A stretch of 64,000 bases of DNA, taken from contig NC_068982.1 in NCBI RefSeq assembly GCF_001194135.2, positions 186,177,195-186,241,194 on the forward strand. Direction: 5' to 3'. Shown here in pieces: positions 1 through 64,000 of this stretch. The notes under the pieces were generated by a model. The model was not told where the DNA came from, did no database searches, and saw only the letters and a list, made by a program, of their open reading frames with translations. This DNA is from Octopus bimaculoides (lineage: Eukaryota). The position numbers were made by a program, and so were the translations under genes. Positions within the stretch are counted from its first letter, which is position 1, and every line of letters begins with the position of its first letter.

Positions 1-34
1 TTTTTTTTTTTTACAATATGTTAAATTAATTTCA

Positions 35-325
<291 letters not shown>

Positions 326-1663
326 TTAAATGATTCTGATAACAAGTTTTGTTATCATCATTACGTACAATTTATTAATTGAATCAACAAATAACTAATT
401 ATTATTGAGCCACAACAAGTAATTTTCACTACAATAATCATCATCTTCGCCGCGATTCTCTTACACATTTTAACATCTTCTCTTTTCCATTTTCAACAAA
501 ATTGTTGAGTTTTATGGGATTTCTTTCCATAAATTCACAACACATCATATATATGTATATATATATATATATATATCTATATATATATATATATCATCAT
601 CATTTAACGTCTGCTTTCCATGCTAGCATGGGTTGGACGGTTTAGCTGGGGACTGGCGAAGCGGATGGCTACACCAAGCTCCAATCTGNNNNNNNNNNNN
701 NNNNNNNNNNNNNNNNNNNNNNNNNNNNNNNNNNNNNNNNNNNNNNNNNNNNNNNNNNNNNNNNNNNNNNNNNNNNNNNNNNNNNNNNNNNNNNNNNNNN
801 NNNNNNNNNNNNNNNNNNNNNNNNNNNNNNNNNNNNNNNNNNNNNNNNNNNNNNNNNNNNNNNNNNNNNNNNNNNNNNNNNNNNNNNNNNNNNNNNNNNN
901 NNNNNNNNNNNNNNNNNNNNNNNNNNNNNNNNNNNNNNNNNNNNNNNNNNNNNNNNNNNNNNNNNNNNNNNNNNNNNNNNNNNNNNNNNNNNNNNNNNNN
1001 NNNNNNNNNNNNNNNNNNNNNNNNNNNNNNNNNNNNNNNNNNNNNNNNNNNNNNNNNNNNNNNNNNNNNNNNNNNNNNNNNNNNNNNNNNNNNNNNNNNN
1101 NNNNNNNNNNNNNNNNNNNNNNNNNNNNNNNNNNNNNNNNNNNNNNNNNNNNAAATGACCGAAACAAGTACAAGAATTAAAAGAAACAGAAGAAGCTGGT
1201 TTATGAAGCAAAGTCTTCTAACTTTATGACATTGTGATGAAAAGTTTAATTTAAACAGAAAGTTGTGTACGAGTATACCATGGAACCAGGAAGAGTCTCA
1301 GACACTGGCATCAAAGAGTTAAAGAGATTCATTTATGAGATGGAATCAAACAATGTATTCAATACTAGAATTTCAAGCATTGGAGAAATAATTAGTCCTG
1401 AAATTGTTTGGTTCTTGTTAGAATTGATTTTGTAGAAGAAAACTGGAGAAGTAACTTCAATGGGGTGGCCCAACCTGTTAAAAATAGCAGCTAAATTCCT
1501 TCAAGCAACACCCTACTTTATTTATAATGGAGTGACACATTGGGTACTGTAGTCTTAGGTCTATAAAAAGACAGGATGGTCATGGCTAGAGCATTTTTAA
1601 TCACTGGTCTGCTCAAGGAGGGCTGACCTAGTGTTAAACAACAACAGCCAATCTACATCTTAC

Positions 1664-1774
1664 CTGACTTGTGATCCTAGTCATGTGACCAAGGGCTGAT
1701 ATGTAAGAAAGACGACAAAGCACTTGAGTCATGCCACCTCGATCCATCTTGAACCTTTTAATTGACCAATTCCC
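1664..1774 (-). CDS. POLR3B: RPC2 exon 12 ([37 protein letters not shown])
   Basis: ttgcag / gtaaga, 111 nt. Confidence 0.97.
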
Positions 1775-1809
1775 CTGCAAAGGAAAAAGAAAAAGTTAAT
1801 CAGAAACTA

Positions 1810-2795
1810 ATTATACACCTCTTTTATTTTCGAAAATTAATTCTATTTACATTATTTACATTTGACAGATATTTGTCCTCATCTTGTTTCTGGTTAACAC
1901 GTTTCGGCTGATATACCCTCCAGCCTTCATCAGGTGCGTTGAGGAAATTTCGAACCTGGGTTCCTGTTCCTTAGGTATTTTTCAATGTTATTATTATTCA
2001 GGTCATCCGAGCGGGATCACTGCCAGAGCAGTGGTCTTGCTATTGTGCCGGTGACACGTAAAATGCACCATTTGAGCACGATCGTTTCCAGCTTTGCCTT
2101 ACTGGCACTTGTGCCAGTGACATTGGAACAAAACATTGGACTGACTCCTGTGCAGGTGGCACGTAAAAAACATCATTTGAGCGTGGCCGTTGCCAGTACC
2201 ACTGGACTGGCCCTTATGCCGGTGGCACATAAAAGCACCCACTACACTCTCAGAGTGGTTGGCATTAGGAAGGCCATCCAGCTGTAGAAACTCTGCCAGG
2301 TAAGATTGGAGTCTGGTGTAGCCATCTGGTTCGCCAATCTCCAGTCAAATCCTCCAACCTATGCTAGCATGGAAAGCGGACGTTAAGTGATGATGATGAT
2401 GATGAGATCACTGCTTTGAATCAAACTCGGAATCTTGCAGTTAGTAGACCGCACTCTTAACCACTACGCCATATGCCCGTGAGGAATTATGGAGTGAATT
2501 TTAGGGCTTATAAATCGAATATTTTCCTATCCTTCCTTAATACCGGTTCCCATATGCTACTCATATCTGCACTCAGTCTGCTTAGGAGGTTGTTGTGTCC
2601 TAGCATATGTGCTGCTTCTTTTAGTTTTCATATTTTCCAGTGGTGTTCTTTGTCTATTATTTTAACCTCATTCCACAGGGGGATATATCAGCTGAAACGT
2701 TGTGTTAACATCAAACAAGATGAGGGCAAATATCCCTCAAATGTAAATAATGTAAATAATGTACATAATTCATCATCTCTTAAATATAGAACTGT
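1810..2795. mobile_element. tRNA-headed, hammerhead-bearing repeat, copy 1 (minus unit 1810-2478 split by an RTE tail at about 2008-2404; inverted tail fragment 2675-2795)
   Basis: Minus strand: A-box TGGCGTAGTGG and B-box GAGTTTGATTC head; CTGATGA-A-GGCTG..CAGCC-GAAAC at 1938-1896 (cleavage triplet deleted). Plus fragment retains GAAACGTTGTGTT at 2694-2706. Confidence 0.65.
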
Positions 2796-3453
2796 AATTT
2801 TATTTACGTCTACCCCATGTGGCTGTGTGATAAGAAGTTTGCTTTTCAACCACATCATTCTGGGTTCAGTCCCACTATGTGGAACAGTAAGCAAGTGTCT
2901 TCAATTGTATCCGCAGGCTGACCAATGCCATGAATGGATTTGAGAAACAGAAACTGAAAGAAGCCCATTGTAAATGCAGGGGGGAGGGAGCATTACTGTC
3001 TCTTTGCCTTCACATCATGTGATAATTGTAAATGAATGTTACAGTCAGGCAAATGATGTCCATTTCCAACCTTCCATGAAAACATGTCTGGCCACAGGGA
3101 AAATATTACCTTGCCTAGAAAAAGGGGAGAGTTGGTGACAGAAAGGGCAGAATTTGTTGCAGATTTTCTACAGCCACCAGAGGCCCTTCCTGTTGCCAAC
3201 CAAGGCCTGTTTCCAAACTAGGCAATATTTCCTGATATGTTTTCCTCAGAAGACTAGAAACAAACAACACTGCTTGTATGGTGGTGATGCTTGTTTACAA
3301 CCCCAACAAATTCTATCAGACTGATATGAGCATGGAAAATTGAATGTTAAAACAATGATGACGGTGGTGGTGATAGCATTGATGATGGTGATGAATAACA
3401 AACAAAAGAAAAGGGTTTCAAAATCCAAGAAATAATACCAAAATATATCTTAC

Positions 3454-3567
3454 AGTTGATATGGCATTGACCAAACCATTTGTGATTTGATCTTGTCTCA
3501 TGTGTTTCACAATATCAAACTGTGTGGCTCTCTGTTTAGGGATGGTCATATCGGCAATTCTTTTCAA
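3454..3567 (-). CDS. POLR3B: RPC2 exon 11 ([38 protein letters not shown])
   Basis: tttcag / gtaaga, 114 nt. Confidence 0.97.
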
Positions 3568-3767
3568 CTGAAATAAATAAAGGATTTCTTTCAACAAAAC
3601 AGATAAACCCTTTTCACAGACAACCTGCCTGAAACCATGTCTGACTTTTATTATAAAAAAACCTTTAATTTTAAAATGTTCACCCTTACATCTAAACCTG
3701 CTGCAACTTAGGATTCAGAACCTCCTTAAGCAACAAACACCAGATTAATTATTATAAGGTTAGTGGT

Positions 3768-4124
3768 CATTGCCAGAGCAGTTGTCTGGCTTCCGTGCTG
3801 GTGGCACGTAAATAGCACCATTTGAGCGTGATCGTTACCAGCATCGCCCTACTGGCTCCTGTGCAGGTGGCACGTAAAAAACACCATTTTGAGCATGGCC
3901 ATTACCAATACCGCTTGACTGGCCCTCGTGCCGGTGGCACGTAAAAGCACCCTACACTCTCGGAGTGGTTGGCATTAGGAAGGGCATCCAGCTGTAGAAA
4001 CTCTACCGAATCAGATTGGAGCCTGGTGCAGCCATCTGGTTCGCCAGTCCTCAATCAAATCGTACAACTCATGCTAGCATGGAAAGCGGACGTTAAAAGA
4101 TGATGATGATGATGATGATGATGA
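3768..4124 (+). repeat. 5'-truncated RTE 3' UTR, representative copy. Others at about 597(-), 2008, 5137, 9190, 10713(-), 10960, 12030, 12549(-), 14985, 16465(-), 23860, 29050, 30183(-), 51790(-), 62384(-), 63378(-)
   Basis: Internal GGTGGCACGTAAAAAGCACC units, CATGCTAGCATGGAAAGCGGACGTTAAA(GAT)n end. At 30400-30506 and 38560 it is contiguous with the RTE ORF end, so it is a LINE tail. Confidence 0.88.
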
Positions 4125-4631
4125 TTCTGACACCAACCCTCCTGAGACTGTCTCTGGCTCATCATAATCATTTTAATGACCCCTTCTCAATGTTTCTATG
4201 GGTCAGGCAGAATTTGTTGCAGATTATCTAGAGTCAGAGGCCCTTCCTGTCGCCAACCCAGGCCTGTTTCCAAACTCGGCAATATTTCCTGATATGTTTT
4301 CCTCGGAAGATTAGAAACAAACAACACTGCTTGTATGGTGGTGATGCTTGTTTACAACCATCATGTTGTTCGTTTCATGCCTTCCATGGAAACTATGTCC
4401 TGGCCCTGGGGAAATACCACCCTTGCTTGGAAACGGGTGAGGGCTGGCAACAAGAAGAGTATCCGGCTGTAGAATATTTGCCTTAGTGACCTCTGTCCAA
4501 CGCATGCAAGCATGGAGTAGTGGACACTAAAACAGTGATGATGATGATGATGGTGACATGGGACTAAAAGGACAAAACAAAAGAGGAAAAACAAAACAAA
4601 AGAGAAGAGCAAAACATGGAATCGTCCATAC

Positions 4632-4817
4632 CTCACTGTTGAATTTCTTGAAAAGATCTTCAAAAAGCAAAGACAGCAACTGTCCAGCCATTTCTAACCG
4701 TTTGTTCCCATAATAATCACGATCATCCATCTTAATACTGGCTCCCTGGGTCATAATCACCCGCCTCACCATCAGGGCAAGGTACGCTGCCTTCACTTTA
4801 AAATTCCACTGGACTAC
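4632..4817 (-). CDS. POLR3B: RPC2 exon 10 (VVQWNFKVK...[32 protein letters not shown])
   Basis: tttcag / gtatgg, 186 nt. Contains the [15 protein letters not shown] signature. Confidence 0.98.
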
Positions 4818-4838
4818 CTGAAAAATAAATAATAAACA

Positions 4839-4914
<76 letters not shown>

Positions 4915-5498
4915 TTGCTATTATGCAAAACTGTTCCAAGTCCAAAACGTTGCTTTTTCAGAAAACAAAAAAATAGCATTACCATTCCTTAGTAAAACCG
5001 TTGTGCTACACTTTGACAATTTTTGACATCTTGGCATCTGAAACAACTGGAGATACGATAGTTTGACCAAAAAATAAATATTGAAAGGAAAATGCATTTG
5101 CCCAAATTTGGACATACAATAGTTTCACATAATAGCAATGTGGACACTAAACTCTGCTTACGAAGACCTGTTGAGGCAAGTGAAATCGAAATCGGACCAT
5201 ATTTGATGACTGGCACCTGTGCCAGTGGAGCACTAACAGCACCATCCGAGCATGATCATTGCCAGAGCAGCTGTCTGGCTTCCATGCTAGTGGCCCGTAA
5301 ATAGCACTATTTGAGCGTGATCGTTACCAGCATTTCTAACTTTCCAGACCTCAATCAAACCGTCCAACCCATACCAGCATGGAAAACAAACGTTAAACAA
5401 TGATGGTGGTGGTGGTGGTAATGATGAAATGCAGTGGATTTCAAAAGAAATATGGTAACAAAAGGAGTTAATAGTGAAATTGGAAATGAAAAACTTAC

Positions 5499-5615
5499 AG
5501 GAACATGAGCAAGAATCACACCATGTAGAATATCCCTAGCTTCTTCCAGTTTGCTTTTCTTTGGTTCGTTCCACATTCTGCGGACCCGCACTTTACTTCC
5601 GATGTACCTTAATGC
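5499..5615 (-). CDS. POLR3B: RPC2 exon 9 ([39 protein letters not shown])
   Basis: cttcag / gtaagt, 117 nt. Confidence 0.96.
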
Positions 5616-6779
5616 CTGAAGAATAAAACAGAGACAATATAAAACAACATGGCTGTGTGTGTGTGTGTGTGTCTTAGTTTTGGAATCGGTCCCTCATGTC
5701 ACTTGCATGTCATCATTTGGCAACATGAAGGGCACCTGGCTGTAAAACACTCAGAAAACACATCCAAGCCATACCAGCATGGAAAAGCAGACATGAAACA
5801 ATGATGATGATGATGATGATTGTGGTAGTAGTGGTGTTGATGACATTGATGGTGGTAGTGATGATGATGATGATGATGATGACAACAACAATGGTGGTGT
5901 GTCCTTCCAAATTTCTTTTTAAGAAGGTTACATGTGATATGAGAATAATTTGGCTGCTATTCCTTGCAAGAACAGCAATTGCAGAGAAAACCAACAAAAG
6001 TCAATTGGACAATCACAGAGAGAGAATACATTCAATTGATGTTCAGCTGAAGTTTTAGATGGGAAAATAAGAAAATGGGAGTGGAAATGACGTTTTGAGT
6101 ATTGATCTACATCGGAAAGAGAGGAAAAAGGAAGAAAAGGGGAAAGGAGCAGAAAGAGCCCAGAGAAAAGCATGGGTCTTGTGCATGTGTGTGTGTGAGT
6201 GTGTAGCATTGGCTGGGAAGATTATTGTCTTCTTGCTATGACATCATGATAATTGTAAATGAGGGTCACTGACATGCAAGCATTATCAAATAACAACCAT
6301 CCGTGGAAAACATGTCTGGCCATGAGAAAATATTGCCTTACTTGGAAAGAGACGAGGGCTGCTAACAGGAAGGCTGTCCAGTGGTAGTAAATCTGCCCTA
6401 ACAAATTCTGTCTGACCCATGTAAAGCAAAGTGGAGGCTCATGGCTTATGGTTAAGATGTTGGACTCATGACCATAAGATAGTGGTTTCGATTCCTGGAC
6501 CGGGTAATGCGTTGTGTTCTTGAGCAAAACACTTCATTTCAAGTTGCTCCCGTCCACTCAGCTGGCAAAAGTGAATAACCCTGTGATGGACTAGCATCCC
6601 ATCCAGGTGGGGAAATTATACGCCATGAAACTGGCCCTTATGAGTCAGGTTGATTCAGAAAAGTAACTTTTTAAAGCTTTACAGGTAAAGCAGGGAAAAG
6701 TAGATGTTAACACAAAGATGAATCCACCAAATGGGTTTTCTTATCAAGATTAGAAATCCATGTCGTTTCAAAGACTCAC

Positions 6780-6929
6780 CTGGTTACACGTATAGACCTG
6801 AGCTTTGTGGCATTCCTCCATACAAGGAGCAATCGATGCTAAAACCTCTTCTTCACAACCAATCATCTGGATAATTTCTTGGTCACACTCAATACCCATA
6901 CCTTTGAAGGCTATTGCAACAGGAATGTC
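6780..6929 (-). CDS. POLR3B: RPC2 exon 8 ([24 protein letters not shown]...VYTCNQ)
   Basis: ttgaag / gtgagt, 150 nt. Confidence 0.96.
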
Positions 6930-6952
6930 CTTCAAAGATAATACAAAAAAAT

Positions 6953-7569
6953 TACGGTTCTATATTTAAGAGATGAGGAATTATGGACATTATTTACACT
7001 ACTTACATTTGACGGATATTTGTCCTCATCTTGTTTGCCGTTAACCATACGTCATATGCCCATTGACATATGGCGTAGTGGTTAAGAGCGCAGGCTACTA
7101 ACCCCAAGATTCTGAGTTCGATTCCAGACAGTGACCTGAATAATAATAATTTTTTCATTTTTTTTTTTCATTTTATTTAGTTTCAGCTCATGAGCTGTGG
7201 CTATGCTGGGGCACCGCCATTTGGTGTTGCTACGTAATTTTACTTCACAAATGCTTTTCAGGAATTGACATTTGGTGCACGAGAGAGTTTGATGCAGCTG
7301 CCCTCATCTGCACCTCCTGCTGCGAAGTTGGTTCATCTGGGACACTTGACTGGAAGAGGTCCAGCTTTATTTTGAAGACACCTACATTCAACTCATGTAG
7401 GTCTCTCAGGTACTTCAGGAGGATATTGAAGAGCTGTGGACCTCTGAAGCCCAGGCTATTGCAGTATCTTGTCCTACATCTTCAACAACATCGAAAAATA
7501 CCTTAGGAATGAGAACCCAGGTTCGAAATTTCCCCAAGACACCTGAAGAAGGCTGGGGGAATATCAACC
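6953..7569. mobile_element. Same family, copy 2: head-to-head palindromic dimer, split by a LINE 3' end
   Basis: Minus tail 6953-7048 fused to a degraded inverted head (taaccatacgtcatatgccc); plus head 7070-7140 with A/B boxes; (AAT)n; then GACAC-CTGAAGA-A-GGCTG at 7538-7555, running into a gap. Confidence 0.65.
7165..7488 (-). mobile_element. CR1/L2-type LINE 3' fragment
   Basis: Reads ...GFRGPQLFNILLKYLRDLHELNVGVFKIKLDLF...PDEP, then tail GGCGGTGCCCCAGCATAGCCACAGCTCATGAGCTGAAACTA and an A-rich end. Confidence 0.75.
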
Positions 7570-7914
7570 NNNNNNNNNNNNNNNNNNNNNNNNNNNNNNN
7601 NNNNNNNNNNNNNNNNNNNNNNNNNNNNNNNNNNNNNNNNNNNNNNNNNNNNNNNNNNNNNNNNNNNNNNNNNNNNNNNNNNNNNNNNNNNNNNNNNNNN
7701 NNNNNNNNNNNNNNNNNNNNNNNNNNNNNNNNNNNNNNNNNNNNNNNNNNNNNNNNNNNNNNNNNNNNNNNNNNNNNNNNNNNNNNNNNNNNNNNNNNNN
7801 NNNNNNNNNNNNNNNNNNNNNNNNNNNNNNNNNNAAAACCCCAAGATTTAAACTGTTTGTATTTAATTTAAGCCCTTCTCCAGTTACCCCAACCCTCTCT
7901 TTTATAATGTGAGT

Positions 7915-8255
7915 AGCCACTTCTTCACTACAGTTTTCACTTCCTCATTACTGGACAATCATCTCTTCAGCCCCATGAAAAAGGGTTTGAGAGGCAAACA
8001 TTATTCCAGTGATGAAGAAGTGAAAACTGTAGTGAAGAAGTGGCTCAAAGAACAGTCAACAGAATTTTACGGGGCAGGGATACATGCTCTCATTCGAAGG
8101 TGGAACATTGCTATTGAGAGAAACGGTGACTATGTTGAGAAGTAGGGATGTGACCCACAGAGGACCAGCTTCATTTTGATGTATGATACATGTTCCTGTG
8201 TTGGTAATTATACCTGTCCTAAACAAAATGGCATTACTTTTTGACTCACCCTCAT
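7915..8255 (+). mobile_element. Mariner 3' end with a fold-back at the truncation point
   Basis: NHLFSPMKKGLRGKHYSSDEEVKTVVKKWLKEQSTEFY...RWNIAIERNGDYVEK; right TIR TACTTTTTGACTCACCCTCA-TA. Confidence 0.88.
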
Positions 8256-8405
8256 AAATTAAACTGAGAAGAAAAAGTAAACCTTTAATCTTTTATGACA
8301 GATTTAAACTATTTCGATTATAAATTAAAATGGTTGCACACAAAATTGTAAACATTATTATGTTCTGAAATAGCAATAAAAAGACCAAGTTATTTCTTTA
8401 TTTAC

Positions 8406-8487
8406 CTCAGTAAAAATATTATGTTTCAGGTAATATCTACTCTGTTTGGTTATAACATATGTCTTACTTTTCCTCTCATGGGTGGAA
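8406..8487 (-). CDS. POLR3B: RPC2 exon 7 (STHERKSKTYVITKQSRYYLKHNIFTE)
   Basis: ttttag / gtaaat, 82 nt, phase 2 to 0. Confidence 0.95.
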
Positions 8488-8515
8488 CTAAAAATGAAAA
8501 AAAAAAAAAAATCAA

Positions 8516-8549
<34 letters not shown>

Positions 8550-9822
8550 TAGGTGTTTCGTTTCTGTATTTGGCTTGCAAGATTCTCAATGTGGACGCTT
8601 GTGTTAAAAAACAAAACTTGTATATTAGAAATGTCATTACTCCTGTAATAACAAATACATACACAGTGTGTGTGTTTATTATTATTGGCGTTATGACCCT
8701 CCCAAAACACAACAAGAATAATTAGATAAAAATCAATAATGGTTAAAATCTATAAAATGGTCGATAATTTTAAGATTTATCTCCTTTTAAACCTGGCAGC
8801 CAGAGTAAGGGAGATAACTAGTGTCTGAAACTAAGCTCCACATCCAAATTGACACAAGAGGGCGAGGGATGTATGTGTGGTTCAGAAATTCACTTCCCAA
8901 ACACGGGGTTTCAAGTTCATTCCCACTGTGCGTCACCTTGGGCAAGTGTCCCTGAGCAGACCAAAGCCTTGTAAGTGGATTTAGTAAGCAGGAACTGAAA
9001 GAAGCCATTAAATCTGCCATACCATTCAATTTGACTGGTATATTCTGCCCAGAATATTCTGTTATATGTATCCTAGCCTCTAGACCAGTGGTTCTCAATC
9101 AGGGTCCACATGACCCTTGGGGATCCATATAAGAGTTTGTTGTTATGTGCAATAAATTGCTTATACACAAAATATTTTAACAGTTTCTAATACAATTCCG
9201 GCTGGAGGCATGTTAAAAGCGCCCACTACACTCTCGGAGTAGTTGGCATTAGGAAGGGCATCCAGCTGATGCAGTGTAAACGCACCCATACCGGAGCTGT
9301 GTAAATGCACCCATGCTGATGCTGTGTAGATGCACCCTTGTCGGTGCTGCATAAATACACCCATGCCAGTGGTATGTAAAAAACACCCTGTCCAATCTGT
9401 TAAGTGGTTGGCATTAGGAAGAGCATCCAGCTGTAGTAACCATGTCAAAACAGACAATTGGAATCTAGACAGCCCCATAACTCCGTGTCAAACGTCCAAC
9501 CCATGCCAGCATGGAAAGCAGACATTAAATGACAATGGTGATGATGGTGATGAACTCCCCTGGGTCCACGAAACAAAATCCCAGTCAAGTTGTGGCTTCC
9601 AATTCTTTTCTCTTTTAATATTGGCAAAATTACATTTTGAAAGGGTCACAGGGACTACCCAGTGTTCCTTTAGTTCCAAGAAATGAAGGAGGGTTGAATG
9701 AAGGGCTACTAGCAATCCTTTCCCGTCTAGCACCCTACAAAAATCATCCAAAGAAACCGGGGACAGCCAATATAGATGGACCAATGTGCCATACAAACAA
9801 GAAAGAGGTGAGAAATCCTTAC

Positions 9823-10032
9823 CTTGTTACGGAACATTCTATATAACCCTTTTTGTCAATGTCTACAATCATTCGATTCTTAGACATTTGTTCTTGGATG
9901 AGAATCACTTTCTCTGTTCCTTTTACAATAAAATACCCTCCTGGGTCCATTGGACATTCTTTCAACTTGGCCAGCTCTGATGGACTCTTTCCAGTCAATA
10001 CACAATTAGAACTTCTCAACATGATCGGCATT
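9823..10032 (-). CDS. POLR3B: RPC2 exon 6 ([10 protein letters not shown]...[20 protein letters not shown]...CSVT)
   Basis: ttctag / gtaagg, 210 nt. Contains GGYFIxxGxEKV. Confidence 0.98.
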
Positions 10033-10818
10033 CTAGAATAAAATAGAAACAGATAAGATTAATGTGTAAGGTTCATAGGTGCAGGCAGGAGTGTGTGGAT
10101 AAGATGCTTGCTTCCCAACCACATGGTTCCAGGTTCAATCCCACAGCATGGCAACTTTTACTATAGCTCAAGGCCAACAAAAACCTTGTGAGTGGATTTG
10201 GCACATGGAATCTAAAAAGAAGCTCTGTCTCTCTCTCCCTTCTTGTCTTGACATCGTTGGAGAGTTACAAGCAAGCATCACTGCCAAACCAGTGGAATTA
10301 ACTGTTTCCAGTCTTTTGCGAAAAATGCATCTGGCCATAGGGAAGTATCTCCATGCGGGGAAACAGGTGAGGGTTGGCGACAGGAAGAGCATCCCTCCGT
10401 AGGAAATCTGTCTCAACTAATTCAATCTAAGTGTATGTGTCTCAGTGTCTGTGTTTCAGTGTGTTTGTGTTTCTGTGCGTGCGTGTTTCTCTGTGTGTGC
10501 GTGTGTTACTCTGTGTGTGCATGTGTTTCTCTATGTGTAAATATGTTTCTGCGTGCGTGTGTACATACGTATGTGTTTCTGTACCCTTGTCTTGCCATCA
10601 TGACATCAAGTGGTGACTTAAAACGAGTGTCACAGTCATACAAGTGATCCTGTTTCGTTTCCAGTCTGCCACAAAGAAATATCAATCTGAAAACTAAAGA
10701 ATTACAAACCTAATCATCATCGTCATCGTTGTTTAACGTCCGCTTTCCATGCTGGCATGGGTTGGACGGTTTGACTGAGGCTGACCTCTCCGATCAAAAT
10801 AAATTTAGTTTAGTCTTA

Positions 10819-10941
<123 letters not shown>

Positions 10942-11888
10942 TTACAATTATTTAATATCATCATCATCATCATCGAAACTGAACCAAATTTGATGACTGG
11001 CACCCAGGCCAACCTTCCCTCATTGGACACTAAACTCAGCTTGCGAAGACCTGTTGGGGCAAGTGAGATCGAAACTGAACCAAATTTGATGACTGGCACC
11101 TGTGCCAGTGGGGCGTTAACAGCACCATCCAAGCAAGATCACTGCCAGAGCAGAGGTCTTGCTCCCATGCTGGTGGAACGTAAAAAGCACCATTTGAGCG
11201 TGGCCGTTGCCAGTACCACCAGACTGGCTCTCGTGCCAGTGGCACGTAAAAAGCACCCACTACACTCTCTGAGTGGTTGGTGTTAGGAAGGGCATCCAGC
11301 TGTAGAAACTCTGCCAAATTAGATTGGAGCCTGGTGCAGCCATCTGGTTTCACCAGTCCTCAGTCAAATCATCCAACCCATGCTAGCATGGAAAGCGGAT
11401 GTTAAATGATGATGATGATCATCATCATCATCATCATTGTTTTAACGGTCACTTTTCCATGATTTCGTGGGTCAGACAGAATCTGGTGAGGCAGATTTTC
11501 CACAGCTAGACACCCTTCCTGTCGGGAACCTTCACTTGTTTCTAAGTAAGGTAACCTTTCCCCAGGGTCCCACATCTTTTTATTGAAAGGCTGGAAATGA
11601 AGGACACCACTTGCATGAGGGTAAACAATCACATGATGTCAAAACCAAGAAACACACAAACACAAGACGGGCTTCTTCTAGTTTCTCACAATGAAATCTA
11701 CTCACAAGGCTTTGGTTGGCCCAGGGCTATAGTGGAAGACACTTGTCCCAAGATGCCATGCAATGGAAGTGAACCTGGACCCATGTGGTTAGGAAATGAA
11801 TTGCTTAACCGCACAGACAGACCTCTATCTGTGTGGATGTTTTTTAGAGTAAGTACACCATACCCCTGGATGTCAGGATAGGCAACTA

Positions 11889-12418
11889 CAAGGGGATGTT
11901 GAAAAGTTCCTGGCTTTAAGGGTATCATGAAAGGCCTGGTTGGAAGCCCAACCTTCAAAGTTCTTTTACAGGGCTTAGAGAAACACTAAAGGACCATTAC
12001 AATAAGTGTGTGCATCTGAGAGGGGAACATGACATTCGAGCGAGTTCGTTGCCAGTGCAGCTGGACTGGCTCCTGTGCAGGTGGCACGTAAAATACACCA
12101 TTTNNNNNNNNNNNNNNNNNNNNNNNNNNNNNNNNNNNNNNNNNNNNNNNNNNNNNNNNNNNNNNNNNNNNNNNNNNNNNNNNNNNNNNNNNNNNNNNNN
12201 NNNNNNNNNNNNNNNNNNNNNNNNNNNNNNNNNNNNNNNNNNNNNNNNNNNNNNNNNNNNNNNNNNNNNNNNNNNNNNNNNNNNNNNNNNNNNNNNNNAT
12301 GCCAGCATGGAAAGCGGACGTTAAACGATGATGATGATGATGATGACGAAAATTATAATTAACTGATCCTGCTGCATTTGCTTTTACCCAAAGCCAGGAA
12401 CTTTTCAGCACTCCCTTG
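11889..12418 (+). mobile_element. Mariner deletion derivative (MITE) interrupted by an RTE tail
   Basis: TIRs CAAGGGGATGTTGAAAAGTTCCTGGCTTT / AAAGCCAGGAACTTTTCAGCACTCCCTTG, TA on both sides, internal KDHYNKCVHLRGEH. Confidence 0.88.
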
Positions 12419-13184
12419 TAAAAGATTTGGAGTCAAGACTGACATTTCACGGTAAAATGCTGCCTTAAAAAACCCATCCACTCCTTATTGAAGAGAAAAT
12501 AAAAGTACTTTTGTGTTTGCTTTGCAAAATTGTTGATGTGAACTCTAGTCATCATCATCATCGTCATTTAAGATCTGCTTTCCATGCTGGCATGGGTTGA
12601 ACGGTTTGACCAAGAGCTGGCAAGCCAGGAGGTTGCTCCAGGCTCCAATTTGATCTGGCAAGGTTTCTACAGCTGGATGCCCTTCCCAGTGCCAACCACT
12701 CTGAGAGTGTTGAAATATATTTTGTCATATCTTGGGAGGGTTCTATACCAAAAATACAAACACACACACTGGACACATGATGTTAAATGGTGATGATGAA
12801 TTAGTTAGCCATTTAACTGATTGATTGCTTAATTAATCATTCAACTAATCAATCAGTACCTAATTAATTGATTGAACAAACATACAATTAAGCAAGTAAT
12901 CAATCGGTTAACTGGTGAAATAGTTAACCAACTGACAAATAAAAAAAAATAGAAAATGAAATACAGCCAGTGTGTGTGTTTATTATTGGCATAATGACCT
13001 TCCCAAGATACAAGATAATAATATAATCAGTAAAAAAACTGGTATTCATTATGCTTCTTAATTTATATTTAAATGGTTCCAATTTTTAAAAAACTTCTCA
13101 CAGAAATAAAAAGCAGAAAATTGAAAAATACAATAAAAACAGAAAAAAACGTGATATTTTCAGAAATTTGTAGAATTTACTTAC

Positions 13185-13260
13185 TTCTTGTGGAGAAACT
13201 GGTTTCGTTATATTGAATCCTTCTTCAACATCAGGCATTCCAACATATATATTTAGGTAT
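13185..13260 (-). CDS. POLR3B: RPC2 exon 4 ([25 protein letters not shown])
   Basis: ttttag / gtaagt, 76 nt, phase 2 to 0. Confidence 0.96.
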
Positions 13261-14630
13261 CTAAAATAAATATATTTTTGAAGGAAAGAATAAATATCAA
13301 AATGTTTCAATCACTGAGGAATANNNNNNNNNNNNNNNNNNNNNNNNNNNNNNNNNNNNNNNNNNNNNNNNNNNNNNNNNNNNNNNNNNNNNNNNNNNNN
13401 NNNNNNNNNNNNNNNNNNNNNNNNNNNNNNNNNNNNNNNNNNNNNNNNNNNNNNNNNNNNNNNNNNNNNNNNNNNNNNNNNNNNNNNNNNNNNNNNNNNN
13501 NNNNNNNNNNNNNNNNNNNNNNNNNNNNNNNNNNNNNNNNNNNNNNNNNNNNNNNNNNNNNNNNNNNNNNNNNNNNNNNNNNNNNNNNNNNNNNNNNNNN
13601 NNNNNNNNNNNNNNNNNNNNNNNNNNNNNNNNNNNNNNNNNNNNNNNNNNNNNNNNNNNNNNNNNNNNNNNNNNNNNNNNNNNNNNNNNNNNNNNNNNNN
13701 NNNNNNNNNNNNNNNNNNNNNNNNNNNNNNNNNNNNNNNNNNNNNNNNNNNNNNNNNNNNNNNNNNNNNNNNNNNNNNNNNNNNNNNNNNNNNNNNNNNN
13801 NNNNNNNNNNNNNNNNNNNNNNNNNNNNNNNNNNNNNNNNNNNNNNNNNNNNNNNNNNNNNNNNNNNNNNNNNNNNNNNNNNNNNNNNNNNNNNNNNNNN
13901 NNNNNNNNNNNNNNNNNNNNNNNNNNNNNNNNNNNNNNNNNNNNNNNNNNNNNNNNNNNNNNNNNNNNNNNNNNNNNNNNNNNNNNNNNNNNNNNNNNNN
14001 NNNNNNNNNNNNNNNNNNNNNNNNNNNNNNNNNNNNNNNNNNNNNNNNNNNNNNNNNNNNNNNNNNNNNNNNNNNNNNNNNNNNNNNNNNNNNNNNNNNN
14101 NNNNNNNNNNNNNNNNNNNNNNNNNNNNNNNNNNNNNNNNNNNNNNNNNNNNNNNNNNNNNNNTTATCGGTCTCTTTTGCCAAACTGCTAAGTTACAGGG
14201 ACGTAAACACATCAGCATCGGTTGTCAAGCGATGTTGGGAGGACAAATACAGGCACACAAACATATACACACACGTACACACACACACATATATGACGGG
14301 CTTCTTTCAGTTTCTGTCTACCAAATCCACTCACAAGGCTGTGGTCGGCCCAAGGCTATAGTTGAAAGACACTTGCCCAAGGTGCCACGCAGTGGGACTG
14401 AACCTGGAACCATGTGGTTCGTAAGCAAGCTACTTACCACACAGCCACTCATAAAAATATAATAGAATTTTTTAAAACAATGAATGGCTATGAGGGTCCA
14501 TCCGAGTTCAATGGGAACCAAAGGGGTCCCCAGGAAAAAGACAGTTAAGGACCATTGACTTAAGTCATAACAGAATTCTAACTAAAAGGAAATACTTGAA
14601 TAATTTGTAAAAGTTCATTAACAGACTTAC

Positions 14631-14695
14631 TTCAGATAAAAGTTCAAGTCAACATCACTAACAACTTTATCATTGGCCTTCATGATTTTCTTAAT
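14631..14695 (-). CDS. POLR3B: RPC2 exon 3 (IKKIMKANDKVVSDVDLNFYLK)
   Basis: ttccag / gtaagt, 65 nt, phase 0 to 2. Confidence 0.95.
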
Positions 14696-15539
14696 CTGGA
14701 AGCAAAAAAAAATGACGATTAAAAAATATCTGTTAATTAAAATCACAATTATAACATAAACGATTTCAGATCTAAATGATGATTGTGAATAAGATTTCAA
14801 AGATATTCATTTTTAAACTCCTTGATACAAGTAGGTTATATTAAACATAATTTAAAAGAAAAATTTGAAATCTGTCATTATATATATGTGTATATATGCA
14901 TGCATCTTGCACAGGCACATGCAAAATGAACATCCACATACACGCCTATTGCTCTTTAAAGGCCCAGTTAAGAGTACCCTTGATGCGTCATGCGATATGA
15001 TATGCTTGAGAAGACCTGTTGAGTCAAGTAAAATTAATATCATAGCTGAGGCCAGTGCCCCCAGACGGGCTCCTGTGCCGGTGGCACGTAAAAAGCAACA
15101 TCTGAATGTGATCAATGCCTGGCCCACCTGATTGGCTTCTGTGCTGGTGGTACATAAAAAGAACCCACTACACTCTTGGAGTGGTTGGTGTTAGGAAGTG
15201 CACGCAGCTGTAGAAATTTTGCCAGATCAGATTGAAGTCTGGTGCAGCCTCCTGGCTTCCCAGACCCCAGTTGAACCGTCCAACCCATGCCAGCATGGAA
15301 AACGGACGTTAAACGATGATGTTGCTAGTACTTGGAGAAAGGGGTGCCATAAATGGTCTCCCATAACCATTTATCTGTCCTCAGGGGTATGAACAGTAAA
15401 ATAAGTGCTGATAGTATTTGATCTGGGATGCCACCAAACACCATTACAAGACGGTTTGGCAGTCTTGTTGACCAGCTGAAGATCAGAAATGAGTAACTGT
15501 GAATACTGGAAACCAGAGCATTTCGGTTATAAAATATTA

Positions 15540-16260
15540 AAGGATAATTTATGTATATTGAGTCTTGTAATTTATTGCATCTAATGAACCAACAGATATA
15601 TATTTTTGTGTTCCTTTCTGTGGAAGAGCGTAGGCTCGAAACGTTAGACTTTTTCAATTCCCAAGCGTTATACTAATACAACTGTTTGTTTTCTACACTG
15701 CTTGTCTTTGTTGGGGGGTTTTTTGTGAATTCTCTCTATATACATATATATATATCATCATCAACATCATAGAATTAAGATTGAATGAATGTGGTGATAT
15801 CTAAGGTATGTTAGTTCCCAAACAACACTTATTTTAGTGCTGTTGACACTGCTGGATTGAATGGTACTGCCCAGGTGTCAAAACCATAATGATATCTGTG
15901 GGGCAGCTGATGATGGCAGTATGTTGGATTGTTGGTATTGTATGTGTGGAATAGTTTTNNNNNNNNNNNNNNNNNNNNNNNNNNNNNNNNNNNNNNNNNN
16001 NNNNNNNNNNNNNNNNNNNNNNNNNNNNNNNNNNNNNNNNNNNNNNNNNNNNNNNNNNNNNNATATATATATATATATATATATATAGTAAGAATTTACA
16101 AAAAAACAAAAGACAAAGACGGGTGTGTGAACAACAAACAGATGTATTACTTTCAGGAAGTGAGAAAGTCTTTTACGTTTTGAGCCTACGCTCTTCGACA
16201 GAAAGGAACACAGAAATAAACAGGGAAAGAAAATAGAAAAAGGTATACTGACTAGTGATC
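15540..16260. mobile_element. Inverted pair of a third Penelope-like repeat with variant hammerhead core
   Basis: Plus copy CTTT-CTGTGGA-A-GAGC-GTAG-GCTC-GAAA-CGTT (15614-15645); minus copy CTTT-CTGTCGA-A-GAGC-GTAG-GCTC-AAAA-CGTA-AAAG (16205-16170). Flanks homologous over about 170 bp. Confidence 0.55.
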
Positions 16261-16997
16261 TATCATATATATATATTGAGAGAGAAAGAGAAAGAATTTT
16301 TTTTGTTAGTAAAGCTGAAACTGAGACTTTGTTTCGCAACTCAAGTTTCATGCCACTGCAATCTTCAGGCAAGAACTGTAGCATAACACTATCGCAAGAC
16401 AAACTCTTACATTCAGTTTCAATAAAGTAACTATCTTCTCTACATGTATTGAGCACTATTCTCACGTATAACATCCATGCTGGCATGGGCTGGATGGTTT
16501 GACAGGATCTGAAGAGCCTAATGACTACATCATACTCCAATTGTCTGTTTTGGCATAGTTTCTATAGTGCAATGTCCTTCCTAATGCCAACCACTTCATG
16601 AAATGTACTGGGGTTACAAATTCATTTGCAAGACAAAGACTTCTCAGCTGAGAGAGGGAGTGGAAGTGGGGGAAGTGGCTGTGTGCCAGGAGAGAGTTTA
16701 GAGTATAAGAGGGACAGAGACAGTTGTCTTACTAGAAAGGAGATACTTGACTGCTTTAGCGGGACAAAGAAGAAGAGAAAAGGGAGAAAGAGACACACAT
16801 ACACCACAGGGCTTTTCTCAGTTTCCATCTACTAAAGGCTTTGGATGCGCTGTGGCTTTCGTAGAAGACGCTGAAGGTGCCACACAGTGAAACTGAACCC
16901 AAGACCACATGGTCACCAGGCAAGCATCTTAACCATACAGCTATGTCTCTACCTATAACAAGGTTAACAAGATTAATTAATGTAAAACTATGCATAC

Positions 16998-17087
16998 CTC
17001 TACATTAATGAAGTAATTGAAGGAATCTATATGTTGTTTCACTAATCCTTTCACCTTCAAAAAAGCTGGAAGCAGTTTCCATTTGTC
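16998..17087 (-). CDS. POLR3B: RPC2 exon 2 ([30 protein letters not shown])
   Basis: ttttcag acceptor, gtatgc donor, 90 nt. Near-identical to the conserved RPC2 motif [25 protein letters not shown]. Confidence 0.97.
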
Positions 17088-17240
17088 CTGAAAAAAAAAC
17101 AAGAAAAATGAATAAATTATGATGGAGAAAATCACTTCAAATGAAACAAAAAGTAAATCCTACCAGAGTTATCTTTCCTTTAATCTTGAGCTCTGTAGAA
17201 CCAAAGACTAAATTCAACCAGTTTGATATTCTTTGGCTTT

Positions 17241-17440
17241 TTAACCCTTTCATTACCCATCCGGCTGAAACCGCTTCTGGCTCTGTAGTACAAATGTCTT
17301 GTTTTCATAAGTTTTGAATTAAAATCTTCCACCAAACCTTAATTACAATTTATGTTCCTAACACGAGCTTAATGATAACTAAGTTATTTTGCTAAATTCT
17401 TTGTTATATTTTAAATTAATTGAAAGAAACACAGAGCATC
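17241..17440 (+). mobile_element. piggyBac-like MITE left end
   Basis: TTAA-CCCTTT start. Related TTAACCCTT...TTACCATATT ends occur near 5450, 25475 and 63335. Confidence 0.45.
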
Positions 17441-17444
17441 TCAG

Positions 17445-17755
17445 GAAAGATCCTTCAAAGGAGTAGATAGTTTTTGTTACCTAGGTAATGAAATTAGCAG
17501 TGGAGGAGACTGTTGTGAAAGTGTAGTTGTTAGAACAAGATGGAGAAAATTTTCAGAGAGCTATTAACTTTTGTTGGTAACAAAAGGTCTCTCTCTCAAA
17601 GTGGAAGGCACACTGTATGATGCTTGTGTACAAACAGCACTGCTACATGTTAGTGAAACATGGGCTGTGAATGCTGAGGGCATGAAAAAAACGAAGCTAG
17701 CATGCTCCACTGGCTGTGCAACTTCAGTGTGCATTGTATGGCAAAGTGTGAACTA
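17445..17755 (+). pseudogene. RTE RT fragment in POLR3B intron 1
   Basis: VDSFCYLG, LYDACVQTALLHVSETWAV; homologous to 21421-22470. Confidence 0.8.
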
Positions 17756-19278
17756 ATGAACCAGACAGCAGTTCTAGTTCACTGACATGAATCCAGTGTG
17801 TATATTTTCTGTTTTAACGATTTGTCGATTCAGTTTCGAACTTGGCTTCAGTAGTTTTGCTGATGTTATATTGATGGGGAAAAGTCTCACAGTTAATGGT
17901 GATGGGTGACTCCAGGAACCGGAAGTAAGAGTTCTATGCCAATATTGCTGAAGCGCAGATGTGGAAAAAAACCTTCTTATGAGTTTTGGGGTTAAAATTG
18001 TACGGGAAACATGAAGAGGAATACCCAGGAAGATGGTTTCAATGAGTCACTTAGCTGTCTAAAATAGGTCAGGTGAAACACATTTTGTAGATGTGGAAGG
18101 AGGATGTATGGTGTTCTGGCTTATTCAGGTAGTGACAGGACAAAACAAATGTATGCAGAGACAGTGATGGATGGGTAAAGACAGAGTTTGGAGGTGAGAA
18201 ACTGGCTGAAAGTGTTTGGTGTGTCTTGTAGGGAATAAGCACAGGTGTAGCTAATGGCTGTGCAGGTAGTTAAGAGGTTGCAACCCATGACAGTCTTGCA
18301 TCAGTGTGAGAGCTTGGAAGAGTTGTACGCATAGAGAGACCTCGAGTGTGACTCCACCGTGTAAGAGACGGAGAGAGAAGTAAAGGGACATAGATGTCTT
18401 CAACGGAGGAAATGCAACAGCTCTATAATTACTGGATGTGACTGGAGGACATTGGGATGTGGTAGGAACTAATACGTTATTTGTTAAAACTTGCCCCTCC
18501 CGAGTTGTCTTTTCCTTTTTGTTCACTGAATTCACTTACATGATGACTTTATCTGAAAAATAACTTGGAAAAGTCATGAATTTACTACATTTGTATTCAT
18601 TAATAGTTCTATAGTACTGTCCACTATAAAGTGGCAAAAAATTTCGTCGTATATCTACGACTTGGGTATTAACACAACGACAAAAGGTCAGTGAGCGGGT
18701 CGTTATATTTACGACGAACTTTTTTGAAGCTTCGTAGTATGCAATACTACCAAGAAACAAAACGAAGAAAAACAGGAATACATATGCGTGCACATATATT
18801 ATATAGGTAATTGTTCAGTATGGTTATATTTAAAAAGTAAATAAAAATTAAGGGGGGAGATAAGTAGTAAAAGAAACAAAGAGACCTTAAATATATACAT
18901 ATACATCACACACGCCGATCGCAGAGTGACCATTGGTTTCGCACTTATGGTCACTCTCTGACCGGCCATAACAAACTTCTAAATATATTACTGCTCAAAT
19001 ATTTTAGTGTGTTTCTTTTACGAATAAATAAACCACTGATGACCGGCTAACCAGCGCAATCGACCTGCTTCTTCCTGTGTTTGTTTCTCCATTTTCCACA
19101 TGATTATAATTATAAACTGCGGTTTACACGATAAATTACCTGCCTCTGGATACCTTCTAACAAAGACGGTACCCACACAAGTAATCTCCAGGAGTGCCTT
19201 CGGATTTAATTCTCCCTTAGTTGCTTAAACACTTTTAGCCCATCACTTGAATGTTTAAACAATCCTAACTTATACCTA

Positions 19279-19311
<33 letters not shown>

Positions 19312-20192
19312 CCAGCGGTCAGACATCACTGCTGTTTCTAATAAAGTATGGAATGTATGTTTTTGTATGCGGGAAAATGTGAACTTACATTTGTAATATA
19401 AGTAAGAAATGGGGTTTATAACATGAAACACTTGTAACATTTATGGCGAAGTAACTTCATTCGCATCTAAGAATTTCAAAACTAAAACCATTCTGCAATC
19501 CGATAAGAATTAGATATGAAACTTTTATTTTAAAATGTCACTAAATGAAAATCGAAAATATTGCATCAGTTTGAGACAATGGTAAAAGACTATTGTATAA
19601 CCTTAACCATTATATTAGAGACACACTGTTAACTTGTATGTCTGTGCTTCAGAAATTAGAAACTTCAACCAATTTTTACCCCTCTTACGTGGGCTTATTT
19701 ATCGGATGCTTTCATATATCTAGAATATCAATTTAATAATTATCGTATTTGTTGGCATAAAAGAGTCCCATTTTTAGTGCATTAAAATATATATATATAT
19801 AGCATCGCATACAGGATCCGGGGCGAATTATTTTTGAGACACTTTTTTTTTTATAAAATATGCATCTTCTATGCCATGAAATACAGTATATTTCAATTTC
19901 TGAAGAGAGTATAGAACCACAAATTTATAGCGAAGGGGATTTGGTGGTGTACATGCTTTTCTATAAAACAAAAGTGGAATTAGCTGCAGCTGAGAATCAA
20001 GAACTGGTCGCAGACTTTGCTGGAAGGGAGCTCGATTTCTTCAGGAATTTTACATCGATAAGCTTCTTTTGCTCGTGTGTCTATGGTGTGCAAAAGAACA
20101 AGACTCAAACATCATCGCATATTTAAAATCTTCTGACACTGAACGAGACGACCGAATGAAAGACAAACATGGAATTATTTTAAAGAATTTAC

Positions 20193-20261
20193 CTCAATTT
20201 TCTTCACTGGTTGAGTTAATTCGATTTTGTCAAGCTTCAATAAGTCATCGAGTGTCTCCAT
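20193..20261 (-). CDS. POLR3B: RNA polymerase III subunit RPC2, exon 1 (METLDDLLKLDKIELTQPVKKIE)
   Basis: ATG in AGAATGG context, 69 nt, GAG|gtaaat donor. Joins in phase 0 to [11 protein letters not shown], like the RPC2 N-terminus. Missed by the ORF track. Confidence 0.85.
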
Positions 20262-20339
20262 TCTTCCTTTCTTTTCACCAAAGCGAAATTAACTGCTATT
20301 TATCCAACATCAATCACAATAACAACATGAAAAAGACAA

Positions 20340-20410
20340 ATGTAAACATGTGCGCCGGTTGATAGACCGGAAGCCAGAACTTTAAAGGTACGGACTTCCG
20401 GTATTGGGAG
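20340..20410 (-). promoter_or_regulatory. Putative POLR3B proximal promoter with two inverted ETS motifs
   Basis: ACCGGAAG at 20366-20373 and ACTTCCGGT at 20394-20402, 105-140 bp upstream of the ATG in a locally CpG-rich patch. Typical of TATA-less housekeeping promoters. Confidence 0.55.
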
Positions 20411-20552
20411 TTAACCACCTTGTCACACGCGATTTGGTATATTTGCTAACGAAGAAATTTATTAACCCACAAAGAGCTGGGATTTGCACTTACATAGCAT
20501 GGACTGCTATGAAAATGAGACTACCATGCACACATAAAAAACAAAAAATAGT

Positions 20553-20822
20553 GGATCTTTCTGATTTGACGGGCAACACTTTTCATTCATGTTTTATGTA
20601 GTGTTTTTGGTACCGAAACACTTTCAAACTTCGTATACTTTTTGTATTCGAAGTTATTTCATGTAAAAAATTGTCGTATTTCGGTAATTTCAACCAATTA
20701 CTGACGTCTATTGAGGTGAAAACAAGTACTGCCGTGGAATGTAAACAACATATACTAACGGTGTCAAGTTTGAAAGTGTTTCGTTAAGACAACAAGTGGT
20801 GCCCGTCAAATCAGAAAGATCC
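20553..20822. mobile_element. 270-bp MITE with GG termini and 8-bp TSD (Merlin-like)
   Basis: TIR GGATCTTTCTGATTTGACGGGCAACACTT / AAGTGGTGCCCGTCAAATCAGAAAGATCC; inner IR CGAAACACTTTCAAACTT; TSD AAAATAGT at 20545-52 and 20823-30. Confidence 0.85.
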
Positions 20823-21420
20823 AAAATAGTTAAAATATCTTCTTAGTATATCATATGAAAGTTCATTAGTTGAACTATTAGTCCTCTTGCATTCTGGTGG
20901 GTATCGGAGCGTTTGAGTTACATTAGACCCCAACAAACGCGCATCTGTCTGGACCACGATCTTAGCCTGTCGACCTGTGCCTGACGGCCACGATCGTGGC
21001 CCGTCGTGCTTTATGTGTTAATTATTTGATAGATATAGATTAAGACAACGGAAACAGATTTATTGTGGTATAAGAATATATCTTTTATTTCTTTCAGTCA
21101 CTAAATTGCGGCCATGCTAGAGCACTGCCCTGGAGAATCTTTTTAATAGAATGAATCGACCAAATATTTATTTTTTTAAGCCTGGTACTTATTCTAGCCT
21201 TCAATTTTGTCGACTGCTAAGTTACGGGGACGTAAACACACCAACACTGGTTGTCAAGCGGTATTGGGGGACAAACACACACACATACATACATACATAC
21301 ATACATACATACGTACGTACGTACGTACGTACATACAAGCCCAGCCCAATGTGCCACGCAATGGGACTGATCCCGGAACCATGTGGTTGGGAAGCAAGCC
21401 TCTTACCACACAGCCATGCC

Positions 21421-22470
21421 ATGTACAGGGATGCTGTCAGTAAGGTGAGGGTTGGCAATGAGTACAGTGAAGAATTCCAGGTAGGGGTAGGGGTCCACCA
21501 AGGATTAGTCCTCAGTCCCCTCTTATTCATCATTAGTCCTCCAGGCAATAACAGAGAAATTCAAGACAGGATGCCCCTGGGAGCTCCTCTATGCTGATGA
21601 CCTTGCTCTCATTGCTGAGTCACTATCAGAACTTCAGGTGTGGAAACCAGGTCTAGAATTGAAGGGCTTTGAAATCAATCTAGCAAAAACCAAAGTCTTA
21701 GTAAGTAGGAAGGCAAACAAATCACAAATCCCTTCAGGTAGATGGTCCTGCTCAATCTGTAGAAAAGGCATAGGTAGAAACTCCATAAGATGTACCTGGT
21801 GTAAGCTATGGACACACTTCAACGGTGCTTGTTACATGCTGGCATACAGCAATATCAAAGGAAGGCTAACTGGGAAGATAGTTTTGTGTGTGACAACTGC
21901 TCAAGGGCAATAAGCACTGGAAATGTGCAGAAAACAGCTTCCATCACATGCCAGGGGGGGAAACTAGAAGTAGGTGATAGCTTCAGTTACCTAGGTGACC
22001 AAGTCAGTAGCAAGGGTGGATGCTCTGTGAGTGTAGCTGCTAGAATAAGAATAGCCTGGGCAAAGTTCAAAGAGCTCCTACTATTGCTGGTAGTAAAAGG
22101 TAGACTGTATGACGCATGTGTGCAAACAGCCATGCTATATGGCAGTGAAACATGGGCCGTGACTGCTATGAACATGCGTAAGCTTGCAAGGAATGAAGCC
22201 AGTATGCTTCGCTGGATGTGTAATGTCAGTGTGTGTACACGACAGAGTGTAAGCACCCTGAGAGAAAAGCTGGACATAAGAAGCATCAGATGTGGTGTGC
22301 AAGAGAGAAAACTGCGCTGGTATGGTCATGTGTTGCATATGGATGCGGACAGCTGTGTGAAAAAGTGTCACACCCTAGCAGTAGAGGGAACCTGTGGAAG
22401 AGGTAGACCTAGGAAGACATGGGATGAGGTGATGAAGCACGACCTTCGAACAGTGGGCCAATTTAGAAAT
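21421..22470 (+). pseudogene. RTE-clade LINE reverse transcriptase 3' half, frameshifted
   Basis: GVHQGLVLSPLLF, LLYADDLALIAES, FSYLGDQV, LYGSETW, LRWYGHV, GRGRPRKTW. Confidence 0.93.
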
Positions 22471-24540
22471 ACATATAAGGGAGACAACAAGTGTTGGCTT
22501 ATTGTCACTTAAACAGGAGTTATTTCCCCATACACCATACTGCTGAAATTCATCAACACTATATATATTTTTTTTATCCGATGTTCTTGGCAGAAACGTT
22601 AGCACGCCGGGCGAAATGCTTAGCGGTATTTCGTCTGTCTTAATGCTCTGAGTTCAAATTCCGCCGTGGTCGACTTTGCCTTTCATCCTTTCGGGATCCA
22701 TAAATTAAGTACCACTTGCATACTGGGGTAGATTTAATCGACTGGCCACCTCACCGAAAATTTCGGGGCTTGTTCCTGGAGTAGAAACGGATATTCTTGA
22801 GACTTTAAGGGTTTCGGATTTAGAAATGAGTGGATATTTGACTCTATGAAATGAGAGTTTAGGGAAGTTGCCCAAGTCTAAAACGCTGTTTATTTCTCAA
22901 AAGAATTTATAACATATAATAGCTAACACTTCCGCACGGGGAAAGAAAACGGACATAGAATGCGAGGGTGGCGATGTAAAAAAGAATTTTAATATTTCAT
23001 AACAAAGTTTTTCACAATCATAACTCCCGTTGTATGGAACACGTGAATATTTACAAACGAAGCAAACAATAAATTCCTTTTCTCTTTTTCCTTCTCCATA
23101 AAGTAGTAATTACTTTTCCGAAAATCCGCGGCCATTTTACAGAAACCAGGCGCCAACCCAGTTACAAACATGTGAGTCTCTCAATGGAAAGCTTCGCTTT
23201 TCACTAAAACAGATCCGGAATTTTCATTTTCGTCCAACCCAGACAGGATGACGTTGCTTCACAACAACTGGGCTTCCTAGGAATTTTCCGAGTGCTTTCT
23301 GGAATTTTCCATTTGTATCAGCTCTCTATGTTTCAGATAAAGGATTATCAGCTGTTACGATTTATAGCAGAGGCACAATGTCACAGCTGTTGGTGAAGAG
23401 TGGAGCCAGTCCTATCAACTCCACTATTTGACAAACTAGGATTTATATTACAGACATTGGAAAGATGACTGCATGTATGTGTGTGTATGTGCAGTTCAGC
23501 AAAAGAGACTGATGGAGTAAGTAGTGGGCTTACAAAGAATAAGTCCTGGAGTCAATTTCTTCAACTAAAAAGGCGGCGCTCCAGCATGGCTGCTGTCAAA
23601 CAACTGAGAGGAATGAAAGAATATAAGAACGTGTGTGTGCATGTGTGTGTTCTGTGTGTATGTGTGTGCATGTGAGTGTATGTGTGTGTATGTGTGTTTG
23701 TGTCTGTGTGTGTGTGTGTGTGTGCGAGCTTTGTGGCGTGTGTGTGTGTGTGTGCATGTTTATGTGTGCATATGTCTGTGCATGTGTGTACACATTTGTG
23801 TGTGTGTGTGTGCACGAGCTTTGTGCATGTGTGTGTGTGTGCAAGTGTGTAAATATATACATACTTTAGGGTGCTGGTGGCACATAAAAAGCACCCCTTA
23901 CACTCTGCAAAGTGGTTGGTGCTAGGAAGGGCATCCAGCCATAGAAGCCATATTGGAGTCTGGACAGCTCCTGTCAAACCGTCCAACCCATGCCAGCATG
24001 GAAAACAAATGTATGATGTATGATGATGATGATGGTACATTCATTCAAGCTTTTTGTGTCATCAGTTTTCACAATCCTTTCTGCAGATGTTTTAAGCTGT
24101 TTTCCCTTAGGAAATACATTTCATTCTATTGATGTCATTCTGTCTTCTTGTAAATAAAACTGAGAACTTCCTTCCGTAGGAAGGAAATGGGGAAATCTTT
24201 CAACTTAAAGAACAATCCATGTTGCTATGATGATGGTGATAGAGGGCATGACTGCGGCTGCAGAGTTGGCGTTGACAGCAGCGGCGGTGGTGGTGGTGGT
24301 GGTGATATTGGTAATGACGATGTTATGGCTGTAGTTGTGTTGTTGTTGTTGTTGGAGGTGGTGGTGGTGGTGGCAGCGGTAGTGGCTGTGGTGGTGGTGT
24401 ACCAGCTGAACGCTGGGGTTAAGGCAATCAACTTACTCCTATCTTAAAATTGCTGTTCTTGTGCCAAAATTTGAAACCAATATAATTAATTAATTAATTA
24501 ATTATAAGGCAATGAGCTAACAGAATTTTTTTTACAAGTC

Positions 24541-25397
24541 TAGGATTGGTTCGAAAGCTGCTTAGCAAGAAAACTACTTTAGTTGGAACAATCAGAAAGA
24601 AAAGAGTTGAACTTCCAAGTGCTTTCACACATGGAAAAGGAAGAGAAATCAACAGCACAATATTTGGATTTTAAAAGGATTCTATGATCCTTTCTTATTG
24701 TCCCAAGAAAGAATATGTAGTCGCACTTATGAGTACAATGCACTCTCAGCCTTCAATTGATTCAAAAAATGCTGAAAAGAAACCAGAAGTTATTACATGT
24801 TACAACAAAACAAATGGAGGAGTAGATACCCGAGATAAGATGGCAAGAACATAGACATGCAAAAGAATGACTCAAAGATGGCCTACGGTTATATTCTACA
24901 ATAGGATTCATATAAGTCCCGTGAATACTTTCATTGTTGCAAAGTTTCAAGGATAAAAGAAGACAGTGCCTAATTCAGTTAGGAACGGAACTTGCCAGGG
25001 TTAATGCTAAACAAGAATATGACAAACAGTCTACTAGTTCCGCTAACATTTCTGAACCAAACAAGAAAAGAAGATGCTTTTCACCCTCATTTGAGATTCC
25101 TCAGCCAAAGGAAAATGGAAGATGTTCTTCGGGTGGCCCAAAGAAAAGGGAGGAGGACTCATACTACATGTTGTCTGCATTCACTGCCATGGAGAGCTGT
25201 AATTCTGTACTTTTGTAATTTTTTTAATTTATGTTATATTCCATAAGCTGTATTTTTTAATAAAAATCTGTGAGAAACAGTAATTCTTCATTCACCTGAC
25301 AGCATAGTTTGAATAAAATTTAATTAAAAGAAAAATATTGGCTCCATTGGACCCAGTTGCTAATTAGTGACATGCATTTTCTCTGGTAGACCAAGGG
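24541..25397 (+). pseudogene. piggyBac transposase 3' fragment with right terminus
   Basis: LVGTIRKKR, ALMSTMH, KKPEVITCYNKTNGGVD, KRMTQRWP with stops; ends AGGG followed by TTAA (25398-25401). Confidence 0.9.
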
Positions 25398-25744
25398 TTA
25401 AATTCCTTAAATGGATGTTCTATACACACAAAATTCTTAAACTGGACAACAACTCATCAGAAAATAGCTGTTTCAACCCTTTAGTTACCATATTTCTATT
25501 AAAAAAAGACACTGACTTTATTTCAAATAATTTTGGTCAGCCCGAGACTATAGTAGAAGACACTTGCTCAAGGTGTCACACAGTGGGACTGAACCCGGAA
25601 CCATGTAGTTGGGAAACCTGCGCCTATAATGAAAAATTTAGTAGAATGAAATAAACTAATCACAAATTTTGATAGGAGATCTAATTTACACAATTACTCT
25701 AAAACAGAAAGTTTATATCACAAAATACAGGATGGGCTGGCCTT

Positions 25745-26215
25745 CAAGGATGGTGCGGTACCAAGCATTGTGGTCAGCAGTCTGGGGGATCTACCAGTGG
25801 GGGGGGGTCAATATTACAAACTGTCACAGTCTTTTTTAGCATGTCTTTATACCATCCCTTGAGCGCCAGAAAGCAATTCTCTGTGGGCCACAATCTTTGG
25901 CAGGTGATGGTCAACTATCCTGAAGACATATCCCATCCAGCAGAGTTGTGTCTTCCTAAGAATGGCCTTGATATTGGTGGTCTCGGCTTTCTCCAGGACG
26001 CCTGTGTTGGTGACATAGTCAGTCCAGTGGATATTTGATATGGTGCGCAAACAGCATCAGTAGAACCTCTCCAGGAAGCAGGTGTGACACCGATACAGGA
26101 GCCATGGCTCAGAGGTGTGGCAGTAAGTGGAAAGAACTGGAGACCAGCAAACGCTGAACATTGTCTCTGTTTTCAGTTTGTTATTTCTCCATACCTTGTC
26201 TTTAAGTCTCCCAAA
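25745..26215 (-). pseudogene. RTE (BovB-like) RT C-terminal fragment
   Basis: GRLKDKVWRNNKL, SEPWLLYR, IHWTDYVTNTGVLEKA, QLCWMGYVFR in ORF track frames. Confidence 0.85.
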
Positions 26216-26289
26216 CACACAACACACAACACACATACAAGCACACACACACACACACATACACATACACACACACAAACACATACATG

Positions 26290-26680
26290 TGTCTTCTACA
26301 ATAGCCTCAACTTCCCAACCATATGGTTCCGGGTTCAGTCCCACTGTGTGGCACCTTGGGCAAGTGTCTTCTACTATAGCCTCGGGCCGACCAAAGCCTT
26401 GTGAGTGGATTTGATAGAAAGAAACTGAAAGAGGCCGTGTGTACGCGCGCGAGCATGTGTATCTGTTTGTGTGTCTGTGTTTGTCCCCCCACCATCGCTT
26501 GACAACCGATATTGGTGTTTATGTTCCCGAAACTTAGCGGTTCGACAAAAGAGATCCGATAGAATAAGTACTGGGCTTACAAAGGATAATTCCTGGGATC
26601 GATTTGTTCGACTAAAGGCGGTGCTCCAGCATGGCTGCAGTCAAATGGCGGAAACAAAGTAAAAGAGTAAACGAGTATTA
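26290..26680 (+). mobile_element. tRNA-derived CORE-SINE, representative copy. Others at about 2815, 8870, 10075, 11660, 14165, 16800, 21095, 27640, 28000, 30900, 31315, 42760, 44770, 48530, 52375, 61310, 63495
   Basis: B-box GGTTCAGTCC, MIR-CORE-like GTGGCACCTTGGGCAAGTGTCTT, (GT)n linker, tail GGCGGTGCTCCAGCATGG...GAAAC(AAAAGAG)n. Confidence 0.85.
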
Positions 26681-27404
26681 TTTTTACCTGTCTACAAACA
26701 CAGCCAGGCTGAAATAATTAATGCATTCTTCCAGGAGTGAATAAAAAAATTCTCAAACTTGAAGAGATGGGCCCCTTAGATACTAACATGGGCCCCTATA
26801 TAGAGAGATTCTTATGGCGCAGCGGCTCACTTGCCATCGGGCAAGCTGGCATCCACCACTCACTGACTCATACACACATGCCTCTACACAGCTGGTACAA
26901 CTTATCGAGTCAACCTAAGTTTTCTCACACGACCAGGATTCACAGCCAAACAATAGAAGCACTAAATACCACCACCACCGCCGCCGCCACCATCACAGCT
27001 GCCACCATCACTACCGCCATCTCCACCACCACCAGACATGTATTCAATACTATTAAAGCGATCTTGAAAAGATTGTAGTAACGTGACTGTGTCAAGGTTG
27101 ACTCTTTGAACGTATAATTTGGTGTGACGTTAATACTAATTATGAGCCAGTCTCTGCGCTGTATAGGGAAACCGCTGAGACAATACCAAACTTGTTACGT
27201 TTGTTTGGTTTTGTAATGTCTGAAGGTCTCGTATATACACGCACGCATGCATGCACGCATACACACGCACGCACCAACAAACAAACAAACAAATTAACAC
27301 ACTGACACATATATGTCCCAGACTGGCAGTGTAAATGTCGCTATTTTGAGAAGCCTATAGCCATGGTGTGTGCAAGAGATCGAGGAAAACAGATGTTGGA
27401 TGAT

Positions 27405-27602
27405 GATGATGATGATAGCTAGCTAGATAGACAGATAGATAGATAGTCAGACAGACAGACAGATAGAGATAGCTAGATAGATAGATAGATAGACAGACAG
27501 GCATAGCTAGATAGATAGATAGCTAAGTAGATAGACAGGTAGACACGTAGCTAGCTAGCTAGCTAGATAGATAGATAGACAAAAACAGACTGAGAGACCG
27601 AC

Positions 27603-27636
<34 letters not shown>

Positions 27637-27640
27637 GATA
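27405..27640. repeat. Compound GATA/GACA/GCTA microsatellite
   Basis: Direct reading. Many other (AT)n, (CA)n, (GAT)n tracts throughout the window. Confidence 0.95.
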
Positions 27641-27819
27641 GGCTTCTTTCAGTTTCCATCTACCAAATCCACTCCCAAGGCTTCAGTTGGCCCAAGGCTA
27701 CAATAGAAGACACTTGCCCAAAGTGCCACGCTGTGGGACTGAACCTGGAACCATGTGGTTGGGAGGCAAGCTTCTTGCTACACAGTCACACCTGCACCTA
27801 TGTATACCATTTCTATACT

Positions 27820-27885
27820 TACCTATAACTTACCTATGACTTCCCTATGACTTCCCTATACTTACCTATGACTTACCTATGACTT
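27820..27885. repeat. 11-bp tandem repeat (TTACCTATGAC), about 6 units
   Basis: Direct reading. Confidence 0.85.
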
Positions 27886-28158
27886 GATTGTTAGTGCATT
27901 GTTATGGATGGCTAATCAATATTTATGTATATTTATTGGATGACTCATTCATCATCACACGACTTCATTGTTGAGGATGGCATTAGTCAACATTTACATA
28001 GAGGAATAGTCGTGTGGTAACAGGTTTGCTACCCAACCACAGGGTTTTTGGTTCGATCTTACTGCATGGAACCTTGTCTTCTACTATAGTCCTGGGCTGA
28101 TCAAAGCCTTGTGAGTGAATTTGATAAATAGAAACTTAAAGAAGCCAGTCAAATTATC

Positions 28159-28740
28159 ATATGCTAGACCACTGGTTTTAATTGATTAATATCAATTTCT
28201 ACCCTTATTAATAAATTTTAAATAATGATGTTTTCAAACCGGTAAATTAGCTGCAAAAATTTGTTAACTGCAGGGTTATTTCCGGACTTAGCGCGTCAGA
28301 TTGAAGACATTTGAAGGGATACACTGAATGTAATTTGTAGAACTCTACACATGCTCCCTTTCGGGTGGATGTCTTGTGTCTAGTTCTGGAAATTATATTT
28401 TATAAATCGACAGACTACGCTGATGATCCTGCAGATATTTACTTATGTAAATTTTAACAGGTGAAACCATGGTACGTAGGTTAATCGTTTTTTTTTTATT
28501 TAGTATTTTTTCATTTGTCTTGCCCTTTTACAGTCTGTTGTGTCGCTAGATTTTTACTGAGAACATATTTTTCATGGTTAGATGATTCAGCATCTATTTC
28601 TAGCATATAGGAGTCCACTTTTGCTGGTCATTCCTCTTATTTGTGTATGTAATATAATTTTAATCTTCGGATTTTTTTAATATGCTAGACCACGGTTTTA
28701 ATTGATTAATATCAATTTCTACCCTTATTAATAAATTTTA
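28159..28740 (+). mobile_element. Terminally redundant 521-bp non-coding unit carrying the hammerhead (Penelope pLTR / retrozyme-like)
   Basis: Direct repeats 28159-28220 and 28680-28740 (one 1-nt indel), central ribozyme, no ORF in the track. Confidence 0.65.
28415..28479 (+). ncRNA. Minimal type I hammerhead ribozyme motif
   Basis: Stem I CTACG/CGTAG; core CTGATGA (28420-26); stem II CCTG/CAGG extended by ATTTAC/GTAAAT; GAAA (28463-66); palindromic stem III ACCATGGT; GTA cleavage triplet (cut after 28474). U.U mismatch at the base of stem II. Confidence 0.75.
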
Positions 28741-28746
28741 TATATA

Positions 28747-28887
28747 CACTAGCGTAGCTAGAGTGTGTGCCACCTGGAGCAGCCCTTCCGTTTGCTGCCA
28801 CTGCTGGACCCCACAAAGAACAATTATTGCTTACAGCAGACCCAAAAGTGTCACCCTATTAAAAGTGACCCTCTAGCTATGCTAGTG
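28747..28887. mobile_element. About 140-bp MITE (second copy inverted at about 39025-39185)
   Basis: TIR CACTAGCGTAGCTAGAG / CTCTAGCTATGCTAGTG; shared internal CAGCAGACCCAAAAGTG. Confidence 0.7.
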
Positions 28888-28919
28888 TAAAAAATGCACA
28901 CACACACACACATATATAT

Positions 28920-29050
28920 ACGTAGTCTGATCAATAAGTATCCGGACTGTTTCTATAGTAACGAAGCTAAAGCATGGAGAGCGAAACTGCTCAGCACGGA
29001 TTGACCTTGAACCCTACTGCACATGCACACTAAGTTTTAACGTAAAGAGC
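28920..29050 (+). mobile_element. Mariner-like left end
   Basis: TA-CGTAGTCTGATCAATAAGTATCCGGAC resembles mariner TIRs; partner TIR not seen. Confidence 0.55.
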
Positions 29051-29445
29051 ACCATTCAAGCGTTGAGCCTCACGGAGGCAAAGTGGCTGAGCTCCTTTTG
29101 AGCGTTGGGCCTCATGGAGACAATGACCAAGACCAGTGGCATTATGTTGTACTTGAGAAGAAGACCCATCAAACTGAGCAAAATGGCAGTTGTGGCAGAT
29201 ACCGGTGTCACGCAAATGACACCCGTGCCAGTGGAATGTAAAAGCACCCATTACACTCTTGGAGTGGTTGGCGTTAGGAAGGACATCCAGCTGTAGAAAA
29301 CCATGCCAAATCAGACTGGAACTTGGTGCAGCTTTCTAGCATACCAGCTCTGGTCAAACCGTCTAACACACGCCAGCATGGACAATGGATGTTAAATGAT
29401 GACGATAATGATGATGATATATAGATAGATAGATAGATAGCAAGC

Positions 29446-29477
<32 letters not shown>

Positions 29478-31170
29478 NNNNNNNNNNNNNNNNNNNNNNN
29501 NNNNNNNNNNNNNNNNNNNNNNNNNNNNNNNNNNNNNNNNNNNNNNNNNNNNNNNNNNNNNNNNNNNNNNNNNNNNNNNNNNNNNNNNNNNNNNNNNNNN
29601 NNNNNNNNNNNNNNNNNNNNNNNNNNNNNNNNNNNNNNNNNNNNNNNNNNNNNNNNNNNNNNNNNNNNNNNNNNNNNNNNNNNNNNNNNNNNNNNNNNNN
29701 NNNNNNNNNNNNNNNNNNNNNNNNNNNNNNNNNNNNNNNNNNNNNNNNNNNNNNNNNNNNNNNNNNNNNNNNNNNNNNNNNNNNNNNNNNNNNNNNNNNN
29801 NNNNNNNNNNNNNNNNNNNNNNNNNNNNNNNNNNNNNNNNNNNNNNNNNNNNNNNNNNNNNNNNNNNNNNNNNNNNNNNNNNNNNNNNNNNNNNNNNNNN
29901 NNNNNNNNNNNNNNNNNNNNNNNNNNNNNNNNNNNNNNNNNNNNNNNNNNNNNNNNNNNNNNNNNNNNNNNNNNNNNNNNNNNNNNNNNNNNNNNNNNNN
30001 NNNNNNNNNNNNNNNNNNNNNNNNNNNNNNNNNNNNNNNNNNNNNNNNNNNNNNNNNNNNNNNNNNNNNNNNNNNNNNNNNNNNNNNNNNNNNNNNNNNN
30101 NNNNNNNNNNNNNNNNNNNNNNNNNNNNNNNNNNNNNNNNNNNNNNNNNNNNNNNNNNNNNNNNNNNNNNNNNNNNNNNNNNTTAACGTCCGCTTTCCAT
30201 GCTAGCATGGGTTGGACGATTTGACTGAGGACTGGTGAAACCGGATGGCAACACCAGGCTCCAAATCTAATTTGGCAGAGTTTCTACAGCTGGATGCCCT
30301 TCCTAACGCCAACCACTCAGAGAGTGTAGTGGGTGCTTTTACGTGTCACCCGCACGAAAACGGCCACGCTCGAAATGGTGTCTTTTATGTGCCACCCGCA
30401 CAAGAGCCAGTCCAGGGGCACTGGCAACGATCTCACTTGGCTTGCCGGGTCTTCTCACGCACAGCACATTTCCAAAGGTCTCGGTCAGTAGTCATCGCCT
30501 CGGTGAGATATAATATATATATATATATGCATATATATAATAATACAAATAATATGTGAGTATATGCGTATATACGTACATGTATGTACATACCTGCATC
30601 TACATGTATATATAGATGCATATCTGGGTACAGGACGTCACAAAAAAAAAACGTGGACAAAATGAAAAACGAGAATATAAACAAAGCACAGAAAACACAC
30701 AGGCCACATAGAGAACATTTCCTTCATCAGCTGCCACCATTCTAAAACTAAGCGTTTCGAAGAGTTAGGGCAGGACGCATTGTTAGAATGGCTCTTCCCG
30801 TGGAAACAAATTAAATTTGTAATGTGGAGGAATGTAGTGGCGAACAGAAAACAAGGCAGGAAAACAAAACAGTGAAAATAAACAAGGGCTCTATATATAT
30901 ATGTGTGTGTGTATCTTTGTGTCTGTGTTTGTCTCCCACTGCTTGACAACTGGTGCTGGTGGTTTTACATTGTCATAACTTAGCAGTTCATCAAAATTGA
31001 CAGATAGAATAAGTAATAGGCTTTAAAATAATAATTACTGGTGTCGATACATTCAACTAAAAATTCTTCATGGCAGTGCCCCAGCATGGCCGCAGCCTAA
31101 TGACTGAAACACATAAAAGATTAAAAAAAAGCTGAAGGATATTCATTTTTCCAGTTCTTCCTTCATCATT

Positions 31171-31255
31171 TAACCCTAAACCCTAAACCCTAAACACTAA
31201 GCCCTGAACCCTAACCCCTAACCCTAAACCCTATCATTAACTCTGAACCTTAAAC
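31171..31255. repeat. Interstitial telomere-like array (CCCTAAA/CCCTAA, degenerate)
   Basis: About 11 units read directly. Confidence 0.85.
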
Positions 31256-31518
31256 AATTTTTTTTACCACAAAATTGTAATCTCCTGTGTTTAAAACATA
31301 TGTCGTGTTTTTCATTCTTTTACTTGTTTCAGTTGTTAGACTGTGGCCATGCTGGGGCACGACCTTAAAGAATTTTAGTTGAATGAATTGATCCCAGTAC
31401 TTTTTCGTATTTTTTAAGCCTGGTGCCTACTCTATTGGTGTCTTTTGCCAAACTGCTAAGCTATGGGATGTAAACACACCAACACTGGTTGTCAAGCAGT
31501 GACGGGGGGACAAACACA

Positions 31519-31550
<32 letters not shown>

Positions 31551-32419
31551 GATATGATGAGCTTCTTTCAGTTTTCATCAACCAAATCCACTCACAAGGC
31601 TTTGATTGGCCCAAGGTTATAGTAGAAAAGACACTCGCCGAAGGTGTCATGCAGTGGGACTGAACCTGGAACCATGTTGTTGGGAAGCAAGCTTCTTACC
31701 ACACAGTCACTCCTGCGCCTATGTGTGTATATTTCTTTTTAATGTCTACCTTTTTATTCTTGCATTGGTTTATTAAAACAGAATTTCTATGGCCAGTTGC
31801 TCTTCTTCTATTCCTGTGGATCTCAACTGGTGTCCTTGAAGCTCCGTATAAGATTTTATTGTTAAATTTTTATACGCAATAATCTGGTTATATTTCTTAA
31901 ATACACAGAATATTTCAGCATTTTTCACACAGGCAGAAAGAGGCCCTGACCTGATTTGGTGGCTGTTTATTTATATCATGTGGATATTTATGTGTATTTA
32001 CTTAACAATTTGTTCACTATCACTTGCCTTTTCAATACAGATAGTTTAGTTGATGCTAATGTAAATAAACCATTAAACAGACTGGATTTGACAGTGAAAT
32101 AAACTACAAAGAGACTGTATAAGTAGCTATATAATTAGTCATGGACTTCTATTGTTTATTTACTCCATGCATAATTAATTTCTATGTAAGCTATTTTGCT
32201 ACATGTTCCATGCATTTGGTATATTGATTCTTATAAATGGCTAAACCTGTTTTCTTAATGAATGTCATGGAAATATAGAGTTCCATTATGACTAAACGAT
32301 ACTTTAAACTTTCAACATTTATTATCTTCCATTTTCCCAACAACTATGGACACCTTTTTGAATATCGCATATCTAACACTTGTGAACATGTCTAACATAC
32401 ATTTTTTTTCCCTATATAA

Positions 32420-32530
32420 TCTTATTTTTAGTATATATTTATCTTATTTTTAGTATATATTTATCTTATTTTTAGTATATATTTATCTTATTTTTAGTAT
32501 ATATTTTCTTCATTTTTAGTATATATATAT
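32420..32530. repeat. 22-bp AT-rich tandem repeat, about 5 units
   Basis: TTTATCTTATTTTTAGTATATA units. Confidence 0.85.
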
Positions 32531-32935
32531 AAAACTTAGATAAAACTTAGATAAAACTTAGATGGGTTTCGACCAAAGATTGGTCCAGGCCATGTCTAAC
32601 TTAAAGCACCACCTGATAGGATTATCTAAATCCTTTTTACAGTCAAGTTTGGTCTATGGTCCATTCAAGTAGTGAGTTCTTATTGAGTGAGTTGTATCCA
32701 GGTATGGGTGGCTTATTTGGTATTCCTTGAAGAAAGCTGTCTAGACTCCGTTTAAAGCTGATAGGATCCTTTTCCTCTTTTACCTGTTTCGGGAAAATGT
32801 TAAACAGGGCAGGGCCTGTTGCCTTCAATTCGTTTGGTGAGTGCCCTCTGGGGTGATTCAATCCTCGAGATGTTTTGTTTTGTATGGGGAGACCACAAGG
32901 GGCAGCAGTATTCGAAGTGTGGCCATACAAAGGAG
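32531..32935 (-). mobile_element. CR1/L2-type LINE 3' fragment with (ATCTAAGTTTT)3 tail
   Basis: PHFEYCCPLWSPHTKQNISRIES and GPALFNIFPK...FKRSLDSFLQGIPNKP in the ORF track; tandem tail at 32531-32563. Confidence 0.8.
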
Positions 32936-32949
32936 AAGTTTTTTTTTTT

Positions 32950-34735
32950 ATTCAAAAGTCCTGTGGTGATGGGAAGGTGGTGAAGCATGCAGACCTGACG
33001 GGTTGGAAGCATGTAGTCAGCGACCTGCACGTAGGCGGCCCATGCTAGATATAAAGTCGTCTCCTTGTCGCCCAAGACAGTGGTAGGATTCGGTTGCCTC
33101 ATGGGTGTCTGAGCAGCTCCATTTGGAGAGGGCACTGCTCACCCGGAGGCCAGAGAGGTTCTAGAAAAGGTGAACCAAAAATTGCCTGTATTTCCATATC
33201 TGGTCAGTTTAGCACAACTGACGGATGTCCACCCTGCACTCGAAAAACAAAGAGTCTTTTATTTATCAAATCTGGTCAGAACTTGAACATTTCATGTTGG
33301 AATGTGCGCACTCTGTTGCACAACAAGAGTGATTGTAGGCCTGAAAGATGCACTGCACTTGTTGCTCGTGAGCTGAACCGTTATAAAATTGATATAGCTG
33401 CACTCTCAGAGACTCATATAGAAGGCGATGGTCAGCTTGAGGAAGTAGGAGGTGGATACACCTTTTTTTGGAAAGGAAGGCAGAAGGAGGAGCACAGAGA
33501 GGCTGGTGTTGGTTTTGCAGTCCGATCTGATATCCTTAAGAAGTTGGAAGAGCTCCCTGTTCCTATAAATGAACGTATAATGACGCTACAGTTGCACTTG
33601 AAAGGTATGCAGTTTGCTGCTCTAATAAGTGCCTATGCACCTACTTTGACTAGCTGTGATGAAGATAAAACAATCTTTTATACCCAGCTGAGAGCCATAC
33701 TTAGAAAAATCCCCAATTCTGATAAAGTCATTCTACTGGGGGATTTTAATGCTAGAGTTGGAACAGACTGGCAAACATGGAACTCTCTAGGACGTTTTGG
33801 AGCNNNNNNNNNNTTCTGATAAAGTCATTCTACTGGGGGATTTTAATGCTAGAGTTGGAACAGACTGGCAAACATGGAACTCTCTAGGACGTTTTGGAGC
33901 AGGGAAAATGAATAGCAATGGTCTCATGCTACTGGAGCTTTGCGAAGAACATGGACTTTACATCGCAAGCACTCATTTTATGCACAAAGGTGATCAAGCA
34001 ACAACGTTGATGCATCCAAGGTCCAAAGTCTGGCACTTGCTGGATTATGTCACCATCCGCAAGCACGACATTTGTGACATTTATAATGTCAAGTCCTTCC
34101 ATGGATCAGAATGCTGGACAGACCACAGTCTGGTGCGAGCAAAGTTCCGAATGGTAATTAGAGTGAAAGAGAGAAGAGGACCAGTCAGTATTCCTCGCCA
34201 TCTAAATGTCCACAAGGTATATGATGTTGTGGTTAGGAAAGAACTTCAGACTCGCTTGTCCAGCATTGAAACTGCTGCAGCATGGGAGGATTTTTGAGAC
34301 CGGGTTCTACAATGTGCAGCCGAAACCCTGGGATATGTTACTGCCAAACACAGAGGCTGGTTTGATGAGAATGATGCTGAAGTTCAGCAACTATTGATGG
34401 TAAAGCGCCATGTTCACAGTGTATTGCTACACAGAGAACTGTCTACTGTGCAGCGAAGTCTAGCACTTGCCCACTATAACAGTGTAAAATCACTACTGCA
34501 GCGATCTCTCAGGAAGATGCAGAACACTTGGTGGGAGGATCTTGCTCGTGATGTTCAAGCTGCTGCTGATGCAAATGACAGCAAGAAACTTTACCATCTT
34601 ATGAAGCGAGCTTATGGACCTAAGAGCTCCACATCAGCTCCATTGCTTTCCAAGGAGTCTTCCACCCTGTTTACTAAATCAACAGAAATCACAGGTCACT
34701 GGATCGAACACTTCTGCTTCTTGCATTTCTGCTTC
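32950..34735 (+). mobile_element. Young RTE (BovB-like) LINE: 5' UTR, APE endonuclease and linker; runs into gap
   Basis: CWNVRTL, IDIAALSET, GYTFFWKG, GVGFAV, SAYAPT, VILLGDFNARVG, LLDYV, TDHSLV. One in-frame TGA at 34295-34297 once the overlap around the 10-N gap is removed. Confidence 0.95.
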
Positions 34736-36119
34736 NNNNNNNNNNNNNNNNNNNNNNNNNNNNNNNNNNNNNNNNNNNNNNNNNNNNNNNNNNNNNNNNN
34801 NNNNNNNNNNNNNNNNNNNNNNNNNNNNNNNNNNNNNNNNNNNNNNNNNNNNNNNNNNNNNNNNNNNNNNNNNNNNNNNNNNNNNNNNNNNNNNNNNNNN
34901 NNNNNNNNNNNNNNNNNNNNNNNNNNNNNNNNNNNNNNNNNNNNNNNNNNNNNNNNNNNNNNNNNNNNNNNNNNNNNNNNNNNNNNNNNNNNNNNNNNNN
35001 NNNNNNNNNNNNNNNNNNNNNNNNNNNNNNNNNNNNNNNNNNNNNNNNNNNNNNNNNNNNNNNNNNNNNNNNNNNNNNNNNNNNNNNNNNNNNNNNNNNN
35101 NNNNNNNNNNNNNNNNNNNNNNNNNNNNNNNNNNNNNNNNNNNNNNNNNNNNNNNNNNNNNNNNNNNNNNNNNNNNNNNNNNNNNNNNNNNNNNNNNNNN
35201 NNNNNNNNNNNNNNNNNNNNNNNNNNNNNNNNNNNNNNNNNNNNNNNNNNNNNNNNNNNNNNNNNNNNNNNNNNNNNNNNNNNNNNNNNNNNNNNNNNNN
35301 NNNNNNNNNNNNNNNNNNNNNNNNNNNNNNNNNNNNNNNNNNNNNNNNNNNNNNNNNNNNNNNNNNNNNNNNNNNNNNNNNNNNNNNNNNNNNNNNNNNN
35401 NNNNNNNNNNNNNNNNNNNNNNNNNNNNNATACATACATACATACACACACACACATATATATATGTATATATGTATGTATGTATATACATACACTTATA
35501 TATTATATATATATAATGCATACACACACACACATACACACACACACACATGCAAACACACACACATGCACATACACATATTCTTTTCTATTCTAGGCAC
35601 AAGGCCTGAAATTTTATGAGAGGGGACCAGTCGATTAGATCAACTCCAGTATGCAACTGGTCCTTAATTTATCGACCCCGAAAGGATGAAAGGCAAAGTC
35701 AACCTCAGCGGAATTTGAACTCAGAACGCAAAGACAGACGAAATATCACTTAGCATTTCGTCCAGCGTGCTAACGTTTCTGCCAGCTTGATACACACACA
35801 CACACACATATATTGTTTGCACGAGGGTTTCAGATATTAGCCCAAGGCCAAAATGTATGAGGAAAGGGCTAAGTTGGTTACATTGACCCCAGTACTCACT
35901 CAGCTGGTACTTATTTTATGGACCCCTAAAAGGATTAAAGGCAAAGTCAACCTCAGCACAATTTGAACACAGAATGGAAAGACAGACGAAATACCACTAA
36001 GCATATTGTCCGCCATGTTGGCAAATCTATATAAGCTGGTAGCCTTATATAATGTATAAATATTGAACTATTTTGATTGATTGTCAGAGTTGAAACGCAT
36101 TTTTATAATTTCCTTATAT

Positions 36120-36300
36120 GGTAAGTCACTCAAACCTGAAACATAAGTAAACTTTAAGAGGGAAAAAATATCTGTGTAGTTCTCTTGTAAATAGCGCAAC
36201 TATCAGTTTTGATATAATAAATTTATGCAGAATTTTGACAAAATTAGTCGCCAGTGCAGCGCTTATTTTCCAGGCAATACCGGGTTTTCTTACAATTTTG
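36120..36300 (+). mobile_element. Helitron-like 3' end repeat (second copy about 40290-40465)
   Basis: Two homologous segments ending CCAGGCAA(T/C)(A/T)CCGGG, resembling the Helitron subterminal hairpin; CTAG end not intact. Confidence 0.45.
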
Positions 36301-36429
36301 CATACACACATATGCACATATCGTCTGGTGGTTTTGACCTGCCGTGAAATGTTCTGCAGTGCTGTCAGCTCAATATGCTGCAACGCAATTGCATACATGG
36401 GTGTGTATATATATGGAAGAACTACTATG

Positions 36430-38105
36430 AAAGACTATTAAATGCAGAGAATAGATGAGAAAAAGGGAGTCTTCCTGATGTGAACCCGATAGAGGGACCA
36501 GCTATCCTAATTGATAGCTGCATGATAGATGAGGTAATTAAAGATATGAAGACAGGGAAGGCCCCCCCCCCTGGTCTATCAGGAGTCATTACCAATATTC
36601 TTTAAGAGAGCTGGCTGAGTTGGATATAGTTTTGCCTCCCATATAATTAATAAGGTTATTCAGGAAGGCCTAATCCCTAGAGACTGGTGCAGCAGCATCA
36701 TAGTCAGCTGCTATAATGGCAAAGGAGATCCCTTAGATAGAAATAATTATCAAGACATCAAATTGCTGGACCAGAGGATGAAAGCTGCAGGGAAATTTAT
36801 AGGAACCAAATTAGACTAGATAAAATGCAGTTTCGCTTTCTCCCAGGGAGAAGCACCACCGATGCAGGTAACTGCAAGAGAAGTGTTTAGTTAAGAACAA
36901 GCTGTTGTACTTGGCTTTTGTTGACCTAGAGCAGGGGTTCCCAGAGTGTGCGGTATTGATCCCTTGGGAGTGATGGAAATTTCCAAGGGACCACTTAAGA
37001 AAAGTGGGGTGATATTGGGGTGACGATTTATGTACAAACAGCAAAATAATGGGTTCGTGAGGTTAAGTTTTATTTGTGAAATACAGTTGCTTTGAATTTG
37101 CTTCAGAAAGAGGTCTATGTTTGTGATAGTTAGTTGGGGTGGGGGCGCTAGGAATGTAGCTTGGATGTCAAGGGGGCGGCAGCCCGGAAAAGTTTGGGAA
37201 CCACTGATCTAGAGAAAGCCTTCAACAGAATACATCACTCTGTGATATAATATGGTGGTCACCGAGGAAGCAAGGGATAGATGAATGGCTTGTAGAAGCA
37301 GTACAGACCATGTACATGGGTACTGTTAGTAAGGTAAGAGTTGGTCATAGGCACAGTGATGAATTTAGTGTAGAGGTAGTTGTCAACCAAAGGTCAGTCC
37401 TCAGCCCTTTCCTATTCATCAGTGTCCTCCAGACCATAATGGAGGAATTTAAGACTGGAAGCCCATAGGAACTACTATATGCTGATGATCTTGCCCTCAT
37501 AGCAGAATCTGTAATAGAATTAGAAAAGAGGTTCCAGATATGGAAACAAAACCTGGAATCAATATCAAAGGGACTTAAANNNNNNNNNNNNNNNNNNNNN
37601 NNNNNNNNNNNNNNNNNNNNNNNNNNNNNNNNNNNNNNNNNNNNNNNNNNNNNNNNNNNNNNNNNNNNNNNNNNNNNNNNNNNNNNNNNNNNNNNNNNNN
37701 NNNNNNNNNNNNNNNNNNNNNNNNNNNNNNNNNNNNNNNNNNNNNNNNNNNNNNNNNNNNNNNNNNNNNNNNNNNNNNNNNNNNNNNNNNNNNNNNNNNN
37801 NNNNNNNNNNNNNNNNNNNNNNNNNNNNNNNNNNNNNNNNNNNNNNNNNNNNNNNNNNNNNNNNNNNNNNNNNNNNNNNNNNNNNNNNNNNNNNNNNNNN
37901 NNNNNNNNNNNNNNNNNNNNNNNNNNNNNNNNNNNNNNNNNNNNNNNNNNNNNNNNNNNNNNNNNNNNNNNNNNNNNNNNNNNNNNNNNNNNNNNNNNNN
38001 NNNNNNNNNNNNNNNNNNNNNNNNNNNNNNNNNNNNNNATTGCTAGAACAAGAATAGGATGGAGAAAGTTCAGAGAGCTTTTACTTCCATTGGCAACCAA
38101 TGGTT

Positions 38106-38151
<46 letters not shown>

Positions 38152-38890
38152 TCTCTGAGTGAAGGGAAGATTGTATGATGCATGTGTACAAACTGCAATG
38201 CTGCATGGTAGTGAGACATGGGCCCTGAATGTAGAGGACATGCCAGGACTCGAGAGGAATGAAGCTGGTATGCTCCACTGGAAGTGTGATGTCAGTGTGC
38301 ATGATGTGTGACAGAGCAGTGATGCATTGAGAAAGAAGCTGAGCAGAAGAGGAATTAGATGTAGTGTGCAAGAGAGAAGACCGTGCTAGGTTGGTCATAT
38401 GATGTGGATGGATGAGGACAGTTTCATAAAGGAGTGCCAATCACTTGAAGTGAAGGGAATTCGTGGAAGAGGGAGACCCAGGAAGACAAGGGACGAAGTA
38501 TTGAAGGCCAATCTCTAAATGCTGAACCTTACGAAGTAGATGAGAGAGGATTGAGATATGTGGCACATTACTGGACTCGAGAAGACCTGCCCACCACAAC
38601 AGAACTGAGATCCTGAAACCAAGGTGCCACATGAAAAGCATTGGTGTGGGTGCTGGTGCCATGTGAAAAGAATTGGTACTGGTGCCATATAAAATGTACT
38701 GGGGATGGGGCCATGGGAAAAGCACCTGGTACATTGTATAGAGTGGTTGGTATTAGGAAGGGCTTCCAGCTGTAGAAACCAAACCAAAACAGACTTTGGA
38801 ATTTGGTGTGACGCCTGGCCTTGCAAGTTCCTGTCCAACTGTCCATCTCATGCCAGCATGGAAAATGAACATTAAATATTGATGATGATA
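36430..38890 (+). pseudogene. Degenerate RTE LINE (RT through 3' UTR and GAT tail), with hAT MITE, gap and (CT)n insertions
   Basis: MKTGKAP, YLAFVDLE|KAFN, ELLYADDLALIAES, GRGRPRK. The ORF end runs directly into the abundant ...CATGCCAGCATGGAAAA..TTAAA(TGA)n tail. Confidence 0.9.
36932..37206. mobile_element. 275-bp hAT (Charlie-like) MITE
   Basis: TIR CAGGGGTTCCCA / TGGGAACCACTG; 8-bp TSD ACCTAGAG / ATCTAGAG (NTCTAGAN-type target). Confidence 0.88.
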
Positions 38891-39282
38891 CACACATACT
38901 CATACACATACATGCACATATATACATACACATATGCATACACTCATATACACACACACTCATATACATATATGTATGGCGCCATCATGGGCACAGGAAC
39001 GTTTCATTATATATTCAGTGTATATCTAGTGTAGCTAGTGGGGTGGTAGGGACGGTCTGCCCAGGCGGCACTTTTAAAAGGGCACCACTTTTGGGTCTGC
39101 TGTAAACAATATGTATTTTTGTGGAGTCCTGGGGCGGCAAACGGAAGTGCCACCCCGGGCGGCACACACTCTAGCAACGTTAGTGATCTCACCCACTGTA
39201 CTGTAGGTGTTAACGATGTGTAAAAACATTTCTAGAGAGTTTAAGTAAAAAATGTTGTTCATTCCAATCTCTATTATTTATT

Positions 39283-39640
39283 TGGAGGCGCAATGGCCCA
39301 GTGATTAGGATAGCGGACTCGCGGTCTTAAGATCGCGGTTTCGATTCCCATTGAGCGAAAACACCTATAGCTCCACGAGGCTCCGGCAGAGGTTGGTAGT
39401 GAACCCTGCTGTACTCTTTCACCACAACTTTCTCTCACTCTTACTTCCTGTTTCTGTTGTGCCTGTATTTCAAAAGGGCCAGTCTTGTCACACTTTGTGT
39501 CACACTGAATCTCCCCGAGAACTACGTTAAGGGTACACGTGTCTGTGGAGTGCTCAGTCACTTGCACATTAATTTCACGAGCAGGCTGTTCCGTTGATCG
39601 GATCAACTGGAACACTCGTCGTCGTAACCAACGGAGTGCC
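39283..39640 (+). mobile_element. Third tRNA-derived SINE (related head at 6432-6650)
   Basis: GGAGGCGCAATGGCCCAGTG A-box, GGTTTCGATTCC B-box, no acceptor stem, long body. Confidence 0.7.
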
Positions 39641-39993
39641 ATCAATTTATCTATTTATACAAACTCTACGGATACTATGGAATCCTTGATGTATATACAA
39701 TAGCAGGAGCATTTCCAATGCACAATGACATCCAGTGGATAATAACCGTGGATGCGTTTTGCATAGCATACTTTAAGGTTTTTACCTAAACTTCGTTTAA
39801 CTACACACACGCATATCCACCACATGATGCAGTCCTTGTCATGGTGTGCTAGCTTACGTACCTCAATAACCCTGAGAGCTACACCAAGCAGAGTGAAAGC
39901 CTTTTGTGCTGCGAAGATCAAAGATTAAACAGTAGACTAAAATGGACCACCTCCTCTTTCCAGAGGTAAATATGGGTTTGTGTTAAAAAGCAG

Positions 39994-40078
39994 GGCGATG
40001 GTAAAGAATACGCGCACCCGGTGTTTAGGGTTAGGGTTATGCCGAAAATGGGTGTTGTGCGTATTCTTTGCCTCCGCC
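39994..40078. mobile_element. 85-bp Mutator-like micro-MITE with telomeric core
   Basis: About 22-bp TIRs, perfect 9-bp TSD AAAAAGCAG, core TTTAGGGTTAGGGTTA. Confidence 0.85.
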
Positions 40079-41234
40079 AAAAAGCAGATACAGAAAACCC
40101 GGGAGAGGAAGGCCCTCAGAAAAGACGGCCTCCGGATTTGAGAACAGTGGAGGAGAGTTGTATACTCCAGAGGGAGCAAAAGATGTGTATGTGTGTGCAT
40201 ACATACATACATACATATATTTACATACATGCAGTATGTGTATGTATGTATCGACTGCCTTGACGCAGTTGAAATACATTTGCATAATTACCTTTTATGG
40301 TAAATTACTGAAACACAAGTTAACTTTAAGAGGGAGAAAAAAAAATATGCCCAGCTCTCTTGCAAATATCATAAACACTGTGTTTGATACAATAAATTTA
40401 TGCAGAATATTGAGAAATTAGTCGCCAGTGCAGTGCTTACTTCCCAGGCAACTCCGGGCGTCGATGCGAATCTTACATAGATAATCATATATAAATACTA
40501 AACAAGACTACATTGAACGAAGGCTGCTAGCAGACAGAATGGTTTCTACGCCGGACAAAATGCTTAGCAAAATTTCGTCTGTCTTCATGTTCTGAATTCA
40601 AATTCCGTCCGGGTTGATAAAATAAGTACCAGCCGAGCCATATCGCGGTTTATTATTTAAGCTTACGTCGATTCCTCCGAGGTGGTGTGTTTTGCGTTTA
40701 TAATAAAATACGAATTTATAAAAATAATAATAATAAAATATATAGTACTGTTTCTACTTCGCGGATTTTCACCTATCGCGGGGCGGGGGTTGGAATGTAA
40801 CACCGCGATAGTTGAGGGATTATTACTGTATTTCTGTCGCCCAAAATTGAACATAAAACACACCTTAATCACTTTATATGTTTAAACAACAGCCATATAA
40901 TAATGCATTATCCAGACTCGAACATCCCTGTCACAAAATGTGATTCATTAAACACATGCCTCTACCAAACAACAAAAGCTTGAGATTTAACAGCTTAAGT
41001 ACTTCACTTCTTGTCTGCTCGTCTTTTTATTTTTATATTTTAACAAAAGGTCTTGCCCTAAGTAAAACAGCGATAATTTAAAAAGACAAAGACAAAAACG
41101 AATATAAAGGAAAAGGGCCCACCCTCACGGATATATGTAATTATATACAAGTGTTCTCTGTCTTATATTTTTAGGTTATACATTTGGGTAATTATATTTG
41201 TCTCCTTTATCTTTATAAAGAAGCACCCGCCACC

Positions 41235-41246
41235 ATGGTCACTATC
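41235..41246 (+). CDS. Candidate alternative first coding mini-exon (MVTI)
   Basis: Perfect GCCACCATGG, then 9 nt and a GTAAGT donor, phase 0. Confidence 0.35.
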
Positions 41247-43285
41247 GTAAGTTGGTAGATGAAGTCGAGCTAAAGATGCACTGCTAACTGCTGCTTGTCT
41301 GCTGTTTGGTGTCGTGTTTACACTTACAACGTTCAGACACGTGTTAAGTGGGTCACGTTTTTTATGTTTTATCAGATTGAAGTTCGTTGGTTGGACAAGT
41401 TGAGCATTAATATTGTACATAGGAGGGCAGCGAGCTGGCTGACTCGTTAGGATGCCGGGCGACATGCGTAGCGGTATTTCGTCTGCCGTTACGTTCTGAG
41501 TTCATATTCCACCGAGGTCGACTCTGCCTTTCATCCTTTCGGGGTCGATTAAATAGGTACCAGTTACGCACTGAGTCGATGTAATCGACTTAATCCCTTT
41601 GTTTGTCTCCTCTGTGTTTAGCCCCCATGTGGGCAATAAAGAAATAAAATATTGTACATACAGTATATCCGTTGTAGCGTGCGTGTATGTGCGTGTGTGT
41701 ATATGCATATATGCATGTATATACAAGTCTGTGCATATAAGCATGTATATGCATAAGTACATGCATATATACATACACACACATGCATACATATGCATGC
41801 ACACACACGTACACACACACACGTACACACGCGCGCCGGGCTATCTCCATGTAAGCAGAAACAATCACGTAATTAGCAAAGGGCGTGATCGTTACAATTA
41901 GTGACCCGATCAATTTGTGACCTATAATCGAATATATTCTACCTTTGACCATCACGTGTTAGGAATATGTAAGAATATATAATATTTGTCCTTTCCTTAC
42001 TTTCTTTGTTATTATCTAGCAGATAAGGTGACCACAAGTTAACCTTCGTTGCATTTTGAAATTAATAGCGAAGAACGTGAAGTTTCATTGAATTTCCAAT
42101 GTCATCATTGACGACTTATGAGAATGTTTCCAGTTTGGAATCTAAACATAATATCTGATTTAGGATCCTGTTAAATTCCTGAAGTTTTCCAAATTATTTT
42201 CAAAGTATGTAGTTCGGATGTAGTTTGGCTTGCTGATGGTAGATATTGCATTTATTTATTTATTTTGGAAAGTAATAATAGAATATTTCGTTTTGGGATT
42301 TGGTTTGCAAGATTCTTTGTGTGACTTCGTGTGTTGAAGCATATTTTGTTGTGTCTGGGGAGAGTCAACGACGATTGTAAACGTTGCAAGACGCAACGAA
42401 AATTTTAGGAAAAATAAATAAGTAAATGAGTGAAAACTTTACCGGCGCGTGTGTTAAATAATATGGTACTAAAAGAGAGCGACTCTGCCCAAACACAACA
42501 AAATAATAAAATAAATATAAGCATTAAATTTATGCGTTTTAGCCAATTGAAGCTTCCATTGCTGGATGTATCGGAAGTCGTGCATGAGGACTTTTTCCCC
42601 ATGGTAAGAGCACACACGAAACCTTTACGCCAAGGGTTTTCGACCCCTTTTTTTTAAGGACCCCTTTGGTTCCTATTCTACTCGGATGGACCCCCATAGC
42701 CAGTCGATGTTTAAAAGATGTATATATGTGTCTATGTGTGCGTGCATGTGTGTGTGCGTGCATGTGTGTGTGTGTGTAATCATCAGGCTTTAGTCGGCCC
42801 GGAGCTATTGTGGAAAAACACTTGCCCAAAGTACCGCGCAGTGAAAGTGAGCCCAAACCACATGGTTGGGAAGCAAGCTTTTCAGAAAGTTATTAAGGAA
42901 ACAAAAGCGTGGGTTGGAGCACTCTTGTGTAGCTATACCGGTTGACACAAGGTTATATATTTTAGTAAAGTGGTTCAATGGATTTATATCAATGACCTCC
43001 AGTACCTGACTGATGTTCAATTTTTATCAATGCTGGAAGGATGAAAAGCGAACTTGACTTCGGTGGGTACGAATCCGCTACAAGGTGGGTCGACCAATTT
43101 AGAAAATCATTATAGCCAAGTCTCCTTCAAATCGTCCCGACCGTCTCAAATATGAATACAATGGATAATTACAGTCCCTGACAACCTTTGGAAAGATGGG
43201 GCGGCCACCGATGGAAAGCCGTTAACCACAAGCATATTGGGGTCTGCTCGACCAGGTTGAACGATGCTGGTGTTGTTGCTGCTGT

Positions 43286-43316
<31 letters not shown>

Positions 43317-43479
43317 AATTATAGTATTTATAAATAGACGTTTTAAAACAATTGCCGTCCAGACAGACAAATATAGACAATCGATATGTGAAGACAGAAG
43401 GCATTTGGGAAACTTCCAGAAGGTAGAGAAATAAATACGTACATAATAAATATAGCTGACATGAAATGACAAGTGGCGA

Positions 43480-44170
43480 GAGAAGAAATAAACAGAGGTT
43501 AGAGAGAGGGGGAGTAAAGAGAGTGAGAAGACAAGAGAGGGGAGAGAAAGAAAGAGAAAAGAGAGAGAGTGGGAGATAAATGAAGAGAGTAGAGGGGCAG
43601 AGAGAGTGATGGGGAGGAGGTAATAAAATAGTAAGAGATAGAGGGCAAAAGAAATAGAGGATGAGAAGAGTAAGACATAGTAAGGGGGAGAGAAAAAAAT
43701 AGTAAGAGAACAACGTAAAGCGATGAAAGGATAAATAGAGGGAGTGGTAGGGTATGAAATACTAAGGAAAAGAGTGATAGAGAGAGAAGGGTAGAAAGAC
43801 AGACCAAAGTATGGAGTGAAAAAAGAAATACAAAGAAATTGAAAGAAAGAGAGAGGGGAAGAAGAGAGAGAAATACAAATAGACAGTTGTTGAGAGGGGG
43901 AGAAGAAAGAGAAATAAAGATTAAAAGATTGAACAAAGGACAGAAGGGAGAAACAGAGAGACTAAAAGACAGAGAGAGGGGAATTAAGAAAGAAGAGAAA
44001 TAAATACTAAAAGATAGAGGGAAAGGTATAGAAGAAATAGAGAGACACTAAGACGGAGAAAAAAATAGGTTAGAGAGAGGCTAAAAGAGAAAAGGGAGAA
44101 ATGAAAGACATACTAAGAGATACATTGGGGAGGAGTGAAATACATTTATAATGAGGCTGGAAGGAATTTC
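43480..44170 (+). repeat. About 700-bp purine-rich (A/G) low-complexity tract
   Basis: Plus strand almost devoid of C and poor in T. Confidence 0.9.
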
Positions 44171-44189
44171 ATGAAGATAAGAGAGAGGG

Positions 44190-44340
44190 AGAGGAGGTTA
44201 GTGTTGTCATGTAAACGAATATGACAGTGTAAACGAAGTAGCCAATCAGGTTACGGAACGTCACACATAATTAATGTTATTCTATTGCTATCACTCTTGT
44301 CACTCTTATCACTCTGTCAGTCTTATCACTTCTCCGATCT
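44190..44340 (+). promoter_or_regulatory. Putative core promoter of the plus-strand gene
   Basis: Full NF-Y consensus AGCCAATCAG (44240-44249), ACGTCA half-CRE (44258-44263) and TCAGTC initiator (44317-44322) about 75 bp below the CCAAT box. Followed by a UTR-like stretch and ATG 44474. Confidence 0.55.
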
Positions 44341-44473
44341 CCTCGAAGGTGTGTGCATCGTTCGTGTTGGTCTCTGATCCGTGTTTACAGGCTTTGACAG
44401 GAAAAACCAGTCATAAATAACAACATAAATACAATATACAAACCATATAAATCAATCACATTGAAAAGAAAAA

Positions 44474-44530
44474 ATGGCTTGTCCTTCGTTGCAAACAATT
44501 ATTGAAGATATCACATGTAATACAGACAAG
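44474..44530 (+). CDS. Unknown gene, candidate first coding exon (MACPSLQTIIEDITCNTDK)
   Basis: AAAATGG start, AAG|gtgaga donor, phase 0 fits exon 52839. Confidence 0.5.
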
Positions 44531-45181
44531 GTGAGATTTATCTATTGAACATTACATTCATCGATTATATATTGAAATTTATGCATTTATGTATGTTTAA
44601 TATATCTTTCAATATACACTCAATATGTGTAATATGTAGCATAAATCAAGGCAGATCCATACTGATATTGTATTAATTATAATTTTTAATTAATGCATTT
44701 TATTTCTATGGCTTTACTGAAAGTATCGAATTGATGGTCCCTAGTTAATGTTTCCCCCTACGTGATCACTCAATGTGCAGGGTACCTTCTTGTGCGTGTG
44801 GATCTGGTAGATGGACACTGAAAGAAGCCCGTTGGATTTATATCTGTGTTTGTGTGTGTGTGTCTGCGTTTGTCCCCCACCACCTGGTGTTGTATATTAA
44901 CGTCCCCCCCCTTAAATTAACGGTTCGACNNNNNNNNNNGTCCCCCCCCCCTTAAATTAACGGTTCGACAAAGTAGACCGATGAATTCTATCGGTGTATT
45001 TTGTAACCAGGCTTTAAAAAAAACTTAGACTAAAATTCTTCAAAGCGGTGCTCCGGCATGGGCGCAGTCTAATGATTGAAACAAGTAAAAATCAAAAATG
45101 TCCCCCGTCACCCCCGTCTTTTCTGTATTGTACTTAAAAGTAGGAAGGGCGTCTGGTGATGATAGTGGTAATGACATTGAA

Positions 45182-45285
45182 GGCGGACGTAATGAATACG
45201 TACACCACCGGTTTTCGGCGTAACAAAAGCCCTAATACGAAACCCTAACCCCTAACACCGGGTGTGCGTATTCTTTACCTTCTCC
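45182..45285. mobile_element. 104-bp copy of the same micro-MITE, opposite orientation
   Basis: Perfect 9-bp TSD GACATTGAA, core CCCTAA-like units, arm GTGTGCGTATTCTTTACC. Confidence 0.85.
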
Positions 45286-46868
45286 GACATTGAATATTGA
45301 AGTCTTAGATACGACTGTCCTAAATAACCAAACAATGCTGGTAGTCATAGCAGAACTGTACCTTTGATCTTAATTAAATTGATCTTAATTACCCTGCTGC
45401 ACGATCAGGCATAAAGACGATGTACCTTGTGTGTTAGGGCAAAACAAGATTAAATAGAATTCAGAACATATTTGTATATTTAATCAGCAGAAGTTACAAA
45501 GTGACTCAAAGGACGAGAATTTCGTAAATGGTATTTATTGAACTGGTTTCAAATTTGGGAGTCTACTGTTAAATAAATTGGTTTCTAATGATAATTATAT
45601 GCAAACAAGGAAAGAAAAAAAAAGAGTACTTTGTATGTAAAACTGTGAGGGTTAGAAAATATTCGGCTCTAAACAAATTTCAATTATTGTAATTATAAAT
45701 GTACGTAGATCCTTCGTACGTATGTATGTGTAAAAGAGAGAGACCTTGTTTTTTCACTATTCAACTGTAAAAAAAAAAATTAAGGAAACAAAAAAATTTC
45801 TATGTGAGACTATCTTCGAAAGATCGACATATATTTATAATTACAACAACTGTAATTCTCAAATGGTTACACGATCACAATAGGAAGTAATCAGACGACT
45901 ACAGTACCTTAACTTAAATTACTCTGTTGTAATTAAACTGTTGTAATTACTCAACATAACATAGTCTAGTTCTCCCCATTTTGGTCGAAACCAAATGAAA
46001 GTTCTTATGACAATGTTGGAAAAATACATTTGCCATTGTTGTATAAAATTGATTCATTTTATATAATCGGTACAATAATTATAATTTTACCTTTATTTCA
46101 TTTTTGAAATTTCATGATAATGGAATAATGACGACTAAAATATTGTATTAGATTAAAATAAAATTAAATAATAATGCAAACTTTCTCATGTTTGTACTTG
46201 CAATAAATGAATATATCTTATTGATAACAACAGTACAGTTTAGCTAGCAATTATTTACTCGAAAACCTTAATTCTATTTAAGGTGTTTAGACATTTTAAA
46301 ATTTTCAGCACGACCCAATAGTTAACACACACACACAAACATAAACATAATGGTAATTAAGATGTAATTTATGGCAGGAATAGCGGTTTCATCTGCTGCC
46401 AGGAATATTCAGACTTGCAAAGAATTGGAGAACTAGATGTTGAGAGAAAGGGTTAGGTTTGGTTTGGAAGTGCTTAGATTGTTTGTATATGATGTGGAGT
46501 AGATGGTTCTATCTCAGTTTTTTGGTGGGGTAGGATGGTCAGTATTTCGTTTTTATCTAATATATGCGGCGGCGGTGGTGGTGGTGGACAACAATTTCTT
46601 TTACTTGATTATGTATACGTGCGTTGCTAGGCATTACTGGACTACATTAAACAATACAATAATTCTACTACTCTACATGTATTTCAGTTAAGGATACAAA
46701 ATAAATACACACGCATACATACTGTATAGATTTCTCTCTCACACACACACACAAGTGTACATCAATGGCAATATGTGTATACATGAAATTGATGAATAAA
46801 ACAAGTGTATTCTACACATTGTGGTAGAGAGATTTTACTGCCTGCTCTGTTGTTTAATCTCTTTCTCT

Positions 46869-46915
<47 letters not shown>

Positions 46916-47201
46916 TCTTTCTATCCCCTGATTTTTGTTCTTTGTTTTACTCTCTTCTTTCCTTAATTATTGTCTCTTCTTCCAGATAACAAATCGTAAC
47001 TAACTAAATTGATTGATTGATAGATAGATAAATAGATAAATTGATTGATAGATAAATATTGATTGCACACACACACATACTTGGGGTAATAAGATATATG
47101 TAAGCAGCCCTCGATCGGTTTAGCTGGTTATGGAGATTTCCGCACCTACTTAAGAAAAATTCCACGCATAGTCGTCTATATATATATATATATATATAGA
47201 T

Positions 47202-47235
<34 letters not shown>

Positions 47236-47929
47236 ATGTATAGGCACACAAAGACAGGTGGGGCTTTTTTCTTTAATATTTCACTAATTTTTTTTTTTTT
47301 GTAATTTCCCAAATAATTCTATAATCTGTGGTAAATTCAATTTTATCATAAAAATTTAGAATTGTATAAAGAATTGTATAAAATCATAACATTACAATTT
47401 TTTTTTTTCTTTCATAGAATTAATGAACAAATACAAGGGGAAATTTTAATCATCATTATCATAATTATAACCAGAACCTCTAAGAACCATATTCTCTGTT
47501 GTCTTGGAAGAAATGGTAGAAGAATGCTGTGAGTGGTTCCCCTCCCCCAACGTCCTTCTCATAGAGACAGACAGACAGAGGAATCGGTCGCAGCACTTGG
47601 CTGGGTTTTTATCGATATTTAAAGATAAGAGGTTAAGTTTATCCAGGCAAGATGCATTGAGACGGTAGAAATACCGCAAAATAATTCGGTCCGCCTTCCT
47701 ATTTCTGCCAATCGATCGACCTCCTATTTTGGAATGCATTATTGGTAATACATGTCGACAACCTTCATTGATTATGTGTGTGCACGTATAATGCATAATA
47801 TGCATATACATGTATACTGCATGCACGTATATACGTGGGTGTATATGTGTGCATACAATAATGTATATATACAAGATTATGTATGAAGCTGTCTTCGACA
47901 TTTTTTTAACATGTTATTTACATTGCGTA

Positions 47930-47993
<64 letters not shown>

Positions 47994-48715
47994 TTTATTA
48001 ATGAATATTAAATTTAATTCTAGTTCTGGCCCGTCTTGGAGTTGCGGATGCCAAAATGGTAAAATAAGGAATAATTATATGTGCATAACTAGCATTATAA
48101 AAATGGTCAAACATATTCAAATAGAAGGAAGAGAAGAATAAGTGAGATTGTTGGTATTGATTACTGGTAGCACCATTACAAGACTGCTGGAATCTGGAGC
48201 ATACAACATGGGTGGATTCTGTTGTATAATGAGTGCTGTTGCCTGCTAGAAGTAGCAACTAAATCTTTCTGACATCACATCGTAATGTCACTGGGAAGGA
48301 CACATTGAGTAATTTGGTTCTAGATATAAGGTGTGTCAGTCTGACTGTACGGTCATAGTCGGGGCACTTGTGATCATAGGTCTGTCTGATAATTAATGGT
48401 TGGCCTGGGGCTAAACAAGAATAGCAAACATAAGTGAAATATTCTGTAACTGAGGTCTCTGAAAATGGTCCGAGTTAAAAGATGGATCGTGTTTCTAAAC
48501 ACACACACACACACACGTATGTGTCTGTATATATTATTTTATTTGTTTCCGCCATTTGACTGCAGCCATGCTGGAGCACCGCCTTTAGTCGATCAAATCG
48601 ACCCCAGGACTTATTCTTTGTAAGCCTAGTACTTATTCTATCGGTCGTTTTTGCCGAACTGCTAAGTTACAGGGACATAAACACCAGCATCGGTTGTCAA
48701 GCGATGGTGGGGGGA

Positions 48716-48761
<46 letters not shown>

Positions 48762-48890
48762 NNNNNNNNNNNNNNNNNNNNNNNNNNNNNNNNNNNNNNN
48801 NNNNNNNNNNNNNNNNNNNNNNNNNNNNNNNNNNNNNNNNNNNNNNNNNNNNNNNNNNNNNNNNNNNNNNNNNNNNNNNNNNNNNNNNNN

Positions 48891-48940
<50 letters not shown>

Positions 48941-49518
48941 CACATATATATATATATATATATATGTACGTGTCTATATTGATTTATATGCGAGAGAGAG
49001 AAAGGCTTAAATACGAATTCCAAGTCTTAACGTAAGTGTCTATTAGTGTGTTCAAAGTCCTGCAGTGTGTCTGTGTTTATTCATGTCACGATTTAAACAA
49101 GTGACAAGGTTTACATGTAAGGCAATATATGAACACAAATGGCTGCTTGTCCATTCTGCGTTGAACACAAAAATTCACACTATTTAAGTGCCTCATTACA
49201 GATATTCAAGACCTTTCCCACTCCTTCTGAACAAGAAGGAATTGTCTTTTCACTTCAGTGTTTCTTATTAAATTATTTGTAAAGGAACAGGATATTAGGG
49301 TTAAAGCCATTTACGTGATTTACAAAGAATTCGTTAATGGCGACTTAATGGTGACAGTGGAACACCATTGTTGATGAAACCGTCAGATCGCATATATAAA
49401 TATATAAATGTGTGTGTGTGTATGTATGTGTCCACACGCATACACATTATATATAACAGCCGTTGGCTGTCTTCAAGTTCCTTCTTCTAAGTGACCGGAC
49501 AGCTATTTTTGAGCTTTG

Positions 49519-49575
49519 GCCCCCATGGAATGAATATATATATATATATATATATATTATTCATTCCATGGGGGC
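49519..49575. repeat. 57-bp near-perfect palindrome with (TA)n centre
   Basis: GCCCCCATGGAATGAATA / TATTCATTCCATGGGGGC perfect 18-bp arms around a 21-nt TA run. Confidence 0.95.
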
Positions 49576-49714
49576 GCATAGCACAAAGATTGCGTGTGTA
49601 TATGTATGTTTGTTTGTACACAGTAGACATAGAATATAATTGTGTGTGTGTATATATATATTGTATATATATATATATATAATGTAGAGAGAGAATGTTG
49701 AATGTGTGTGTGTG

Positions 49715-49745
<31 letters not shown>

Positions 49746-50066
49746 AAAATAAAGAGAGAGAGAATGTCGAATGTGTATGTATATATATAATATAGAGAGA
49801 ATGGCGAATATGTATGTGTGTGTGTATATATAAAATACAGTGTACATTTAATACACATTAGAGATGCCCATAAAAGGACATCTGACCCGCTAGAAAGAGC
49901 AGCCAAAGCTCTACACCACAAAATTAAGTATAATTTCGAAAAGGAATGAAAAATAAAAACATTTTTCATCTACACACACACCACACACACACAGTCTCTT
50001 TTATGTGTTTGTCTATATATGCGTAAGTAGAGAGAGGATATCATTCTTTGTCCATAGATAATGTGA

Positions 50067-50168
50067 TTGTAAATTCTTCATTCCTACTAAATATGTCTGA
50101 TTATAAATTCTTCATTCCTACTAAACATGTCTGATTGTAAATTCTTCATTCCTAATTAACATGTCTAA
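50067..50168. repeat. 34-bp tandem repeat x3
   Basis: TGATTGTAAATTCTTCATTCCTACTAAATATGTC-like units. Confidence 0.9.
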
Positions 50169-50334
50169 GTTTCTGACATTCCAGCTTCGCTACAATAAAT
50201 GGACAAATGTTGAATAAAATGTTTTTAAAAAAAACCCTATTTGTTGTTTTCTTAATCTAACAAATTTATTTTATCAGGTACAATTAATATTTCCCCATGT
50301 TTTGAACATTATCACAATCTAAAAGATCGTGTGT

Positions 50335-50545
50335 ATATGTCTGTTTCTGCTTGTGTGTGTGTATGTGTCTGTTTCTGCATATGTGTGTGTATGTGTCTGT
50401 TTCTGCATGTGTGTGTGTGTGTGTCTGTTTCTGCTTGTGTGTGTGTATGTGTCTGTTTCTGCATGTGTGTTTGTGTGTGTCTGTTTCTGCATGTGTGTGT
50501 GTATGTGTCTGTTTCTGCATGTGTGTGTGTGTGTGTCTGTTTAGA
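50335..50545. repeat. About 30-bp minisatellite (GTATGTGTCTGTTTCTGCATGTGTGTGT), about 7 units
   Basis: Direct reading. Confidence 0.9.
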
Positions 50546-52838
50546 CACACGTACACACACTGCGTGTTGGAGAGAGTGAGACTTGCCATTTGCAGCTACA
50601 TGTGCAGTGTAACTGCTGCTATGTATTAATGCAGCAAGCAGCTTTTGATAATTTATGCAGCCCTGGAGAACTATTTTCCTCTGCACGGTAGAGTTTGAAT
50701 GCCTGCATATAGACATATCTGTATGTCTGTCTGTGCTGCGATGTGCGACTGAATGTGCATATATTTATATGTATATAATTTTTTACATGTTGGTACACTT
50801 GTGTGTGTGTTTATGTATACGTGTATATGTGTGTCTATAAACATATACATATAAATGTATACGTTTATATAACTTGTTTGTTGTTACATNNNNNNNNNNN
50901 NNNNNNNNNNNNNNNNNNNNNNNNNNNNNNNNNNNNNNNNNNNNNNNNNNNNNNNNNNNNNNNNNNNNNNNNNNNNNNNNNNNNNNNNNNNNNNNNNNNN
51001 NNNNNNNNNNNNNNNNNNNNNNNNNNNNNNNNNNNNNNNNNNNNNNNNNNNNNNNNNNNNNNNNNNNNNNNNNNNNNNNNNNNNNNNNNNNNNNNNNNNN
51101 NNNNNNNNNNNNNNNNNNNNNNNNNNNNNNNNNNNNNNNNNNNNNNNNNNNNNNNNNNNNNNNNNNNNNNNNNNNNNNNNNNNNNNNNNNNNNNNNNNNN
51201 NNNNNNNNNNNNNNNNNNNNNNNNNNNNNNNNNNNNNNNNNNNNNNNNNNNNNNNNNNNNNNNNNNNNNNNNNNNNNNNNNNNNNNNNNNNNNNNNNNNN
51301 NNNNNNNNNNNNNNNNNNNNNNNNNNNNNNNNNNNNNNNNNNNNNNNNNNNNNNNNNNNNNNNNNNNNNNNNNNNNNNNNNNNNNNNNNNNNNNNNNNNN
51401 NNNNNNNNNNNNNNNNNNNNNNNNNNNNNNNNNNNNNNNNNNNNNNNNNNNNNNNNNNNNNNNNNNNNNNNNNNNNNNNNNNNNNNNNNNNNNNNNNNNN
51501 NNNNNNNNNNNNNNNNNNNNNNNNNNNNNNNNNNNNNNNNNNNACGAGGAAGGTAGTCGAGAGATGTGCTAAAAACAAGAGCTAAATCGACCTTAGATCA
51601 CACACACAAAAAAGTTCTTTTTTAATAATTGTATGAATTCCTGTGCGTAGAACACATTCGAAAATAATTTTCTGAGAATACAAAAAAAAATTTTTTTAAA
51701 TAGTTATGGAGGTGTTATATGGGGTGCTTAAACCAGAATTTCGGCGTGTGTACTTCTAGTTATATGTGCGTGCATATGTGTATGTGTCATCGTCATAGTT
51801 TAACGTTCACTTTTCCATGCTGGCATGTGTCGGACGGAATTTGTTGAGGCAGATTTTCTATAACTAGATGCTTTTCCTGTTGTCAACTTTTACATATTTC
51901 CCAGCAAACGATGGTGGTGCCCCCTTACAACCATCGTGTAAAGACAAGGGTACATCACCAACATCGTCATTATTTAACGCCCATTTTCCATGCTTGTATG
52001 GCTGGATGGTTTGACCAGAGTTTGCAAAGCCAGTAAGCCACACCAGGTTCCATTGTCTCTTCTGGCATGGTTTTTATGGTTGAATGCCCTTCCTAATATC
52101 AGTCACTTTACAGAGTGTATCGGGTGCTTTTTTTTATGTGGCACTAACATCAACAGGGTCGTCCAGTAACTAGAAAAACAAAATCCCCCTTCAGCTGGGA
52201 GGAGCTAGTAATAGTGAGGGGTTGACTTTGTGCCATTTGACAAGTGATTAAAGATGCAGAGAGACAGAGATAGGTGTCTTGATGTAGAGTAGATACATGG
52301 ATACTCCGATTAAAAAAGAAGTAGAATAGAGCAAGTGAGTCAAGGGTGTGTATGTATATTATATATATATGTATAGGCGTGGCTGTATGGTAAGAAGCTT
52401 GTTTTCCAACCACATGGTTCCGGGTTCAGTCCTAGAGCAGGGCACCTTGGGCAAGTGTCTTCTACTATAGCCTCAAGCTAACCAAAGCCTTGTGGGTAGA
52501 TTTGGGAGATGGAAACTGAAAGAAGCCTGTCGTATACCTATATATGTATGTATTTGTGTCTGTCCCCACTTCCACAATCACTTGACAACTGATGTTGGTG
52601 TGTTTACCTCCCCATAACTTCGCGGTTCGGCAAAAGAGACTGATAGAATAAGTACTAGGCTTAATAAGTCCTGGGGGGTCGGTTTGCTCGACTAATGGCG
52701 GTGCTCCAGCATGGCCGCAGTCAGATGACTGAAACAAATAAAAGAATTGGTATTTAATTGCTTGTGGTACCGTGTACAAGATGAAAATGTCCTTGGTGTT
52801 TATTTGAAAACAAATTGTTTACTGTTCTTCTGTTACAG

Positions 52839-52887
52839 AGTCCAGATGAGCAGGCCGTTGTGATGTCCATGGCAGCTTTTTCTTTGG
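52839..52887 (+). CDS. Unknown gene exon (SPDEQAVVMSMAAFSL)
   Basis: ttcttctgttacag acceptor, G|gtatgt donor, 49 nt, phase 0 to 1. Confidence 0.55.
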
Positions 52888-54669
52888 GTATGTACAGGAC
52901 TTCCTTTTTGCCGACCCTTTCCTCCCCTCGCCAATTCCTTTCATTGCCTCCATTAGCCCCCTTGAGGCTAAGTTTTTAAACATTAANNNNNNNNNNNNNN
53001 NNNNNNNNNNNNNNNNNNNNNNNNNNNNNNNNNNNNNNNNNNNNNNNNNNNNNNNNNNNNNNNNNNNNNNNNNNNNNNNNNNNNNNNNNNNNNNNNNNNN
53101 NNNNNNNNNNNNNNNNNNNNNNNNNNNNNNNNNNNNNNNNNNNNNNNNNNNNNNNNNNNNNNNNNNNNNNNNNNNNNNNNNNNNNNNNNNNNNNNNNNNN
53201 NNNNNNNNNNNNNNNNNNNNNNNNNNNNNNNNNNNNNNNNNNNNNNNNNNNNNNNNNNNNNNNNNNNNNNNNNNNNNNNNNNNNNNNNNNNNNNNNNNNN
53301 NNNNNNNNNNNNNNNNNNNNNNNNNNNNNNNNNNNNNNNNNNNNNNNNNNNNNNNNNNNNNNNNNNNNNNNNNNNNNNNNNNNNNNNNNNNNNNNNNNNN
53401 NNNNNNNNNNNNNNNNNNNNNNNNNNNNNNNNNNNNNNNNNNNNNNNNNNNNNNNNNNNNNNNNNNNNNNNNNNNNNNNNNNNNNNNNNNNNNNNNNNNN
53501 NNNNNNNNNNNNNNNNNNNNNNNNNNNNNNNNNNNNNNNNNNNNNNNNNNNNNNNNNNNNNNNNNNNNNNNNNNNNNNNNNNNNNNNNNNNNNNNNNNNN
53601 NNNNNNNNNNNNNNNNNNNNNNNNNNNNNNNNNNNNNNNNNNNNNNNNNNNNNNNNNNNNNNNNNNNNTGGGTTGATACCAAAAGGGTTAATATCGTAAA
53701 TTTTGCTGAGTTGACATCTCCACTGAACGTAAGATATGGAACTATTTAGAGACATCATAAGGCATACAACTATTTTATTGCGGTTCGATTAAAACTCTAA
53801 AAACAACGCAATTTTTTTTTTTTTGTATTTATGTTTTTCTCCCATCTTATTTACCATTCTAAATAAAACATAGCTGGCTGTTTGCCTTGTCAAATGATAT
53901 CAACCAATACTGTATTATTATTAATCCTTTATATATATATATATATTAACCAAAATGAAATAGATTGACAAAATTATTTTTTGAACCTGTTGAAGACACA
54001 GATAACACTAGATAACAATGGCACTCTTCTTTTAATTTTGATATCATTATTATTATTATTATTATCTTTATTATTAATAGTAGTCAGACTAGTAGCTGTA
54101 GTATTTTAAATAACTTTTAGTTTGCAAATAGTTGCACCAACTCTAAGTGTTCTGTTCTTTTTCTCTTTTTTTCTCTCATCAATCATGAAAAAGACAGAGA
54201 TGTTATTTTTGTTCTTTGGTCTAATTTAAAGCCAAAGTTGACTCAACTTCTTATCTTTCTGCCAGGATTGATAAAATTAAAACAGCAGTCAAATACGGCC
54301 AGAGTTGATTTGTGGCTTTTTACCAATGCAATAAATCAATAAGTGATTCTCGTGCTGTTTGCTTTGGACATTATGTAAACACTTTTTACAAGTCTAAAAA
54401 TACTTTTGGCTGTAGTAATTCTTCTTCCAATACTCTGATTAAATCAAACTTGACTCGTTACAACTTGTAGAATGAAATCCCTTACTTGGAAAACAGGTTA
54501 AGGAACAGCATCCCTCCATAAATTTCTGCTCCCACACACACACACGCATGTATGGATTAGTGCAGATTACCTGAGACAGAATTTTACAAACAGATGCTCC
54601 TCTTTAACTGTACATTACAAATAATGAAAATAGTGTAGCAAATAGTTTCTATCTTTACTTCTTCTGAGG

Positions 54670-54954
54670 CCAATGAAATAAGGTACTAGTCAATGAAATG
54701 AGGTACTAGCCAATGAAATAAGGTACTAGCCAATGAAATATGGTACTTGTCAATGAAATAAGGTACTAGCCAATGAAATACAGTACTTGTCAAGTCAACG
54801 AAATAAGGTATTAGCCAATGAAATAAGGTATTAGCCAATGAAATAAGGTATTAGCCAATGAAATAAGGTACTAGCCAATGAAATAAGGTACTAGCCAATG
54901 AAATAAGGTACTAGCCAATGAAATAAGGTACTAGTCGATGAACTACGGTACTAG
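54670..54954 (+). repeat. 20-bp minisatellite, about 14 units (CCAATGAAATAAGGTACTAG)
   Basis: Direct reading of the tandem array. Confidence 0.95.
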
Positions 54955-57900
54955 TTCAAATTCTGCCAAGTTAGACTTTGCCTTTCATCCTTTCTGGGTC
55001 AATAAAACAAGTACCAGTTGAGCACTGGGGTTGATGTAATCAGCTTGCCCCTTCCCTTAAAATTGCTGGACTTATGCCAAAATTTGAAATTATTGTTATT
55101 ATTATTAAGTTTAAATACTGCCAAGGTCAAATTGGCTAGCCTTCCTTTCAGGGTCAGAAAATAAAGTACCAGTCGAGTACCGGAATCGGTGTACTCGACT
55201 AACACCCACCCCCTCTTAAAACCTTGTGCCATTAANNNNNNNNNNNNNNNNNNNNNNNNNNNNNNNNNNNNNNNNNNNNNNNNNNNNNNNNNNNNNNNNN
55301 NNNNNNNNNNNNNNNNNNNNNNNNNNNNNNNNNNNNNNNNNNNNNNNNNNNNNNNNNNNNNNNNNNNNNNNNNNNNNNNNNNNNNNNNNNNNNNNNNNNN
55401 NNNNNNNNNNNNNNNNNNNNNNNNNNNNNNNNNNNNCAATAATTTCAAATTTTGGCATTTGGCACAAGTCCAGCAATTATTATTTGAAGCGTTGGATCAT
55501 CAGAACATTGGGAAAAGTGCCTCATGGTATTTGTTTCGTCTCTCTATGTCCTGAGTTTAAATCCCGCCAAGGACAACCTCAAAGTACCAGTCATGTACTG
55601 GGATTGGTAGTCTTAATTAATCTCATAATTTAATTCTGTTTAACAACTTTAAAAAGAAAAACCAAAAACTAATCTTTATTTGAAATAGTCTCTAAAATAA
55701 CAATTAGTATAATTCGTTAACATTTAGGTGCAATTAATTAAAGTAACATCTTTTTCTCACATATGTATTATTCGTTGTCGAGCTACAATTATTCTTGTCT
55801 TAATAACCCTACACTTAAATAATGGCTAATGCATTTAAATTTGTGTGACTATAATATGGCTAACATTATTTAAACAAAATATTGCAGTCCTCTCTCTCTT
55901 TCTCTCTCAATATATATGTACAACTGGGTGAAACTTCTATTTGCTGTTGTACCTTTTGAAATTTGATTATTTCATCAACAAGCAATAATCTTCTGTACAA
56001 AACTGATAAAACTGATAAAAAAATTATTAGATGACGGACACATCAGAATTCCTGTAAAAATGGTTTTACAATTTACTTGCTTTTTTTTCTTTTACTTCCT
56101 TAATAAAACCAGTCTTTTGGGTTTACCATTACACATTCTGTGAAACACAAACATCATAGCTTTTTATATATAACGGTTGCACCAGGTAATGTGGTTTTAA
56201 TTCGATTTGGTAAGGTCTGAAATAAAATTTTATGCGTTTAAGGTTTGTATAGTGAATTTGTGAACTGCGTGTACAACTGAATCTTGTATAATTTTCTATT
56301 TGTATATTTTAAAAAAATATTTTAAAATCATATTAAAAAGAAATGTTTTTGCATATTTTTTTACAACCTTCAATCACGAAATTGGAATTTTTTATAATTT
56401 TTTTTCCCCCACCCAAATTTTGTGTAAAATTTAAAATTTTATTACTGTACTTCCTTTTTTTTTTTCTTCTTACCTTGAAAGAGTCAGTTGTACATATAGT
56501 TACATTTCCACTCGAAATATTGATTATGTTTTCAATGCTGCAGCAGTTACATATCTTTAGGCAAACAAATAAAAAATACAAGACTTTTTTTTTTTACTCT
56601 TTTTTTAACTTTTTTTTTGAAGTTTTTTTCTTATTTATTTTTATCAGTTTTCCTGCTGAAAACTATATTTTTTTCCTAAAACAATTCTAATTATATATAA
56701 AGTGACATGATGAATAAATATCTTGCTATTTATTCCATGGTGATGTGTTTAGTCATTTCAAAAAACACACCAACTGACATATCTGGAATATTATATATAT
56801 ACACATTTAAGTGTGTATAAATATACAGAAATATATTTAAGCTTGTTAGTCATCATCAAATGACTTTTGTGATATGAAGAAAAAAATTCCTGTCAGTAAA
56901 TTTTGAATTATTCCAAAACAAGGAAGCAATTTTAAAAATAATTGTTTTATTGAATACGTCTATCAATGCCATATATTGCTTGGTAGTTAATTTTTGAAAT
57001 TCTTTCAATGAGAATTTAATCTAAAACCATTTCATTTCATTTGTTGCCTGGAGATATAAACCCTGCAGTATAAATTGACTAAAGTTTATGCCTACACTGA
57101 ATAATTACTTCTTCACACCAATGCCATAGACATTAAAGAGTCTTGAGGTGTTAAGATTTAATTAATTTCAGTCTCAATGTATTATAAAGTATTAATTTAT
57201 TTTCCTAGCTTGGAATTTTATTAGTAAATTAGTTCCATAATTTAGCCATTTGAAGTTGTTGTAAAAATGTCTTTCCTACAGATTTTTTCATGTAAAAATC
57301 TAATTTTTTTAATTAAAAATTGAGGACGTGTGACATTGTATATAAATTAAGTCGTTAGTTGTTAAGTTGTATATAATGTTAATTGGTTATTTATAGACAC
57401 TCTGTGCTGAACAATCTCTTGGTAATTATTTCAAATACCTGGTGCAACAAGAAAAAAATATGTTCCAAGTGAAATTCTATAAAAAAAAATATTTCCTCTC
57501 CCCCACTCCCCAACATTTGCTCCCAAATCTTGACCTGCCCAAGGTTGATATATATGTCTACAACCCAAATTGAAAATGTCCTCATTGTTCCATTCTGTTA
57601 AATACATGTATACTATGGTCAATAGTAGTTATAGTATTAGGTGTGAATGATTGCTGTCTGTTGTATATAAAAATACCAGTTCATTTAAATAACAGTGAAA
57701 AATTGTGTGAAAACATTTTCAAAATTTCCTTTTTCTTATTTTTGTAATTTCATTCTATAGTTAAAAAGAGAAAGAAAATTTAAGAAACCAGTTTTACATA
57801 ATTGGGAAAATATATATATATTTGTAAAAATAATGGTTTTATTTTTTTATTTTCTGGAATCCAAATGAACTGCTATTTGAATGACATTGTTTTTTTCTGA

Positions 57901-57971
57901 ATGAATGGATTTTGAATGCAAGATTTAGGTTGTTGACTTCAGTTTTGGTGCTGACATTCAGTTTCTTGCAG

Positions 57972-58062
57972 ATGAGAGGATTTTGGCCAACACCAAGCTG
58001 GTGATCACACTGGCGACGCCACGGCTACTGAAGTTTCCTGGCATATTTGTATCCAACATGAG
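57972..58062 (+). CDS. Unknown gene exon (DERILANTKLVITLATPRLLKFPGIFVSNM)
   Basis: tttcttgcag acceptor and a GC-richer open frame in very AT-rich surroundings. The donor AG|gtgcca is weak, so the 3' boundary is uncertain. Confidence 0.55.
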
Positions 58063-60001
58063 GTGCCAACCTGTAAAATATCATTTCTCCTCCTCCTTCT
58101 ATACCTATCTTGTGTTCAAATTTTATCCTTTCATTAAAATTTTAATATCATATAAGCTATTTTTTTTTTCCATATATATTTTTTTAAATATAGTTTTCAA
58201 ATAAGTTTAACCATTTTTTTCTTGTCATTTACATTTTTTTTCAAACTAAATATACACTTCCTTGATATATAAATATATATAACTCATCAATAAATTTATT
58301 ATAATCCCATTGTTTTATCAAATTTTTCCTGGGATAAATTTTTGAGAGTAGATTTAGAAAAATCCCCATTATCTTGTCAACAAAATTAGTTTCACTAATA
58401 AATAGTATTTTAAGATGAAATTATTATTTCTAAGAATTCAAATCTATAGTAATTTTTTAAGACTAATCTCAGAAGAATCTCTATAACTTGTAAGCAAAAT
58501 TAATGTTTCACTAATAAACAGTATTTTAGGATAAAACTAAATTCTAGGCATCCATGTGATTATTTATAAAATTAATCAGCATACTCCATTGATAATTTTT
58601 AAAGTTACTCCTTATTACATCTTATATAAAATATTTTAAAACCTCATTTGTTTGCTCATAATTTTAATTAATAATAATGACCTTAATTTCCATTATTTAT
58701 GGAATGTTAACTTTACAACATGTCTTTAACAAGGTCATTTGCCACATTCTTCAATGCCTGCCTGTTCCAAATTGTTGACATTTCACTGGGTTTTTTCCAC
58801 TGACCATAGAACTTTAGAAGAATTTTCATCTGGGTCACAGGTGGTGTTCTTAACATTTTCCCAGTGAATTTACTGGTTGTTTGTCAACAGCAATTAATAT
58901 TGGTTGGTCTTTGGTTGTATTGATTGAATAACATTCGCATCAGAAATGAACTTGTGGCATTCTCGCAACAGAATTTTTTTGTCGTTTTGCATAATAAAAG
59001 TAGTAATAAGAAGAAGAAGGAAAAAAAGAACAATGATAATGATGACACTAATAATCCTACTGTAGGCACAAAGCCTGATGTTTTAGGGGGAAGGAGTTAG
59101 TTGATTGCATTGACCCCAGTGGTTAACTGGTACTTATTTCAACTTTAAGTCAAGCTCAGGAGAATTTGAACTCAGAATGTAAAGACAGACAAAATGTCTC
59201 ATCAAAATGCTTAGCACCGCCATTTCATCCATCTTTATATTCTGTATTGAAAATACCATTGAGGTCAACTTGGCCTTTCATTGTTTTGGGGGTCAATGAA
59301 ATAAGTGCCTGTTGAGTACTTGGTCAACATAATCAACTAGAACCCTCCCCAAAAATTTCAAGCCTTATGCCTAGAGTAGAAAAGATTAATATCATTATTA
59401 TTATTGAAGGTGCCAAGCTGCCAGAATCATTAGCATGCAGGGAAAAATGCTTAGCAGTATTTCATCTGGAGCTACGTTCTGAGTTCAAATTCCACCAAGG
59501 TCAACTTTTCCTTCCATCCTTTTAGGGTTGATGAAATCAACTTGACCACTCCCCCAAAATTGCTGCCCTTGTGGCAAAATTTGAAACTATTATTATTATT
59601 ATTGAAGGCGGCGAGCTGCCAGAATCGTTAGCACGCTGGGCAAAATGCTTAGTGGTACTTCATTTATCTTTACGTTCTGAGTTTAAATCCCGCCATGGTC
59701 AAACTTTACCTTTCATCCTTTCAGAATCGATGAATTAAGTACCAGTTGACTACTGGGGTCAATGTCATCTGTTTCTCTCCCCAGAAAATCCAGGCCTTAT
59801 GCCTATAGTAGAAAGGATTATTATTATTATTATCATTAGCTCTACATTAGAACACTACTTCATTCTATTGGATTCAATATGTTTAGTTTGATCGTTAAAT
59901 ACTAACAATTGTCTAAGTGTTATAATTACTGGTAAATATTAATATTTAAAGCTTATGGGTTCACTCTGATTAAAATATGTTGCCAAATAGCTCTTCTGCA
60001 G

Positions 60002-60015
60002 ATCTATTACATCTA
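60002..60015 (+). CDS. Candidate 14-nt microexon (R-SITS-S)
   Basis: ctcttctgcag|ATCTATTACATCTA|gtaagt. Converts phase 2 to phase 1, exactly what is needed to join exon 57972 to exon 63202. Confidence 0.45.
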
Positions 60016-60269
60016 GTAAGTAATAATGTTAGTGGGATTTTTTTTAAGTGGACATAATGGTTGATAATAATAGTAATAAAATAATGATGGTGATGCTAAT
60101 AGTGAAATTAAAACTCATTGTTTTATTTGTTCTGAACTGTTCTTAGAATTTTAGAAAACCTTGACATAATTCCTTAAATTGATAAGTTTATAATTTTTTG
60201 AAATATTTTTTGTTAACATTTAAATTAATCATCTAAAGCAAATCTTGAAATTAGCAATTTGTCTTCCTT

Positions 60270-60322
<53 letters not shown>

Positions 60323-60512
60323 CACACACATACTCTCTCTTTCTCTCATATCTAAGCACCCACCCACCCACACACACATGCACACACATGTAGTATCCAC
60401 AAGCATTGCACATACAGTATTTAGTGGGGCAGTTTATTTTGTTTATTATGAATGTCATGTAATTCAAAGTTGATATTGAATATAAATTTTGTAGTTCTTA
60501 GAACTATTCTTT

Positions 60513-60745
60513 AAGGCGGTGAGCTGGCAGAAATGTTAGCATGCTGGGCGAAATGCTTAGCGGTGTATTTCGTCTGCCGCTATGTTCTAAGTTCAAATTC
60601 CGCCGAGGTCGGCTTTGCCTTTCATCCTTTCAGGGTTGATAAATTAAGTACCAGTTACGCACTGGGGTAGATGTAATCGACTTAATCCCTTTGTCTATCC
60701 TTGTTTGTCCCCTCTAGCCCCTTGTGGGCAATAAAGAAATAAGAA
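60513..60745 (+). mobile_element. Second tRNA-derived SINE family, representative copy. Others at about 22595, 35595, 35830, 40520, 41445, 54955, 59070-59815, 61915
   Basis: AAGGCGGTGAGCTGGCAGAA head, B-box AGTTCAAATTCC, central GACTTTGCCTTTCATCCTTTCGGGGTCGATAAA..AGTACCAG. Confidence 0.85.
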
Positions 60746-62961
60746 TTATTCTTGTCATCATCATCCTTGTCTTAAATTCCACTTTCCCATGCTCACATGG
60801 GTTGAACAGAATTAATTAGGACTGATTTTCTATGGCTGGATAGATACCCTTCCAGTCGCCCGCTCCCCTTGTTTCTAAGCAAAGTAATGTCTTCCATGGC
60901 CAGACATCTTTCCAAGGAAGACTAGCAACGGACACTGCCTATATGACAATGGCTGTCATTTACAACCATCACATGATGTCAAAGCAAGGAAACAGTAACA
61001 CATCCAGGGCAGGCTGTCAGTTTCCATCTACAAAATCCAATCACAAGGCTTTTGGTCAGTTTGGGGCCGTAGTGGAAAACACTTGACCAAGGTGCCATGC
61101 AGTAGCATTGAACCAAAAATCAAATGGTTAGGAAAGCAAACTTGTTAGCCATACAGCCACACTTGCATTCCTCAAATACAATTGCTATGTAAGTAAATCT
61201 GGTATCAAAATCGATGACCAACCAGTGGGAGATAAATCCCAAGATAAGTTCTACGAACATCTATTAGTAATATATATACATATATATACATACATACATT
61301 ATATACATACTTTTATTCTTTAACTTCTTTTGGTCATTTGAGTGCAGCCATGCTGGAGCACCACCTTGAAGGGTTTTAGTTGAACAAATTGATCCTAGGA
61401 CTTGTTTCTTAAGCTTAGTACTTATTTTATCAGTCTTTTTTGCCTAATTACTAAGTTACATGAACATAAACACACCAACAAGGGTTATCAAGCAGTGATG
61501 GGGGAACAAACACACATATACACAACAAGCTTCTTTCAGTTTCCATCTACCAAATCCACTCACAAGGCTTTGGTTGACCCGAGACTATAGTAGAAGACAC
61601 TTGCCCAAGGTGTCATGCAGTGGGACTGAACCTGGAGCCATGGGGTTGGTAAGCAAGCTCCTTACCACACGGCTATGCCAGATGCATATTTATAACTAAA
61701 CTGTTACAGTCAACAGCTATTCGTTACAGTTTAAAGGTTTTGATTTGTAAAACCAATGGAAACAGAACTAATAATACTCTTGTTACCAGTTTCTGTACCT
61801 CTGGGCCAATGTTCATGAATGGTGGAAGACAAAAGACTGCTTTGGTACCAGAATTGCAGGTGCTGGCACCATCACTCTGCCAGCATCAGCATTCTATCCT
61901 TTGAAGAGGAGAGGTTCTACCGAGGTTGACTTTGCCTTTCATCCTTTCGGGGGTCAATAGATTATGTACCAGTTGCATACTGGGGCAGTCTAATTGACTG
62001 GCCCCCTCCCCCAAAATTTCGGGCTTTGTGCCTAGAAAAGAAAAAAAAACAGAGGAGAAGTTGGTAAAAAATGCCAAACTCAATTCGGTATTCATGCCTT
62101 TCCTCACCTATATTCAATGAATGTTGGCTAATGACCAAAATGGAATAATATTACTCAACAAGTTGTACCTCAGAGATCTGGGCTCTCTCTTTAGGTTGAG
62201 CTACTACTTCCGCTGCATTGAGACGTCACAAGCTCCAGTACTACGGACATACGATAGCTGTTATAAGGAAGAATTGCAAACCGAATTCTTCAAGCTAACC
62301 CAACTGGCAGAAGACCAAAGGAGTAAACTAAGGACAAGAGGGTTGATTAATATCCAAGTCTCGTTTGGTCACACTGAATCATCATCAACGTCCGCTTTTC
62401 CATGCTGGCATGGGTTGAGCGGTTTGACTTAGAACTGGCAAGCCAGGAGGCTGCACCAGGCTCCAATCTGATGTGGCAAGGTTTCTACAGCTGGATGCCC
62501 TTCCTAACGCCAACCACTCTGAGAGTGTAGTGGGTGCTTTTTACGTGCCACCAGCAGGGGAGACAGTCGGGTGGGACTGTGTGTGTGTGTATATATATAT
62601 ATATATGCATGCATGTGTATGTATGCATATGTATGTGCATTTTTCTATTTGTGCCCCACCACCACTTAACAGATTTTAAGACATAAATATTGGGATCAAT
62701 CTGTTTGGCTACAACTTTTCAAGGCAGTGCCCCAGCCTGGCCGTAGTTCACTAACTGAAACAAAAAACAGATGCAAGATATACAAACCCAGTCTGAAAGT
62801 CTAAGCTTTCTGGATAGTGTCTGCCTTTACTTAAATACATTTATGTATCTTCATAATAGATCTATGTATGTGTAAATACCTACACACATTGCCATTGTAT
62901 GTAAGATCGCGTGCACACACACACACACGTTATATAGATATAACTTTTATACATATATCAA

Positions 62962-63013
<52 letters not shown>

Positions 63014-63201
63014 ACACACAAATTGAATATTCTTGACTTTGCTAATTTCATTTTTGCAACATGCTCTCTGCCCCTATATATATATACACACACAAACATT
63101 TTCTTCAAAAAACTATTGTTACTATTTCTCACATGTTTGTTGTTTCTTTTTTTTTTTTTTCTTGAATAGATTTTTTGATCTTGTGTATTCTTATCTTTTA
63201 G

Positions 63202-63285
63202 GTGCCAGTGGTGGCCTTGGGTTCTATGCTCTAGTAGGCAGAAGATTCCCTAGTCTCTTAAGACATGGTTTAGGTATACCACTTG
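63202..63285 (+). CDS. Unknown gene exon (ASGGLGFYALVGRRFPSLLRHGLGIPL)
   Basis: atcttttag acceptor, G|gtaagt donor, 84 nt, phase 1 to 1. Confidence 0.7.
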
Positions 63286-63741
63286 GTAAGTAGACTCTTG
63301 CTCCAAACCATTTCTTTCTAATTTAGATCATTTTAACCCTTTTGTTACCATATTCCTGTTGAAATACACTGCTTTCGTCATCATCGTTTAACATCCGTTT
63401 TCCATGCTGGCATGGGTTGGACGATTTGATTGAGGCCTGGAGAGCCAGTGGCTGCTCTAGGATATAATTTGATCTGGCAATGTTTCTACAGCTGTAGTAG
63501 AAGACGCTTGCCCAAGGTGCTTTGCAGTGGCACTGAACCCGGAACCAGGTGGTTGGTAAGCAAGCTACTTACCACACAGCCACTCTTAATATATAATTTC
63601 AAAAATTAATCCAACATGCAACAAGTTAGACACCTTGTTTTAGTGATATTAACCTCCTGTTTAGCTTATTGTTTTCTGTATTTTATTTCAAATAAAATTG
63701 GAGTTGTTAATTAATATTTTGTTTTTATTTTTTTCCTTCAG

Positions 63742-63824
63742 CATTTGGAGGGGCGGCTGCCGTCGGGACCTACCTGGCTGCTAACAATGTCACGCCGCGT
63801 GATATCAAGAGAGCATATTTCCGA
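63742..63824 (+). CDS. Unknown gene exon (FGGAAAVGTYLAANNVTPRDIKRAYFR); gene continues past window end
   Basis: ttttttccttcag acceptor, CGA|gtatgt donor, 83 nt, phase 1 to 0, GC-rich coding-like composition. Confidence 0.72.
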
Positions 63825-64000
63825 GTATGTACTTTATTTATTTCAGTGTCATTGTCATAAAATGTGGAGATTATTTTAATTTCATTAAAGAAATTTACTT
63901 TCATTTTCATAAATATACATGTGTATGTATGAATGTATACATACATGTATATGTGTATCTGTGGTTGTGTGTGATATATTATATATATATATCATCATCG

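Follow-up and report, generated by a model that had tools for sequence, protein, structure and literature searches.

The window analyzed here, the whole 64,000-nt (64-kb) stretch of DNA whose numbering is used throughout, is eukaryotic scaffold sequence interrupted by 14 N runs, with 38% G+C and a dense load of microsatellites, members of a SINE family, and fragments of LINEs. On its minus strand, exons of RPC2/POLR3B (the second-largest subunit of RNA polymerase III) occupy positions 101-17093, with 63 to 94% exon-level identity to the protein of the limpet Patella vulgata and to an unnamed ENA protein; matches to the exon concatenate covered at most 422 aa, at no more than 57% identity. This resemblance suggests a molluscan host, though not a cephalopod in particular. 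The segment of interest, 582 bp of non-coding DNA at 28159-28740, lies ∼11 kb beyond RPC2 exon 2 and is therefore situated either in RPC2 intron 1 or upstream of the gene, with its ribozyme motif antisense to it. Other mobile and repetitive sequences surround it closely. A SINE-like family of ∼150 bp, in which ARAGORN recognized no tRNA-like head, is represented at 27641-27783 (+), 28003-28154 (-), and more than 15 other sites, and an inverted SINE pair makes up a ∼500-bp foldback directly to the left of the segment. The neighbor on the right is a MITE of the Tc1/mariner type. Its termini are 22-nt inverted repeats that agree at 20/22 positions, it is flanked by a TA duplication, and a second copy of it with 80% identity is found at 39069-39185. 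Simple repeats, namely (TAGA)n, an 11-bp minisatellite, and (CA)n(TA)n, occur nearby at 27400-27640, 27802-27896, and 28895-28922, and a separate array with a 20-bp period is located at 54629-54996. Fragments similar to a LINE reverse transcriptase (RT) in its C-terminal part map to 21151-22512 (+) and 25850-26056 (-); Pfam searches with the ORFs tested at these fragments returned no RVT match, and no GIY-YIG/Penelope signature was seen in them. The features of the locus are as follows.

28003-28154, minus strand: SINE copy adjoining the left end of the unit, outside the element (more than 15 copies in the window, 70 to 87% identity)
28159-28220, plus strand: upstream partial copy, corresponding to the last 62 nt of the unit and identical to 28680-28740 except for one indel
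28221-28740, plus strand: full non-coding unit of 520/521 nt with 32% G+C, delimited by the 521-bp period between repeats
28415-28479, plus strand: type-I hammerhead motif, recognized from the sequence, a descriptor scan, covariance model R1, and folds
28474-28475, plus strand: predicted self-cleavage site GUA/C between A17 (28474) and C1.1 (28475), placed by its position relative to the core
28680-28740, plus strand: downstream terminal-repeat copy forming the 3′ end of the unit, from the repeat comparison
28747-28887, no strand assigned: MITE of 141 bp adjoining the right end of the unit, outside the element, recognized by its inverted repeats and second copy

The segment is bounded by direct repeats of 62 nt (28159-28220) and 61 nt (28680-28740), which differ by a single indel, one additional T in the left copy (CCACTGG versus CCACGG), and are otherwise identical. 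The repeats can be extended to 28154-28224 and 28675-28744 if a few mismatches are tolerated, and the downstream copy includes the local palindrome AATTGATTAATATCAATT. Their start-to-start period is 521 bp, with 459 bp between the two copies. In the 64-kb window, the 28159/28680 pair is the only near-identical local direct repeat that is neither SINE, microsatellite, nor gap adjacent. The terminally redundant unit makes up 0.9% of the window, and the hammerhead motif falls inside it, in the unique central part and outside the repeated ends. The G+C content of the unit (0.32) is below that of the window (0.38), and none of its ORFs reaches 45 aa. A stretch of 61 to 66 nt of the unit's 3′ end thus lies directly upstream of a full unit, in the arrangement of a partial tandem. 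The locus holds 1.12 units and one hammerhead, not an array of two or more hammerhead-bearing units. In its few hundred base pairs, low G+C content, and lack of an LTR, a primer-binding site, and a polypurine tract, the unit has the format of a non-LTR retrozyme. Two readings fit the upstream repeat: it may lead a partial tandem as its 5′-truncated copy, or it may be the left one of the two copies in a 61-bp target-site duplication; both ends of the unit adjoin other transposons, and therefore no target duplication can be read at them.

Three other origins of this architecture were considered and rejected. An assembly artifact would resemble the exact 87-bp duplication at 33717-33803 and 33814-33900, which flanks the 10-N gap 33804-33813 within an APE-type LINE ORF (PF03372, E 3e-11) and almost certainly arose where overlapping contigs were left unmerged during assembly; unlike that duplicate, the 61- to 62-nt repeats have no gap between them. 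A longer array split by the SINE or the MITE was discarded because no unit-like sequence was present beyond either of them. Finally, ARAGORN gave no match in 27000-29470, and a tRNA-derived element was rejected.

The motif at 28415-28479 (+) reads CTACG-CTGATGA-T-CCTG-(26 nt)-CAGG-T-GAAA-CCATGG-TA/CGTAG, where the slash marks the predicted cut. Its parts, all on the plus strand, are listed below.

28415-28419, plus strand: helix I, 5′ strand, CTACG
28420-28426, plus strand: catalytic strand CTGATGA (CUGAUGA)
28427/28462, plus strand: U.U opposition at the base of helix II
28428-28431 and 28458-28461, plus strand: helix II strands CCTG and CAGG
28432-28457, plus strand: imperfect 26-nt hairpin extending helix II
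28463-28466, plus strand: GAAA
28466-28473, plus strand: ACCATGGT
28474, plus strand: A17
28475-28479, plus strand: helix I, 3′ strand, CGTAG

The invariant hammerhead core is complete, comprising C3 U4 G5 A6 N7 G8 A9, G12 A13 A14, the A15.1-U16.1 pair (A28466-U28473), and an H17 that is not G. Helix I is open and helices II and III are closed, which is the type-I layout. Helix I consists of 5 bp, with 3 bp more past a bulge, and helix II of 4 bp plus its extension, while helix III, the palindrome ACCAUGGU at 28466-28473, amounts to 2 to 3 bp. The G10.1-C11.1 pair that closes helix II is absent, and U28427.U28462 stands in its place. An earlier note on this DNA, made from the letters alone, had described a non-coding 521-bp unit with 61- to 62-bp direct repeats, which proved exact to the base. 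It had also read the two catalytic strands, a 5-bp stem I, an extended stem II, a palindromic stem III, and a GUA site, and all of these are present as claimed; our placement of the cut from the conserved core arrives at the same position, after 28474. Its suggestion that the U.U pair may weaken this copy did not hold up: the pair does not indicate decay, and the axolotl family HHR_Amex2, with ∼60,000 copies, has the U.U mismatch and self-cleaves (PMC7229834). By analogy with that active family, of which it is a trait, a U.U at 10.1/11.1 is not disqualifying.

To judge how often such a motif would arise by chance, both strands of the window were scanned with a descriptor comprising CUGANGA, GAAA, UH, and three helices, in which the first helix-II pair was allowed to mismatch. 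The scan retrieved 28415-28479 (+) and one much weaker site, 16334-16372 (-). Over 400 dinucleotide-preserving shuffles, motifs as good as the former (helix I of at least 5 bp, helix II of at least 4 bp, and helix III of at least 3 bp) were expected 0.005 times per window, and those of the weaker class 0.175 times. In JGI metagenomes, the exact string CTGATGA-N25-45-GAAACCATGGTAC was found in 44 contigs, none of which (0/44) had helices I and II; these contigs showed no similarity to the unit and were used as negative controls. The specific pattern gave 0 matches in JGI metagenomes, and the IMG/VR pattern scan also gave 0. Rfam hammerhead models did not match at the gathering score in the window or at E≤10 in the 701-nt and 96-nt sequences, and the search with all Rfam families returned chance matches only. 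One of them, a bacterial S4-Fusobacteriales ribosomal-protein leader at 28251-28308 (+), reached 26.5 bits (E 0.021), well short of its gathering score of 48.8; in a eukaryotic scaffold it was taken as chance, and the region forms a local hairpin.

We then built a covariance model, R1, from four animal retrozyme hammerheads that self-cleave experimentally (coral Amil224, mussel Mg353, and axolotl Ax353 and Ax330; PMC7229834, supplementary table 2), using the textbook structure and excluding the window sequence. With default filters and both strands searched (128 kb), its sole match was 28414-28480 (+), at 20.6 bits and E 0.0013, covering all 44 model positions with a 27-nt insertion in loop 2. 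On 294 kb of metagenome control contigs (588 kb of strand), the best R1 score was 14.7 bits, never at the pattern sites. A sequence-only model of the same four-seed alignment, R2, found no match in the window at E≤10; the R1 score therefore depends on base pairing, the helix sequences differing from those of the seeds. As the only R1 match in the window, the motif is credible as the type-I hammerhead of the animal retrozyme/Penelope kind that had been proposed for it. When the filters were turned off, the 28415-28479 site scored 13.5 bits, tied with 16332-16374 (-), in a 61-nt alignment from which three helix-I pairs were deleted; this drop presumably reflects the maximum hit length of R1, which would clip helix I around the 27-nt insertion. 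The competing site, which lies within an RPC2 intron in sense orientation, is a compact hammerhead-like string, UUGC-CUGAAGA-U-UGC-AGUG-GCA-U-GAAA-CUUGAG-UU/GCGA, with a 4-bp helix I, a 3-bp helix II on a U.U base, and a non-palindromic helix III. It reached its 13.5 bits (E 0.16) with filters off only and gave no match with default filters. It is probably a chance string, since its E value of 0.16 agrees with the 0.175 expected per window.

Folding predictions point to a dimeric mode of action. The minimum-energy fold of a single RNA (-15.6 kcal/mol) has helices I and II and no stable helix III, and constraining the monomer to the hammerhead costs 4 kcal/mol more. In the cofold of two copies, the double hammerhead is itself the minimum-energy structure, at -40.2 versus 2 × -15.6 kcal/mol; in it, ACCAUGGU pairs between the two molecules over 8 bp and helices I are swapped. 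These predicted folds support action as a dimer via the palindromic stem III, as the earlier note had anticipated. The unit RNA as a whole folded more stably than shuffled versions of it, with z scores of -5.2 and -4.5 (linear) and -4.8 (circular) for the plus strand and -3.4 for the minus strand. A z of -4.5 was reached by 4/43 background windows of 520 nt (9%), so the stability of the unit is unexceptional for this genome and counts as weak support.

A search for relatives of the unit covered the window, sequence collections, and candidate partner ORFs. No second unit copy was detected in the 64-kb window by blastn with a word size of 7. All eight stop-free peptides of the unit were concatenated and used as a query against 5.8 billion proteins, including transcriptome-derived contigs, and nothing was obtained at E≤1; ten window ORFs were likewise absent from the protein collection searched. 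An autonomous Penelope ORF sharing the repeat had been suggested as a check. Neither the stop-free segments of at least 60 aa near the unit nor the long ORFs of the window included an RT/GIY-YIG Penelope ORF, and the retroelement ORFs scanned in the window, including 33055-34294, are APE-type LINEs.

Taken together, we consider the hammerhead to be probably genuine by descent, a predicted ribozyme, and hold this with good confidence. As to the element that carries it, the reading that we prefer, at somewhat better than even chances, is that 28159-28740 is a dead-end daughter copy, longer than one unit, of a Penelope-mobilized, non-coding element of the retrozyme type. Insertions of Penelope-like elements are 5′ truncated and form partial tandems in which a full copy has a truncated one beside it (PMC8557442, PMC8969392, PMC11167929); AT-rich or microsatellite DNA is preferred, and the RT begins within a multi-copy RNA template (PMC8557442, PMC8969392, PMC11167929, PMC3846280). 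A copy of more than unit length, 5′ truncated and in partial tandem, is therefore a published Penelope-type signature, which is in keeping with the idea of the earlier note that the terminal redundancy is a footprint of reverse transcription. Because a 521-bp period is too short for an RT-EN ORF, we infer that the template was a non-coding multimer or circle rather than an autonomous element.

Such an element might work as follows. Master loci in the form of tandem arrays at other genomic sites would give rise to multimeric transcripts. Helix III is short (2 to 3 bp) but palindromic, and two ribozymes could pair through ACCAUGGU as a double hammerhead and cut after GUA, after which a host ligase may circularize the unit-length RNAs. 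A Penelope-like RT acting in trans could copy the multimeric or circular template. Synthesis would begin at 28740-28744, where the unit has its 3′ end, in DNA rich in AT and microsatellites, and would end 61 to 66 nt into the next unit, which would leave the terminal redundancy. TATATA closes the full unit and, if the TA-flanked MITE at 28747-28887 is discounted, adjoins (CA)n(TA)n. With one ribozyme in 1.12 units, the locus cannot itself release a 521-nt unit-length or circular RNA; a single cut, made in trans with other transcripts, is the most that the copy at 28159-28740 might undergo. The self-cleaving circular RNA (circRNA) family postulated by the earlier note thus finds no support in this one copy. 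A wider version of the preferred reading is put forward tentatively, and we regard it as doubtful: an undescribed mollusc, possibly cephalopod, retrozyme family may exist with an unusually long 521-nt unit and a dimer-dependent hammerhead that has a U.U pair and a 12-bp extended helix II and would be convergent with HHR_Amex2, its RNAs being circularized and copied by a Penelope RT in a rolling-circle manner that would generate insertions of more than unit length.

Three other explanations compete with the daughter-copy reading. It is unlikely that we are dealing with a chance hammerhead-like string in an unrelated local duplication or unclassified repeat, with neither a ribozyme nor a retrozyme involved. 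The shuffling expectation of 0.005 in the window and the R1 E value of 0.0013 both speak against coincidence, and so do the location of the motif within the window's only clean terminally redundant unit and the lack of the helices in all 44 chance core strings. The palindromic helix III, the U.U opposition, and GUA are, moreover, all as in the validated ribozyme family HHR_Amex2. What chance has in its favor is the silence of the Rfam hammerhead models, the single copy in the window, the missing canonical G10.1-C11.1 pair, and the equal 13.5 bits that unfiltered R1 assigns to 16332-16374 (-); besides, 0.005 per 64 kb would translate into hundreds of relaxed-descriptor matches in a gigabase genome.

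The remaining two accept the hammerhead and differ about the element. One takes 28221-28679 as a 459-bp hammerhead-bearing, SINE-like retroelement and the repeat as host DNA in a 61-bp target-site duplication, so that no sign of a circular or multimeric template would be left. The geometry of repeat, insert, and repeat fits this equally well, the repeat is AT rich like Penelope target DNA, and target duplications of animal retrozymes are reported to exceed 4 bp when present. Nevertheless, documented Penelope duplications measure 8 to 10 bp or are absent (PMC8557442, PMC8969392, PMC11167929, PMC3846280), which would make 61 bp exceptional, and members of this class normally occur as partial tandems; as weak evidence, the 459-nt insert alone has a z of -2.7 versus -4.5 for the 520-nt unit including the repeat. 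We judge this explanation very improbable. Still lower in our estimate stands a severely 5′-truncated remnant of an autonomous Penelope-like element (pLTR, hammerhead, and tail), which would imply no independent non-autonomous family. Dispersed mini-hammerheads are indeed mostly single motifs from truncated elements, and Penelope hammerheads share the long helix II, the 4- to 5-bp helix I, and the extra base after A9 (PMC4209133); retrozymes are themselves related to pLTRs (bioRxiv 10.64898/2026.07.22.740005). The 521-bp period, however, is far below the ∼2.5 kb of an RT-EN ORF, and the template was thus not a coding tandem. The stop-free segments of at least 60 aa around the unit also lack RT/GIY-YIG, the retroelement ORFs of the window being APE-type LINEs, and helix III, which is missing from the mini-hammerheads, is here of the canonical retrozyme type.

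The class, the ribozyme type, the Penelope link, and the presence in molluscs of non-LTR retrozymes are already published. If genome-wide copies confirm the daughter-copy reading, hammerhead retrozymes would be extended to another mollusc lineage, and the motif would represent a second, independent dimeric hammerhead of the U.U type, so far documented in salamanders. The 1.12-unit insertion would then be a natural record of a Penelope-type RT copying multimeric or circular templates. A single copy adds little until the family and its RNAs are shown.

Small non-coding repeats with one type-I hammerhead of weak helix III each are known from newt satellite 2, Schistosoma Sm-alpha, and cave-cricket pDo500; several of these ribozymes act as dimers, the repeats are high copy, either in tandem or dispersed, and cleavage has been demonstrated. 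Whereas these systems, all three of which PMC4209133 cites, are high-copy and cleaving, the element described here is known from one genomic copy.

The closest likeness is to axolotl Rtz_353/HHR_Amex2 (Cervera & de la Pena 2020, PMC7229834), which likewise is of type I and combines CUGAUGA, a U.U at the base of helix II, GAAAC, and GUA in a non-coding unit of a few hundred nucleotides; cloned Rtz_353 reads CUGAUGA-U-GCC..GGC-U-GAAA-CACGUG-UA/, with the cut at the slash. HHR_Amex2 RNA was 22% cleaved in one hour as a monomer and far more efficiently as a dimer (PMC7229834). Helix III of HHR_Amex2 is 2 bp with the palindromic tetraloop ACGU, here CAUG, and the G/C core of helix II numbers 3 bp in the axolotl and 4 bp here. 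The differences lie in the helix II loop (a 26-nt extension here versus a 5-nt loop), in the 5-bp helix I, whose sequence is unlike that of HHR_Amex2, and in everything outside the ribozyme, where there is no similarity. In the axolotl, 350-bp units form long tandem arrays with demonstrated cleavage and circRNAs, whereas the 521-bp unit is known from the sequence of one 1.12-unit copy. The non-LTR retrozymes of the mussel Mytilus galloprovincialis (PMC7229834) are also AT-rich non-coding repeats with one type-I hammerhead, whose helix III is palindromic as well (ACGCGCGU). Unlike the motif described here, the mussel hammerhead closes helix II with the canonical G10.1-C11.1 pair, its loop 2 is short, its triplet is GUC, and it cleaves as a monomer; its units of 350 to 390 bp, in ∼5000 copies with abundant circRNA (PMC7229834), show no detected sequence similarity to the 521-bp unit.

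The minimal hammerheads of Penelope pLTRs (Cervera & de la Pena 2014, PMC4209133) share with this motif a helix I of 4 to 5 bp, a long helix II, the extra U after A9, palindromic helix-III positions, and the dimer mode, and they too are mostly dispersed single copies inserted as partial tandems. They usually lack helix III and keep G10.1-C11.1, described as highly conserved in them (PMC4209133), whereas helix III is present here and U.U replaces that pair; furthermore, they lie inside the repeated pLTR beside an RT/GIY-YIG ORF, in contrast to the unique central position of the present motif, near which no such ORF was found. Plant LTR retrozymes (Cervera et al. 2016, PMC4918200) are also non-autonomous, with RNA that is cut by hammerheads and circularized. 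Their type-III hammerheads in two LTRs, primer-binding site, and polypurine tract are all absent from the unit, as are their 4-bp target duplications and Gypsy mobilization (PMC4918200). Animal non-LTR retrozymes are now seen as non-autonomous derivatives of Penelope elements, among which "monomer" copies are common (bioRxiv 10.64898/2026.07.22.740005). It is to these "monomer" retrozyme derivatives of Li et al. 2026 that the 28159-28740 locus corresponds at best, with a period of 521 bp that falls within the 51 to 972 bp reported for retrozyme units (bioRxiv 10.64898/2026.07.22.740005).
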